Below, piece after piece: positions 1 through 35,187 of a DNA stretch of 35,187 bases. The translations under genes were made by a program, and so were the position numbers. Source of the stretch: Bacteroidales bacterium (GTDB taxonomy: Bacteria > Bacteroidota > Bacteroidia > Bacteroidales > CAIWKO01). The stretch spans positions 1 to 35,187 of the forward strand of contig DAOORA010000048.1 in assembly GCA_035389045.1 (NCBI GenBank), in the 5' to 3' direction. The notes under the pieces are model-generated. The model was not told the DNA's origin, ran no database searches, and worked only from the letters and a program-made list of their open reading frames with translations. Every line of letters starts with the position of its first letter. Within the stretch, counting starts at the first letter, position 1.

Positions 1-32
1 TATGGGTTACAAACGCAAGCAAACAAGAAAAC

Positions 33-130
33 GGTTCGTATTACAAACTACGAACGACTGGTTTTTTTACAACATTTATAAAGTGTTTTTTGTTTTATTG
101 CACGCGTTGCGAACGCGCGCGTACCGGGGG
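33..130. repeat. REP-like short palindromes (GTTCGTA-ttacaaac-TACGAAC; GCACGCGTTGCGAACGCGCGC)
   Basis: Two short inverted repeats with TT(A/G)C(A/G)AA-type loops in non-coding DNA, similar to Bacteroidota extragenic palindromes. Confidence 0.4.
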
Positions 131-137
131 CGGCCAG

Positions 138-175
138 CAGGAATGAAGATAAAAAACAGGAATGAAGATAAAAAA
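138..175. repeat. Perfect 19-bp tandem duplication CAGGAATGAAGATAAAAAA x2
   Basis: Copies at 138-156 and 157-175 are read directly. Confidence 0.9.
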
Positions 176-198
176 TTTATGTTATTATTCTGCTGCTC

Positions 199-237
199 AA
201 AAAAATGAAAGGCCTGTAAAATCAATGTTTACAGGCC
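199..237 (-). terminator. Intrinsic terminator after tRNA-Met
   Basis: Stem GGCCTGTAAA (211-220) / TTTACAGGCC (228-237). The A-run to the left gives a U-tract on the minus strand. Confidence 0.65.
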
Positions 238-245
238 ATTTTTAG

Positions 246-319
246 TAGCGGGGACGAGAGTTGAACTCGTGACCTTCGGGTTATGAATCCGACGCTCTAA
301 CCACCTGAGCTACCCCGCC
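246..319 (-). tRNA. tRNA-Met (CAT), probably elongator; CCA not encoded
   Basis: Reverse complement is GGCGGGGTAGCTCAGGTGGTTAGAGCGTCGGATTCATAACCCGAAGGTCACGAGTTCAACTCTCGTCCCCGCTA. It forms a full cloverleaf with anticodon loop TTCATAA. Confidence 0.95.
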
Positions 320-479
320 GAAGTCTATTTTATTACCTCTATTTAAAGAGCTGCAAAAATACACATTTTATTTTAACCAAAAAACAATATTCTTTTTATC
401 ACCTCTTCGTCCCCGTATGACTGTCAATTCCTTTTGCAACGTATTACTTTTGTCAAATTAACCTGTAATACAGCATTTT

Positions 480-2021
480 TCAGGATTCAAATTTCCAGAC
501 TGTTTTTCCGGTTTGTACATCTATACATATTCCGCCATATTCGCCAAAAAAGAAGATGATCTGGTTTCCTGACCTTGTGATTTTAACATATCTGGCATCA
601 TTGAAGTAATAATTGTTTTCTATCATGTCGTCAATATTCGGAAAATCATGCTGCCTGATCGTGAACAAAGTTCTTCCTGTAACATCTATACCGCTTATCA
701 GTACTTCTGCATCCTTGCTTATCGCCGTTTGATGCATGACGATCACAAGAGATTCATCGAAATACATGATATTGGCGCTCAGGAAATACGTATCACTGCA
801 AAGCGGAATAAGATCAAAATGCTCATATCCATAATTATTTCGTTTATCCAAATAATATCCAGCATTAAGGCTGTTTGCTCCCGCCAGGTTTGTGAGCGTT
901 CTGAAGCTATTGGTATCTGCCGTCCTGACTACATACAACTGATGTTTTTCAACGGAATTCGGAACGGCTGAAAGAGCAAAAACGAACTTGTTGTCTTTAA
1001 TAAAACGGTCAGCTTTTTCCTGGGAATATTTATACAACTCATCTTCTGTATAAATAAATTTATTTTTCAATATATCATAATAACATTTATTTCCGTCGTT
1101 TGTAGTTATCGCATACATATCATCCGTGCTGAATTTGTTGCTTGTATATTGTTTTTGTATTTCGGAAATACCTTTGGCAAAAATGGCATCGGTTTTCTGG
1201 AATGTTTGAATATCTGATATTTTTTTGAAGTTAACAGCATCATATATATCCATAACGGGTGTTTCACCAATGCCGACGATATATACATTTTTACCTTGCT
1301 GATGGATATAGAAATTTGCAGAATAGTTGTCAACATTAGCTTTTTTATCCTTAATGGCTTTGACCTTATTATTCGTGAGCGGATCATAGATATTGATAAA
1401 GAGCTTACCGGACGATTTGCAGCGGACTTCCCAGATATTTCCCGGGTTTTCGTCCGTTTTTATAAATTGTACATCATTGAACCTTCTGTCCGACGTATCA
1501 AATAAATTGATAACTAAGGGCAAAACAACAGAAGAAGATATTATCGGTACATAAATAAGCAGAAACCAGTTGATTTTTTTCGATTTTCCGGAGGCAACAC
1601 GTATGGTCTGAGGAATGACAACATGATACTGATCCTTTGGATCTATATGTACATTGATATTCTGGCCAACGGTGTAGACGTTCTGGTTTTCAAATGTATT
1701 TTTTATGGTAATACCCGTAACATATTCCCGGTCGGGATGGCCGACAAGCAGTTGTAATACCGTATAGCGGGCGCCGGCCGGTTTTACAGCCAAAATTCCG
1801 GCTTTAACCTTAGGTGTTTCGTTAATAATTTTTAACTCTTCCTTATCCCTTGCTCTTTTTCTGAAGATTACGAAGAGAATAACAGCTACGAAAACCACCA
1901 GTGATGCAGCCAATATCAGATAGGAAGCGGTGCGGTTCTGAATAAAAAAAACAGCGTAAATAACAACTAATATCAGGAGTATAAAAAGAAATAATTCCGT
2001 AATTTTTGAAATTCTGCTCAT
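480..2021 (-). CDS. Membrane protein, 513 aa: two N-terminal TM helices, a small beta domain, a third TM and a large beta-rich C-terminal domain
   Basis: Hydrophobic segments lie at about aa 8-27, 33-53 and 152-174. The C-terminus ends in a propeller-like blade (GGICIDVQTGKTVWKF). It is the last gene of the kinase operon. Confidence 0.75.
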   Translation of the reverse strand: MSRISKITELFLFILLILVVIYAVFFIQNRTASYLILAASLVVFVAVILFVIFRKRARDKEELKIINETPKVKAGILAVKPAGARYTVLQLLVGHPDREYVTGITIKNTFENQNVYTVGQNINVHIDPKDQYHVVIPQTIRVASGKSKKINWFLLIYVPIISSSVVLPLVINLFDTSDRRFNDVQFIKTDENPGNIWEVRCKSSGKLFINIYDPLTNNKVKAIKDKKANVDNYSANFYIHQQGKNVYIVGIGETPVMDIYDAVNFKKISDIQTFQKTDAIFAKGISEIQKQYTSNKFSTDDMYAITTNDGNKCYYDILKNKFIYTEDELYKYSQEKADRFIKDNKFVFALSAVPNSVEKHQLYVVRTADTNSFRTLTNLAGANSLNAGYYLDKRNNYGYEHFDLIPLCSDTYFLSANIMYFDESLVIVMHQTAISKDAEVLISGIDVTGRTLFTIRQHDFPNIDDMIENNYYFNDARYVKITRSGNQIIFFFGEYGGICIDVQTGKTVWKFES

Positions 2022-2041
2022 CTATAAATTATTTATGTTGT

Positions 2042-2755
2042 TTATATCCCCAGGAATTCAACAGCCACTGCGCTTATGTTATCATCGGAGCCAAAGGCAA
2101 GGCAGTTTTCTTTTATCTTTATTATTTTTTCATACAGGCTCCGGGATGAGGTCAGTATGGATTTCACTATTTTTATGTTCAGCGATTTAAACAAGCCGTC
2201 GGAACATAACAGAAAAATATCGTTTTTCAGTAATTCCGGTTTGACCCAATCCGTATTGATTTTTAAAATATTGTTGTTTCCACCGAAATAATTGATCAAT
2301 GGGCTGTTTGTTTTATTTTCATCGCTGACTTCATCCGAAGAGATTTTTAACAGCATATCATTCCGAAGCAGCCATATTTCAGAGTCGCCGACCTGTATAA
2401 AGTCGACAAAATCGTCAAATGCGATCATTCCGGACAAGGTACAGGCACAACCTTTTTTTGAATTATCACTTTCCGATACAGCAAGCAGCTGACTGTTTGT
2501 ATTATATAAAATGCCGCTGATATCCTTAAAATTTTCGGGTACAAGTTTTAACAGTTCCGATAATACAAATGCCGAAGCAAAGCCGCCCGCATTGTTTCCT
2601 CCGACGCCATCGGAAACAAAACACAGGCATTTTTCATTTTCTGTTAACAGTATCTCACCCTCGTTGATCAGCGCCCCATTGACCAGGATATTATCTTCAT
2701 TTGATACATATTTACCTGTTCCTTTGTTTGTAAAACCGCTTATATTGAATTTCAT
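2042..2755 (-). CDS. PP2C/PPM-family Ser/Thr phosphatase
   Basis: Motifs NEDN, SDGVGG, QVGDS, LLCSDGL and DDNIS. Confidence 0.92.
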   Translation of the reverse strand: MKFNISGFTNKGTGKYVSNEDNILVNGALINEGEILLTENEKCLCFVSDGVGGNNAGGFASAFVLSELLKLVPENFKDISGILYNTNSQLLAVSESDNSKKGCACTLSGMIAFDDFVDFIQVGDSEIWLLRNDMLLKISSDEVSDENKTNSPLINYFGGNNNILKINTDWVKPELLKNDIFLLCSDGLFKSLNIKIVKSILTSSRSLYEKIIKIKENCLAFGSDDNISAVAVEFLGI

Positions 2756-2766
2756 AACACCGATGT

Positions 2767-3408
2767 TTAAAGATCTTTTTTAGTTTCTGATATTTCCACC
2801 ATGCTGTTACTTGTCATACATTTCGGACATATTTCATAATAGGTTTCCGATTCAAAACCACAACCTTCGTTACATTTATACCTGCGGTGAATCTGTGCAT
2901 CAGCCTGTTCGCTGACAGCGCCCGTCATTTCAGCATTTCCACTTTCTTCGTACTGGTATTGCACCAGAAAAGCCTCTTTGCCAAGAAATAGGATGCTGTT
3001 GTTTTCTATCCTCTGCGGCTCTTTTGAACAATCAATTTTATTCACGCCATAAAATGTACCGTTCAGTGAGCCTTCGTCCTTCAGATAATACTGGCCGTCA
3101 ACAAGTTTTACCGAGCAGTGTTTTCTGCTGATGACATTTTTTCCGTTGACAATAATTCCTGAAAGCAATTGCGATCCGGTATTTTCCCGGCCCAGAATGC
3201 AGTATGGCCCGTCAATTACAATCGTCCCGGAATTTTGCTGATATATCAGTTTTAATCCGCACAACGTTCCCTTACTTTCATCAGTAACTTCTTCAGACAC
3301 CACAGTATCATCAAAGGTTGTGAAACAAAAAGAACACTCCGCCGGCCTGGATTCGGCCTTTTCAAAAAGGTTTGTATTGGAACAGTTCGGACAAATGATC
3401 TGAAACAT
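2767..3408 (-). CDS. FHA-domain protein with N- and C-terminal Zn-ribbon motifs
   Basis: FHA signature LGR...ISRKH...GSLNGTF. CPNC/CSFC at the N-terminus and CNEGC/CPKC at the C-terminus. Confidence 0.9.
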   Translation of the reverse strand: MFQIICPNCSNTNLFEKAESRPAECSFCFTTFDDTVVSEEVTDESKGTLCGLKLIYQQNSGTIVIDGPYCILGRENTGSQLLSGIIVNGKNVISRKHCSVKLVDGQYYLKDEGSLNGTFYGVNKIDCSKEPQRIENNSILFLGKEAFLVQYQYEESGNAEMTGAVSEQADAQIHRRYKCNEGCGFESETYYEICPKCMTSNSMVEISETKKDL

Positions 3409-3422
3409 AATATCAACAATAT

Positions 3423-4037
3423 TTATACTATTCGAAAACCGGGTTTAACAGATGACAAATTAGTTACCATTGTTTCTATTTCGCCTTTGGCAGGTATGCC
3501 GGCCATGTACACAACATCTCTCTCAATATTCAGCGACCATTTTTTATCAGGATCCGCCATATCAACTTTACGGGCTTTATGTTCAGCGATCTGGTATACC
3601 GATTGGTTTCCCGACCCCTTCAAAGAACTGTTTGACGGCAGGTTTTGTTCATAACGGCCGTCGATGATATAATCCAGGCAGTTCATGAATGACTTATCAG
3701 GAAACATCTGCTCCAGTTCCGGTAAATAATATCCTGTATAACAAAGGAGGTTCAGCGCCGTTCTGCGTTTTATCATCGACGCAAAAACCATAAGTTGCGG
3801 GTACTGATCGAACGGTTCCCCTCCGGTGATGGTAATACCATCATAATCCCTGCAGATTTCACTGGCCATCTGTGTTACAGAGAGCATATCCAGTGATTTT
3901 CCATTGTTTTCGGGCCAGGTGGATTTATTGATACAGCCCGGGCAACAGATCGAACAGCCCTGCACCCATATCCCCAGTCTTTTTCCGGGGCCAAGATTAT
4001 AAACAGGGTACTGAATTTTATTCAGTTGCCATTTCAT
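3423..4037 (-). CDS. Radical SAM 4Fe-4S protein, NrdG/activase-like
   Basis: GPGKRLGIWVQG-CSICCPGC (CxxxCxxC), GITITGGEPFDQ, YTGY, IDGRY and GSGNQ. Its start overlaps the ATPase stop (ATGA). Confidence 0.88.
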   Translation of the reverse strand: MKWQLNKIQYPVYNLGPGKRLGIWVQGCSICCPGCINKSTWPENNGKSLDMLSVTQMASEICRDYDGITITGGEPFDQYPQLMVFASMIKRRTALNLLCYTGYYLPELEQMFPDKSFMNCLDYIIDGRYEQNLPSNSSLKGSGNQSVYQIAEHKARKVDMADPDKKWSLNIERDVVYMAGIPAKGEIETMVTNLSSVKPGFRIV

Positions 4038-5890
4038 TCGAAGATTATTTTTGCATTCTTAAACTTCACCGAAATATTGCAGTTTTCGGTCTTGCGGCTC
4101 TCAAACATAAAATTGGTAAGACCGTTCTTTATATAAGTTTCTATCCTGTTCACGATACCGCGACCGCCCATTTCGAGGTTATCATCAGCACACTGTTTCA
4201 TAAATTCTTCAACAAATTCATCATCGTAGGCAAAATCGATGTTCCTGCTTTTTTTCAGGTTGGTTTGTATCACGTTCAGGTTTTTTATAATGATTTTCAC
4301 TGCGATCTCCGGCCTGATATAATCGAACACAACAAAGTTATCCCCGAAGCGGTTGAATATTTCGGGGCGGCCCAGCGTGCTGCCGAAAAACGACTTAATT
4401 TCATCTTTGATCTTTTTTTCAATAGTCTTGTAATCGTCTGAATAAAGGACATATTGTGCCCGTTTACCCGAGCCGTCGTCTTTGAACATCCCCAGATTGC
4501 TCGTAAACACGATCAATGCCTGTGAAAAATATACCGTTTCGCCCTTCCCGTCTGTAAGCCTCCCATCATCGAGAATCTGTAAAAATTTATCAAAAACTTT
4601 CGGATGGGCTTTTTCGATTTCGTCGAACAAAATAATGCTGAAAGGTTTTTTGCGGACCGCATCGGTAAGTTGGCCTCCGGCTTCATAGCCGACATATCCG
4701 GGTGGGCTTCCGATAAGTTTTACATCGGAATTGCTGTCGTTGTATTCGCTCATGTCAAAACGTATCATGGCATCTTCATCGCTGAATATCAGCTCGGCCA
4801 GAGACTTTGCCAGTTCGGTCTTGCCGGTTCCTGTCGGCCCGGCAAAGAACAATACTCCTTTAGGTTTGTTTGAATGTCTGGTTTTATCGATGGAATCCAT
4901 CCCGAGTTTCGACCTGCGCACGATCTCCACAGCTTTTTCAATGGCTTTTTCCTGTCCCAGCACTCTTTTACGGAGTTCATTCCCTGCTTCCTCAACTCTG
5001 GAATAATCAAGTTTTTCCCACGGATTTTCCCTGACGCCGTACTTAAAAAGTTCCACGATCTCTTTCATCCGGTTGATATGCATTTTCTCCTGCCTCGAAA
5101 TGGTTATCAGGTTTTCCAGTTCGCGGTTGGGAAAACCTTCGGTCAGGTCGGGAAACACTTTTCCGATTTCCTTAAGGTCGGGTTCTTGTCCTTCGGAATA
5201 AAATAAATGATGACGCTGCCAGAAAAAACGTTCACGTTCTTCCCTGCCCGGCCGGCAGATATTGATTTCTTTAGTCAGCGGGTTTTCAATAAGCATCCAG
5301 GCCGGAATATCGTTCAGTTTGTCGCAGATGAAAATCATGATGTTGCGCATCCCTTCTTTATCGGAAAAAGCAAACGACTCCTGTGCCGCCTTGACCATCT
5401 TCAGAAAAGTGGGTTTTATAGTTTCTTCCAGGGCATTGGGATTGGAAGTGAAACGGGAGGCAAAATTCAGGATACAGGCCGTCAGCTTATTGGTGTTGCC
5501 CATCAGCTCACGATAAAAGGCCACGGCATCATCCAGTTTTCTGGCTCTGGCATTTTTCAGATAGGCTTCGGCATCCAGGTTTTTAAGCTTCAGGGAACTG
5601 CAGACATTGTCGGTGGTAATCGTGTTATCTGAGGAAATCAGTGTCAAACCATCTACGACATCAAAATAACTTATCAATTCAAAATTCTCTAACAACAGGT
5701 ATTTCTGCAACAACTCCCTTATATCGTTGAATTTGGCATATTTAAGTTCAGAGGCGTCTTTGGCTTCTTTGTAATTGACGGGGAAATAATAGCAATCATA
5801 AATATTTCCGAAAAGAAAAATTTGTGACTTCAGCGCCTGAAATCGTTTGACTTCCTGCAACCATGCCGGAAAAATGTCTTTTGTTTCCAT
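4034..5890 (-). CDS. AAA+ ATPase with a ClpA/B D2-type C-terminal module and a divergent N-terminal domain
   Basis: Walker A GPTGTGKTELAK, FDMSEY, pore loop GSPPGYVGYE, Walker B LFDEIEKAHP and LQILDDGRLTD. No second Walker A or Clp N-domain is visible. Confidence 0.9.
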   Translation of the reverse strand: METKDIFPAWLQEVKRFQALKSQIFLFGNIYDCYYFPVNYKEAKDASELKYAKFNDIRELLQKYLLLENFELISYFDVVDGLTLISSDNTITTDNVCSSLKLKNLDAEAYLKNARARKLDDAVAFYRELMGNTNKLTACILNFASRFTSNPNALEETIKPTFLKMVKAAQESFAFSDKEGMRNIMIFICDKLNDIPAWMLIENPLTKEINICRPGREERERFFWQRHHLFYSEGQEPDLKEIGKVFPDLTEGFPNRELENLITISRQEKMHINRMKEIVELFKYGVRENPWEKLDYSRVEEAGNELRKRVLGQEKAIEKAVEIVRRSKLGMDSIDKTRHSNKPKGVLFFAGPTGTGKTELAKSLAELIFSDEDAMIRFDMSEYNDSNSDVKLIGSPPGYVGYEAGGQLTDAVRKKPFSIILFDEIEKAHPKVFDKFLQILDDGRLTDGKGETVYFSQALIVFTSNLGMFKDDGSGKRAQYVLYSDDYKTIEKKIKDEIKSFFGSTLGRPEIFNRFGDNFVVFDYIRPEIAVKIIIKNLNVIQTNLKKSRNIDFAYDDEFVEEFMKQCADDNLEMGGRGIVNRIETYIKNGLTNFMFESRKTENCNISVKFKNAKIIFE

Positions 5891-5891
5891 G

Positions 5892-7427
5892 TTATTCCAA
5901 GTATAATTTTTTTATTTGTTCTTTTCGCTGCTGTTGCTGGTGATCCTTTTTGATCGCAGCACTTATGGCCTCAGGGATGGTGATCATCGAATCAGGGCAA
6001 ACCGGTTTTTCGCTCTCCAGGTCAATAGTGACACCCATTTTTTTCAGATCTCCCAGCACGGTCATAAAATCGCTGCAGGTCGTTTCCATTTCGTGCAGTT
6101 TCATTTTTTGCTCCTCTACGCTCAGCTCGCTTTTTTTCTGAGGTATTTCAAAAACGTACCTGAAAGAGCCGTCATCTTTGAATTTAATATTAAGCAGGTT
6201 TTCCTGCCCGGGCGCTCTTAAATAAAAATCATTGTTTTTTTCAAAATCAATGACGTTAAGGTCTTCCATCACCTCATAACCCAGGTTTTCGAAATTTAGA
6301 ATGATCTGGCTCTTGATAAAAAGATGTTCTTTCTTTTTTATAGCCGCTTCTTCTTCTAATTCCCGGTTCCTGACAAATAACGACTCTGTATCGCTTTTCA
6401 GGGCGCTCAATTCTTTTTCGGATACTTTGGTATTGTTTAAAAGTTTTAAGGATTTCTTCAACAAGCGTTCTTTGTCATGATACAGTGATTTGTCAATCCG
6501 GCAGGTATTAAGATGAGCTATAATATCGTTAATAATCAATTTGTTTTTGCGTGATGATTCAAGTTCCAGTATCCTGTCGTGCAGTTCCTGATAAAAAAAC
6601 AAACTGTTCACGCTTTCGCTCTGCTTCAATTTATTAAATTGTTCTATATATATACTGCCGGAAGCGGCATCATCACAATCTCTGATAAGAGAATCAATTT
6701 TTTGAGACACCCTGTCAATTTCAGAAAGCGACGGATCTTTCACTTTTTTCTTTTCATTAACAGGACTCTGCATATTATCAGTGTTAATGATCTTATCCAT
6801 CAGCCCGAGCCTGATTTTTTTCACAAAGTTTTCTTTTTCGCTAACCTGATCCATGACCTTGTCTTTCTCATCAGCCGACTGCTTATCAAATCCCCAGTTA
6901 AATTTTACAATTTCAGGCTCATAATCAATGACGCCGTATTTCCTTTTTGTCTCTTCAACCCATGCGGCATTTTCCTTTGAAAAGTTTTTATCCAGGTTGT
7001 CCGAAGTATCGGTTTTGAACTTCTTGAAAGACTCACGGGCGTTTATAACAAACTGTTTATAATCCTTATAGGCTTTACAATCATTTTGCTTTGAATGAAA
7101 ATCTGAAAGAATGGTTTCACATTTTTCAATAGTTTCAGATAACATCTTTGCTCTTTTGTTGATCCGGGCGGCTATCGTCCCGTATGTTTTCGCATCGAAA
7201 GTCCCTTGGTAATCAAAAACCATTGTTTTTAATGCATTTTCTATGTCGGCGGAAATTTTCTTAAAACTTTCACCGCAATCAAAATGCACGTTTAATTCTT
7301 CCTCATCGATGACGGCCTTCTGAATTTCGATGCTTAAACTGGTCAGTTTTACCTGTAACCGCATTAGATCCTTCAGGCTGCCTTTAAATGCATCCAAGGT
7401 ATACCTGATAACTTTTGGCCCGCTCAT
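5892..7427 (-). CDS. Hypothetical charged, helical/coiled-coil protein (511 aa)
   Basis: Long K/E-rich ORF whose stop lies 1 nt from the ATPase start. It begins MSGPK. Confidence 0.8.
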   Translation of the reverse strand: MSGPKVIRYTLDAFKGSLKDLMRLQVKLTSLSIEIQKAVIDEEELNVHFDCGESFKKISADIENALKTMVFDYQGTFDAKTYGTIAARINKRAKMLSETIEKCETILSDFHSKQNDCKAYKDYKQFVINARESFKKFKTDTSDNLDKNFSKENAAWVEETKRKYGVIDYEPEIVKFNWGFDKQSADEKDKVMDQVSEKENFVKKIRLGLMDKIINTDNMQSPVNEKKKVKDPSLSEIDRVSQKIDSLIRDCDDAASGSIYIEQFNKLKQSESVNSLFFYQELHDRILELESSRKNKLIINDIIAHLNTCRIDKSLYHDKERLLKKSLKLLNNTKVSEKELSALKSDTESLFVRNRELEEEAAIKKKEHLFIKSQIILNFENLGYEVMEDLNVIDFEKNNDFYLRAPGQENLLNIKFKDDGSFRYVFEIPQKKSELSVEEQKMKLHEMETTCSDFMTVLGDLKKMGVTIDLESEKPVCPDSMITIPEAISAAIKKDHQQQQRKEQIKKLYLE

Positions 7428-7464
7428 ATATCTTTTTATCCCCCTGTTAATTACTAAAAATCAG

Positions 7465-9672
7465 TTATTTGATGTTTTGAAGCAGGATCAACAATACCAT
7501 TGCCAGTGATAACACGAAGGCTGCTATGAATATACTATTGTTCAGCATGAAGTTTTTTTTATGCCGGGCAATAAACAATTTTTTTGCAGCTTCCAGAGAT
7601 TCTTCGGAAAAATTGATGTCTTTATGTTCTTCTTTTACAAAACTTAAAAACGATTGAGCGGCAGGATTTGCAAACATCATGTTTTTGGCTGTATATATGA
7701 ATCCCTCCTTTACCCTGAATGGAAATTTTTCCTGTATGCCTTTTTGTTTCAGATAGGCGTCAAGGGTGCTGACGATTGAATAATGAACATGGCATACTTT
7801 TTCAAATGCAATATATTCAGGGTGAATTTCAGATTCAGCATATTTTGAAAGCACACCGCCGACAAGGTCCGGAAGTTCAGTATTGACAAGCCCCGCCATG
7901 TTAAAAACTTTCAGCAGTGTATTTCTTTCAAAGGTATGATAACGGTCACGAAAAAGGTCTTTGTTTTTTAAATAAAAAATAGTCAGTTCTTCAGCGGACC
8001 TGATGGGTTTATCCGCATTATCAGGATAAGCTCTTTCATTGTTGAACGAATAGAACAACTGTATCATGTACTGATAATTTGGCTGTGCCTTGTTAGGGAA
8101 AATCTGGGCCGGCAGAAAGGTACGGAAGTCAAATTCATCAGCAATATGAATGACGGAGGAAGCGGGATTATAGAGTTTATTTAACAGAGCCGGAATAGTT
8201 TTATTTTCCGGGTTCAGGTAATGCAATACTTTTAAACTGTATTCCAACTGAAAAAAGTATTTTGACAACATATCGTGCCCGGTAAACCGGTATACGCTGT
8301 CAATTTTACCCATATAATTCTTTACAACACCGGCGACATTATCCGTATCGCTGAAAGAATAACTTGTGTTTTCGATTTTCAGCGGGCGCTGAGGCAGCAG
8401 AAACATCGTTACGGCGGCCTGCAGTATAGTTTTTCCGGAAAGCCGGTATATGCTGACCAGTTTTTCAAAACGTTTACGTTCAGGAATACCGATATAGTCG
8501 TCAAGCCAGTCCTTTACCAGCTTGTACACTTCGGGGTCTTCAAAAAAATCCTGAAACCAGGATGACTTCGATTCTATGTAACGGATGAATTCTTCAGCGG
8601 TAGAAATCACAACCGGTCCTATTTCCAGCGGTTTTGTATCAGAAGATTCTTTCATGCGGTATGACACATGGACATCTTCGCCCTTCAGCCATTTTTCCAC
8701 CTCTGTGGCTCCCCAGCGGTTCTGGTGATTGACCAGGGTAAGGCCTTCAATAATTGAGTTCAATCGCTTGAGCGAAGGGTCAAATGTGATGATGGGGACA
8801 AGGTTGTATTGCCGTTCGACGATTTCTTCAAATTTGTCTTTGTCTATTTCACGGTAAAACTTATCCGAAGTCAGCGCTTCCGGGTATACCAGGTGGAGCA
8901 GTACCATGCCGAATGAATAGTAATCATTTTTTTCTGATACTATGCCTCTGGCCTGTTCCGGCGGAAGATAGAATTCCGTTCCTTTGATCGTGGTTGATTT
9001 ACGTAATTCTTTCTCGGATTTCAGATCATAGGCCTTGGCCGAACCATAGTCACCCAGAACAATATCGGTCTGCTCCTTATCTTTATACAGAATATTCCCG
9101 GGTTTCAGGTCGCAGTGGTATATTTTATATTCGTGTAAGCGGGTTATGGCAAGAAACAGTTGAGGAATTATTTCTCCTTCAATAAATCCGGGGGTATACT
9201 TTTTTTTAAAATCCTCCACTTCCAGTATATTGCCTCCTTCGGCAAATTCCGAAATTTCATAGCAATAGTTCCCGCCGTATTTTTCATCCCCTGTGCCATA
9301 ATCAATAAGCCTTAAAATATCCGGGTCGTTAATATTTTTAATCCGTTCAAGCGCCAGGCTGTTGGGCTCTTCAGCCTCATCGTTAAATTCGTAATAAAGT
9401 TTCAATGCATATTTGTTGCCGGAACTATCAGTAATCAAAAAAACATTGGCTTCGCCGGTACCTTCTGAGATAACTCTTTCTACTGTATAATCAACCTGTT
9501 TAAGCCTTATAACTTCACCGGCATGGACACCCTGTGAATTACCGGTCTTTTTGTTTTCATTTGAAGAATATAGGCCGGTCTTTTCCCTCTCTGCATTATT
9601 ATTATAAATACCGGTTTTACTGTTGATATTTTCTTCTGCACCAGTATCAGCATTGTTGTTTTCTTTTTTCAC
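7465..9672 (-). CDS. Hanks-type Ser/Thr protein kinase with a C-terminal TM anchor
   Basis: GTGEANVF, ALKLY, HCDLKPGN, DYG, GTEFYLPPE, DYYSFG and a hydrophobic C-terminus. The start is placed at the in-frame GTG at 9672 (VKKENNN) because the ORF-track start at 9762 overlaps a TATATTTG promoter box. Confidence 0.9.
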   Translation of the reverse strand: MKKENNNADTGAEENINSKTGIYNNNAEREKTGLYSSNENKKTGNSQGVHAGEVIRLKQVDYTVERVISEGTGEANVFLITDSSGNKYALKLYYEFNDEAEEPNSLALERIKNINDPDILRLIDYGTGDEKYGGNYCYEISEFAEGGNILEVEDFKKKYTPGFIEGEIIPQLFLAITRLHEYKIYHCDLKPGNILYKDKEQTDIVLGDYGSAKAYDLKSEKELRKSTTIKGTEFYLPPEQARGIVSEKNDYYSFGMVLLHLVYPEALTSDKFYREIDKDKFEEIVERQYNLVPIITFDPSLKRLNSIIEGLTLVNHQNRWGATEVEKWLKGEDVHVSYRMKESSDTKPLEIGPVVISTAEEFIRYIESKSSWFQDFFEDPEVYKLVKDWLDDYIGIPERKRFEKLVSIYRLSGKTILQAAVTMFLLPQRPLKIENTSYSFSDTDNVAGVVKNYMGKIDSVYRFTGHDMLSKYFFQLEYSLKVLHYLNPENKTIPALLNKLYNPASSVIHIADEFDFRTFLPAQIFPNKAQPNYQYMIQLFYSFNNERAYPDNADKPIRSAEELTIFYLKNKDLFRDRYHTFERNTLLKVFNMAGLVNTELPDLVGGVLSKYAESEIHPEYIAFEKVCHVHYSIVSTLDAYLKQKGIQEKFPFRVKEGFIYTAKNMMFANPAAQSFLSFVKEEHKDINFSEESLEAAKKLFIARHKKNFMLNNSIFIAAFVLSLAMVLLILLQNIK

Positions 9673-9761
9673 CAGATTCTTATTTTGAAATAGTGCTATT
9701 TTCTCAGACCAAATCACACACCTGTGTATTTTTAAGGTATAAGTCGTTTGCTTCCCTGACA

Positions 9762-9769
9762 CAAATATA
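9762..9769 (-). promoter_or_regulatory. Bacteroidota -7 promoter box (TATATTTG) for the kinase operon
   Basis: Matches the TAnnTTTG consensus about 90 nt upstream of the proposed start. Confidence 0.5.
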
Positions 9770-10027
9770 TAAAATTTGTCGGCTAAAAATAAATTTGCAT
9801 AAATTTTGTTATGACAATCTAAATTTATTTATAATATTAACAATAATTTGATATTTGGATGTATTCATCACGATCAGCATGACCGACGATGAATGCAAAA
9901 TCCGGACAGCATATTCCTGACATCATCCATATATTGTCCGGATAGTAAAACATTTATTATTATAAACCTCACTGTCTGCTGATTTCGAAACAAAACGCAG
10001 CCAGACTTATGGTATATATAAGGAATA

Positions 10028-10978
10028 TCACTCTTTAATTAATTTCATTTGACTTGTTTTGCTGTCTCCGACCAGCCTGATGATATAAACACCTTTGGAT
10101 AAAGAGTTCACGGCAACATCACCTTTTCCATCGATCAGCATCGTTTCCAGCACGCACTCACCAATCATGTTGTAAACCCGCAGGTGCATCTTTTGTTTAT
10201 CAGGACAGGCAACACTGATCCTGTGATGTGCCGGGTTTGGAGTGACAATCACTGACTCCGGGGTATCCATTTCAGTGGTCCCCGATTCCTTGTTGCAGAT
10301 ACATCTGATCGAAAATCCACTGAGCATTTTGTCGTGGTAATAGCGGTATATCTGTGTATTATCATAGCTCAGAAGCCGGTCCCAGGCGCCAGAGACATCA
10401 TATTCATCCGCAGTCCACCAATAGCCATAGTTTCCTATATCAGTGTACGAGGCATAGATATAACGATAGCCGCCGGGAATGGCGCTGAAGCCGCTGCTGT
10501 TGACAGCACCAGTATTTGGACTGGTCCAGTGTGCTGTTCCCGCCTCCTTAAGTTTCCCGCCGATATCGGTCCCGCTCAGTCCGGTAGCTGTGGTATCCAC
10601 GGCGCTGTCCAGATATTTTTCCATGATATTCCATTCGTGTTCACCCGGCACATGCCAACCCGCAGGGCATATACCGCCGGGGTCATTTGCTGCTGCCCAG
10701 TTGTACAAAGCGCCATAGACAGGAGCATAAACAACAGAATCATTATTATAATAACAGCGGGCACCCGAGGCAATATTTGTCCATGCAGTGGGATTGATGA
10801 CGTTCGGAACCGTCATGCCATTATTGTACCTTGTCACTCTAAGATTTTCCTTCATCCATATCTGTGTGCCAATGGTTACGGTGTTATATACATTGCCGTC
10901 GATGTCGGTCACCGTCTGCGCCATGCTGTTACTTACCAGTATTGTAATAGTTGTAAAAAAAATAAGGATTTGTTTCAT
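10028..10978 (-). CDS. Secreted FISUMP (Fibrobacter succinogenes major paralogous) domain protein with a T9SS type A sorting domain
   Basis: Signal peptide; DIDGNVYNTVTIGTQIWMKENL, YGALYNW, CPAGWHVP and GFSIRC. The C-terminal domain reads TPNPA...VYNMIG...LSKGVYII...KLIKE. Confidence 0.9.
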   Translation of the reverse strand: MKQILIFFTTITILVSNSMAQTVTDIDGNVYNTVTIGTQIWMKENLRVTRYNNGMTVPNVINPTAWTNIASGARCYYNNDSVVYAPVYGALYNWAAANDPGGICPAGWHVPGEHEWNIMEKYLDSAVDTTATGLSGTDIGGKLKEAGTAHWTSPNTGAVNSSGFSAIPGGYRYIYASYTDIGNYGYWWTADEYDVSGAWDRLLSYDNTQIYRYYHDKMLSGFSIRCICNKESGTTEMDTPESVIVTPNPAHHRISVACPDKQKMHLRVYNMIGECVLETMLIDGKGDVAVNSLSKGVYIIRLVGDSKTSQMKLIKE

Positions 10979-11015
10979 GGTTGTTTTGTTTCTTATAAAT
11001 GATTTTTAAAAACTT

Positions 11016-11176
11016 AGAAACTGTTTTGATTTTATGTTACATAAGATTTATGATGGATTTTTTAGCGAAACGAAGCAGATTTTGCAGACATAGTTTATCC
11101 TATGTCGAAAAATCTAACGAAGTTGCAGCATAAAAGACGCATAAAGATATGAAAAGACAAAATCAAAACAATTTCT
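11016..11176. mobile_element. MITE-like palindromic element (about 160 bp)
   Basis: Terminal inverted repeats AGAAACTGTTTTGATTTT (from 11016) / AAAATCAAAACAATTTCT (11159-11176). Internal hairpin AGATTTT-GACATAG..CTATGTC-AAAATCT. Confidence 0.6.
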
Positions 11177-11788
11177 TAATCTTAATGGTATCTTATTAAT
11201 TCTGGATAAATCGTTTAAAGACCTGCCTCTTAAATTTTGCAACGCATACAAAATGAAGCATAAATCATTTACAATTTAATCAAAAATACACACGCAATAT
11301 CGCACTTTTGCAGTGTTTGTACAAAAATATTATTTTTTTTCTACAATGGGCTGAATCCCTATCCGATAGAAATTAAAATGTATTTAATAAAAAAATTAAA
11401 ATTTGTCAGGCACATATCTATTATTTTTCAGATACTGATTAATTCAAAAACATTATTCTGCCGAACAACACTGATAATGAAGCCACCGATGCCTTGCCGG
11501 AAGTGCTGTGTGCCTTGAACGGCATCTGTATCAGCAAGAATTTCAACCAGTCAAGTAAAAAAGTCTTTATTTTACAAAAAGAAAAAAATCCTGATTGGCG
11601 ACAGACAGCCGATGTCCCGAAATTGAGATATTTAAAAAAATCAAATAGACTTAATGATTTAAAAAATAATATAAAACTTCTCTATGGCTGTGTAACTTTT
11701 TATTACACAGAAATACTGAGGAAAAGCATAGGTTCTGAACAAACGCAAATTTGTGAATAATTAAGTTTGAAATCCGGTACTAATTGTT

Positions 11789-12250
11789 TTATTGAGGGAT
11801 GCCATATTCCAATCCGATTATTTTTTCATCATCCCAACCGGCAAACATAAACCTGGCTTTAAGAAACGACGGCGGCCCGAATTTTTCTCTGACATTGTTT
11901 GAGAATCCATAGCCCTCTGTCGGAATACCCCAGACATTTTTATCCAGTTTTCCGTCATTATCTATATCATGCAGCACGGCAATGGCATAATTGCCATAAG
12001 GCACTTTCTCAAATTTTATCAACTCCACATCCCTGCTGATTTTTGAGATACTTCCTTTGTATGGTTCATTTTCCGGAAAATCAGACGCACAGTTATACAA
12101 GGCCACCATAAGCTGCCCGATATTACTTTTAAACCCTTTGACCAGAACATACAAAGTCCCCGTTTCGGTTTTCAGAATTTTTTTCTCACTTTGCACAGAA
12201 AAAGCGCCCCCGGTGCAAATAATAAGTAAAACCCAAGCTAATTTTTTCAT
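11789..12250 (-). CDS. DUF2141-like exported protein
   Basis: Signal peptide; G.L.VALY, FEKVPYGNYAIAVLHD.D.DGKLD and GIPTEGYGFSNN...FGPPSF. Confidence 0.85.
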   Translation of the reverse strand: MKKLAWVLLIICTGGAFSVQSEKKILKTETGTLYVLVKGFKSNIGQLMVALYNCASDFPENEPYKGSISKISRDVELIKFEKVPYGNYAIAVLHDIDNDGKLDKNVWGIPTEGYGFSNNVREKFGPPSFLKARFMFAGWDDEKIIGLEYGIPQ

Positions 12251-12420
12251 TTTTCCTGAATTTTATTCCTTTAACCCATAGTGTAAAGGATTCACAATGT
12301 TTTATACTAATTATCAGGGTTTTACTTTTCCTTTTCCATGTATTTGTTTTAATGACACTTATTTATTAAACGCCGGTAGACGACTTATTATTTTTCGTCT
12401 TGATAATGCATTTACATATT

Positions 12421-12767
12421 AGAATTTGTTTTGAATTTATCCCGTATTTTTGAAATTACTTCAATTGGCTTAGGCTGCCAGAAAAATTGCGAGTCACACA
12501 GCCGTTGTTCTGAAGAATTCCGAGGTTTTGAAAAGAATAAATGAACAAGGTGTCCCTGCCTGCCGAAACGGCAGTGCGGGCAGGGAAGTGTGGCTTGCTG
12601 ATTATGTTTTTCTTTTTTTCTAACCTTTGGCCAGTCTTACCTGCCTGCGTGCCGGACACTCCGGCAGGCAGGGACAAGTTTCTCCTTCGCTTCGTTGCAG
12701 GAGAATCTGCTCTGAATGACCGGAAAATCTGCTAATACAATGTGGTAATAAAATCAAAACAGTTTCT
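12421..12767. mobile_element. Second MITE-like element with related termini and nested CCTGCCTGCC palindromes
   Basis: Ends AGAATTTGTTTTGAATTTAT / ATAAAATCAAAACAGTTTCT. Internal inverted pair TGTCCCTGCCTGCCG (12551-12565) / CGGCAGGCAGGGACA (12662-12676). Confidence 0.55.
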
Positions 12768-12904
12768 TAGTTTTTACATTGTTTTAACCATGAAATGAGC
12801 CGATGACTGGGCACATGCTTGTGTGTAAGTCAGTAATCCGCTCAGTAGCCGCAAAAATTGTCGGTCTGCCTGATCTATAATGTTGAAATGAATAAATTTG
12901 TACT

Positions 12905-14077
12905 ATGAGAAAAGTTATTTCCACCGAGAAAGTTCCTATCAAACTCTGGCTTGACGCACCGGATGAAAACTCGTTGAACCAGGTTAAAAACCTTGCAAAC
13001 CTTCCCTTTGCGTTCAGCCATGTATGCCTGATGCCCGATGCACACGCCGGTTACGGAATGCCGATAGGCGGTGTGCTGGCAGCCGATAACGTCATTGTTC
13101 CCAACGCTGTTGGCGTCGACATCGGCTGCGGGATGTGCGCTGTAAAAACGGATATTAAGGCAGGTTCGTTGCCACAGGCTAAGCTGCGCCATATTCTTGA
13201 TGAGATCAGAAAACTTATCCCGCTGGGATTTGACCACCACAAGGAAGAGCAAAACGAAGAACTGATGCCGCAGAATTTTGATATTGATGAAATGAAAATT
13301 GTGAAACAGGAGTACCTGTCAGCATTAAAACAGTTAGGTACCCTTGGTGGCGGCAATCATTTCATTGAGATACAGAATGACGAGCAGAATTATATCTGGA
13401 TAATGATACATTCAGGCAGCAGGAACATCGGGCTGAAAGTGGCCGAATACTATAATAATAAAGCGAAAAAACTAAATGCCTTATGGCATACCGCTGTCAG
13501 TCCCAAAGCCGATCTGGCATTCCTGCCTTTTGAATCGGACGAAGCGCGAATGTATTATAACGAAATGAAATATTGTGTGGCTTTTGCCTTTGCCAACCGT
13601 AATCTTATGATGGAGCGGATTCAGAGTGTTCTGTCTGATAACGTTTCCCATATTGTATTTGATCCGTTAATAAATATCGCCCATAATTACGCAGCCTGGG
13701 AAGAGCATTTCGGGAAAAAAGTGGTGGTGCACCGCAAAGGAGCCACCTCAGCACGTCAGGGTGAAACAGGTATTATACCCGGCAGCCAGGGCACCCGGTC
13801 ATATATTGTCGTGGGGCTTGGCAACCATGACAGTTTCATGAGCTGTTCTCATGGCGCAGGCAGGATCATGAGCCGTAGCCAGGCCATAAAAAACCTGGAT
13901 CTGGAAGAAGAAATAAGAAAACTTGATAAACAGGGCATCATCCACTCCATCAAAAGCAAAAAAGACCTTGATGAAGCCTCGTCAGCCTATAAAGACATAC
14001 AAACTGTAATTCAGTCTCAGAATGATCTGGTCACCATAAAACATATATTAACCCCGCTGGGGGTAATAAAAGGATAA
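12905..14077 (+). CDS. rtcB: RtcB family RNA ligase (3'-phosphate/5'-OH)
   Basis: MPDAHAGYGMPIG, VGVDIGCGM, GTLGGGNHFIE, HSGSR, HNYA, HRKGAT, PGSQG, SHGAGR and DEA..AYK. Confidence 0.96.
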   Translation: MRKVISTEKVPIKLWLDAPDENSLNQVKNLANLPFAFSHVCLMPDAHAGYGMPIGGVLAADNVIVPNAVGVDIGCGMCAVKTDIKAGSLPQAKLRHILDEIRKLIPLGFDHHKEEQNEELMPQNFDIDEMKIVKQEYLSALKQLGTLGGGNHFIEIQNDEQNYIWIMIHSGSRNIGLKVAEYYNNKAKKLNALWHTAVSPKADLAFLPFESDEARMYYNEMKYCVAFAFANRNLMMERIQSVLSDNVSHIVFDPLINIAHNYAAWEEHFGKKVVVHRKGATSARQGETGIIPGSQGTRSYIVVGLGNHDSFMSCSHGAGRIMSRSQAIKNLDLEEEIRKLDKQGIIHSIKSKKDLDEASSAYKDIQTVIQSQNDLVTIKHILTPLGVIKG

Positions 14078-14098
14078 TTCGTAAACAAATTGATGAAT

Positions 14099-14135
14099 AA
14101 AAAAAAGGCTGTGAAAAGCATCTGATCTCACAGCC
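14099..14135 (-). terminator. Terminator between convergent rtcB and tRNA-Arg
   Basis: GGCTGTGA (14107-14114) / TCACAGCC (14128-14135) with an adjacent A8 run. Confidence 0.65.
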
Positions 14136-14146
14136 CAACATCTAAG

Positions 14147-14219
14147 CGATCCCGGTTGGATTCGAACCAACGACCCACAGCTTAGAAGGCTGTTGCTCTA
14201 TCCCCTGAGCTACGGGACC
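14147..14219 (-). tRNA. tRNA-Arg (TCT); CCA not encoded
   Basis: Reverse complement is GGTCCCGTAGCTCAGGGGATAGAGCAACAGCCTTCTAAGCTGTGGGTCGTTGGTTCGAATCCAACCGGGATCG, with anticodon loop CTTCTAA. Confidence 0.96.
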
Positions 14220-14315
14220 TCAATAAGTTACATCCGTGTGTCGATGATTTGAATAACAATTTGCATAACAGAAAAAAGAACGACATTCAGAAAAAACATT
14301 TCAACAAACGGAGCG

Positions 14316-14348
14316 CAAAGATACAAGATTTTTTCTTATTTGATCAAA
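14316..14348 (-). promoter_or_regulatory. Bacteroidota promoter for tRNA-Arg
   Basis: TTTG-N21-TATCTTTG on the minus strand. Confidence 0.65.
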
Positions 14349-14396
14349 AAGAAAAACGTTTTTTTTACAGACATAAAAACGATGTCCAAAAACAAT

Positions 14397-14479
14397 AAAG
14401 TAAAAGCTGCAACGAAGCTTTGTCAATGCCGGAACTAAAAAAGTAAAAGCTGCGAACAGGCTCTGTCAAACCCGAATTT
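14397..14479. repeat. Imperfect 43-bp tandem repeat
   Basis: AAAGTAAAAGCTGC at 14397 and 14440, each followed by a similar GCT(T/C)TGTCAA..CC.GAA tail. Confidence 0.75.
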
Positions 14480-14572
14480 TATTACAAAAAGGGAACAAGA
14501 AGTGAATACCATGGGAATCAAATGGGCGTGCTGATATGGTGCAAAAATGGTGTCAAGATACCCGGAAAATAA

Positions 14573-14605
14573 TAAACCCCTGATCACAGTGGATGCAGGG
14601 GTTTA
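14573..14605 (-). terminator. Hairpin/terminator after the long DUF6266-like gene
   Basis: Stem TAAACCCCTG / CAGGGGTTTA. Confidence 0.65.
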
Positions 14606-14626
14606 AGTTTTTTGGCCTGTTGTTGT

Positions 14627-16066
14627 CTATTTTACCTTTGATGCCAGTTCGTTACCGGCTTTAAATTTCACCACCTTCCGGGGGCGTTTCTTTTCAACTG
14701 AGAAATCATAATCACCATCAATACCGACCACATCAAACTCATTGATGATGGTATTAGCATCCATAAACTGAATTGTGTAAATCTGATTTCGTTGTAATTT
14801 GGAGCAGAAAAACAGAAAGTCGGAGCTGATAACATGTTCTTTTGTTTCACCTGTGGTACTATTTTTTGATATAACCTTATATGGTACAGCCGCAACCAGG
14901 TCGCCGGGGATGAAGTCTTTCAATTCCCCCCAGATTGCGGTATAAGGATGATGAATTTTCACGCTGTCCGGATGTATCAGCCCGTTTTTGAAGAGTAATT
15001 CGCAATATGAAAGAGTGTCCGGATGGTTAAAGCCAAACCTTGTGGCCGTGGTTTTGTTTTTTCCCATTGCATCGGTGATATAATACAGAATATTGAACGG
15101 TTTGTCCTGATCTCCTTCATTGATGGGAATCATGACTGATTGCCCTGAAGCAGGAAATGTATAATTGCCACCATAGCTGTTACCATTGGACACGAGTATC
15201 TGAGGAATAACATTAATCACATCATCGGGATAAAGTTCAGGGAACTTGGTGTAATCATCAATAGATATTTTTAGGTACCAGCCCGTTGCATCCTGGAAAG
15301 TGGTTGCGTGAATGTTTTCCGGTAGGATGATACGTTTTGAGATTTTGAAATCAAAATACACATCATCAATGTTGGCCGTGAAATACGCACCCACAGAGGG
15401 ACTGTTCATGATGTTTGCCGGAATGTACGGCCTGACATCACGCGAAGGATCATTGATGATGTTATAAAATAACATGCCTTCCGACCAGATATTACTGAAG
15501 TCGTAGTTCATCGGCCAGTCGGGAAGACTCTCTTCATGGATGTAAGTAGAGAAGAAATTTTTAAAAGGGAGTTTGCAGATATTGTCGGTATTGAAGGTCG
15601 TATCAATCGGTTTCCTGCCAACAGCGGTCAGCCTGATGGAATTAGGATCAATATCATCCGAGTTGATTAGTGTGTATTCAATGTAAAATTGATTTATAAA
15701 AGGGTCGTAAGCAGCCCGAAGGATCATCGGGGGCACCATGTTGCTACCGGAAAGGAGCATTTCACTGAAAGTGATGTTGCCGGAATCATCCACCAGGGGA
15801 TAGTTTTTCCTGATGGCTTCGGCCCATGCAGTTGACCTGCCGTTCCGGTTCCTGAAGTTCAGGGGGATTACATTGTCTTTGAATGGCTGCAATGCCAGTG
15901 AAAGGTTTTTGATTTTCTGTCGCTGTAGTTGCTGCGCTATTGTGTTTGGGTTTTTTACCATAGGCTGGTATTTTGAAACAGTGATCAGGGAATTCCATTT
16001 CCGGAATACCACGTTGCCGAGTTTCCCTATCGCATCACCGAGAAAGCCATTTTTTACTGTTGCCAT
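14627..16066 (-). CDS. DUF6266-like protein, long paralogue (479 aa)
   Basis: The N-terminus MATVKNGFLGDAIGKLGNVVF...VKNPNTIAQQLQRQK matches the family pattern and the upstream gene, followed by a beta-rich C-terminal extension. Confidence 0.75.
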   Translation of the reverse strand: MATVKNGFLGDAIGKLGNVVFRKWNSLITVSKYQPMVKNPNTIAQQLQRQKIKNLSLALQPFKDNVIPLNFRNRNGRSTAWAEAIRKNYPLVDDSGNITFSEMLLSGSNMVPPMILRAAYDPFINQFYIEYTLINSDDIDPNSIRLTAVGRKPIDTTFNTDNICKLPFKNFFSTYIHEESLPDWPMNYDFSNIWSEGMLFYNIINDPSRDVRPYIPANIMNSPSVGAYFTANIDDVYFDFKISKRIILPENIHATTFQDATGWYLKISIDDYTKFPELYPDDVINVIPQILVSNGNSYGGNYTFPASGQSVMIPINEGDQDKPFNILYYITDAMGKNKTTATRFGFNHPDTLSYCELLFKNGLIHPDSVKIHHPYTAIWGELKDFIPGDLVAAVPYKVISKNSTTGETKEHVISSDFLFFCSKLQRNQIYTIQFMDANTIINEFDVVGIDGDYDFSVEKKRPRKVVKFKAGNELASKVK

Positions 16067-16111
16067 ATTGCTATATTTTAAAGTTTACAATTAAGATGAA
16101 TTATGTGTTAT

Positions 16112-16147
16112 AAAAAAGGACTTACCGTTCAGGATAAGCCCTTTTTT
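16112..16147. terminator. Bidirectional intrinsic terminator between the two DUF6266-like genes
   Basis: AAAAAAGGACTTA...TAAGCCCTTTTTT. Confidence 0.7.
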
Positions 16148-16166
16148 GATAGGTGTTGGAATTTAA

Positions 16167-16811
16167 CTACACAGTTACAACTACAGTCCCGCTGTAAACA
16201 CTGTCGCAGCATTGGTTGCCTGCAGGATTCACAAAGAAGGAATAAACATGAACGGTGTCACCTCCCCAGGCTGCCGGAACTGTCTGGTCATCTGTGCCAG
16301 TCGCTCTTGTTACGGTAGTGGGGCTGAAAAGCCATTCATCCTTGTCCTCGTTATAGCTTGCAACATATAAAAAGTCGTTGTTAGCTTCATCCAGAGGATC
16401 AACAGGAGGAGTCCATGTTCTCTTTACTTTGAGTGCAAGGTCGTTTCCTGCATGGAATGTTACCGTCTTTGTCAGCGGCCCTTTTGCCACTTTCAGCAAA
16501 GAATAGTCAATGACATAATTTCCCGGGGTTCCGGTGATGGCCGTTTTGATGTTGTTTTTGATGAAAACATTGAAGGCTGACATATCAGTTGTCATGTTCT
16601 GAAATGAAACTTTGAGCATGGTCAGCAATCTGCGGCCTTCGGCTACCATCATTGAAAATTTGTTGCGCTGGTTCACCTGGTCGGGTGTTCTGGGGTTCTT
16701 CACCTGGATGGGTTTGGTGCGCATGGTGTTTTTCGAAAACTGTTTCGAGAAAACTGCAGTACCGAATTTCTGTTTGGTTCTGCCGGTGATAGGATTTTGG
16801 ACTATAGCCAT
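16167..16811 (-). CDS. DUF6266-like protein, short paralogue (214 aa)
   Basis: MAIVQNPITGRTKQKFGTAVF...VKNPRTPDQVNQRNKF, SAFNVFIKNN, IDYSLLKVAKG.L, and C-terminal HVYSFF...DSVYSG. Confidence 0.8.
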   Translation of the reverse strand: MAIVQNPITGRTKQKFGTAVFSKQFSKNTMRTKPIQVKNPRTPDQVNQRNKFSMMVAEGRRLLTMLKVSFQNMTTDMSAFNVFIKNNIKTAITGTPGNYVIDYSLLKVAKGPLTKTVTFHAGNDLALKVKRTWTPPVDPLDEANNDFLYVASYNEDKDEWLFSPTTVTRATGTDDQTVPAAWGGDTVHVYSFFVNPAGNQCCDSVYSGTVVVTV

Positions 16812-16932
16812 AATATTAAATTTAGGGGGTTAATAATCGGATTTAGGGTTATTTTTTTAATTTTATAAGCGGCCTTGATACGGAGTTGAAGCGGACTTAA
16901 TACAGTGATCATTTTTATAAATTTATTCTATG

Positions 16933-16940
16933 CAAAAATA
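16933..16940 (-). promoter_or_regulatory. Possible -7 box (TATTTTTG) for the DUF6266-like genes
   Basis: TAnnTTTG match about 120 nt upstream of the ATG; no clear -33 box. Confidence 0.4.
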
Positions 16941-17018
16941 ACGCTAAAAATCCTGAAAAGGTTGGTGGATATGGCTTCCATGTATAATGTTTCAACCGAT
17001 TGCTTTGTTCTGCAAAAT

Positions 17019-17044
17019 AAAAAAGGGAGTAGTGAAACTCCCTT
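17019..17044 (-). terminator. Terminator after the J-domain gene
   Basis: AAGGGAGT-agtgaa-ACTCCCTT with an adjacent A-run. Confidence 0.7.
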
Positions 17045-17050
17045 GTGACT

Positions 17051-17524
17051 TTATGTCAATATGAAACTGTCTTTTCGGTTTTCGATTATATCACTGCCAT
17101 ATTTGCAGCGGATGTATTCGATGGTTTTGGGCTTCTTGTTGGCACTTTTGTAGTCTGGTGGGCGGTAATACCACATAGTCTTTTTTGGTGCGAAATAGAA
17201 GCCCGTTTGTTTTAATTGTGCCCTGTGGGGATAGGTGTTGCCACTCAACCAGATCCAGTTCCCGATTAACTCAATGATGATGCCATCCAGTCCGATAATC
17301 TGGCTGATGATCTCCGGGTACCGGATGAATTCTTCCTGGTCCTGCTCTGACTTTTCCGCAAAGGAAAAGAACGGGTTTTTCATGATGTTTTCATACTGGA
17401 GGTTGATCTCCTGCATGGTTGCCGTATCGCCTCCCCTGTCGGGATGGTGCTGCAGGGCTAATTCTTTGTATCTGCGCTTCACTTCTTCGAGTGTGCAACA
17501 GGTTGAAAAGTACTGTGTTTTCAT
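17051..17524 (-). CDS. Small J-domain (DnaJ-like) protein of mobile-element type
   Basis: LEEVKRRYKELALQHHPDRGGD...MQEIN..YE (HPD motif). Aromatic C-terminal domain GNWIWLSGNTYPHRAQLKQTGFYF..KK.MWY. Confidence 0.85.
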   Translation of the reverse strand: MKTQYFSTCCTLEEVKRRYKELALQHHPDRGGDTATMQEINLQYENIMKNPFFSFAEKSEQDQEEFIRYPEIISQIIGLDGIIIELIGNWIWLSGNTYPHRAQLKQTGFYFAPKKTMWYYRPPDYKSANKKPKTIEYIRCKYGSDIIENRKDSFILT

Positions 17525-18622
17525 GGGTTTTGTTTATAAATTTTGATAACTTTTTCTGAGATTTGCGGCTCGCTGTGCGCTCGCCGCCACATAAAAAAAA
17601 TATATCATTAATGAAACCTTAGGCAGCAAGAAAGCGCGTGTGCAGGCTGAATTTCAAGGTTTTTGCAAAAAAAATACTACCTCCTGCCACTATAAAAAAG
17701 TCCTATAAATGCAGGAGTGTGGAGATTTTTTTTGCAAAACCCGTAGGGCTTGACCTTGCAAGAGCGGTGGCAGCTTAACTTTGCATAAGGTTTTATTAAT
17801 GAACTTCAAAGAAAATCTCTGTGGCATTAGGGTGTATTTTTTCTTTCTCTTCAAGGGTGGTTGGGTGGGGGTTGGTGGTAGCGTTGGCGGTTTTGGCGTG
17901 GTTTTTTGTTGTGTGTCAGGAAAAATAATATAGCTGTCGGAGGTACGGAGCAGCTTTATTATGTGCGGCTGCAAAAGTATAGCGAATGAACTGAGAGGAG
18001 CGTAACCGAGATCAGGTAGCGCAGCGGACTGTCGAGGTGGAGCGGAACGAAGTGAAGGAGCTATGCTTGCAGCAGCATGGCTTTACAAAAACCATGACAA
18101 AACCATTGGGTAAGGGCGCTTGGGATAAAAAAATTACGAAGTACATTATTGGTGCGATGGCAGAAAACTGATGAGGGCTGGCGTAGTTTTGTGCACGTGT
18201 TGCGGGAGCATCGGTGTGCTGAGGGCATAAAATCAGCGGGCGGCATTGGTTGCCACAAAGGAATAAGCTGCAATACCGCCGAAAGGTTTTGTTGGCTTGT
18301 GGGCAAATGCAATTATGAGTGAAATGAACGAAATCGAAATGAAATGTAGTGTTGCTGGAACGAAGTGGAAGCGTTAACGGAATGGAATGGAGATGTAGTG
18401 AATGAACTGATAATGCCATTACGGCGGTGAGTGATGATTTATTATTTTGAGGTTGGATTTATTGCTGCTCATGTATTTGTGTCCGGGAAGGGCTGCACTG
18501 CTGATTTTATTTGGGCGGGGAAACCGATGCTATTGGGTTTGGCAAAAACTATGACAGCCCGAAAATTACCATATCAAAGGGAAGTGTGGGTGGGCTTTTG
18601 TGCAGTGGCGGAGAGTGCGGCT

Positions 18623-18650
18623 ATTTTACATAATAACCATTATAACTGAC
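18623..18650 (-). other. dif/Xer-like recombination site 1
   Basis: Minus strand GTCAGTTATAA-TGGTTA-TTATGTAAAAT has an 11-6-11 layout. The right arm differs by one base from the canonical XerD arm TTATGTTAAAT. Confidence 0.7.
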
Positions 18651-18722
18651 AGGCAGCAACTCTGTCCAGCCTACCCAGCGGCGAAGCTATCGTTTACCTT
18701 ACGACCTGCTGCTTTCGCCTGC

Positions 18723-18750
18723 CTGTTTTATAATGCTTATTATGTTAGAA
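18723..18750 (+). other. dif/Xer-like recombination site 2, inverted relative to site 1
   Basis: CTGTTTTATAA-TGCTTA-TTATGTTAGAA has an 11-6-11 layout with a XerD-like right arm. Confidence 0.65.
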
Positions 18751-19261
18751 TAGCATACGATACTAAATCTTCTAAAATAGCGAATGGCAGACGGGCAAAA
18801 TACGTGGGTGCAAAGAGCATTTTGTCCCGGCTGCCTTAAAAAAATAAATTCATTAATAAAACCTAATTTTGACGACATTCCGGAATGCAAATCTTAGCCA
18901 GCGGAGAATAAATAAAAACGCTGCTCACTTTTTGCCTTTACTTTAAGAATTGTGAAAGGGAACAGGTTTAATTTGAGGAATTAAAGAGCTAAAAAGAGAA
19001 AACTAAGGTTATTTCACAGAAAATAAAAAATATAAGATATTATAAATCAACGCTTAAACCATTTATTTTTAGTTTTTCATTCAATTTTAACTTAAAAAAG
19101 GGGGTTATTTCACGGATTTTCAGAAATAAGGGAATACCTACGAAACTTGCGGCTGCCAATGGGCATAACCTTTTTCTCACTTATAAGTAAATTGAGTTAT
19201 TAGAAAAAAAACGTTAATAAAGTTAAATTATGTTAATAAATACAGCATTTTGTTAATAAAA

Positions 19262-19294
19262 TTTGCTTGTTCTGTCATAATTGTTGTATATTTG
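19262..19294 (+). promoter_or_regulatory. Consensus Bacteroidota promoter facing the 3' end of the DUF3800 operon
   Basis: TTTG (19262-19265)-N21-TATATTTG (19287-19294). Confidence 0.7.
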
Positions 19295-19297
19295 CAC

Positions 19298-19366
19298 TCA
19301 AGTTCATTCTTCATTCGAAGAAAGGAAATCGAAAAACGCAAAGCCTAGATGTTTTGCGTTTTTTGC
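19298..19366 (+). ncRNA. Candidate small RNA of about 65-70 nt
   Basis: It lies between the promoter and a terminator and has no ORF. It contains hairpin TTCTTC-ATTC-GAAGAA, then AAAAACGCAAAGC/GTTTTGCGTTTTT with a T-run. Confidence 0.45.
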
Positions 19367-19368
19367 TT

Positions 19369-19875
19369 TTAAAGAATCTCATTTAGTCTGCGATTATATT
19401 TTTTCATGATCTTATCACGCTTCGCATCCTTGCCTTTCAAATAATAAGCAGTTATCAAGTAGTATGCTGATCTGTCACGCAAAGGCTCAAAAATAATTAC
19501 ATACTTCTCGTCTTTATCATATAAATAAGTCCTTAAACCATCAGGTTCCTTAATTGAAAAAAGATACATATTAGAAGGCTTTCTTTCTTCAATATGGTAC
19601 TTAACCCAGTGCAATCTAACTGAACGATCAAGATCAAATTCCCTTTTTCTGGTGGCTTTATCAATAATAACAGTTGTAAGATGGGTAAATAGTGTTTCCA
19701 TTTTAATAACACCATCAGCAGGAGTGGGAGTAATTTGTTTGCCCTTAAACCTAAAATTCTCATTATTCGCTATATCTCTATTAAATATACCCAATAAAGA
19801 TTGTTTGCGCTGGAAGTCATTATATGTATTTAATTCTAATAAGCTATTATATGTTTTTAATAAATTTAATGGCAT
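19369..19875 (-). CDS. Hypothetical basic protein, possibly a BECR/RelE-like RNase fold
   Basis: Starts 2 nt after the DUF3800 stop. H-x-R-rich core (FTHL...R..D.DRSVRLHW) and a C-terminal YVIIFE...YYLITAYY strand pattern. Confidence 0.7.
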   Translation of the reverse strand: MPLNLLKTYNSLLELNTYNDFQRKQSLLGIFNRDIANNENFRFKGKQITPTPADGVIKMETLFTHLTTVIIDKATRKREFDLDRSVRLHWVKYHIEERKPSNMYLFSIKEPDGLRTYLYDKDEKYVIIFEPLRDRSAYYLITAYYLKGKDAKRDKIMKKYNRRLNEIL

Positions 19876-19877
19876 AG

Positions 19878-20561
19878 CTATCTTAATTCAATAAAAAATA
19901 AATTCAATTTCTTTGAGTGATTTGTGCATGTTAACGATTCCTTACTATGATTTTTTATTTTATCAATAATCTGTATTTTAGCGATATTTTGCTTTTTATC
20001 ATCGTTATGAAAGTATGAAATCGCACCCATCAGAAAATCTGCTAATTGCATTAGTAAACTTTCATAAGAATGGATATTCTGAACATTCCTAAACACTCCA
20101 AATTTTGTATTTAATATATCTTTTAATTTGTTAACTTTTCTTGCACTCAAAGTGTCTTTTATGTCCAGATAGACGTTGTAATTGTATAAGGTATTTATGT
20201 TATGATTAAGTAAATAATAATACATGGTATAATAAAAGTCATCGTAGGTTTTGTTAAAAGCGCCATTATTTATTGTTGATTTATTAATGCCAACAGCTCT
20301 GAATTTAAGATCTGTGGCAAAAAAATAATCAACAAGATCAATATAGAAACGAATTTTAGAAGATGACACGTACGACCATTTAATTTCAGCATAAAAATTA
20401 TGCTTCTTCTTTAAATTCTTAATATTTTCAGTATGTAACCGAACCTGGTTATATGCCGAACTAACTGATCCCAAAAACATAAAAGCCTTATGATCATTTT
20501 CGATATGACAACTTTCATCGCAATATATGTTGAATGTTTTATTTGCTGTTGAATTATTCAT
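19878..20561 (-). CDS. DUF3800 family protein (RNase H-like acidic motifs)
   Basis: NIYCDES, EIKW, VYLD and QLADFLMGA. Confidence 0.85.
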   Translation of the reverse strand: MNNSTANKTFNIYCDESCHIENDHKAFMFLGSVSSAYNQVRLHTENIKNLKKKHNFYAEIKWSYVSSSKIRFYIDLVDYFFATDLKFRAVGINKSTINNGAFNKTYDDFYYTMYYYLLNHNINTLYNYNVYLDIKDTLSARKVNKLKDILNTKFGVFRNVQNIHSYESLLMQLADFLMGAISYFHNDDKKQNIAKIQIIDKIKNHSKESLTCTNHSKKLNLFFIELR

Positions 20562-20642
20562 ATAAGCAATTTATTTTTGTGAGTTAAAAAGAAGATTCAT
20601 GTGGGGGAATTAATCAAATAATAAAACAATAAATTTTTTAAT

Positions 20643-22064
20643 CTAAATAACTCTGATTTCAGGCATTTCATCTGAAAATTCTTCATCTATCAAGTGTATC
20701 TGGTTTCGGACAATCTGACGTTTTTCAAGCGCCGGCTTTAAGCAGAATTCATTAAAATCTTCTTTGCTGATGTCGGAGGAACTGTTTACATTCGGAAACA
20801 ACAGTTTTAAGTAAGCCGTCGCAATTCTTTTTACTGCGGTAGTGTCCCGAGTGTCGGCCTTTGCCGGAACATCAATCAAATCATTGACAATAGTAGAATA
20901 AACCGGATTATCACGAAGTTCATGCATTATTTCTGAAAAATACTCAACATTTAATGTCCATCCGTTAATTTTTAGGTTTTCATTAATACGAGGTAATTTC
21001 CAACCTTCAATGAAGCCATGAAAACGATCAAGGAGGGCTGATTCCCGGAATGTTTCTGGCAATTCCACAAAATATTTGGATTTGACGGGTTTTTTATCAC
21101 TGGTTAAAGTAATATTACCCATAATAATAAGACCTGCCTGAGAAATAAGCTTCACATTGGCAACTGTTGTGTAACCGAATTCAAGATAACTTTTAAGGGC
21201 TGCCTGTATTTCTGTTGCATCGGAAAAAGTTATTGTCTGAATTTCATCCATGGTAACAAAGTCATATAGAGTGATTGCGCCCATCGACTTTTTTGTCATG
21301 TCATAAAACAGTTTTGCCCGCGTGACCTTGCCACCGCTAATCATCCAACCATATTTACTAAGGTTCCCGAAAATATAAGATTTGCCTGTACCCTTAGGTG
21401 CTAGTTCAATTAAATTCAGCCGGGGCTCAATAAATATCAGAATTCTGCTCAGGAACATAAGTTTCTGAGATAGAGAATCAAAACCATCAGGATTATATTC
21501 CATCGATCGAATAAGAAGATCAATCCATTCTATGATGTTAAAGTCTTTTCGAGCATTTCTGAAATAATCCAAATCAACTTTATATGGTTTAAAAGCCTTA
21601 TAGTTTACCAACTCAACATAACCTTTCTCATGATCATCGGGTGGCTGATAAACCAAAGTAACAACGCCCCAAATTTCACCATCCTTTAATTCTTTATTCT
21701 TTTTGGCTACATGTTCCGGAATTCTCCCTTCATTTGACTTAATGCCTAAATCTGGAATAGAAAAAAGCATTCGGTCGTTTTTCAAATCTGTTTCAACGAT
21801 AAATCTCGTCAGAACAACAACCTGTTCTCTATAAGTCCGCAGGCGATTTTTCAAATCATTATCCTTACCAGGAATATGGTTTTCTAAAAATTTCAGTACA
21901 CCATCCCGATCAAGATTACCGTATGAATCTGTGTATTTTTTAACCAGGTAATCTTTAATAAAAGATGGCAGATTCTTACCAACAAAAACACTATAATTCT
22001 GAGGTGTTTTTATTACTGATTCATCAGGAAATGCCTGTTTTATTTTTTCGTCTAATGTGCTCAA
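20643..22064 (-). CDS. brxL: BREX BrxL AAA+ ATPase without an evident Lon protease domain
   Basis: EWIDLLIRSM, NLIELAPKGTGKS, DEIQ, ESALLDRFHGFIEGW and RD..AVKR. Its start overlaps the pglZ stop. Confidence 0.88.
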   Translation of the reverse strand: MSTLDEKIKQAFPDESVIKTPQNYSVFVGKNLPSFIKDYLVKKYTDSYGNLDRDGVLKFLENHIPGKDNDLKNRLRTYREQVVVLTRFIVETDLKNDRMLFSIPDLGIKSNEGRIPEHVAKKNKELKDGEIWGVVTLVYQPPDDHEKGYVELVNYKAFKPYKVDLDYFRNARKDFNIIEWIDLLIRSMEYNPDGFDSLSQKLMFLSRILIFIEPRLNLIELAPKGTGKSYIFGNLSKYGWMISGGKVTRAKLFYDMTKKSMGAITLYDFVTMDEIQTITFSDATEIQAALKSYLEFGYTTVANVKLISQAGLIIMGNITLTSDKKPVKSKYFVELPETFRESALLDRFHGFIEGWKLPRINENLKINGWTLNVEYFSEIMHELRDNPVYSTIVNDLIDVPAKADTRDTTAVKRIATAYLKLLFPNVNSSSDISKEDFNEFCLKPALEKRQIVRNQIHLIDEEFSDEMPEIRVI

Positions 22065-24406
22065 AATAAGTCCTCCTCAATTAAACCGGATTTGATATTT
22101 ATAGTGAAAGATTTTTCAAAATTATCAACAAGAACTGCCACAGACAACTCTCCCGATAATGATTTATCCATGATAATTTCCCACTTATGGGTGTTATTAT
22201 TAAAATTAAGTTTTTGTTTTTTGCCTGAAAACTTCAAATAAGCATTCTGAGGCTTCGGCATTATAGTAAATGAAAGCAAGGGTTCTTTTTTCGAAATCTC
22301 AGTTTTTTCGATGGTAACTGAATAATCAATTTGGTTGGTGTCTTTTTTGTTGGAAATAATAAGTAAGGGAACCAGCACTTCCTCAGGGGTACATCCACCA
22401 TGAGCCTCCCTTATTGGCTTTTTACCTAAAGAATTGTGTTTTAGCGCAATTAAATATTCCTTTTGGTCAATATCAGATTTGTGGTAAATGTAATCAGAAT
22501 CCTGAGTATGTTCATTACCCTTTACCTCTATGAAACGCCCCTCATGACTATCTTCCTTGCCATATTTCTTAGAAGAGGCAAGTCTTGATAAAGCAGTTAA
22601 TCCGTGGTCTGAAACCAAAGCATATGTTTGATTTGAATCGAGAATAAGGCATGAATTCAATATGCGCTTTATCTCTTCCATTTCTTTAATTAACAGATCA
22701 GGATAAGAATATGTATTATTATGAATGAAAGAATCAAAATCCTGTATGTATTTAGCATCTGAAAAACGATTATGCTCAGTACTTGTCGGTAAATTAGCAA
22801 CGCCAACAAGTTTTTTAACAATCCTCAAATCTTTATTAGCCTGAGTTAGGTAATTTTCGATAAATGACACCCATTCGATTCCCAGGGCATCAATCCATAT
22901 CACCTTATCAACCTTGTTTGTATGCAATATGCTGTGTAACGATTCAAAGCTATGATACCAGTTATAAAACGAATCACTATTACCATTAAATTCTAATAAT
23001 ATTTTGTTCAGATTATCTGAAACCTTATCGCTCAGTTTAGATTTTTTATATTCAGCCAAATATTCATAAATCCATTCTTGGTTTTTACTAGTATTATCAA
23101 ATATGCTGGATGAAATATAATTAGCAATATCAGGGAATCTTTGGGATAACAATTCGTAATCAGATATTTCATTACTTACAAATAATGCAAAAATGAATTC
23201 TTTTTCGAACTGAAAACATCCTGTACAAACCATTAAGGCAAGGTTTTTATCGGGCAGTTCTTTAATTTTGTTCTTTAACTCGTTTATTACATCATCACTT
23301 AAGTTAGCAGATTTAAGGCATTCGTATTGTTTAATTAAATTTAATCGCTCACTTATAAACGACTCTTTCGTATCAAGTGAAAAGATGGCCAAAAACAAAT
23401 ACTTTAATAGAGTGTGATCTGTGTAGTCGGGTAAAGATATAAGAACCTTTGAAAGATATGTCTGTTTTAAAGAATCATTAGACACAACAAAATGCTGTAA
23501 TAACCATTTATCAAATTCATTGTCTGACTTTAACCAAAAATCAAGAAAATTATTCTGTGTTATAGAAACAACATTAAAATGTTTTTTTACACAATCAGTA
23601 AAGGTCGTAAAATCTTTATTTATTAGTGATGATAGCTTTTCCCAATGATTATTATCCTTAATAATAAAAGGAACAGGAATTACTTTATTTAAAACCTTTT
23701 CAATTAGGTTTTTAATGTTTTCAAATTTCTCAATAAAAAAAATTGAATCCGGTAAGGTATTATTATAAAAAATATTCAGCGGCTTTGAATAACAAATCAC
23801 ATCACAGGGGCTCTTTTTCTTCCAAAATTTTAACCATTCTTCTGTGTTGGGGATTGTTTCAATATCCATTAATTTCCCTGCTATTTTATCAGCTGATAAA
23901 AAAACTTTTATTGAATTGGGAGTTTCATTAGAAATCTTCCAAAAAGGGGCAGATTCTTCACTACGGGTAAAATCCTGAAAAAAATCTTTTTCAAACCTTT
24001 GTTCAATACCAATCAATGGTAAATAAATACGGCGTGAAATATCTGAATTTTCAATCAAAAGCACTTGATGAAAGAAATTGCTTAATTCTGGAGATGAATA
24101 GAACCGTACCAATTCGGAAAAAGGTACTATGGCCGTATCAACATTAATATTTTTTACAATATTTATAAGGGAATCTTTGGTTATCCATCCATCAGGGTGA
24201 GGTAACTCTCTTTCAATATGACATATATTAATTCCAATTTTATCCAGCCTTTCAATAAGCGCTCTGAAGGTCTCGAATCTTTGCAAAAAAATTAATCTTA
24301 CCGGATAGCGATTTGATAATATATTGCGAGTATGCTTGTCTGATTCAATTTCAGAAACTAAATCATCAAGGTTACTAAACTCTTTTATTTTATCGACTAA
24401 TTTCAT
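22061..24406 (-). CDS. pglZ: BREX type 4 PglZ alkaline-phosphatase-fold protein
   Basis: WIDALGIEW, LPTST, SDHG, HEGR and HGGCTPEEVLVP. Confidence 0.88.
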   Translation of the reverse strand: MKLVDKIKEFSNLDDLVSEIESDKHTRNILSNRYPVRLIFLQRFETFRALIERLDKIGINICHIERELPHPDGWITKDSLINIVKNINVDTAIVPFSELVRFYSSPELSNFFHQVLLIENSDISRRIYLPLIGIEQRFEKDFFQDFTRSEESAPFWKISNETPNSIKVFLSADKIAGKLMDIETIPNTEEWLKFWKKKSPCDVICYSKPLNIFYNNTLPDSIFFIEKFENIKNLIEKVLNKVIPVPFIIKDNNHWEKLSSLINKDFTTFTDCVKKHFNVVSITQNNFLDFWLKSDNEFDKWLLQHFVVSNDSLKQTYLSKVLISLPDYTDHTLLKYLFLAIFSLDTKESFISERLNLIKQYECLKSANLSDDVINELKNKIKELPDKNLALMVCTGCFQFEKEFIFALFVSNEISDYELLSQRFPDIANYISSSIFDNTSKNQEWIYEYLAEYKKSKLSDKVSDNLNKILLEFNGNSDSFYNWYHSFESLHSILHTNKVDKVIWIDALGIEWVSFIENYLTQANKDLRIVKKLVGVANLPTSTEHNRFSDAKYIQDFDSFIHNNTYSYPDLLIKEMEEIKRILNSCLILDSNQTYALVSDHGLTALSRLASSKKYGKEDSHEGRFIEVKGNEHTQDSDYIYHKSDIDQKEYLIALKHNSLGKKPIREAHGGCTPEEVLVPLLIISNKKDTNQIDYSVTIEKTEISKKEPLLSFTIMPKPQNAYLKFSGKKQKLNFNNNTHKWEIIMDKSLSGELSVAVLVDNFEKSFTINIKSGLIEEDLF

Positions 24407-24414
24407 AAAAGTCG

Positions 24415-27400
24415 TTAATTAAAATACTTATCAATCAAACTCAAAAATTGAGGATTTTCTTCAAGAAACTGAATAATTCTATTTTTCAGCTCATTTTCTC
24501 CACGATTGAAGCTCCTGACCTTATCAATAGTTTTTTTACCACCATTTGCAGGACCGTTTGGTGGAATAACAGGAGGTATATCCGGGCCTGAGCCACTCGG
24601 AGTATCATTTGGCGGCGAAGGTTGGGATTTATTACGTTTATCCCACTGGTACACTTTTAATTTCACACCATCCTCTTTCCAAAGACCAATTTCCTCCTGC
24701 ATATTTGAAATCAAATACTCATTTATTTCATCAAAGTTATCTTCAGAAAAAACAATGTCGTCATCAACCGACTGTAAAAATGAAAGGAAACCACTTCGGA
24801 AATTCTCAGGCTTAAGAATCAATTTTAAATCCACACGGGCATCTTTAATCTTATTCAATACACTTGATATCAACTTAACATCAATCTCATTTGTAGCATT
24901 GTATAACAATTTCAACAACTCATCAATAGCAATGGAAATATTATTATCAACCGAATTATATTTTAATGCCCACAGGGGGAATTTTGCTGTAGTCTTAACA
25001 TAATTGACTATTGCCCAGCGAGTATCAGTAATACTATTAAAATCTTTCAGGTCAAACAATTCAAAAAGAATTTTCTTTAACTCTCTTTCTTCTTTTGAAC
25101 CGAACCTGACATTTAACTTATTTTGATTTCTATTATCCTGCCAATAAGAGAATATATGCCCTATCAAATCCCTCATTTCGTCGTTTGCAATTGGACGGCC
25201 AACATCTGCAACATAAAGTTCTCCAACATATTTTCTCATAGCATAACCCATAAGGGCCATGTTGGGCATATTTGTATATACCCCATAGGGGGCTTCCGTC
25301 AAAAACCTCAATTCATCACCAATATTGAAAACAGGGCGAAGTTTTAGTTTTGACATTTTTTCATCAATCTCATCTTGTATGATTTTAAGGGTATGATTCG
25401 GATCACATTCTGATTTTATTAGAAGGTTGTCAGAAATAATATATTCACCCTCCTTATCTTTGACTATAGACTTTAAATAAGTATTTGGGCCACTTGAAGT
25501 CTTTTCCTCTAATTCAGTCCGGTCATCAGCATTAATAAATATCTCGGCTGATTTAATAGCAGCCTGAAATTTCCAAATATTTGCGTTACGAAATAATTCA
25601 GGAATATTGTCAATACCTTTTGAAAATATAATCGGACAAATTAACGTATTAATAAAACCGCCCACCTGATTAGCAAGGTGCTTTTCATCTTTATCCCTGA
25701 AAATAACCTGCACATATCTTGTTCTGATTCTAGTAAACCATTCTTCCACCTGACCTTTTGCGTAATTTTCGAAATTTGTTGATTGTTCCTCATAACTATG
25801 ATTATCACTAACCTGCTTTCTTGCCATGAAATCAATAAATTTCTCGTAGTTCTTTTCAGAAAAAGGTTCTTCAATTATTGTAAATATCACATTCTGAAAA
25901 TCATCATCCAAAGCAAAATCTTTTAATTTGGGCAATGCGGTCAATTGATCATAATCACCATTTGATAAAAACACTGCACATTTTAAGGAGTAGGGCTTAT
26001 TAAATGCCTTTGAAAGACGGTTTCGAAGAACATGCTCATTTTCAATATTGGCTGAGAAGAGAGCTATTTCAGATTCTCGATATATATTTTCTTTAAAAAT
26101 AAATTTTTCAATATCGCCATCAACTTTTGCATATTTTAGTACTGAAATTAAATCTTTAAACTGATTTCTAATATCCTCCTTTGCTTGTTCAATTTCCCTA
26201 ACCGGAAGAGAATAAAATTCAATAAGGTAGTCACCAGCAGGTGTTTTAGTAACAATACCATTTTCATCAATAAAAAACAATATATCTTCCAATTCATTTT
26301 CAAAACCAGAGCCAATAAAAAGAGATAAGATATTTTCAGAAGATGGGGTTATTGGACTAGCTTCTTCACCAGAAACATCAATCACCTTAAACAGAATATT
26401 CAGCAATAAAATACCTTTAAAAACTTTGGTGTAATTCTCCCCTTTTTCTTCAACCCTTTGAATATTCAGGCGATATTTGTCTAATACCTGATTGAATCTG
26501 CCTTCCTGATCGTTTTCAAAAGCTTCAACAAAAAAGTCCCATAAATAATCCGGTGTGAGCATGGGACTACCAGTTAGCTCTTTTTCTAAAAAATTTAAAA
26601 ATCCTAGTTCCTTATCATATAGAAACCCAAAAATACTTCTGTTGGTTGAACCCAAATTTCGTGCAATAAATGTTGAAAGATAAGCGGAATATGGATGAAT
26701 GGGAAAAAGGTCTTTTATTCTTGTTTTAGTAGCTGAACCATTATTATTTGTGAGCTTGCTTATCAATTCATCCCAAAGAGAAGAGTTATCAAATACTTCG
26801 CTTTGAAATTTACGCCATTTTACGGTGTCAATTTTCTTAATTGATGCACCCATAATGTGGTACGTTGTTATAGGTTCCATACGATATGAAATTATATGGA
26901 ATCTATCATTCATACGGGATAAATCTTCTTTTGGAATTGAATGTTGATGAGGTGTCCTATGGCTTATCAAATATAAAAAAATGTTATTTTTTTCGCTTAA
27001 TTCAGCAATATTCTGTATTTGATTTATTATACCTGAACTGATGGAATCCATGACAGAGGTAAATTCATCCCAAAAAATCATTATACCTTTTGCCTTGTTT
27101 TGGGCAATCAATTCCTTGTTAATTTCAACAAGCCATTTGGTAATATCCTCATGAGAAAAATGAACACCTTCCTTACTAAGGGTGCTTTCTATGACATTGA
27201 AAAAATCAATATCATAGGAATTAAGCTTTTTTAATATGTCGTTTTTATTTGAGACATATATGCTTAGTTCCTCATGTTTTTTAATAAGCAAATCCCAATC
27301 AATTAGAGGACTATTTACCTGTTCAATCATCCTTTCGAAATCACTTGTAGTAACAATACCCAAGTCATTAAACCCAGGAGAAGTTCTTATGGCTTTTTCA

Positions 27401-27798
27401 ATCTGCAGCGTAAAAGTTCTGCTGTTAGAAATACCTCCCAGTCCTTTTAAAACCACCGGGAAAAGTTTGTTTTTATTTCTATAATTAATGAGCTTGGCTC
27501 TCAAATTAATATCATCAATGTTTTCATGAATATATGGCTTTACTTCATCAAAATCATCAAAAAGAAGATGCTTAATTACAGAAGCAGCGTGACTCTTACC
27601 TGTGCCAAAAGTACCCTGAATCCAGATTGACTTTCTTTGACTTGGCTCGTTAGTGTCTATTGCTGAAAGCGTTTTTTTTAATACCTCATAAAACTGATCA
27701 TTGGGAATAAACTGTTTCCAATAATTTATTGTTTCATTTTCAATGTTAAATACAGGATGAAAATATTCCTGTAACTCAATAATTTTTGAATATTTCAT
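24415..27798 (-). CDS. brxC: BREX BrxC-like P-loop ATPase
   Basis: WIQGTFGTGKSH, IFWDEF, FPIHPY and RSIF.FL. The start is moved to the ATG at 27798 (MKYSKII), just after the brxP stop. Confidence 0.85.
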   Translation of the reverse strand: MKYSKIIELQEYFHPVFNIENETINYWKQFIPNDQFYEVLKKTLSAIDTNEPSQRKSIWIQGTFGTGKSHAASVIKHLLFDDFDEVKPYIHENIDDINLRAKLINYRNKNKLFPVVLKGLGGISNSRTFTLQIEKAIRTSPGFNDLGIVTTSDFERMIEQVNSPLIDWDLLIKKHEELSIYVSNKNDILKKLNSYDIDFFNVIESTLSKEGVHFSHEDITKWLVEINKELIAQNKAKGIMIFWDEFTSVMDSISSGIINQIQNIAELSEKNNIFLYLISHRTPHQHSIPKEDLSRMNDRFHIISYRMEPITTYHIMGASIKKIDTVKWRKFQSEVFDNSSLWDELISKLTNNNGSATKTRIKDLFPIHPYSAYLSTFIARNLGSTNRSIFGFLYDKELGFLNFLEKELTGSPMLTPDYLWDFFVEAFENDQEGRFNQVLDKYRLNIQRVEEKGENYTKVFKGILLLNILFKVIDVSGEEASPITPSSENILSLFIGSGFENELEDILFFIDENGIVTKTPAGDYLIEFYSLPVREIEQAKEDIRNQFKDLISVLKYAKVDGDIEKFIFKENIYRESEIALFSANIENEHVLRNRLSKAFNKPYSLKCAVFLSNGDYDQLTALPKLKDFALDDDFQNVIFTIIEEPFSEKNYEKFIDFMARKQVSDNHSYEEQSTNFENYAKGQVEEWFTRIRTRYVQVIFRDKDEKHLANQVGGFINTLICPIIFSKGIDNIPELFRNANIWKFQAAIKSAEIFINADDRTELEEKTSSGPNTYLKSIVKDKEGEYIISDNLLIKSECDPNHTLKIIQDEIDEKMSKLKLRPVFNIGDELRFLTEAPYGVYTNMPNMALMGYAMRKYVGELYVADVGRPIANDEMRDLIGHIFSYWQDNRNQNKLNVRFGSKEERELKKILFELFDLKDFNSITDTRWAIVNYVKTTAKFPLWALKYNSVDNNISIAIDELLKLLYNATNEIDVKLISSVLNKIKDARVDLKLILKPENFRSGFLSFLQSVDDDIVFSEDNFDEINEYLISNMQEEIGLWKEDGVKLKVYQWDKRNKSQPSPPNDTPSGSGPDIPPVIPPNGPANGGKKTIDKVRSFNRGENELKNRIIQFLEENPQFLSLIDKYFN

Positions 27799-27805
27799 GA
27801 CAACT

Positions 27806-30352
27806 TTATTTTTCAAGTAAAAGTTTGAGTACTTCTTTAGAGGAAAGATCCTCACGTAGAGAGATATTATCAAGGCCCATTACTAAATCAACATTTACTA
27901 AACCATTTTTGTTTTCTTGTAAAGACCTTAATATATTTTTTAATCTATCCTTTGAAACACCAAACTCATAAAAAACACCGTGCTTTTGTTCTGGCGTATA
28001 AAATTCAGTGACCGTAAAACTATGCCTATTCTTTTCTAACGCAAATCGATATAAAGAATATGCAACAGCGATAAGGCTAACATTCTCGTGAGGCAACTTT
28101 TTAATAATAGTTTCCTGACCCATTTTAATTACTTGGCCTAAATTAAACTTATTACCAAGGGGACATTCTTTAAACATATTAACAATTGCCTCTAAACCAT
28201 TATGTAAAGTACGCTCCCTTGATTCAGGAAATGAACTTTGTAAAATGGATTCAAGTTCTTTTTTGGAGAAATTGCTATTCCATTGTATCTCTTTTATGTA
28301 CCATTCAACTATAGTTGAATTATATGCAAGATTAATCCAAATTATTTCCCAAACTACATTAGGACTTAAATTATAAAGATTAGACAATAGTAACCCAATT
28401 TCAGTTGGTTTTTTATCATTTCTATTTAATAATTCCCCATCTCTGAGCCAATTAATAACAGCAGGGACCTGTTTAGAGCCAAGTCCATGCATGGATTCAA
28501 AATAATTTTCAATGTTTGCAAAAAAACTTAATAACCAATTTTCACGTAATCCAAAACCAGAATACCTGTCAATGTTTGCACGATTAATTTTCATTTTATT
28601 ACCTCCTTCAGAAATATTTAATGATTTAGAGTATAAGCAACCTTTTTCAGAAAATTCCAAACAATTACCACAATGATTACATTTGTTTGCATCAATTAAT
28701 ATTTGGGGGAAAGTTAAAAGCGCACCAGTTGGACATTCAACTTCACAAGACTCACAATGTATGCAAAATGTGCATTTATTAAGAACTTTTTTAATACGGC
28801 TTAAAAGAATCGGGTCATCTTCAATATTAAAAAAAATAAATTTTGTTTTAATCTGGCCATTAGAAGCATTTTCAGCTATTTCGAAATTAATATTTCTTTT
28901 TTTTGTATGTAATTCCCCAATTATTTTATCCTCATATGTACTGATGTTTAGTTTCCCTAATGTTTTTAACCATTCAAAGTATTTTTCATTTGGATTAGTT
29001 AATACTACTTCTAAATTAGGTTTTTCGCAAATAATGTCGATGCGCGAAGTTTCAATCATAGTGTTTTTACCACCAGCTCTTTTTTTCCAATTACCACTTT
29101 TAATATAATTTTCAATGTCATGTACACCTGACTGAGAAAGTTGTGATTTTATGAAATGTAATTGGTTGTCAATGCTTTGAGGATATTTTTTATTGATGAT
29201 ATTTTCAGACCATTCCGATGAATAAGGACAAATAGAACAACCGACTCTATTTAAACCATTTCTATAACCATCATTGATTGGTAAATTTCTTTGAAAAAGG
29301 TATAAAAAAACCTCAGTTGAACTCCAATTAAATATAGGCCTTGCATTAATTACATTATTATGCTTCACGCCCTTTCCTAATCTCGCATATTTTTCCCGAG
29401 CATTACTCTCTTCGCCTCTAACCCCTTCAAAAACGAGGACGTTTGGTTGCTTACCACTACCATTAATTTCTTTGATTAATTTATAAAGTGGTGCTGTTTT
29501 AGTCACTGTACAACACCAACGATGAAATCTACTTGGAGCACCAAATTTTTTCCAATAATCGAATGTATCCTGATTATTTTTTGCGAAATAAAACTTTAAT
29601 TCAGGATAAGTTTGATGATATAAATTTTTCGTTACTCTATACACATCAATTGATGGAGGAATTTCCATACCAGTATCAGCATAGATTACAACAAAGTTAT
29701 CCGGAGGAATGACTCTGCTTACAAGATCAAGTATTACTTGAGAATCCTTACCACCACTAAATGAGGCAACAAATTGTTCAATTTTTGTATTAAGGTAAAT
29801 AGTCTTGTTTTGCTTAGTAGCCAAATCAAGTGGCATAATATCAAAACTATCGCAATCCTGTTTTACAACAGCGTGTTTTACCTTTGTATTCTTCTCCTGT
29901 ATTTCGGCAAGCAATGCCCAGTCCACTTCTTCATTGGCTTTTGCCTTGCTTCTTATTTTTTTTAAGCTATAAGTCCGGTATGTTTGCTCAATAAATTCAA
30001 TGGCTTCCTGTTCAAGAAGAAAAAGAAGTTTTTTGTTGTTTTCAATCAGCTTACCGACATTAAGAGGCTTAAGATTCAATTTCTGACCTTCCTCGGTAAT
30101 TACAATATTAGGATCGTCAAAAATATTACCACCATTGACTTCGGCAACTAACACACCTTTATAAAAATATCTTCTGTCCAGGGCCCATAACAATGGATAA
30201 TCGGATTCAGGATATTTCCAAAATTTATTAAACCCTAGGAGGTTTAGTTCTTCATGAAAAACAGGACGTGGAGATATATTCAAAGCATCGCCATTACCAT
30301 TGGTAGTAAGCAATACACCATTATTTACCTTATCCCAAATTACTCTAAACAT
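27806..30352 (-). CDS. brxP: BrxP: PAPS-reductase-family PP-loop protein with a ferredoxin domain and a C-terminal DUF4007-like domain
   Basis: SFSGGKDS, RWCC...K, GVRGEES..R and RVGCSICP; CIHCESCEVECP and CNHCGNC; C-terminal FGLRENWL...W.IIWINL. Confidence 0.88.
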   Translation of the reverse strand: MFRVIWDKVNNGVLLTTNGNGDALNISPRPVFHEELNLLGFNKFWKYPESDYPLLWALDRRYFYKGVLVAEVNGGNIFDDPNIVITEEGQKLNLKPLNVGKLIENNKKLLFLLEQEAIEFIEQTYRTYSLKKIRSKAKANEEVDWALLAEIQEKNTKVKHAVVKQDCDSFDIMPLDLATKQNKTIYLNTKIEQFVASFSGGKDSQVILDLVSRVIPPDNFVVIYADTGMEIPPSIDVYRVTKNLYHQTYPELKFYFAKNNQDTFDYWKKFGAPSRFHRWCCTVTKTAPLYKLIKEINGSGKQPNVLVFEGVRGEESNAREKYARLGKGVKHNNVINARPIFNWSSTEVFLYLFQRNLPINDGYRNGLNRVGCSICPYSSEWSENIINKKYPQSIDNQLHFIKSQLSQSGVHDIENYIKSGNWKKRAGGKNTMIETSRIDIICEKPNLEVVLTNPNEKYFEWLKTLGKLNISTYEDKIIGELHTKKRNINFEIAENASNGQIKTKFIFFNIEDDPILLSRIKKVLNKCTFCIHCESCEVECPTGALLTFPQILIDANKCNHCGNCLEFSEKGCLYSKSLNISEGGNKMKINRANIDRYSGFGLRENWLLSFFANIENYFESMHGLGSKQVPAVINWLRDGELLNRNDKKPTEIGLLLSNLYNLSPNVVWEIIWINLAYNSTIVEWYIKEIQWNSNFSKKELESILQSSFPESRERTLHNGLEAIVNMFKECPLGNKFNLGQVIKMGQETIIKKLPHENVSLIAVAYSLYRFALEKNRHSFTVTEFYTPEQKHGVFYEFGVSKDRLKNILRSLQENKNGLVNVDLVMGLDNISLREDLSSKEVLKLLLEK

Positions 30353-30371
30353 ATCGATTCTATAAAACAGG

Positions 30372-30379
30372 CAAAGTTA
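30372..30379 (-). promoter_or_regulatory. -7 box (TAACTTTG) for the BREX operon
   Basis: TAnnTTTG 19 nt upstream of the brxP ATG. Confidence 0.55.
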
Positions 30380-30554
30380 ACAAAAGCAATACGAAAAACA
30401 GACATAAAAATTGATAAAATATTTATAGGCGCACAGGCCCCCGTTCTGAGCGAGTTGCAATAATACGAAAACAAAACGTAAAGGACGTGCTGTTTGTTTT
30501 TTTCAATTGTGTGGTTTTTTTTCATAAAATAAATATGTGCTAAAATGTTTTTCA

Positions 30555-30932
30555 TTAATTAAGCTGAGATAATAAGTAATTTATTAATTCGGTAAGGCGA
30601 TTATAGTAGGGTTCGTAATTTTTTACACCATTGTTTTCTTTTATTACTTCGAGGTGTGAAGTGATAAAAAGGGGAATGTCAATGATGGTAGTCCAGGGAT
30701 TGAGTTTGACCGGTGGTGAAGGTAAGGTTGTATTTTTAAAGAAGTTTTCAAGTTCTGTGATGTTCCATTGACCAGCAATTTTTTTTTCTTGTTCCATAGC
30801 CCAGGGCACCACGGCTTTGTTGATTATAAATGAGTGTGGTAAGGGATGGGGTTCTGAAGTTATGGGGGTATCAGATTGATTATCATCTATTTCATTGGTA
30901 AAGTTTATGGGTTTTATTTTGGGGAGGTTCAT
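30555..30932 (-). CDS. Small DUF6965-like protein of Bacteroidota integrative elements
   Basis: W.ITELENFF...P.KLNPWTTIIDIPLFITSHL...PYYNRL, located downstream of the primase. Confidence 0.65.
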   Translation of the reverse strand: MNLPKIKPINFTNEIDDNQSDTPITSEPHPLPHSFIINKAVVPWAMEQEKKIAGQWNITELENFFKNTTLPSPPVKLNPWTTIIDIPLFITSHLEVIKENNGVKNYEPYYNRLTELINYLLSQLN

Positions 30933-30950
30933 GGTTTTCAGTTAATTTTA

Positions 30951-31024
30951 TGTTGTATGTTGTATCCTGTAAACAAGATATAATGTTCAATATCAATCAT
31001 TTGGTTAGGGTACAACATACAACA
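30951..31024. repeat. Inverted repeat downstream of the primase-helicase (candidate origin)
   Basis: TGTTGTATGTTGTA (30951-30964) / TACAACATACAACA (31011-31024) is a perfect 14-bp pair around an AT-rich spacer. Confidence 0.75.
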
Positions 31025-31038
31025 ATGATTTATAATTT

Positions 31039-33231
31039 TTATTTTAAAAAACGTTGTACATTTTGCTGAGAACATTTTAAGACATCGGCAATCTGGTTTT
31101 GTGAGTTACCAAGTGATGCAAGATATATTGCAGCTTCTTTATTGGAGATTGTTTTATCCTCCTGTGGTTGCAGATGATGGAACACCTTGGTGCCAGTAAT
31201 CCTGAAGTACTCAGTAATATCAAGGGCTGCTTTCATCGTTTCTGGAGTGATCTTATCTTCATTAACACCTGTCAATGCCCATTTTGAAAAATGAATGGTT
31301 AGGGCAAGGCGCAAGCTTATAATGTCGAGTTTGCTGTACACCCCTCTCAGATAGTCGTAATTCTCATTATTGATGGCCGTGGCATTGTTGTTGAACCATG
31401 TAATATACATTGAATGGGCCTCGTCAGACAAATTAATGTATTGATTAGATTCAGGAGTGTACTCTAAAGAAAGAAGATTGTTGATGTACTGAAAGTATAA
31501 ATCCTTAACATGGCTGGGAATTACTTTGTCATTATAGAAGGGTTTGTCGGCCTTGTCGGGGAAAATATGACAAAACCGGACTAAAAAACCGTTGCGGTCC
31601 CTGTTTTCTTTGGCAAAAAGGTTAATTAGGTCGGGTTGCATCCCACCTGCAACATCAATGAATGGAGAATCAATACGTAGAATCTGTGTTTTGCGGTTAA
31701 CAACAAAAGCGTTCCCCATCCAAGCTGAGAGATAATTTTCCTGTTCACCACTTTTATTGTAACGATTGAAGTCTTTAATCCATCCACTGAGTTCATCCCG
31801 GTAGATAACAACACCCCGGGGATTATCAGAGAGTACCTTTGATAAAGATTCGGGCGTAAAGTCCTGCAGCGTGAACTGTATATATACTGGTGGCTCCATG
31901 GAACCTTGAACCCGTTGGTCTTTGGGTGTAATTTTCCATTTTTCGTAGTCTTCAAAATCTTTACTGTAATTTTCATACTTTAGTTTGTCCAAATGAAGGA
32001 AGGGCGCCAGAGCGGTATTTAGGGGCTCAGTTTTTCCGATACCTGAAGGGGCAATAAAAATAAACCACAGGCAAGGTGCGTTGATGTATTTTGTATGGAG
32101 TTTAACAGACTGTCCGATGCCCAGGGATGTTGCCAAAAGAAAAGCACCTGCCCAAAAATCCATGTGTGTACCGTATGTTTCAGCGTATGTTCTAATAAGG
32201 TATTGAAGTTGTTCGGGCAAACCGTTTATAGGGAAAGGTGGAACAGTAATACCTTTAAATTTTGCCTGTTTTGATGGTTTTAGGATAGGCCTTTCTTTAC
32301 CATAAATGATACCCCTGCTGATAGTTTTTTGCGCTCCTTTGAAATCACTAATATCCTTTTTACTAATTTCATTTTCAAGCAATGAAACCGCTTCGGATTC
32401 AGTAATTAACTCACCGGCAATGAAGCCACCAGTGAGAATACTGGCACGTAAAAGTGCGGCATGTTTTTGACCGTTGATTGATTTTCGAATCATAGACAAG
32501 GCTGACTCCATAATTTCGGTGGTATTTGCTGAATCGGGGATTGAGACCTGATGTGCTGAATAAGTAAATGCTGCAATATAATCAGCATTAATAATAGTGG
32601 GTGTTGCAGAGAAAAAACAATCAGGATCATGAGGAAGAAAAGTTGCACGACAGACATCTTTACAGGCCTTATCAATAATAAGAGGATTATTGACAGAATC
32701 GACAAAGCCTGATAATACCATATTATTGAAGTAGTTTTCGATGGCATTATAAAACTGTTCGTGTGATGCATCTTGCGGGGTAATGCGCAGTACAATTTTG
32801 AGGCCTTCGTGCCTAGGAGAAATGAACATGAGTACAGGGGTAAGATGGCTTAGAATATGCTGTTTTACCTGTTCTATTTGTGTGGATTGACCTATGTGGT
32901 CAATATCCACACAGAAGTATTCGGAACGGCAAATCAAGCCATCTGTAGCCCGGTATTTAAATATACCACTGAATGTGACAAAATCGAGTTTTTCTTTCTT
33001 ATAATCCTTTTGCTGCTTGTCATCAAGAGTAAGCAGGGTTTCATTTTTACTTTTATAAAAATCACCTTTAATGACTTGTAGAACTTCCTTAATAGTAATA
33101 TTTTTATAAGGTTGTTTGTTTTTTTCATTAATCGGTGCTCTATAGAAAGAAAATTCTGTGGTTTCGCAATCCATAGGTATATCAACGGGAGACACCATAC
33201 TTATTTCTGTAGTTGTATGAGTTGTTTCCAT
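31039..33231 (-). CDS. VirE-N (BT4734-like) primase domain plus DUF3987 helicase-like protein with a C-terminal HTH
   Basis: K..LDFVTFSGIF..R, CVDIDH, FISPRHEGLK, DKACKDVCRATFLPHDP, APSGIGKT, RDELSGW, GGMQP and GFLVRF; HTH SQNQIADVLKCSQQNV. Confidence 0.85.
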   Translation of the reverse strand: METTHTTTEISMVSPVDIPMDCETTEFSFYRAPINEKNKQPYKNITIKEVLQVIKGDFYKSKNETLLTLDDKQQKDYKKEKLDFVTFSGIFKYRATDGLICRSEYFCVDIDHIGQSTQIEQVKQHILSHLTPVLMFISPRHEGLKIVLRITPQDASHEQFYNAIENYFNNMVLSGFVDSVNNPLIIDKACKDVCRATFLPHDPDCFFSATPTIINADYIAAFTYSAHQVSIPDSANTTEIMESALSMIRKSINGQKHAALLRASILTGGFIAGELITESEAVSLLENEISKKDISDFKGAQKTISRGIIYGKERPILKPSKQAKFKGITVPPFPINGLPEQLQYLIRTYAETYGTHMDFWAGAFLLATSLGIGQSVKLHTKYINAPCLWFIFIAPSGIGKTEPLNTALAPFLHLDKLKYENYSKDFEDYEKWKITPKDQRVQGSMEPPVYIQFTLQDFTPESLSKVLSDNPRGVVIYRDELSGWIKDFNRYNKSGEQENYLSAWMGNAFVVNRKTQILRIDSPFIDVAGGMQPDLINLFAKENRDRNGFLVRFCHIFPDKADKPFYNDKVIPSHVKDLYFQYINNLLSLEYTPESNQYINLSDEAHSMYITWFNNNATAINNENYDYLRGVYSKLDIISLRLALTIHFSKWALTGVNEDKITPETMKAALDITEYFRITGTKVFHHLQPQEDKTISNKEAAIYLASLGNSQNQIADVLKCSQQNVQRFLK

Positions 33232-33235
33232 TGCT

Positions 33236-33526
33236 TTACTTTTTTACTGCGAATGCTTTTTTATAGTGTTTTTCCAAATGTTTCTGTATGTCAGAAGCTT
33301 TAAAATAAATCTTACCGCCCAGCTGACTGAAAGGAAGGATGCCGTTATCCCTATATGATTGAAGAGTTCTTTTGCTTACAAAAAGGATTTGGCAAGCCTC
33401 CGAAATGTCGAGCCAACGATCCTGCAGGGGATAATCATTTTTTTCTGTTTCAAGAAGCTGTTTGATGTCTTCCACTTTTTCATATAAAAGCTGGAATGTT
33501 TGGGGATTGATGTTTGAAGTGTCCAT
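33236..33526 (-). CDS. Excisionase-like HTH_17 (MerR-type) DNA-binding protein
   Basis: WLDISEACQILFVSKRTLQSYRDNGILPFSQLGGKIYFKASDI. Confidence 0.9.
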   Translation of the reverse strand: MDTSNINPQTFQLLYEKVEDIKQLLETEKNDYPLQDRWLDISEACQILFVSKRTLQSYRDNGILPFSQLGGKIYFKASDIQKHLEKHYKKAFAVKK

Positions 33527-33647
33527 GTTTTTTCAATATTTAATTAATTAATAAATTAGTTACCGGTTTTTTTATTCGCGCAAATGAAAAAACTGAACAC
33601 AAAGAAAATAAGGAATTATGCGAAATAATTAGCGAATACTATAGCGC

Positions 33648-33754
33648 AGTGCAGAGTGCAGAGTGCAGAGTGCGTTGACAGGGTTGGTAGTGCTAAAGGC
33701 GGAAAGAACCGAACTAATCAGAAAAAATTAGTGCTAAATGAGGAAGTGCAGAGT
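33648..33754. repeat. AGTGCAG heptamer tandem (3.7 copies) plus dispersed AGTGC boxes
   Basis: Tandem at 33648-33673, TAGTGCTAAA at 33688 and 33729, and AGTGCAGAGT at 33745. Confidence 0.8.
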
Positions 33755-35187
33755 CTAAATTAATTGTGATGCTGCGCTTTCTAAAAGTTTTGCCGAAGCT
33801 GGCTTATGAAGATTACGAAAACTTTTATAGTCATAATCTTTGCCCTTGCTGTCACAGAAACAATTTGCAGTAACCTTCCAAATATCATTGCCGAGAGGCT
33901 TAATTGATTTCTTTCGAAGGTGAATTAATATTATAAAATAATAGAGTTCGGATATTTTACCTGTCCATTTTATTTTTTTATCGGGGGTTCGTGATGAGAA
34001 TAATTTTCGGAAAATTCGTTTGTCTGTTTTGGAATGAATGAATTTATTTTTTTTAAGATTGTCATAAAGATCATCTATCGCATCAGGCTGGGTAGAATTA
34101 TTTATATATTCAAATGAAACTGGAATAACTTTGGCGTTTTTTTTCTCAGAGGGCTCAGTCTTTGTATGTATTGGTGTTGTATTATCAACCGGTAGCTCTG
34201 TTATGAATTTACTTAGTTTTTCAATAAAATTGTCCGAAATCAGATGAAAAAATGATGTGCGAAGGTCATAAATTTTTGGCTCAAAATATTTATCATAAAA
34301 ATCATTATAAGATAATCTAAGACAACCAGGCAGGGTGTCGGTTGAAGCGTTATTTTTAAAAATTTCTGTTTCAAAAAAATCCTCAAAACTAAAGTCATTA
34401 TCCTTGAGGTATTTTATTGCAGGGCCAGTAGTGCCACCAATGTAATTTTTAACGGCACCTTCAATTTTCATTAAGTAACTTTTAATAAAAGATTGCTTAT
34501 TTGGGGGTAACACTGAAGAGTATAAGTTTAAAATATCAGCCTGTACGCTTTTACATTTGTCGCGCAGGACGGCATAATAGCTGGAACAGGAACAATCAGA
34601 TTTATACTTTGAGGTAATATCGGCTGATTCAAAAAAATTGTCCAAGGAGTCGGGGAAATTTTTTACTGATACTGCCTGAGGTGCCGAAACATTTACATGA
34701 CTAACAGTAGTTAGATAGTTATTATTCGGGACTAATAAACTTTTAAAAAAAGACATAAGTTCATCAATGAAATAATCAGAAATATGAAAGATAAAGGCAG
34801 AAATTAAGTCCAGAATTTTATAATCACCATCTTTTCTATCAATAGCTTCATAAGTGTCTCTAATGTACTTATAGAAGTCATTGGGAGGTATTTCATTGGC
34901 GGGTTTTTCGAAGAAGTCGGTTAATGAAATGGAAAGGTTATTGAGAAAGTATGCCGCATTACTGCCCGTGCCTGCCACATATTGGTTAGTAACATTATCG
35001 ACATGAGAAATGTAAGCATTAATAACATTTTGTCGATCAGATTGTGGAATAGAGGTAATATACAACGTGAACTGCGGTTTTAGTTCTAAAAACCTTCGTT
35101 GCAGGTTAAAATAATATCCGGAACATGACCATTTTGACCTATATTTATCATAAGGATCGGCTTTATCAAGAAAAGATACTACACAAG
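33755..35187 (-). CDS. Hypothetical protein, 5'-truncated by the window, with an internal domain duplication and an RteC-like/wHTH C-terminus
   Basis: The frame stays open from 35065 to the window edge. The C-terminal FRKLFS...KIKWTGKISELYYFI resembles regulators found between integrase and excisionase in Bacteroidota elements. Confidence 0.7.
   Translation of the reverse strand, partial: CVVSFLDKADPYDKYRSKWSCSGYYFNLQRRFLELKPQFTLYITSIPQSDRQNVINAYISHVDNVTNQYVAGTGSNAAYFLNNLSISLTDFFEKPANEIPPNDFYKYIRDTYEAIDRKDGDYKILDLISAFIFHISDYFIDELMSFFKSLLVPNNNYLTTVSHVNVSAPQAVSVKNFPDSLDNFFESADITSKYKSDCSCSSYYAVLRDKCKSVQADILNLYSSVLPPNKQSFIKSYLMKIEGAVKNYIGGTTGPAIKYLKDNDFSFEDFFETEIFKNNASTDTLPGCLRLSYNDFYDKYFEPKIYDLRTSFFHLISDNFIEKLSKFITELPVDNTTPIHTKTEPSEKKNAKVIPVSFEYINNSTQPDAIDDLYDNLKKNKFIHSKTDKRIFRKLFSSRTPDKKIKWTGKISELYYFIILIHLRKKSIKPLGNDIWKVTANCFCDSKGKDYDYKSFRNLHKPASAKLLESAASQLI

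Follow-up and report, generated by a model that had tools for sequence, protein, structure and literature searches.

The window analyzed here is the whole 35,187-nucleotide stretch of contig DAOORA010000048.1 from a Bacteroidales bacterium. ORF calling on this window revealed seven tightly packed minus-strand genes between positions 480 and 9762, encoding a Hanks-type Ser/Thr kinase, a coiled-coil protein (here called CC), an Hsp100-like AAA+ ATPase, an NrdG/PFL-activase-like radical SAM enzyme (rSAM), a zinc-ribbon FHA protein, a PP2C-type phosphatase and a membrane protein. From kinase to membrane protein, the intergenic spacings computed from the ORF coordinates were 37, 1, −4 (an overlap), 14, 11 and 20 nt, in agreement with the initial annotation, which had described seven co-oriented genes with small gaps. 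A tRNA-Met gene identified by ARAGORN and Rfam (245 to 319, minus strand) lies immediately downstream of the operon and is followed by a terminator-like hairpin of 10 pairs (211 to 237). The kinase gene (7465 to 9762, minus strand) encodes 765 aa when read from the GTG at 9762. Its 5′ end had previously been placed at 9672, which is a second in-frame GTG giving 735 aa; since this length is close to that of the 732-aa homologue at locus L001, either GTG may be the start.

Six of these seven genes form a cassette found in many phyla. An ATPase relative was found at 107 distinct loci, of which 75 belonged to type I, which we delimited from type II by a threshold of 47% identity that we set ourselves. 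CC was present at 52 of the 55 loci with sufficient upstream DNA, and rSAM and the FHA gene were present at 61 and 62, respectively, of the 63 loci with sufficient downstream DNA; where the flanks were long (34 loci), the full set of six genes was present at 27. Recurrence at 75 distinct loci puts the arrangement far beyond chance, and the idea that the genes form one conserved unit is borne out by their clear synteny elsewhere. A second deep clade (type II), with ATPases that are 38 to 42% identical, retains all six components but in a permuted order (kinase, CC homologue, zinc-ribbon FHA protein, rSAM, ATPase and PP2C), and in genome G045 all six genes are intact yet split over three places, indicating co-retention without linkage. 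In a third clade (L138 and L142 to L144), the ATPase is found with a SpoIIE-type PP2C while rSAM, kinase and FHA were not detected, and the ATPase can therefore work without those partners. Profiles of CC and rSAM matched the identical 4 of 61 relatives' genomes (own genome counted). Outside its own species, the cassette occurs in 2 of the 17 remaining species of the genus and, at family level, in 1 of the 38 others in the order, its genomic site differs between congeners, and an ATPase with 71% identity was found in a record named Chloracidobacterium. The active sites of the kinase, PP2C, FHA protein, second ATPase tier and rSAM are all conserved. We conclude that the cassette is genuine and has spread horizontally as a six-part machine, to which the seventh gene is an accessory here.

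The kinase domain (Pkinase, 8.6e-25, residues 93 to 355) contains the catalytic motifs HCDLKPGN and GDYGS, which were conserved in an alignment of 32 family kinases. A hydropathy scan predicted a single transmembrane (TM) segment, a C-terminal anchor at residues 743 to 761 of 765 (7480 to 7536, minus strand), and because only four residues lie beyond it, the kinase has no outer domain here. At other loci, the homologous kinases are of the receptor type, their outer domains being SH3b or FGE-sulfatase-like, which fits the earlier suggestion of membrane sensing, and some loci contain paralogous kinases or sensors. The membrane protein (513 aa; 480 to 2021, minus strand), for which domain searches found no family, has predicted TM segments at residues 9 to 27, 35 to 53 and 153 to 171, followed by a C-terminal domain some 340 aa long (residues 172 to 513). 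An Atlas structure search suggested a resemblance of this domain to beta-propellers (TM 0.3 to 0.57), which we treat as a lead only. The protein is part of the operon in the window but is not a conserved core member: among the loci surveyed, its family was found only in the window and at L001, L002, L004 and L008, with three to four tandem paralogues each at L001, L002 and L004. These same loci are the ones at which the kinase ends in a C-terminal TM segment, and with the kinase being tail-anchored here, the sensor is probably provided by the membrane protein.

The N-terminal tail of the kinase contains two K-T-G-x-Y repeats (SKTGIY and EKTGLY; 9568 to 9621, minus strand), which are candidate autophosphorylation and FHA-docking sites. 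Across the family, a Thr motif is repeated two to six times in these tails, with a clade-specific residue at +3 (TxxY in type I and Txx[LM] in type II). The 22 type I tails contained 58 TxxY motifs, compared to 9.2 expected from shuffles, at a density of 2.8 per 100 aa versus 0.32 in the remaining protein; the R-x-T-x-x-[LM] repeats of type II tails numbered 34 versus 10.2 expected. Judged by sequence, these repeats look like docking sites for the FHA protein (213 aa; 2767 to 3408, minus strand; FHA, 3.8e-10), an adaptor with a four-Cys zinc ribbon on each side of its FHA domain. Residues G73, R74, S94, H97, N116, G117 and T118 are invariant or near-invariant, as is C9 (near-invariant) alongside the invariant C6, C25 and C28 of the N-terminal ribbon and C179, C183, C194 and C197 (all invariant) of the C-terminal one. 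The phosphatase (237 aa; 2042 to 2755, minus strand; PP2C_2, 4.7e-07) matched the Stp1/IreP-type PP2C of NCBIfam at 5e-26, under the cut-off, and its DGxGG and DG motifs were conserved in 22 sequences.

The ATPase (618 aa; 4034 to 5890, minus strand) had been described as a ClpB-D2 protein. This holds for its second tier (residues 300 to 618; 4034 to 4993), which matched AAA_2 (7.3e-52), ClpB_D2-small and, at 266 bits over residues 303 to 617 but far under the cut-off, the NCBIfam ClpB model TIGR03346. Its Walker A residues (G351, P352, T353, G354, G356, K357 and T358) are invariant, as are most positions of the GSPPGYVGY pore loop and of Walker B (FDEIEKA), and going by these residues the second tier is an active ClpB-D2-like motor. 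The protein is not D2 only, however, since residues 1 to 290 (5021 to 5890) form a degenerate AAA-like first tier that is rich in invariant residues in the family alignment but contains no GxxGxGK[ST] Walker A motif in any of 37 family members. The structural model (pLDDT 86.7) aligned in Foldseek over about 650 columns to two-tier ClpC, ClpB and ClpA chains (E from 3.5e-30 to 9.2e-26). Thus, while the ATPase shares with the Hsp100/Clp proteins (ClpB, ClpC, ClpA and ClpV) the two-tier fold and a second tier with Walker A and B, the GYVG pore loop and D2-small, it differs from them in the Walker-less first tier (37/37), in lacking both the N-domain and the middle coiled-coil insertion, in the poor conservation of the ClpP-docking tripeptide [ILV]G[FLM] (11/37), and in having a separate coiled-coil protein encoded beside it. 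Profiles of Dodola DolB (6.6e-22) and of the PADLOC candidate PDC-M37B (9e-31) also matched the ATPase, but only over residues ∼277 to 466 of the second tier, and the partner profiles DolA and PDC-M37A matched none of the seven proteins in PADLOC.

CC (511 aa; 5892 to 7427, minus strand) belongs to no known family, with no match among Pfam, NCBIfam or PADLOC profiles and nothing found in a sequence search of the PDB. Its AF2 model (pLDDT 83) consists mostly of long helices, with strands at the N terminus and an alpha/beta part at the C terminus; Foldseek gave no row at E ≤ 0.001 and VIA-align gave only matches with Z ≤ 9. Homologues form 141 clusters among 1.84 billion representatives, the full-length ones being about 490 to 530 aa long. 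The N-terminal pentapeptide MSGPK (7413 to 7427) is conserved: across 26 type I sequences, M1 and S2 are invariant and conservation of G3 and K5 reaches at least 90%; type II homologues have MSGPK too, with M1 and S2 again invariant. The exceptions are MSH termini at L030, L034, L134, L135 and L139, and these five loci with Gly3 changed to His retain an intact rSAM. The C-terminal alpha/beta region (residues 372 to 470; 6018 to 6314) is also conserved (Cys451 invariant and Gly465 near-invariant), and hhalign aligned it to the type II homologue with a probability of 98.5% (E = 3.7e-15, 256 columns). Combined with the N-terminal strands, this region shows a weak similarity to KA1 domains (Z 7.0 to 7.7), which are membrane-binding; this is a lead only. 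From gene adjacency and the invariant N-terminus, we infer that CC may be what the ATPase remodels, as had been proposed.

The first 4 nt of the rSAM gene (204 aa; 3423 to 4037, minus strand; Fer4_12, 8.8e-30) overlap the end of the ATPase gene. Cysteines C28, C32 and C35 of its CxxxCxxC cluster motif (3933 to 3956) and the GGEP motif at residues 72 to 75 were invariant in 33 sequences. These motifs and its small size are shared with NrdG and the PFL-activating enzyme, which were also its best profile matches in NCBIfam (2.7e-30 and 4.1e-11, respectively), and the latter was its best solved relative in a PDB sequence search (5e-10, with a weak match to QueE at 0.0044). However, the NrdG score of 105.3 bits is below the cut-off of 126.1, and rSAM has a family-specific C-terminal extension of some 45 residues that includes a GIP motif whose Pro is invariant. 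In relatives, ordinary NrdG-like genes matched the rSAM model at positions ∼12 to 174 only, and across 61 genomes the rSAM profile reached at least 301 bits in the four cassette genomes and at most 103 bits elsewhere. Also unlike NrdG and the PFL activase, the enzyme has no NrdD or PFL-type partner in its own genome, which is 96.3% complete and gave no match to NRDD (PF13597) or Gly_radical (PF01228), both of which were detected in control genomes. This supports the earlier description of the enzyme as an orphan, with no recognizable substrate here. Inspection of the core protein alignments by eye found no glycyl-radical-type motif RVxG[FY]. Cassette host names include Polaribacter, Algoriphagus and Maribacter, which we take to be aerobic taxa in which oxygen-sensitive glycyl radicals would be unexpected.

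PADLOC, NCBIfam and literature searches gave no named system, consistent with the initial view that the combination matches no characterized one. One of the closest known systems is the threonine phosphorylation pathway of type VI secretion (T6SS), which comprises the PpkA kinase, the PppA PP2C and Fha1, with ClpV. There, too, an Hsp100-family ATPase belongs to a machine under the control of a receptor Hanks kinase, a PP2C and an FHA protein, and weak NCBIfam matches were seen to a TagH-type FHA (2.2e-05) and to ClpV1 (218 bits over the second ATPase tier). In contrast, a Pfam scan of ORFs of at least 100 aa found no T6SS structural genes in the window, the cassette ATPase has neither the ClpV N-domain nor an active first tier, and rSAM and CC stand where T6SS has its secretion apparatus. 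The TerY-P triad (TerY vWA protein, PP2C and kinase) likewise has a kinase as writer and a PP2C as eraser, encoded in a cassette that is compact and mobile. However, as initially noted, there is no vWA protein: the domain scan found a vWA domain in 0 of 7 proteins, with FHA, AAA+, rSAM and CC instead, and the cassette is therefore not a TerY-P triad. In the Esr threat-sensing systems of Actinomycetales, a beta-propeller surface sensor acts through a kinase/phosphatase pair on an FHA output, the sensors diversify, some FHA output variants have zinc fingers, and the pathway runs via MoxR and vWA proteins to transcription or Esx secretion (bioRxiv 10.64898/2026.09.08.750141). The cassette resembles Esr in its putative surface sensor, varied sensors, kinase/phosphatase pair, FHA protein and zinc fingers, but has no MoxR or vWA protein and has an output module of Hsp100-like ATPase, rSAM and CC.

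The initial annotation had also proposed a role in defense, which is not established, the flanks consisting mostly of ordinary genes with few specific defense matches. In a classical anti-phage (abortive-infection) system, phage adsorption or envelope damage would activate the kinase, with the ATPase and/or rSAM as toxic effector halting either cell or phage. The patchy, cross-phylum spread of the cassette is consistent with this, as are the multiple kinase and sensor paralogues at some loci, the few loci adjoining retron-type RT, Cas6b/WYL or PADLOC candidate genes, and the FGE-sulfatase-like sensor domains, a type listed as FGS for conflict systems by Kaur et al. (2020). A BREX type 4 system and PDC-M04 also lie in the window, 9.6 kb from the operon, but beyond a tRNA-Arg gene and unrelated genes, and we therefore regard that island as a separate unit. 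Moreover, PADLOC gave domain-level matches only (kinase and second ATPase tier) and none at the system level; specific defense matches were limited to about 8 of 145 scanned flank proteins at 22 loci, a count made with no matched control and with 75 further flank proteins outside the scan. Viral contigs contained no full-length family member, only seven relatives at the level of the second tier (35 to 38%), and a plasmid search found no CC homologue. No toxic effector domain was recognizable in the cassette. Sensing outside the cell is also unusual among phage sensors, and we consider a dedicated anti-phage function rather unlikely.

Similarly doubtful is a role outside conflict, in regulating the biogenesis of the envelope or cell surface by analogy to PknB/PstP/FhaA-FhaB of actinobacteria or StkP/PhpP of streptococci, in which ATPase and CC might form a membrane-proximal scaffold remodeled on cell wall signals. 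The SH3b-type outer domains of many kinases, which often bind cell wall, would suit such a role, as would a weak FhaB/FipA-type match of the FHA protein in NCBIfam, the mostly ordinary flanking genes and the KA1-like CC head. However, this reading leaves rSAM unexplained, the patchy presence of the cassette shows that it is dispensable and therefore not a core growth regulator, and its genomic place differs between congeners. Still less probable is that rSAM acts on small molecules, producing or modifying for example a nucleotide-derived signal or antimetabolite, and generates no protein radical, with ATPase and CC in a separate role. Viperins and QueE are radical SAM enzymes acting on small molecules, the Fer4_12-type fold is common to QueE, no partner has a recognized glycyl-radical motif and hosts include presumed aerobes; but protein activases match rSAM far better than anything else, and it is strictly coinherited with five protein partners and no metabolic gene. 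Finally, the idea suggested by its sequence family, that rSAM activates an unlinked class III ribonucleotide reductase or PFL-type enzyme from an incidental operon position, is close to refuted by the lack of such partners in the own genome, the gap of about 200 bits from ordinary NrdG-like genes and the linkage to the cassette in two deep clades.

We instead tentatively favor an envelope-sensing phospho-switch that would gate an unfoldase/radical-enzyme machine acting on CC, most likely as an accessory response to envelope threat or stress, a reading that is plausible but far from assured. Going by the architecture, the kinase outer domain would sense an extracytoplasmic cue; in the subclade of the window, this would fall to the separate membrane protein with its probably periplasmic propeller-like domain. 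The kinase would then phosphorylate the Thr of the repeated [DN]KTxxY motif in its own tail, allowing the FHA protein, with its pThr-binding residues intact, to dock there, and gene pairings suggest that its zinc ribbons might gather or switch on the ATPase and rSAM. With its first tier probably serving as a docking platform and its second as an active pore-loop motor, the ATPase may engage CC, probably via the invariant Met-Ser(-Gly-Pro-Lys) N-terminus, and unfold or remodel it. More speculatively, rSAM, whose nearest characterized relatives abstract hydrogen from protein-bound glycine, could modify CC or a threaded client by radical chemistry as the output, and the PP2C, as expected of its family, would reset the switch. 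While an anti-phage role is not established, the cassette is most likely a conflict system in the wide sense.

The operon lies on the minus strand of the window, where all seven open reading frames proposed in the initial annotation were found as described. A Hanks-type kinase (7465-9762; Pkinase, 8.6e-25) is followed by a 511-residue coiled-coil protein, here CC (5892-7427), which matched no family and was modelled mostly as long helices, an AAA+ ATPase (4034-5890; AAA_2, 7.3e-52; ClpB_D2-small, 9.2e-06), an NrdG-like radical SAM enzyme, here rSAM (3423-4037; Fer4_12, 8.8e-30), an FHA protein with a four-Cys ribbon on either side of its FHA domain (2767-3408; FHA, 3.8e-10), a PP2C phosphatase (2042-2755; PP2C_2, 4.7e-07; Stp1-type, 5e-26) and a protein with three predicted membrane helices (480-2021). 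The gaps recomputed from the coordinates (37, 1, -4, 14, 11 and 20 nt) agree with those first reported, and profile scans bore out five of the seven labels, namely, kinase, ATPase, rSAM, FHA and PP2C. The kinase had been ended at 9672; the GTG at that position fits the length of the closest homologue, and a GTG at 9762 is also a possible start. Downstream of the last operon gene come a gene for tRNA-Met (245-319) and a hairpin of 10 pairs (211-237).

The proposed synteny of these genes held up, since the same genes recur together elsewhere. When one genome per species was scanned, 47 loci proved to hold a relative of the ATPase; together with the best 80 of 315 metagenomic loci, these gave 107 distinct loci after near-identical copies were merged. 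Type I, which we delimited by an ATPase identity of at least 47% (a cut-off chosen in this analysis), comprises 75 of the 107. With the metagenomic part of all counts being the best 80 of 315 loci, CC was present in 52 of the 55 type I loci with at least 1.7 kb of upstream sequence, and rSAM and the FHA protein were present in 61 and 62, respectively, of the 63 with at least 1.4 kb downstream. The full set of six genes (all except that for the membrane protein), referred to here as the cassette, was found in 27 of 34 type I loci with long flanks, leaving seven exceptions. The commonest order is PP2C-kinase-CC-ATPase-rSAM-FHA; in the window's own subclade PP2C comes after FHA instead (kinase-CC-ATPase-rSAM-FHA-PP2C), and genes for membrane proteins follow. 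An apparent fusion of phosphatase and receptor kinase is encoded in locus L005 (5125-8460) as a single 1111-residue frame with PP2C_2 (24-194), Pkinase (344-545) and SH3_3, and the layout in L081 is similar. Within type I, identities reach 48 to 88% for the ATPase, 18 to 58% for CC, 39 to 62% for rSAM and 26 to 64% for the FHA protein, making the ATPase the unusually conserved member.

A second clade, type II (L121-L141), has an ATPase only 38 to 42% identical, whose neighbors are once more PP2C, a kinase, an FHA protein with zinc ribbons and an rSAM resembling NrdG. These loci also encode a protein of 410 to 565 residues without a Pfam family, which proved to be a CC homologue (hhalign probability 98.5%, E = 3.7e-15, 256 columns), and their genes stand in permuted order, kinase-CC-FHA-rSAM-ATPase-PP2C. 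Five of the loci (L121, L132, L136, L137 and L141, about 700-9900), which may stem from close relatives, share, upstream of their type II cassettes, a conserved run of genes for peptidase A24-like, MORN-repeat and DUF5050 proteins and two larger radical SAM proteins of about 374 and 470 residues; L121, L137 and L141 have an additional frame of ~373 to 416 residues, with DUF4236 in L121. This run may be a separate peptide-modification cluster. In a third small group (L138 and L142-L144), an ATPase 38 to 39% identical is accompanied by a 235-residue protein and a 776-residue SpoIIE-type PP2C, and no rSAM, kinase or FHA gene was detectable in these loci.

In one genome, G045, the six core genes are intact yet dispersed over three places: ATPase and FHA (C25:17869-20350; this contig is locus L003), PP2C, kinase and CC (C27, about 92.7-97.6 kb), and rSAM, alone amid ordinary genes (C27:28504-29115). 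The CC profile matched 4 of 61 related genomes, the window's own included; the other three came from the genus (2 of 17 other species) and from other families of the order (1 of 38 genomes), with none among 5 other genomes of the family. In the same four genomes the rSAM profile scored 301 bits or more; its scores in the rest of the 61 did not exceed 103 bits and came from ordinary NrdG- or PFL-activase-like genes. By sequence, the parts are co-inherited in two deep clades, even when unlinked, and since both clades keep the same six parts, the cassette is old. When the flank at 9800-14300 was compared with five same-genus genomes lacking the cassette, the only matches were tRNA and short fragments, which delimited no insertion.

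Genomic loci were named from Bacteroidota, Ignavibacteria, Chlorobiota, KSB1, Moduliflexus, Desulfobacteraceae, Myxococcales, Cloacimonadota and Spirochaetia, with an archaeal bin represented by one 3.7-kb contig, and an ATPase 71% identical to that of the window is named from Chloracidobacterium. CC formed 141 clusters among 1.84 billion representatives, its full-length members measuring about 490 to 530 residues. Viral contigs yielded no full-length member of the ATPase family, and plasmids yielded no CC homologue. We rejected as cassette loci L038-L047, where only the second AAA+ part of the ATPase was matched (32 to 46% identity) and the frames of 757 to 1228 residues suggest ordinary Clp genes, and viral loci L056-L062, likewise matched only in that part (32 to 46%). 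The cassette crosses phyla and is rare within a genus, a pattern that marks its function as accessory and possibly related to conflict.

The ATPase (AF2 model, pLDDT 86.7) aligned over ~650 columns with two-tier ClpC, ClpB and ClpA chains, with E values down to 3.5e-30. Each of 37 family members has a single Walker A motif, GxxGxGK[ST], always in the second tier (residues 300-618), which carries the features of a D2 motor: AAA_2, ClpB_D2-small and invariant residues in GSPPGYVGY. The first tier (residues 1-290) lacks a Walker A motif; the many invariant residues that it nevertheless keeps hint at a function in docking. The protein shares with the ClpB/Hsp100 disaggregases a D2 motor with pore loop and D2-small domain; however, those have two nucleotide-binding tiers where the cassette ATPase has one, and it scored 266 bits against ClpB model TIGR03346 (cut-off, 1232). 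ClpV, with its N-domain and two active tiers, differs in the same respect, and the ClpV1 model gave 218 bits (cut-off, 885), over residues 296-601 only. A search for longer proteins containing the first tier returned no fused forms, which is weak evidence.

Met1 and Ser2 of CC are invariant in both clades, and MSGPK is the usual start. Gly3 was considered as a universal radical site and rejected because the five loci in which CC starts with MSH retain rSAM. Residues common to both clades are also found in the C-terminal alpha/beta part, among them Cys451 and Gly465. Neither sequence nor fold searches gave CC a convincing likeness to any solved structure: Foldseek against the PDB returned nothing at E ≤ 0.001, VIA-align in wide mode returned generic helical matches at Z ≤ 9 and KA1-like rows at Z 7.0 to 7.7, and the Atlas structure search returned only unnamed clusters.

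In rSAM, the cysteines of CxxxCxxC (C28, C32 and C35) and GGEP (G72-P75) are invariant in 33 sequences. NrdG has the same CxxxCxxC and SAM-binding GGEP motifs, but rSAM scored 105.3 bits, below the family cut-off of 126.1 (TIGR02491). Among proteins of solved structure, PFL-activating enzyme comes nearest to it in sequence (5e-10). The C-terminus carries a family-specific extension of about 45 residues. The window's own genome, 96.3% complete, had no match to the NrdD partner (PF13597), which control genomes did match, and none to Gly_radical (PF01228). The search for fused forms of rSAM found only two distant longer proteins (P0262 and P0263), whose additional portions neither belong to a Pfam family nor resemble the kinase or FHA protein of the window.

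The catalytic motifs of the kinase are conserved across the family. Elsewhere the kinases measure 900 to 1350 residues and carry SH3_3 or FGE-sulfatase-like domains after their membrane helices, an architecture that indicates receptor kinases; some loci have two or three paralogues. The juxtamembrane region of the window's kinase (356-742) had no sequence match in the PDB. Type I tails carry two to six copies of [DN]KTxxY, and in 22 of them TxxY occurred 58 times versus 9.2 expected from shuffles, a density of 2.8 per 100 residues versus 0.32 in the remaining protein. Ten more kinases, which did not match the anchor pattern, were left out of this count, and most of them show the motif by eye. 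In type II tails, RxTxx[LM] takes the place of TxxY (34 versus 10.2 expected). Classical FHA ligands combine a threonine with a hydrophobic or aromatic residue fixed at position +3, and the tails carry repeated motifs of this FHA type.

Both zinc ribbons of the FHA protein are conserved. FHA domains bind phosphothreonine through Gly-Arg, Ser-x-x-His and Asn-Gly-Thr residues; among 29 sequences, G73, S94, N116, G117 and T118 are invariant and R74 and H97 are at least 90% conserved, the pattern predicted for a functional FHA domain. The membrane-protein family was found only in the window, in L001, L002 and L004 (three or four tandem copies in each of these three) and in L008, which are the loci whose kinases end in a C-terminal anchor with no outer domain, suggesting a sensor acting in trans. 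Its C-terminal domain looked propeller-like in the Atlas structure search, which we treat as a lead only.

The machines gated by switches of kinase, PP2C and FHA protein include the type VI secretion system (T6SS). Papers also exist on the KKP kinase-phosphatase (PMC11341870) and on ArnA/ArnB (PMC12852372). The logic of the cassette is closest to the T6SS threonine-phosphorylation pathway and the TerY-P triad. The T6SS pathway has linked sheath, baseplate and Hcp/VgrG genes, whereas T6SS structural genes were found neither among the Pfam-scanned frames of at least 100 residues in the 35-kb window nor among recurrent neighbors of other loci. The TerY-P triad shares the kinase and PP2C pair (Pkinase, 8.6e-25; PP2C_2, 4.7e-07) but includes a vWA protein (TerY); as the initial annotation had noted, the Pfam scan found no vWA family in the seven proteins. 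The Esr threat-sensing pathway is also close; in the accessible part of its description (bioRxiv 10.64898/2026.09.08.750141), however, MoxR AAA+ and vWA proteins accompany kinase, phosphatase and FHA, and Pfam placed neither family among the seven. Resemblance to MADS is confined to the kinase domain (PADLOC mad6), the kinase scoring 55.4 bits against the NCBIfam MAD6 cut-off of 460. For Dodola and PDC-M37, no profile of their ATPase-adjacent partners, DolA and PDC-M37A, matched the seven proteins in PADLOC. FHA, PP2C and rSAM domains occur in other contexts, and not as the cassette's set, in the accessible parts of Kaur et al. 2020 (PMC7159879) and of a 2026 ParA preprint. A search of the literature outside subscription journals and supplements found no description of the combination, and we rate the cassette as a kinase/PP2C/FHA-gated machine whose output module was not found described.

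The suggestion of a defence system fared less well. Matches of the seven proteins to PADLOC-DB 2.0.0 (2023) were at domain level only and fell on the kinase and on the second tier of the ATPase. In the flanks of 22 loci, where the scan took in 145 of 220 proteins of at least 100 residues, 25 of the 145 had any defence match at 1e-10 and about 8 were specific, counted without a control set; these were a retron-type RT (L005), Cas6b, WYL and PDC-M03B (L023), PDC-S05 (L003 and L016), PDC-S01 (L010) and DUF4238-Pers (L019). The genes that recur beside the cassette encode two-component systems, ABC ATPases, methyltransferases and type IX secretion cargo. A defence role for the cassette is thus conceivable but not supported.

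The window itself contains a complete BREX type 4 set with PDC-M04 on the minus strand (19369-30352): BrxP (27806-30352), BrxC/PglY (24415-27873), PglZ (22061-24406), BrxL (20643-22064) and the PADLOC candidates PDC-M04A (DUF3800; 19878-20561) and PDC-M04B (19369-19875). tRNA-Arg(tct) (14146-14219) lies at the inner edge of the wider region around this set, which takes in 31039-33231 and also has DUF6266, DUF6965 and a BT4734-N/DUF3987 primase-like gene. Lying beyond the tRNA together with that gene, the BREX and PDC-M04 genes look like a separate integrated element, probably a mobile one inserted at tRNA-Arg. Directly preceding this tRNA is a stand-alone RtcB RNA ligase gene (12905-14077, plus strand; 2.4e-115), with neither RtcA nor RtcR seen beside it. 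A stretch of ~1.8 kb (17560-19368) holds no convincing frame, no Rfam family and no tRNA, only short scattered repeats, and its GC skew reaches +0.24 (18001-19000).

Judged by sequence, all catalytic and binding motifs are intact and the kinases are built as receptors. An outside cue would activate the kinase, which would phosphorylate its own tail repeats; the zinc-ribbon FHA protein would dock there and recruit or switch on the ATPase and rSAM, and PP2C would reset the switch. The putative role of FHA as a hub fits the gene pairings: ATPase and FHA are paired in G045, kinases split the operon in L029 and L031 so as to leave rSAM-FHA and CC-ATPase pairs, and FHA and rSAM overlap in type II loci. 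The ATPase would engage CC via the invariant N-terminus of the latter, and, more speculatively, rSAM might act on CC or a threaded client by taking a hydrogen from it. On CC, the candidate radical site is either the N-terminal Ser-Gly, which is invariant, or the likewise invariant Cys451/Gly465 of the head. We regard it as rather improbable that the whole chain holds, in which the receptor kinase and phosphothreonine reader license an Hsp100-type unfoldase, CC is handed to the glycyl-radical-activase-like rSAM and gains a protein radical or radical-derived modification, and the modified or cleaved CC acts as the effector of a response to envelope threat; the cassette would then be a new type of signalling output.

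The gated module would here consist of an Hsp100-like ATPase whose first tier is dead, a family-specific coiled-coil protein and an rSAM of the glycyl-radical-activase type without a known substrate in the genome. It offers handles in the repeated TxxY or Txx[LM] docking code, whose +3 residue depends on the clade, and in the invariant N-terminal tag of CC, the presumed client. The orphan activase might uncover a new role for protein-radical chemistry, which could extend to those hosts of the cassette that we take to be aerobic.

Follow-up and report, generated by a model that had tools for sequence, protein, structure and literature searches.

Two kinds of described system come closest to the locus analysed here. 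GOLLD and ROOL are described as lying near tRNAs, in prophages and also outside obvious prophages (PMC5737381), and RNA-only cages have been reported for both (10.1101/2024.12.08.627333). CTXphi-type IMEXs carry no recombinase of their own and imitate the host dif, in the account given in PMC3442271, with inverted dif-like sites ~80-90 nt apart that form one stem with a mismatched centre.

The locus lies in a window of 35,187 nt (the whole stretch of DNA that was analysed) from Bacteroidales bacterium GCA_035389045.1, contig DAOORA010000048.1 (C48), and has likenesses to both. As in the portrayal of GOLLD and ROOL in PMC5737381, it holds a candidate for a large multi-helix RNA, in which many helices covary and insertions vary, near tRNA genes and phage-type genes and also outside obvious prophages; its size is ~1.05 kb, against a ROOL average of 581 nt from the same source. 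Unlike GOLLD and ROOL, the candidate has no Rfam match and occurs in Bacteroidales, and it is set apart by a tight link to a single superfamily of proteins, seen in 18 of 24 loci, and by a helix that imitates dif. Like CTXphi-type IMEXs, the locus lacks its own recombinase and has a putative attachment site that imitates the host dif through inverted, paired sites; unlike them, it lies away from the chromosomal dif, has neither Rep nor filamentous-phage genes, has its insertion junction just outside the dif-like site, and is known from assembled contigs.

A mobile three-gene cassette in Bacteroidales

We compared positions 13000-21000 of the window with the fetched loci by blastn and found that 14404-18846 aligns to G010:C7 (L029, 5795-10245) over 4478 columns at 84.7% identity, and that the sequences on either side are unrelated. 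The block is nearly identical to the unit, 14397-18840, delimited in the original prediction. It spans ~4.4 kb and contains three ORFs, all on the minus strand, and searches of these with Pfam, NCBIfam and PHROGs revealed no recombinase, relaxase or Rep. The same compact gene set recurs across several genomes, and one genome, G010, carries three copies of the cassette. DNA matches to its non-coding region were found in 17 of 41 relatives (own genome counted) and in 12 genomes from a sample of 401 across the order; neither 50,697 phage records nor IMG/VR contained a match. The cassette is thus a discrete unit, mobile between Bacteroidales genomes and found in unrelated contexts, in agreement with the earlier description of a compact mobile module without a recombinase. 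More generally, the observations behind the original prediction were confirmed, whereas its interpretation is only partly supported.

A conserved fold on the plus strand

Beyond the J gene lies a 1.25-kb non-coding region that is conserved and folded, and within which no conserved ORF was found. Its parts are:

17590-17810, plus strand: Block A, a long conserved hairpin with outer arms at 17605-17625 and 17782-17802
17790-18846, plus strand: predicted large structured RNA, its start inferred from the promoter box and its end from the terminal hairpin
18235-18445, plus strand: Block B, the inner domain with the strongest conservation, folded as an irregular stem whose internal loops are rich in purines (GAA-type)
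18786-18835, plus strand: terminal hairpin, in which the copies differ by compensatory changes

Folded as a single sequence, the plus strand of 17850-18846 reached -315.5 kcal/mol (z = -2.81, 0 of 20 shuffles equally stable), and the minus strand of the same stretch -222.5 kcal/mol (z = -3.52). Comparative support for the fold is far stronger than that from single-sequence folding. A consensus of 8 sequences contained 228 pairs in 37 helices and was 91.3% paired, compared with 38-50% in slid controls, and included 66 compensatory pairs, compared with 33 ± 3.6 in shuffles. The reverse complement folded worse (-211 vs -274 kcal/mol, 185 vs 228 pairs, 50 vs 67 compensatory). Among the 1688 cells of consensus pairs, 181 were G.U (11%) and 24 were A.C, an excess which indicates that it is the plus strand that folds; some G.U positions are invariant. 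The consensus and the strand tests thus agree on the large plus-strand self-complementary fold that had been claimed for this region.

Variable hairpin insertions sit between the conserved blocks, and Block B itself carries a variable apical insertion. Block A (19 sequences, 37 pairs, 96.7% paired, 13 compensatory) and Block B (16 sequences, 20 pairs, 96.1% paired, 15 compensatory) were each matched by 0 of 500 shuffles. Within Block A, the 3′ arm holds a TA.CTTTG box at 17776-17783, of the Bacteroidetes -7 type, which is invariant in all 19 rows. The 5′ arm and inner hairpin of Block A also covary; since they lie upstream of this sole conserved promoter, an RNA starting from ~17790 would exclude them.

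The folded region (~1.05-1.1 kb) is most likely a large new structured RNA, divergent from the J gene and the two paralogues. RNA fits better than folded DNA on the strength of the ~1-kb structure, the 11% G.U, the purine-rich loops and the variable hairpin insertions. Rfam returned no family match: in the whole window two tRNAs alone reach gathering scores, and at E up to 5 the 7 matches within 14200-19400 all fall far under their gathering thresholds. The terminal hairpin also occurs on its own in other genomes, where it follows tRNA genes.

Two DUF6266 paralogues and a probable J-domain protein

The three genes and their flanking signals are:

14566-14612, minus strand: hairpin after the P479 stop codon (inverted repeat I23), a probable terminator of the P214-P479 unit
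14627-16066, minus strand: P479, 479 aa, a DUF6266-like basic N-domain followed by three Ig/FN3-like sandwiches
16167-16811, minus strand: P214, 214 aa, a DUF6266 basic N-terminal arm and helical domain, then one FN3
16933-16940: promoter-like box of P214 (motif scan)
17023-17044, minus strand: hairpin resembling an intrinsic terminator, which follows the J gene and has a T-run
17051-17524, minus strand: J157, 157 aa, a small, probable J-domain protein of phage type with HPD in its translation

P214 is a full-length DUF6266 protein (PF19781; 130.7 bits vs a cut-off of 23.4, E 6.3e-38, profile positions 3-198 of 198) with 318 relatives at E <= 0.001. P479, with 22 relatives, has no Pfam match; it aligns to DUF6266 over residues 1-53 only (hhalign, probability 83%, E 9e-6), so that its membership is limited to the N-domain, the one part that this long second paralogue shares with the family. 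AF2 models (pLDDT 82.8 for P214 and 80.0 for P479) place the basic N-domain of P479 at residues 1-91, followed by sandwiches recognised in Foldseek and VIA searches, and the FN3 match of P214 has Z 8.6 and rmsd 2.5 over 94 aligned residues. The first 60 residues have a pI of 11.9 in P214 (12 K/R) and of 10.8 in P479. As modelled, then, the two are paralogues in which a conserved, very basic DUF6266 N-domain is joined to one or three FN3/Ig-like domains, the N-domains being of low model confidence.

The original prediction had cast the pair as DNA-coating proteins and proposed AlphaFold modelling with a Foldseek comparison against coat proteins. The outcome speaks against that role: the models give a helical N-domain and FN3/Ig sandwiches, and neither they nor the Foldseek and VIA searches matched a known coat fold. 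The structure models likewise contain no recognised RNA-binding fold.

A J-domain is recognised by a profile match together with the HPD tripeptide. J157 scored 26.6 bits against DnaJ (PF00226), slightly short of the cut-off of 27.8, over residues 10-45, matched phrog_15863 at E 9.3e-38, and had as Atlas neighbours DnaJ-domain clusters scoring 0.96-0.97, mostly of tailed-phage origin. J157 is probably a J-protein, and of a phage type, its Hsp70 role being a proposal. Elsewhere DUF6266 has DUF6943 neighbours, whereas in the window the partner is the J-protein; neither family name turned up in the literature searched.

Among the 24 loci fetched solely by non-coding DNA similarity, 18 carry a DUF6266-superfamily ORF; of the six others, two run off the end of their contig and three are hits 39-48 nt long. 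One linked sub-type has two paralogues of 231/234 aa and no J gene. From the other direction, the covariance model of Block A gave only 2 weak matches in a phylum-wide sample of 29 DUF6266 loci, which may mean that the RNA is restricted to a subset of the family or that the model is too narrow. The non-coding region is conserved beyond the proteins, with 70-80% nucleotide identity where the proteins drop under the Pfam threshold.

Assembled metatranscriptome contigs, which give no strand, ends or level and could derive from DNA, were found over P214 in all 4 runs. One assembled contig of 202 nt, which may include DNA, covers 18249-18450 and with it Block B in 1 run, whereas contigs were lacking over most of the non-coding region.

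A hairpin that imitates dif and insertion beside tRNA genes

The right-hand part of the non-coding region and the left end of the cassette carry the following features:

18620-18753, plus strand: 3′ domain, which folds back into a hairpin with a dif-imitating stem (XerC-like arm, 6-nt centre, XerD-like arm)
18623-18650: dif-like site 1 (inverted)
18723-18750: dif-like site 2
14146-14219, minus strand: tRNA-Arg(tct) (ARAGORN, Rfam), 185 nt beyond the left cassette end and on the same strand as the genes
14316-14323: promoter-like TAnnTTTG (motif scan)
14394-14431 and 14437-14474, plus strand: left-end direct repeats, 38 nt each, 79% identical

In 18 of 41 relatives, we could identify the host dif as a motif present in one copy. 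Compared with it, site 1 agrees at 7/11 XerC-arm and 10/11 XerD-arm positions and site 2 at 9/11 and 9/11, and the cassette region matches a true dif locus at 27 of 32 nt (blastn). The dif-core pattern occurs just 3 times in the 4.46-Mb genome, one of them inside the cassette. The inverted pair 18628-18645 / 18728-18745 comprises 18 nt, 94% complementary, with 82 nt spacing; both sites pair as a stem with a mismatched centre, which is kept in 12 loci and has a covarying inner helix. The inverted dif-like pair that had been reported here thus resembles the host dif and forms a conserved fold-back hairpin. In the 3′ domain, the stem keeps its sequence as well as its pairing, and this sequence reproduces the host dif. 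It is not evident why an RNA should need such a sequence-conserved copy, which counts against a reading in terms of RNA only.

The genome's own chromosomal dif lies on another contig (C56:9337-9358), and no DUF6266-type ORF was present at any of 6 dif loci inspected (±1.5 kb). Instead, 7 of 14 module loci adjoin tRNA genes. In the window, tRNA-Arg(tct) and the spacer are common only to G002 and G016, both with the same cassette. At the G010:C11 copy, an exact 8-nt repeat occurs at both junctions, and a comparison by eye of its tRNA-Arg(acg) site across three genomes found three states: the hairpin by itself, a mini form, and the cassette in full. The junction repeat falls outside the central region of dif-like site 2, and in the window the 8-nt core is no longer intact at the right-hand end, where its copy has diverged.

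The left-edge tandem repeat of the original prediction was recovered as the two 38-nt copies, kept in L029 and L031, although it is absent from the Tandem Repeats Finder list. The motif TGCAACGA at 14408 lies in the first repeat, in the loop of a small hairpin. Judged from sequence, the left repeats and TGCAACGA are candidate arm-type sites and a candidate recombination core.

Discussion

The explanation that we favour, and to which we give about an even chance of being right as a whole, is a horizontally mobile, phage-related cassette whose structured-RNA gene and protein genes are inherited together. The RNA would start just past the invariant -7 box and end at the terminal hairpin. The basic N-domains would bind it to form a ribonucleoprotein, with P214 as the abundant subunit and P479 as a long, rarer one, and J157 would bring host Hsp70 for assembly. 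The cassette would insert site-specifically beside tRNA genes by means of a recombinase supplied in trans, at an attachment region made up of the dif-imitating hairpin, the adjacent short core and the left-end repeats; the presence of that hairpin makes host XerCD a candidate recombinase.

A possible though unlikely alternative is a cassette with an ssDNA stage, in which the plus strand is transferred or packaged and its fold-back presents an attP to host XerCD in the manner of CTXphi, which uses such inverted sites folded in (+) ssDNA according to PMC3442271. The 17605-17802 hairpin would then supply a double-stranded promoter driving early transcription of J from an ssDNA template, replication and transfer would occur in trans, and the long fold may also be RNA. 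Two facts unexplained by RNA alone favour this idea: the dif mimic, with arms matching the host site and a mismatched-centre stem in 12 loci, and the covarying hairpin upstream of the promoter. In addition, the plus strand both folds and is the template of all three genes, no recombinase is encoded, presence and absence states occur at one tRNA site, and a -7-like box on the folded strand points out of the base of Block A towards J, so that a Frpo-like hairpin promoter facing the J gene is geometrically possible. Against it, the cassette lies away from the chromosomal dif and adjoins tRNA genes, the junction repeat is outside the centre of site 2, and ~1 kb of helices with 11% G.U and invariant G.U would be unexpected for DNA. 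The proteins are unlike known ssDNA coat proteins, Rep, relaxase and phage morphogenesis genes are absent, and the phage records and IMG/VR contain no match. The primase at 31-33 kb, once suggested as the replication helper, is inconstant as a neighbour between loci. Of the Xer-exploiting attP originally proposed, the dif imitation and the fold-back stand, while the position at tRNA genes, away from the chromosomal dif, does not fit.

A rather unlikely combination of the two gives the plus strand two forms, an ornate RNA coated or scaffolded by DUF6266 proteins and a folded ssDNA with the promoter and the dif hairpin. The cassette would then be a minimal virus-like element, inserting beside tRNA genes without a recombinase of known type, Rep or capsid gene.

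Quite improbably, the cassette is a piece of a decayed prophage or tailocin, with DUF6266 proteins as Ig-domain fibre or decoration proteins and the non-coding DNA as a regulatory or attachment region that yields no autonomous molecule. The FN3/Ig domains do match phage tail and host-specificity proteins (E ~1e-4), the J-protein family is a PHROG family, and canonical DUF6266 genes elsewhere are followed by a holin (Phage_holin_4_1), by an endolysin-like domain (phrog_873, E 3.5e-37) or M23 peptidase, and by a lipoprotein. However, capsid, terminase, portal and tail genes are absent near every inspected locus, the compact content is the same in several genomes, and the non-coding region outconserves the proteins, with pairing-preserving substitutions over ~1 kb.

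An abortive-infection-type anti-phage system, with infection sensed by the structured RNA together with a protein pair linked to a chaperone, is very improbable: PDC-M04 and BREX type 4 lie within the window, MmeI-type, N6/N4 and C5 methylases, YobI ATPase and HipA at other loci, and lysis genes beside some relatives, but PADLOC models match none of the three proteins, nor DUF6943, other copies sit among housekeeping genes, and mobile DNA and defence islands share hot spots anyway.

To our knowledge, very few bacterial non-coding RNAs this large and complex are known. Each has opened structural and functional work, and the mobile cassette favoured here would add a candidate that, unlike GOLLD and ROOL, has testable protein partners, as well as a first functional handle for DUF6266 and DUF6943. 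A conserved imitation of dif outside the terminus in Bacteroidales makes the use of Xer by small mobile DNA directly testable, and a by-product of the analysis is the probable dif sequence of the order.

A compact cassette of three genes and no recombinase

The cassette occupies positions 14404-18846 of the window (about 4.4 kb) and lies between tRNA-Arg(tct) and a defence island. Its genes and left neighbour are as follows:

14146-14219, minus strand: tRNA-Arg(tct), left neighbour of the cassette (ARAGORN)
14627-16066, minus strand: P479, ORF
16167-16811, minus strand: P214, ORF, DUF6266 (E 6.3e-38)
17051-17524, minus strand: J157, ORF, DnaJ at 26.6 bits (cut-off 27.8), phrog_15863 (E 9.3e-38)

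In agreement with the original prediction, this is a compact unit of three co-oriented ORFs in which searches of Pfam, NCBIfam and PHROGs returned no recombinase, relaxase or Rep; the same databases held no family match for P479. Comparison between copies revealed no conserved ORF from 17525 to approximately 18846, and hidden coding in this non-coding region was ruled out, as its long ORFs are not alike between copies.

The related genome G010 contains three cassette copies. One (contig C7) aligned to window 14404-18846 at 84.7% identity over 4478 columns, with homology ending on both sides (blastn), and neighbours TPR proteins and an ABC/TonB cluster; another (contig C11) lies among a PEMT-like gene, a tRNA and a Cus-type efflux operon. 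On contig C41 of this genome, a DUF4405 membrane-protein gene (4344-4847 of the fetched locus, L030) sits within the non-coding region and the J gene is absent. The assemblies surveyed are drafts, several loci are cut by contig ends, and related sequences do not count as independent. The non-coding region had DNA matches in 17 of 41 relatives (own genome counted) and in 12 of the 401 genomes sampled for the order; DUF6266 was found in 11 of the 41 relatives and in 24 of 401 genomes taken from across the phylum. A set of 50,697 phage records yielded no match to P214 (tblastn) or to the non-coding region (blastn), and an IMG/VR scan based on only two peptide patterns gave no confirmed match with a DUF6266 alignment.

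The window is one entire contig (C48), the remainder of which carries:

480-9762: kinase cluster, encoding a Ser/Thr kinase, a 511-aa protein without assignment, a ClpB-like AAA ATPase, a radical-SAM/4Fe-4S protein, an FHA protein with zinc ribbon, a PP2C phosphatase and a membrane protein
19369-20561: PDC-M04 A/B (168-aa protein and DUF3800)
20643-30352: BREX type 4 (BrxL, PglZ_4, BrxC-like protein, PAPS-reductase protein)
30555-35185: DUF6965, a DUF3987/BT4734-type primase and a 436-aa repeat-rich ORF without family match

The defence island (19369-30352) has a GC content of 0.32 relative to 0.41 for the genome. The gene set at 30555-35185 is typical cargo of Bacteroidales integrative elements, and no integrase was found in it before the contig end.

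The non-coding region forms a large covarying fold

Folded as a single sequence, the + strand of 17850-18846 reached −315.5 kcal/mol (z −2.81, 0 of 20 shuffles as stable) and the minus strand −222.5 kcal/mol (z −3.52). Block A (17581-17815, 19 loci) forms a long hairpin of 37 pairs that is 96.7% paired, with both sides changed in 13 pairs (0 of 500 shuffles as good; slid controls 40-63% paired). Block B (18235-18445, 16 sequences) contains 20 pairs, 96.1% paired and 15 of them compensatory (0 of 500 shuffles), with symmetric purine-rich loops between its stems and variable-length insertions at its tip. The consensus for 17770-18850 (eight sequences) comprised 228 pairs in 37 helices, 91.3% paired, with 66 compensatory pairs compared to 33 ± 3.6 in shuffles and with slid controls at 38-50% paired; structures were predicted on the same alignments in which pairs were then counted, and the slid and shuffled controls argue against an artefact.

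The + strand is the folded strand, because G.U cells far outnumber A.C cells in this consensus (181 and 24 of 1688) and the reverse complement folds worse than the + alignment (−211 versus −274 kcal/mol, 185 versus 228 pairs, 50 versus 67 compensatory; 32 G.U cells in the reverse-complement alignment). The large + strand self-complementary region first noticed is thus upheld by covariation as well as by strand asymmetry in G.U pairing and fold energy. As to the anticipated association with DUF6266, HMMs found a DUF6266-superfamily ORF in 18 of 24 loci that had been retrieved solely because their DNA resembles the non-coding region. In 29 DUF6266 loci sampled at phylum level, a Block A covariance model produced no more than 2 hits, both weak; the fold may be limited to part of the family, or the model may be too narrow. 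The folded region matched no Rfam family, and we found no literature on a large noncoding RNA with covariation in Bacteroidales.

The fold is very probably a functional RNA

We consider it very probable that the folded region functions as RNA, as suggested by its size and density of conserved helices, its G.U pairs (11%, several invariant in 8 of 8 rows), the GAA-type internal loops and variable-length hairpin insertions separating conserved blocks in the 8-sequence alignment, and a closing hairpin (18786-18835) with compensatory changes. A TA.CTTTG box, invariant in all 19 Block A rows and facing the conserved region, points the same way; it conforms to TAnnTTTG, the −7 consensus of Bacteroidetes. 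In activated-sludge metatranscriptomes, contigs covered P214 in four of four runs (four studies), and in one of these runs a 202-nt contig lay exactly over Block B with 4 differences; such assembled contigs are no proof of transcription, and uncovered stretches of the cassette are uninformative either way. An RNA alone fits less well with the 5' arm and inner hairpin of Block A, which covary though upstream of the promoter box, and with the 3' domain stem, which is kept in sequence as well as in pairing.

An invertible promoter (17605/17782/18846 motif) was rejected, as no copy carried a flipped segment and the two-way match reflects self-complementarity; the third copy of the 17605/17782 motif, at 18846, is missing from other cassette loci. 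The start of Block A is repeated just beyond the right boundary as a 28-nt copy (82%; 18837-18864); other cassette copies lack it, and it may be left over from an earlier tandem element.

The 3' domain mimics a probable host dif

Three occurrences of the motif ATAA-N6-TTATGT[AT]AA were found in the 4.46-Mb genome, among them cassette site 1 and position 9338 of contig C56. The latter (C56:9337-9358; loci L098-L103) is a 28-nt site and probably the chromosomal dif of this Bacteroidales group, because it is single-copy, nearly invariant in 18 of 41 relatives (reversed control almost absent) and has conserved flanks on the XerC side. Measured against this probable dif, each arm of site 2 (18723-18750) agrees at 9 of 11 positions, and the arms of the inverted site 1 (18623-18650) at 7 and 10 of 11. 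Both sites pair as one stem with a mismatched centre. The 3' domain has an outer helix that is conserved in sequence and carries the XerD-like arm; beyond a bubble comes a covarying inner helix, closed by an apex of ~40-170 nt. This dif-like fold-back recurs in 12 non-coding regions, among them a distant DUF6266/DUF6943 locus. The inverted dif-like pair proposed at the outset is real. A solo copy of the 3' domain in the same genome (C103:1602-1851, L003) has a 110-nt apex insertion and is preceded by two small ORFs, one with a zinc ribbon.

CTXphi attP(+) has the same fold-back design of inverted sites, as described in PMC3442271. The likeness lies in the paired dif-like sites; unlike CTXphi, the cassette is located away from dif. 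Integration at dif, as the CTXphi parallel had implied, was not seen: a DUF6266-type ORF was present at 0 of 6 dif loci, and a tRNA gene adjoins 7 of 14 module loci. That an ssDNA, Xer-exploiting stage exists in addition to the RNA strikes us as possible, if somewhat doubtful. It is the sole account of the dif-imitating fold-back, and of a hairpin promoter box that would be aimed at the J gene when + strand DNA is folded; against it stand the absence of dif integration and of any Rep or coat-like gene in the cassette.

Insertion site and ends

At the tRNA-Arg(acg) site, three genomes present three states (junctions read by eye):

G007:C1: terminator and terminal hairpin only
G002:C47: terminator, terminal hairpin and a 150-nt remnant including site 2
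G010:C11: full cassette

The empty-site comparison originally proposed gave these three occupancy states and no clean empty site for the window's own insertion, which G002 and G016 share; in other genomes homology ends at the tRNA. Within the genus, conservation does not extend to the right flank of the G010:C11 copy, and comparison of a tRNA-Lys site gave a patchwork of small conserved pieces with no precise junction.

Both junctions of the G010:C11 copy carry the 8-nt repeat TGCAACGA without mismatch, on the right directly after the XerD-like arm of site 2 and on the left in the loop of a small hairpin where tandem repeats begin; in the window the right copy has diverged. The sequence TGCAACGAAG has 7 genome copies. 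Three of them are in the window, at 12699 (−), 14408 (+) and 35103 (−), where each occupies the loop of a hairpin and the stems differ; two of these bracket nearly all of the island between RtcB and the end of the contig. As regards an IS200/IS605-like reading, no TnpA is present and the left end has only a weak hairpin. The right end of the cassette overlaps a small element widespread downstream of tRNA genes, because the terminal hairpin is also found alone, as are parts of the 3' domain, 40-220 nt downstream of tRNA genes and on the tRNA strand.

The cassette proteins and their relatives

P214 (AF2 pLDDT 82.8) is poorly modelled in its basic arm, which is followed by a small helical domain and, at the C-terminus, an FN3 sandwich (best solved-structure match: Z 8.6, rmsd 2.5, 94 residues aligned); the model of P479 (pLDDT 80.0) shows three Ig/FN3-like domains. 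The first 60 residues have a pI of 11.9 in P214 and 10.8 in P479. Of the two DUF6266 paralogues first proposed, P214 is a full match, while the likeness of P479 is limited to its N-domain (hhalign 83%, 53 residues). A DNA-coating role for them finds no backing in the folds: against a viral structure library, P214 matched FN3 domains of tail and host-specificity proteins (E ~1e-4). J157 resembles J-proteins of 150-160 aa, mostly from tailed phages; its gene has its own terminator, and P214 its own promoter-like box.

A second module type encodes two tandem proteins of 231 and 234 aa with the same N-terminal motif (hhalign 92%, 19%) and no J gene. Canonical DUF6266 genes are paired with DUF6943, and genes for a holin, an endolysin-like or M23 protein and a lipoprotein frequently come next; we found no literature naming either family. 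Another genome of the order, G025, carries 13 DUF6266 genes over many contigs; downstream of one of them lie genes for a putative holin, an M23 peptidase and a lipoprotein.

The best-supported reading is that the cassette is mobile and phage-related, that it combines a large structured RNA of a new kind with proteins that would bind this RNA, and that it draws on a recombinase in trans. We infer that the DUF6266 proteins may bind the large RNA. Insertion would be carried out by the recombinase supplied in trans, for which host XerCD would be a candidate because of the dif mimic.

Follow-up and report, generated by a model that had tools for sequence, protein, structure and literature searches.

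Our results suggest that a long imperfect fold-back in front of a small J-domain gene of this Bacteroidales contig, here called hairpin H1 (17605..17802, + strand), is a promoter that would work only while its DNA is single-stranded, comparable to the Frpo promoters of the F plasmid and built on the Bacteroidota sigma consensus. The same site could be the start of a primer RNA, and judging from the sequence we put the chances of this reading at about even. The window, by which we mean the whole stretch of 35,187 nucleotides that was analysed, carries the gene in question, hereafter J, at 17051..17524 on the - strand; it was recognised as an open reading frame of 157 aa with an HPD motif and by profile matches. 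That the + strand, once folded, makes the right arm the non-template strand and leads polymerase down the left arm into J was first put forward in an earlier note on this DNA, and the geometry agrees with the structure described here.

As single-stranded DNA, the + strand of 17585-17825 folds at -46.3 kcal/mol (z -5.69), and none of 200 dinucleotide shuffles, which gave -26.2 +/- 3.5 kcal/mol, folded as well; for the - strand the value is -43.0 kcal/mol (z -5.64). The outer stem, seen both in a repeat search and in the fold, joins 17605-17625 to 17782-17802 with 90% complementarity over 21 nt and one G.T on the + strand (ATGAAACC against GGTTTTAT), in agreement with the pairing of 17605-17624 with 17783-17802 reported before. 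Within it the fold places a middle stem (17652-17665, TTTCAAGGTTTTTG, with the CCTTGCAA side), an inner A/T-rich stem (17667-17681 with 17725-17740) and an apical stem in which CTCCTGC pairs with GCAGGAG. The inner arms of the earlier note extend to 18 nt at 94% complementarity (17658-17675 with 17725-17742), and the CTCCTGC/GCAGGAG pairing that it listed is present in the minimum-energy fold. The spacer between the hairpin and the gene (17563..17604, + strand) consists of a small GC hairpin (17563-17588) and a conserved A-run, CATAAAAAAAATATA (17589-17604), with column identities of 0.62 and 0.83, respectively. Since the window's own genome (G000) holds a single copy of H1, it is not a MITE there, and a dispersed palindromic repeat was ruled out by this single copy and its tie to J. 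A known structured RNA family was likewise dropped as the identity of H1, because Rfam 15 returned only two tRNAs at the gathering score from the window and nothing relevant from 17400-19500 at E values up to 1.

Across 14 copies no other part of the surrounding 1.3 kb of non-coding DNA is conserved as well as H1, which has a column identity of 0.83-0.94 compared with about 0.5-0.6 elsewhere. A first, looser genome-wide pattern scan gave real hairpins at only three of the loci fetched; a search with the pattern of the right arm recovered 30 hairpins among 120 metagenome loci. The metagenome hairpins and the genome copies together form an alignment of 35 distinct sequences (A2), for which RNAalifold gave a consensus of 43 pairs. 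Over these pairs 96.9% of the cells of A2 are paired, and two-sided (compensatory) changes occur in 11 of the 43 (54 cells), values reached by none of 500 shuffles; when the partner was slid by 1-3 columns as a control, pairing fell to 41-65%. The two arms, whose covariation the earlier note had singled out as informative, thus do covary, and the structure of H1 is real and under selection. The covariation is located in the inner stems, with 31 of the 43 pairs lying between the terminal repeats, and the outer stem (helix 1) is conserved in sequence, without two-sided changes. Thirteen pattern matches in viral contigs contained no H1 hairpin.

The conserved outer stem is what would be expected of an inverton, in which the 21-nt outer repeats would be recombinase sites, the 156-bp core would flip the promoter towards J and all the copies seen would be in the OFF state. 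Invertible promoters with inverted repeats are common in Bacteroidales, according to the available parts of PMC8748976 and PMC4747536. They share with H1 a TAnnTTTG promoter that is enclosed by inverted repeats and, in the state observed, faces away from the gene, and the -7 box of H1 abuts the right repeat, so that after inversion it would read out through the left one. Terminal repeats would suffice for such a switch, yet in H1 it is among the 31 interior pairs that covariation is found, and H1 differs from the Bacteroidales invertible promoters in that the whole segment is self-complementary and no recombinase gene is found nearby or in the mobile module described below. None of 42 copies is flipped (15 from genomes and 27 from metagenomes, the metagenome pattern being biased to the state found), and no strand-changing joint was seen at the repeats in DNA contigs, which drop minor variants. 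We consider an inverton very unlikely.

The strand that folds can be read from the alignment itself. On the + strand, A2 has G.T wobbles in 50 cells at 10 pairs versus A.C in 5 cells at 5 pairs, and the + strand is the stabler one in 34 of the 35 H1 sequences (-38.8 vs -33.7 kcal/mol). Both the wobbles and the higher stability identify the folding strand as the + strand, which is the template strand of J. These observations also bear on the idea that H1 is an RNA structure of the - strand, in a long 5′ leader of J that is transcribed from a distant promoter or as part of an operon. The - strand does fold, as its z value indicates, and some copies, such as L295, have minus-strand ORFs upstream of the hairpin. 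In a minus-strand RNA, however, the wobbles would become A.C mismatches, such an RNA would be formed by the less stable strand in 34 of 35 sequences, and no conserved sense promoter is found within 1.4 kb. Of all the explanations considered here, this is the one to which we give the least credence.

The link between H1 and J is fixed. J is present at the same distance in 22/22 hairpin loci that have at least 470 nt of left flank, and it runs leftward, on the strand opposite to the hairpin, at all 27 J-bearing metagenome loci and in 15/15 genome copies. In one copy of the sister genome G002, the third of its module copies, a small hydrophobic ORF stands in place of J, a recent replacement. The J protein scores 26.6 bits against PF00226, just below the cut-off of 27.8, and matches phrog_15863 (E 9e-38); its C-terminal domain is common to small plasmid and phage ‘DnaJ’ proteins. 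The earlier note had named an ordinary double-strand promoter for J as evidence against its proposal. Over the 1.4 kb before J, a TAnnTTTG in the sense of J is not conserved among 15 copies: ten are without any such box in these 1400 nt, and in the other five it stands at non-homologous places. As an internal control, a sense-strand TAnnTTTG box precedes 8 of 11 DUF6266 genes, the neighbours of J in its module.

The right arm of H1, in contrast to the sense strand of J, carries conserved promoter boxes. The -33 element is the TTG (17756..17758, + strand) in an invariant CCTTGCAAG that pairs with TTGCAAGG of the left arm in helix 4; it is followed by a G-rich promoter spacer of 17 nt (GAGCGGTGGCAGC-type; 17759..17775, +) and by the -7 box TAACTTTG (17776..17783, +), in the place and on the strand that the earlier note had given. 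The usual -33/-7 spacing in Bacteroidota promoters is about 19. The TTG-N17-TAACTTTG of the right arm agrees with the Bacteroidota primary-sigma consensus, which for the primary sigma factor of Bacteroides is -33 TTTG/TTG with -7 TAnnTTTG in the accessible text of PMC7366714. The motif of the -7 box is as common as chance, with 49 occurrences of TANNTTTG in the window against 47.7 expected, so its weight rests on conservation: CCTTGCAAG, 17 nt and then TAnCTTTG are found at the same place on the right arm of 35/35 distinct hairpins. In the consensus fold the first T and the last TG of the -7 box are paired, its middle A-n-C-T-T is unpaired and the 17-20 nt after the box are fully paired. Opposite the spacer the left arm has a G-rich stretch (about 17634-17651), and the two form an internal loop (about 13 x 15 nt) that has no consensus pairs, yet is conserved in sequence on both sides in A2. 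The partly unpaired -7 box could be a pre-melted bubble, like that of an open complex.

We propose the following course of events. When the + strand becomes single-stranded, 17605-17802 would snap into a hairpin of about 200 nt, whose stem would return both the -33 element and the start region to duplex form, leave the -7 box partly unpaired in an open-complex-like state and put the A/T-rich inner stem at the place of an UP element. RNA polymerase could then bind and start within the outer stem at about 17615-17622, a position estimated from the -7 box and the pairing register on the template side of that stem (17605..17625, giving a - strand transcript), opening the last 12-17 bp. It would read left on the single + strand through a leader that would cover 17525-17604, to the ATG of J at 17524, and perhaps on into the DUF6266 genes. 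In duplex DNA the H1 promoter is intact and points right, away from J, and the expression of J would stop once the complementary strand is made. The single-stranded stage that this scheme calls for could be conjugative entry, an excised or rolling-circle intermediate, or replication, and both this stage and the use of H1 by polymerase are inferred from the sequence.

The main rival to a single-strand promoter takes the boxes at face value. H1 would then be an ordinary duplex promoter that fires to the right, and its product would be a + strand RNA of roughly 1 kb, from 17790 to about 18840. The left arm would serve as a regulatory or cruciform complement of the promoter, and J would be expressed by other means. 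The boxes are indeed intact in duplex DNA, and the DNA downstream is strongly structured on the + strand. Next to H1 lies a G-rich box, GGGTGGTTGGGTGGGGGTTGGTGG (17855..17878, +), a possible G-quadruplex, which is identical in the window, L003, L007, L030, L034 and L037 and near-identical in L017. Beyond it, four further long rod-like hairpins occupy 17889..18836 of the + strand, namely A (17889-18104), B (18175-18560), C (18604-18773) and a covarying terminal hairpin (18789-18836), and the supposed RNA would fold as A, B and C. In 12 sequences, alifold gives this region -324 on the + strand vs -255 on the -, with 234 G.U vs 28 A.C cells and 81 pairs with compensatory change. The + strand structure may be either that of single-stranded DNA or that of a roughly 1-kb RNA from the H1 promoter; in our judgement rod-like hairpins of 100-190 bp resemble folded DNA signals more than known large RNAs. 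A hidden gene in 17525-18846 was rejected, as no ORF is kept across 14 copies, and the long minus-strand frames there fit a pyrimidine-rich strand. One locus, L303, has a + strand ORF that starts about 190 nt past the box.

Transcript data touch on the same question. Contigs of two true RNA runs, for which strand and ends are not given, cover the region patchily: they touch the DUF6266 genes, 16941-17091 and 18249-18450, and none lies over H1. The contig at 18249-18450, from one of the runs, would fit a rightward RNA, although it is weak evidence and DNA carry-over could account for it. A joint 14613>17831 in one run is supported by 21 letters only. A rightward promoter leaves the covariation of the left and right arms unexplained, the left arm being untranscribed in that case, and it leaves J without any conserved promoter. 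The hairpin is also better conserved than the supposed RNA, which matches no Rfam family, and in 6 of 13 copies, which keep both hairpin and J, the right-hand 1 kb is no closer to that of the window than a shuffled control is. We regard the rightward promoter as unlikely, if still the most serious of the competing explanations.

A further alternative accepts the folded single strand and gives it another job, as a priming origin for the complementary strand or as a recombination or nicking site, with any effect on J incidental. It draws on the same structural and + strand evidence as the reading that we prefer, and H1 opens a series of five long hairpins, all formed by the + strand, as would suit a strand that is primed or otherwise handled while single. 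RNA-polymerase-dependent complementary-strand origins, such as the minus origin of filamentous phages and the ssoA of rolling-circle plasmids, provide a precedent in which a folded single strand mimics a promoter. The product of these origins is a short primer, and no partner gene goes with them. H1, in contrast, has a gene at a fixed distance in every copy, and a site with such a job would need none, yet J is constant in both orientation and distance. Among the five consecutive hairpins it is H1 alone that carries the sigma consensus. For mobility, the alternative can point to a module that has no recombinase of its own yet is present at several sites per genome, and to eight matches to HUH Y1 transposases in the window's genome; against it, the module ends differ by subfamily, with neither a common motif nor a target duplication. 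Priming and gene expression are moreover compatible; Frpo has been described as both a promoter and a primer site (Masai and Arai 1997, as cited in the accessible text of PMC11541004 and PMC9849209). We judge a folded site of this sort, with any effect on J incidental, to be quite unlikely, somewhat more so than the rightward promoter.

Returning to the single-strand promoter, its carrier has to be considered. Comparison of genome copies shows that H1 and J travel as part of a unit of 4.44 kb (14404..18846). On the - strand this module has a DUF6266-like gene of 479 aa (14627-16066) and a DUF6266 gene of 214 aa (16167-16811), followed by J and the 1.3 kb without a conserved ORF; in other copies there are between one and three additional genes of about 150 aa each. 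A sample of 401 genomes of the order gave J homologues in 19, with up to four copies per genome. Ordinary chromosomal genes surround the module at two sites in G002, one flanked by TPR proteins and an iron-uptake operon and the other by a tRNA and a metal-efflux operon. The module ends vary between subfamilies. No common terminal motif or target duplication was found at them, nor was an orthologous uninterrupted site found in the genus. The last 130 nt or so (18715-18846) are also found on four other contigs, by themselves and with housekeeping genes on both sides; this right-end stretch is a dispersed intergenic repeat and was rejected as an attachment site.

The earlier note implied that J is a leading-region gene of a plasmid, and here the module did not bear it out. 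No integrase, transposase, Rep, relaxase, oriT or other recombinase is recognisable in it, its flanks in G002 are housekeeping genes, and a search with two families, TraN (PF13595) and Relaxase (PF03432), gave no match in G000, G002 or G183, genomes that are about 96% complete. In G132 there is one TraN match, on another contig. An ORF at 33755-35065 of the window was dropped as an integrase candidate, as it is without a Pfam match. The protein model of DUF6266 has two helices and an FN3/Ig-like sandwich (pLDDT 73), and fibronectin type III domains were its top matches in the PDB (E about 2e-4); this FN3-like fold, as modelled, says nothing on mobility. A single-stranded DNA virus was also rejected: the model is not a jelly-roll capsid, a Rep gene is absent and the viral-contig matches were without the hairpin. 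We found no description of DUF6266 in the openly accessible literature.

A setting closer to that of Frpo is provided by the Capnocytophaga conjugative plasmid NZ_CP027230, which has transfer genes of the Bacteroidota type, all on one strand, in the order J, ssb, ParA, toprim protein, DUF5712 protein, coupling protein and tra genes. The 1.4-kb gap before its J holds a 200-nt hairpin (-55.5 kcal/mol, z -10.95) at about 4494-4699 of the plasmid record. This hairpin is unrelated to H1 in sequence, and its counterpart of the right arm of H1 bears TTG-N19-TACCTTTG. The -33 element, the spacer and the stem after the box are paired, and the -7 box lies in an 8 x 8 internal loop. This is the design that would be expected of a fold-back promoter heading establishment genes. 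An ordinary box in the sense of this J, TATATTTG, is present as well, 33 nt upstream of the gene. The design is shared by 4 of 17 distant J loci (L023, L026, L033 and L318). Because L023 looks like a diverged relative of H1, and L026 and L033 belong to one family, there are three sequence classes in all. Twelve of the 17 distant loci have no such hairpin motif, and at L025 the sole motif is an unpaired one near the gene.

Homologues of J lie mostly on conjugative plasmids. Matches to the J protein were found in 2638 plasmid records; the typing is conjugative for 2199 of these and mobilizable for 290. In an IncX4 plasmid, J heads a row of small genes that point at taxA-taxC, and the IncX oriT is presumably situated just before taxA. 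A sigma-70 fold-back promoter before this J was not found by a simple pattern, the 1.4 kb upstream having no sigma-70 -35/-10 pair with one mismatch allowed in each element. J lies near RadC and an AcrIIA9-family gene in a Clostridium plasmid and near an orphan methylase in an Acinetobacter plasmid; its surroundings in an Enterococcus plasmid are uninformative. Distant J genes in genomes of Bacteroidota either precede RadC or have as neighbours ParA, tyrosine recombinases, a UmuC fragment and restriction-modification genes. Neighbourhoods of this kind match leading regions as described in the accessible part of PMC11541004, a text in which, to the extent available, neither DnaJ nor Bacteroidota is mentioned.

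How far the likeness to Frpo goes can be stated in some detail. Frpo1 and Frpo2 of F and ssi of ColIb-P9, as presented in the accessible sections of PMC9849209 and PMC11541004, have in common with H1 a long stem-loop on one strand that carries host promoter boxes, and a folded strand that serves as template for the gene that follows. They are, according to the same sections, off for that gene once the DNA is double-stranded, as we propose for H1. The likeness extends to the establishment genes so headed, which are ssb in F and J-ssb in the Capnocytophaga plasmid. The boxes themselves differ, being the Bacteroidota -33 TTG and -7 TAnnTTTG in H1 and -35/-10 in Frpo and ssi. The -33/-7 spacer forms a 17-nt internal loop in H1, whereas the corresponding stretch is described as a duplex stem in Frpo and the N19 of the Capnocytophaga hairpin is paired. 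H1 resides in a 4.4-kb chromosomal module without transfer genes, whereas Frpo and ssi reside in plasmid leading regions; a placement of that kind, near transfer genes, was found only for the NZ_CP027230 hairpin. H1 is outside the Frpo sequence family, and a blastn search of 17560-17900 against 72,556 plasmid records gave no match. The Frpo logic of the earlier note thus stands as regards the geometry, the covariation, the boxes on the right arm and the folding strand, and it is not supported as regards the leading region.

Single-strand promoters let conjugative plasmids express anti-defence and establishment genes before the DNA is double-stranded, and in the available text of PMC11541004 and PMC9849209 they are described for sigma-70 boxes only. 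The candidate searches reported in those papers, again as far as the text is available, were built on TTGACA/TATAAT and are thus blind to other phyla. Our own search of titles and abstract openings in the openly accessible literature found no earlier report of a single-stranded DNA promoter in Bacteroidota. If our reading of H1 is right, the device would have evolved, or been re-invented, for a sigma factor with different rules. A broader proposal, which we hold with somewhat less confidence than the reading of H1 itself and at a little under even chances, is that the mobile DNA of Bacteroidota has its own class of single-strand-only promoters, that the Hsp70-recruiting J is the first product that they yield from incoming or excised single-stranded DNA, and that the recombinase-less J/DUF6266 modules of 4.4-5.4 kb, with their four additional strand-specific hairpins, live through a single-stranded + stage. 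The pattern of a hairpin with a paired TTG and a TAnnTTTG in a bubble, on the template strand, would then be a means of searching for the early genes of Bacteroidota mobile elements, including the conjugative elements of gut Bacteroidales. The Capnocytophaga plasmid would be the cleanest test case, since transfer genes, ssb and hairpin are all there, and J-domain proteins would take their place among the early establishment factors.

Beyond the candidate single-strand promoter hairpin (H1, 17605-17802) that precedes the J-domain gene, the + strand of the module carries four more long hairpins: hairpin A at 17889-18104, hairpin B at 18175-18560, hairpin C at 18604-18773 and a terminal hairpin at 18789-18836. 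Compensatory changes are numerous in these four hairpins, and it is only on the + strand that G.U greatly exceeds A.C in them. Two readings fit the four hairpins: signals in folded single-strand DNA, or a new structured RNA of about 1 kb. Hairpins A and B share the base motifs GGCGTG..TTTTTG / CAAAAACCATGAC, and in one relative of the module (L015) each of the two has the same insertion of approximately 22 nt. Between H1 and hairpin A, about 75 nt to the right of the -7 box, lies a G-rich + strand box, GGGTGGTTGGGTGGGGGTTGGTGG (17855-17878), which is unchanged in several copies that have otherwise diverged and may form a G-quadruplex on the folding strand.

The right-terminal ~130 nt of the module (18715-18846) hold a covarying hairpin of 48 nt and, after it, an A-run. 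This unit also stands alone between housekeeping genes on contigs of three other genomes (G002:C20, G002:C42, G003:C47 and G014:C146), and part of it is found on contig C103 of the window's own genome (G000). The unit is a dispersed intergenic repeat. A tandem duplication of 43 nt forms the left end of the module (14394-14474); both copies contain a small hairpin, of the GCAACGAAGC / GCTGCGAACAGGC type, and the loops are GAA-type.

A third module copy in the sister genome (L334; G002:C41, about 5300-5800) keeps H1 at 93% identity and has, in place of the J-domain gene, a small hydrophobic ORF that carries its own sense-strand TAAATTTG.

Upstream of the DUF6266 gene, in 16812-17050, an 11-nt unit (..TCCGTATCAAG..) is repeated in tandem two or three times, downstream of an ordinary sense-strand -7 box. 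The tandem units are kept in 11 copies of the module and may serve as an operator, as iterons or as a leader motif. The DUF6266 proteins encoded at 16167-16811 and 14627-16066 have in common a basic N-terminus, which is probably disordered. The predicted model of the short protein has two helices and an FN3-like sandwich, and among the Atlas neighbours are phage proteins with fused Flg_new/Big_2 domains.

Elsewhere in the window, a signalling cluster on the - strand (480-9762) encodes a Ser/Thr protein kinase (765 aa), a ClpB-like AAA protein, a radical-SAM/4Fe-4S protein, an FHA plus zinc-ribbon protein, a PP2C phosphatase and two more proteins without a family. On the other side of the module, 19369-30352 is a low-GC block (28-34%) with every gene on the - strand. 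It encodes two large proteins (781 and 1152 aa) without a Pfam match, a 168-aa protein, a DUF3800 protein, a BrxL-like Lon ATPase and an 848-aa PAPS-reductase/4Fe-4S protein, after which come a DUF6965 protein, a DUF3987/BT4734-N primase-like protein and an HTH_17 protein. The 19369-30352 block is of defence type.

Follow-up and report, generated by a model that had tools for sequence, protein, structure and literature searches.

Can a pair of dif-like sequences, carried by a small element in Bacteroidota, serve as a folded substrate for the Xer recombinases of the host? This question is raised by a locus in the window, i.e., the whole stretch of 35,187 nucleotides from a Bacteroidales bacterium that was analysed here, in which an initial annotation had noticed two inverted dif-like sites and had likened them to the attP hairpin of CTX phages. 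Folded single-stranded Xer substrates were so far experimentally established just for CTX-like vibriophages. The annotation knew of no characterised example in Bacteroidota, and this has to be qualified by a prediction from 2011 of dif-like att sites for Bacteroidetes microvirus proviruses, which in the part of the source used here is bioinformatic only and is the one sequence-based precedent in this phylum (Krupovic and Forterre, 2011; PMC3091885). The explanation tentatively favoured here is that the hairpin represents a conserved folded Xer-type site, put to use when the element carrying it passes through a single-stranded phase.

The two sites comprise 28 nt each, are inverted with a start-to-start distance of exactly 100 bp and enclose 72 nt. 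On rereading, the sequences and the spacing were as annotated:

18623..18650, minus strand: site 1, a dif-like 28-mer, GTCAGTTATAA-TGGTTA-TTATGTAAAAT, which on the plus strand makes up the 5' half of the hairpin

18651..18722: loop of 72 nt, the ends of which prolong the stem (ACAGGCAG/CTGCCTGT) and the length and sequence of which differ among lineages

18723..18750, plus strand: site 2, a dif-like 28-mer, CTGTTTTATAA-TGCTTA-TTATGTTAGAA, giving the 3' half of the hairpin

In the stem of this hairpin the XerD-like arms are located at the base, the spacer contains a single C-C mismatch and the pairing continues into the loop, a geometry described in the annotation with which DNA folding agrees. 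Folding of the DNA from 18610 to 18765 resulted in -26.1 kcal/mol for the plus strand (z -4.2) and in -30.9 kcal/mol for the minus strand (z -6.8), and for either strand none of 200 dinucleotide shuffles equalled these values. A repeat search recovered an 18-nt core with 94% complementarity (18628-18645 versus 18728-18745), and the motif TTATAA-N6-TTATG has three exact matches in the window, sites 1 and 2 among them. Shuffled windows contain on average 0.275 sites with a score of at least 17 arm matches, and an inverted pair of sites with such scores within 300 nt was obtained in one of 200 shuffles. The window hairpin is real and lies above chance expectation.

The dif site of the host, TTGTCTTATAA-TTAATC-TTATGTTAAAT (G000:C56:9331-9358), was identified independently of the hairpin. 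Allowing up to three mismatches, it has a single match in 12 of the 23 family genomes, and a reversed-sequence control gave none. In the complete genome G019 the dif candidate falls within the interval in which the GC skew, which was sampled, switches from plus to minus, about half a genome away from the opposite switch. The sampled skew was used since the dnaA gene, tried as a marker of the G019 origin, is not opposite to the dif candidate and only 0.87 Mb away from it. Moreover, the string ATAA-TTAATA-TTATGTTAAAT is present in three of four additional genomes. The likeness to the host dif that the annotation had expected was found in the arms, of which site 1 shares 17 of 22 positions (10/11 in the XerD arm) and site 2 shares 18 of 22. 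It does not extend to the spacers, as TGCTTA and TGGTTA have just two of six bases in common with the TTAATC of dif. Next to the XerC arm, the match of the window spacers to the dif centre is restricted to the first base, and the centres in other lineages begin with GA, GG, CG or TG. The host encodes an XerD equivalog (G000:C12:20623-21489; 341 bits with a cut-off of 329.6) and also has a second Xer-like gene (G000:C24:24515-25390).

The hairpin is part of a repeated element with three genes and a long non-coding region:

14404..18855, minus strand: whole repeated element of 4.45 kb, recurring with different flanks

14627..16066, minus strand: gene of a 479-aa protein of no known family, with coding periodicity and without family or phage match

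16167..16811, minus strand: gene of the 214-aa DUF6266 protein (PF19781, E 6e-38)

17051..17524, minus strand: gene of the 157-aa J-domain protein, with coding periodicity (phrog_15863, E 9e-38)

17525..18619: conserved non-coding region from the J-domain gene to the hairpin, G-rich on the plus strand

18751..18855: conserved distal segment, referred to as the module, which ends in a terminal hairpin (18786-18835)

Copies of the element with differing flanks were found in the genomes G002 (on three contigs) and G014 and on the metagenome contigs L169-L179. They belong to what is apparently a large, undescribed family of small elements (about 4.4-5.4 kb) in Bacteroidota, which are multi-copy and dispersed singly, in hosts from waste-water and sediment-type communities. 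Like the window element, the members of this family lack a recombinase and have genes for a J-domain protein, for DUF6266 and for a larger DUF6266-like protein. The J-domain protein has a DnaJ match slightly under the cut-off (E 6.5e-6; 26.6 bits with a cut-off of 27.8 bits), and its identity in relatives amounts to 60-98%, save for a single locus with 49% (L227). For the DUF6266 protein 318 relatives were found; its model displays an FN3/Ig-like sandwich with an N-terminal arm (pLDDT 83.7), a protein atlas look-up returned its own family only, and DUF6266 was not named in the literature searched. A function as capsid protein was considered and is not backed by the structure, which matches generic FN3/Ig domains, including those of phage tail and decoration proteins, and is not diagnostic. 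The N-terminus of the 479-aa protein is, by eye, similar to that of DUF6266; a tblastn search with this protein against phage records gave no match. Neither the viral contig collection nor the phage records yielded a relative, and DUF6266 was absent from the viral records. Searches of Pfam, NCBIfam and PHROGs revealed no recognisable recombinase, no Rep and likewise no relaxase or other hint of a single-stranded phase in the element. A conserved hairpin of two dif-like sites within such a recombinase-less element suggests that the element may borrow the Xer recombinases of its host.

The substitutions in the non-coding region 17525..18619 (13-20% mismatch) lack a 3-base periodicity, and the region contains GAATG/GAAATG direct repeats, e.g., at 18327-18351 and 18376-18400, the motifs of which are conserved across lineages. 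Taken as a whole, the conserved non-coding region of the element, which extends over 1.3 kb and contains the hairpin, is better conserved than the gene of the 479-aa protein. In the window the element ends at 18846-18855. The terminal hairpin at 18786-18835 shows compensatory changes in relatives, and an analogous hairpin exists in distant lineages. That the module to the right of site 2 represents host target DNA, as predicted for a CTX-type system, was rejected because the module is conserved in element copies with unrelated flanks.

Related loci from several families yielded 36 distinct hairpin versions with a total length of 76-135 nt and loops of about 20 to 72 nt. In these 36 hairpins the ATAA/TTAT cores, together with the greater part of the outer arm, do not vary. 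The outer, XerD-like arm as a whole is nearly invariant and often identical to the host dif arm at 11 of 11 positions; its family consensus, TTATGTTAAAT, equals the XerD arm of dif (11/11), the window copy being less close to dif. Site 1 is kept in other families, and the spacer of site 2 covaries with the spacer of site 1. Covariation was also observed in the inner, XerC-like arm, with 26 A-T and 10 G-C pairs at position 3 and with 17 A-T pairs, 17 G-C pairs, one T-A pair and one mismatch at position 4; these pairs were counted with own scripts, and MAFFT had displaced the 5' inner arms by one column from one lineage to another. The mean folding energy is -19.4 kcal/mol for hairpins composed of their own halves compared to -11.4 kcal/mol for chimeras of halves from different lineages, and for 13 of 26 representative hairpins none of the chimeras folds as well. 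An ungapped control comparing the own with other partners did not discriminate (4.8 versus 4.6 paired positions) because bulges move the register. The arm covariation could in principle equally stem from a homogenisation of two duplex sites.

The 11-6-11 spacing put forward in the annotation is kept in the lineage of the window, with centres of 6/6 nt and a persisting mismatch at spacer position 3, and it does not hold for the 22 of 36 hairpins in which the centres are unequal in length (about 5-7 versus 6-7 nt). Irregularities of the stem are kept across lineages, and such irregularities count only in the folded form. The folding energy shows no clear preference for one of the strands (16 versus 10 representatives). 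Among 36 J-gene loci with sufficient upstream DNA the hairpin is present at 28, absent at six and disrupted at two.

Where do the copies of the element reside? The window element is located on contig C48 and the host dif on contig C56, and in G002 at least three element copies are found, all on contigs other than the dif contig. At the loci compared, those of G002 included, the copies are not at dif. No junction between hairpin and chromosome was found among the copies; the hairpin is internal to the element, bordered on one side by about 1.1 kb of conserved element DNA and on the other by a conserved stretch that ranges from about 100 nt in the window lineage to about 330 nt in distant lineages. 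A comparison of the flanks of 10 copies with their own genome and with all collected loci gave no match to an empty site, and for the right flank of the copy G002:C7 a search in the family returned a contig end only. No circular contig was found among 20 whole short contigs from close relatives, and the one contig with a terminal overlap among the 21 whole short contigs checked is a distant 8.7-kb contig, L163. The sole RNA-labelled run has contigs on the genes (16207-16467 and 16941-17091) and none on the hairpin, which is uninformative either way. An integration at dif in the manner of CTX is an unlikely minority sub-case of the favoured explanation.

How might a folded Xer-type site work in such an element? 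Pairing of the two dif-like sequences would take place once a single strand becomes available, and in the resulting stem the base would mimic the host dif XerD arm and the inner portion a XerC-type arm, around an imperfect centre. We infer that this stem would be bound by XerC and XerD of the host while the element passes through a single-stranded phase, e.g., in rolling-circle copying or during transfer. Owing to the imperfect centre, the reaction would be limited to one strand pair, as in the CTXphi attP(+) and in integron attC sites, and the outcome could be unit-length circles cut from multimers or the joining of the element to a partner site.

The hairpin could instead be a structure of a replication origin, i.e., a single-strand origin or a cruciform by iteron-like repeats that is read by replication proteins of the host, with an incidental likeness to dif. 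Single-strand origins of rolling-circle replicons are typically large imperfect hairpins that are active only as single strand. It would fit that the hairpin is internal to the element, off any junction, within the 1.3-kb non-coding region that has GAATG/GAAATG repeats shared across lineages, and that the distant circular contig L163 carries DUF6266-like genes together with a weak Rep_trans match (E 0.0014, below the cut-off). However, an origin leaves unexplained why the nearly invariant outer arm agrees with the host dif XerD arm at 11 of 11 positions and why the ATAA/TTAT core is kept around a centre of 5-8 nt, which is the layout of a tyrosine-recombinase site, and the element contains no initiator gene; an origin is regarded as unlikely. 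The identity with a DNA recombinase-binding arm is equally left unexplained by a further reading, in which the hairpin corresponds to a helix within a long structured RNA, or within a 5' leader, that would be transcribed from the non-coding region upstream of the three genes. The covarying arms would suit an RNA helix just as well, and the non-coding region surpasses the gene of the 479-aa protein in conservation and lies upstream of a co-oriented operon. Yet the strand bias expected from G-U pairs is not seen, Rfam gave none but tRNAs at gathering and chance-level matches only at E<=10 in 18400-19400, and RNAalifold with 16 sequences found no consensus structure, the latter being a weak test due to a poor alignment in which the lineage of the window is misaligned. 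A structured RNA is, on balance, improbable.

The annotation had itself offered an invertible or pdif-style cassette boundary as an alternative. More generally, the two sites might be ordinary duplex Xer sites that form an invertible switch or a pdif-like boundary, or that support a cer/psi-like multimer resolution of an episome, and dif-like arms kept in both sites as well as the near-identical spacers in the lineage of the window would be in line with this. However, loops down to about 20 nt occur and the distance between the sites in L037, of this length, is too short for inversion; the orientation of the loop relative to the flanks is identical in 36 of 36 versions, and no inversion, strand-switch or circle joints were seen in the assembled contigs (Logan) of four runs, contigs being a form of data that hides rare variants. 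As the centre lengths are unequal in 22 of 36 hairpins, a duplex-by-duplex exchange between the sites is barred, and for multimer resolution a single site would do. Duplex sites, and with them the alternative of the annotation, are disfavoured and quite improbable. It is highly improbable that the sites are att sites of the adjoining BREX-4 island, the left end of which would be marked by site 1 or by site 2 and the right end by a third dif-like 28-mer (34288-34315, minus strand). This third site has 20 of 22 arm matches and is in direct orientation with site 1, the GC content falls from 0.44 to 0.29 at about 19000, and the island is missing from contig L169, which is 97% identical to the window across 14146-18855. 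Nevertheless, the strain comparison sets the left edge of the island at 18856, about 100 nt past site 2 and outside any site; the third site is located within an open reading frame of 436-476 aa as a coding part of an internally repeated protein; and the hairpin accompanies the DUF6266 element at loci without such an island.

The folded Xer-type site remains the explanation to be tentatively preferred. With copies located off dif, Xer would have to take part in some other kind of reaction, or else the mimic of dif has a role of another sort. A more far-reaching version, which is rather doubtful at present, is that these elements form a new Xer-exploiting class with a single-stranded phase, in which the hairpin would be a self-contained Xer substrate, used for the excision or circularisation of unit-length copies or for attC-like reactions of hairpin with hairpin and not for entry at dif. 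If this were true, the hijacking of Xer by folded DNA would be far wider and mechanistically broader than the paradigm of the Vibrio IMEXs. The question can be put to a direct test, as the host dif, its xer genes and the oligonucleotides have been defined.

Compared to the CTXphi attP(+), the architecture is similar: an inverted pair of dif-like sites, tens of nucleotides apart, folds into a stem that has arms of the XerC and XerD types, both systems show imperfect or unequal centres, neither element encodes its own recombinase and both hosts have XerC/XerD-type genes. For the CTXphi attP, the part of the source used here gives 90 bp between the sites and centres of 12 bp versus 5-7 bp, and states that CTX needs base homology adjoining the XerC arm (PMC4246890). 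Such a homology of the hairpin centre to the dif centre is missing here. Moreover, CTXphi integrates at dif and one arm of its hairpin becomes the junction, whereas the elements described here are multi-copy and off dif, with an intact and internal hairpin; the window element has no RstA-type Rep or filamentous-phage gene, and its host belongs to a different phylum. Of the CTX-attP analogy drawn in the annotation, the architecture is thus retained, i.e., the folded pair, the dif-like arms, the covariation, the Xer genes of the host and the lack of a recombinase in the element; it breaks down at the location off dif, the lack of a hairpin junction and the spacers with two of six bases shared. 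As the copies are off dif, the hairpin is not simply classed as a CTX-type attP.

The microvirus proviruses BMV1-7 (Alpavirinae) are likewise small integrase-less Bacteroidota elements bearing dif-like sequences, and in BMV4-6 an extra inverted dif-like sequence near one end was likened by the authors to the CTXphi pair. According to the same source, these proviruses have genes for a VP1 capsid protein and for an RCR Rep and lie between direct dif-like repeats (PMC3091885). In contrast, the window element gave no Pfam or PHROG match to a VP1/F-type capsid or a VP4-type RCR Rep, and its ends, the left end included, carry no dif-like site.

Integron attC sites are active as folded single strands and form imperfect hairpins, in which two protein-binding boxes frame an unpaired centre, stem irregularities are conserved and the terminal loop is very variable in length; the tyrosine recombinase that recognises them is a relative of Xer. 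The hairpin shares the imperfect stem, the two boxes, the imperfect centre, the conserved irregularities and the variable loop with this description. Its outer arm, ACATAA/TTATGT, presumably differs from the consensus of the attC R-box, and there are no cassette arrays here but a 4.4-kb unit with three genes, in which the hairpin lies away from the edge. Among the known uses of dif-like sites are the Xer sites of plasmids and the pdif modules. The pdif sites of Acinetobacter plasmids and the cer/psi sites are, similar to the sites described here, look-alikes of the chromosomal dif away from the chromosome terminus, and pdif sites also occur in inverted pairs. However, pairs of pdif sites act as duplex and have whole gene modules between them, whereas the two sites of the hairpin enclose 20-72 non-coding nucleotides and often have unequal centres.

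The window comprises the entire contig C48 of the host genome G000. Its sequence at 18620–18754 contains two inverted dif-like sites with starts 100 bp apart, exactly as the initial annotation had claimed:

18623–18650, minus strand: site 1, GTCAGTTATAA-TGGTTA-TTATGTAAAAT
18723–18750, plus strand: site 2, CTGTTTTATAA-TGCTTA-TTATGTTAGAA

A repeat search of the window resulted in an 18-nt core with 94% complementarity between its halves. Folded as single-stranded DNA, the plus strand reaches −26.1 kcal/mol (z −4.2) and the minus strand −30.9 kcal/mol (z −6.8), with 0 of 200 shuffles as good for either strand. DNA folding also reproduced the proposed stem, in which the XerD-like arms form the base, the spacers pair with one C-C mismatch and the pairing extends into the loop. 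By chance, a shuffled window contains a mean of 0.275 sites that match the host dif arms at 17 or more of 22 positions, and an inverted pair of such sites at most 300 nt apart occurred in 1 of 200 shuffles. The double-site hairpin is real, conserved and non-random.

Searching the host genome for TTATAA-N6-TTATGT with at most one mismatch yielded 137 matches, six of them exact, among them a candidate host dif:

Host contig C56, 9331–9358 (G000:C56:9331-9358), intergenic: TTGTCTTATAA-TTAATC-TTATGTTAAAT

The local GC skew switches from positive to negative at this site. With at most three mismatches allowed, 12 of 23 family genomes contain a single occurrence of its 28-mer, and none contains the pattern read backwards as a control. 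In G019, the sole complete genome (4,863,537 bp), it is located at position 4,570,519. Twenty 20-kb skew samples of this genome, one per 245 kb, were positive from 2.45 to 4.43 Mb and negative elsewhere except for a near-zero sample at 0.245 Mb, which puts the site in the interval where the skew changes from plus to minus, with the opposite switch about half a genome away; dnaA (0.54 Mb in G019) was judged not useful here as origin marker, and the skew samples were used. Moreover, ATAA-TTAATA-TTATGTTAAAT occurs once each in three of four further genomes with related elements. On these sequence grounds we take the C56 site to be the host dif. The initial annotation had proposed a comparison with the chromosomal dif at the skew terminus, and this comparison found the arms alike, with 17/22 positions for site 1 (XerD arm 10/11) and 18/22 for site 2, while the spacers have only 2 of 6 positions in common with the dif spacer. 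The host has a XerD equivalog, which scores over the curated cut-off, and one further Xer-like gene.

In an order-wide search of 401 genomes, site 1 alone matched at 87–94% in five genomes from other families, four of which contain an inverted site 2 beyond a short loop; one other-family locus also encodes J-domain and DUF6266 proteins. All fetched loci together provided 36 distinct hairpins of 76–135 nt, in which neither the ATAA and TTATGT cores nor most of the outer arm vary (consensus GC-TATTT(A/T)ACATAA ... TTATGT(T/A)AAATA-GC). In many lineages all 11 positions of the outer arm are those of the dif XerD arm. The inner arm always starts with TAT/ATA and covaries thereafter, position 3 being A-T in 26 and G-C in 10 hairpins and position 4 A-T in 17, G-C in 17, T-A in one and mismatched in one, followed by a conserved irregular position. 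The 11-6-11 spacing expected of homologous loci holds in part: 14 hairpins, namely the window's lineage plus three others, have 6/6 centres, but in 22 the centres are unequal (roughly 5/7 in 15, 5/6 in 5 and 7/6 in 2). Spacers were compared in eight versions (five from the window's lineage and the related loci L037, L038 and L039) and in L040, which is cut off by a contig end and lies outside the 36 hairpins. The site 1 and site 2 spacers are complementary save for position 3, plus one adjacent position in two versions, and the remaining positions change jointly between the two sites. As a control for covariation, 5′ halves were joined to 3′ halves of other lineages; these chimeras fold at −11.4 kcal/mol, against a mean of −19.4 kcal/mol for native hairpins. 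In 13 of 26 representatives the native hairpin was better than every chimera, and 30 of all 650 chimeras were as good as the native form. Neither strand is clearly favoured in folding (16 versus 10). Among 36 loci with no less than 1400 nt upstream of the J-domain gene, which are not 36 independent cases since several are one contig in two collections, the hairpin is present in 28, broken by an outer-arm insertion in two and absent in six.

The hairpin is carried by a repeated unit of 4.45 kb, window 14404–18855, which recurs at 68–97% identity. Copies are found on three contigs of the relative G002 (that on C41 incomplete at a contig end), partially on one contig of the relative G014, and at nine metagenome loci on eight contigs; three to five copies are possible within one genome. 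Their flanks differ from one another and contain ordinary chromosomal genes. The three genes of the element each show clear 3-base substitution periodicity:

17051–17524, minus strand: J-domain protein
16167–16811, minus strand: DUF6266 protein
14627–16066, minus strand: 479-aa protein of no known family

Phage sequences contain no match to the last of these. By eye, two of its motifs recur in DUF6266: MA.V.N ... NP.T..Q at the N-terminus and F.AGN.LA.KVK, which is of C-terminal type. The 1.3 kb at 17525–18860 are without such periodicity yet better conserved than the 479-aa gene, indicating that they are non-coding and under selection.

DUF6266 has 318 relatives. The species genomes with its 73 loci, often several in one genome, are all metagenome-assembled and mostly labelled Bacteroidales, Lentimicrobiaceae, Marinilabiliales or Prolixibacteraceae; of 203 confirmed stretches in metagenome contigs 80 were retained, and the viral contig collection contained none. 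The predicted model, an N-terminal arm with helices and an FN3/Ig-like sandwich, is not diagnostic, and the literature search found no paper naming the family. By eye, the 479-aa and DUF6266 proteins look like paralogous structural proteins. One distant locus, L163, is a whole 8751-nt contig whose 33-nt terminal overlap suggests that it is circular. Its larger ORFs are all on one strand. It encodes three tandem 209–219-aa proteins, the first with a DUF6266-like N-terminus by tblastn and none named by Pfam, as well as an MT-A70 methylase, and matches Rep_trans weakly (E 0.0014, below cut-off).

Conserved element DNA extends past site 2, by about 100 nt in the window's lineage, where a terminal hairpin (18786–18835) with compensatory changes in relatives closes this distal segment, and by about 330 nt in distant lineages, with an analogous terminal hairpin. 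No dif-like sequence was found at the other element end, and element copies and dif lie on different contigs. Shorter copies retain site 2 and the distal segment, often 100–160 nt downstream of tRNA genes; a second host copy is partial:

L022, relative G002: site 2 and distal segment only, tRNA-Ser-cga upstream
L025, relative G004: the same, tRNA-Met upstream
L026, relative G003: the same, tRNA-Arg-acg upstream
L027, relative G014: the same, tRNA-Arg-ccg upstream
L028, host (G000:C103:1602-1851): site 1 inner arm, loop with a 109-bp insert, site 2, then 30 nt

The first 60–100 nt past the terminal hairpin are alike in the window, L022 and L025, and defence genes come next in the window and L025. 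The homology of L028 begins no more than one base from where XerC is predicted to cleave site 1, a suggestive single case. Comparing the flanks of 10 copies with the host genome and the fetched loci revealed no empty site, whole short contigs of close relatives included no circular one, and assembled contigs of four public runs, which hide rare variants, contained no informative read joint.

Four other readings compete with a folded Xer-type site. The sites might be att sites of the low-GC island to the right (GC 0.29–0.34 over the BREX genes), which itself carries a third dif-like 28-mer:

18856–35187: BREX type 4-like genes (DUF3800, BrxL, PglZ_4, BrxC-like protein, PAPS-reductase/4Fe-4S protein)
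18856–35187: further genes (DUF6965, DUF3987 primase-like, HTH_17)
34288–34315, minus strand: third 28-mer, TTATCTTATAA-TGATTT-TTATGATAAAT

The third 28-mer matches the host dif arms at 20/22 positions, better than both hairpin sites, and lies inside a 436–476-aa ORF (33755–35185), where it codes for a stretch of a protein that has internal repeats and belongs to no known family. Over 14146–18855 contig L169 shares 97% identity with the window; it diverges exactly at 18856 and lacks the island, which is therefore a separate insertion. In L169 the tRNA-Met region (window 208–322) is about 26 nt from tRNA-Arg (14146), so the 13.8 kb at 323–14145, including a T9SS-tailed Fib_succ protein, DUF2141 and RtcB, are an insertion here or a deletion there.

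For a replication-origin hairpin, the non-coding region contains GAATG/GAAATG repeats, kept also in aligned blocks of distant-lineage loci, a conserved iteron-like block that hints at a protein-binding array or origin; protein-family and phage-protein searches detected no Rep, relaxase or recombinase in the element. The block at 18327–18400 includes two 25-nt direct repeats, 80% alike. An RNA helix or a pair of duplex Xer sites are the remaining rivals. Weighing the structural conservation, the stem irregularities that matter only in the folded form, the outer-arm identity to dif and the absence of any recombinase gene, the hairpin is best explained as a folded Xer-type site, a putative substrate of the host Xer proteins. 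Resolution of single-stranded multimers or hairpin-by-hairpin exchange would be possible functions.

The hairpin also resembles integron attC sites. Its likeness to CTXphi attP(+), the folded Xer substrate, is one of folded architecture; there the centres are unequal (12 and 5–7 bp) and 90 bp apart (PMC4246890). In CTX-type integration one hairpin arm is cut and becomes the dif junction, giving the prophage end order site 1, loop, hybrid site 2, chromosome. The element, in contrast, keeps conserved DNA past site 2 and its copies lie away from the dif contig. The CTX-attP-like description therefore stands for the folded architecture and the dif-like arms and fails for copy position and the distal segment; integration at dif is not the origin of the observed copies. 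The initial annotation knew of no characterised example in Bacteroidota, and a sequence-based precedent does exist: Krupovic and Forterre predicted dif-like att sites for microvirus proviruses of this phylum and likened an extra dif-like site near one terminus of BMV4–6 to the CTXphi inverted pair (PMC3091885). These proviruses encode capsid and Rep proteins and are flanked by direct repeats, whereas the element has none of these features. The hairpin is a variant form of folded double-dif site, and both the element family and the phylum context are new for it.
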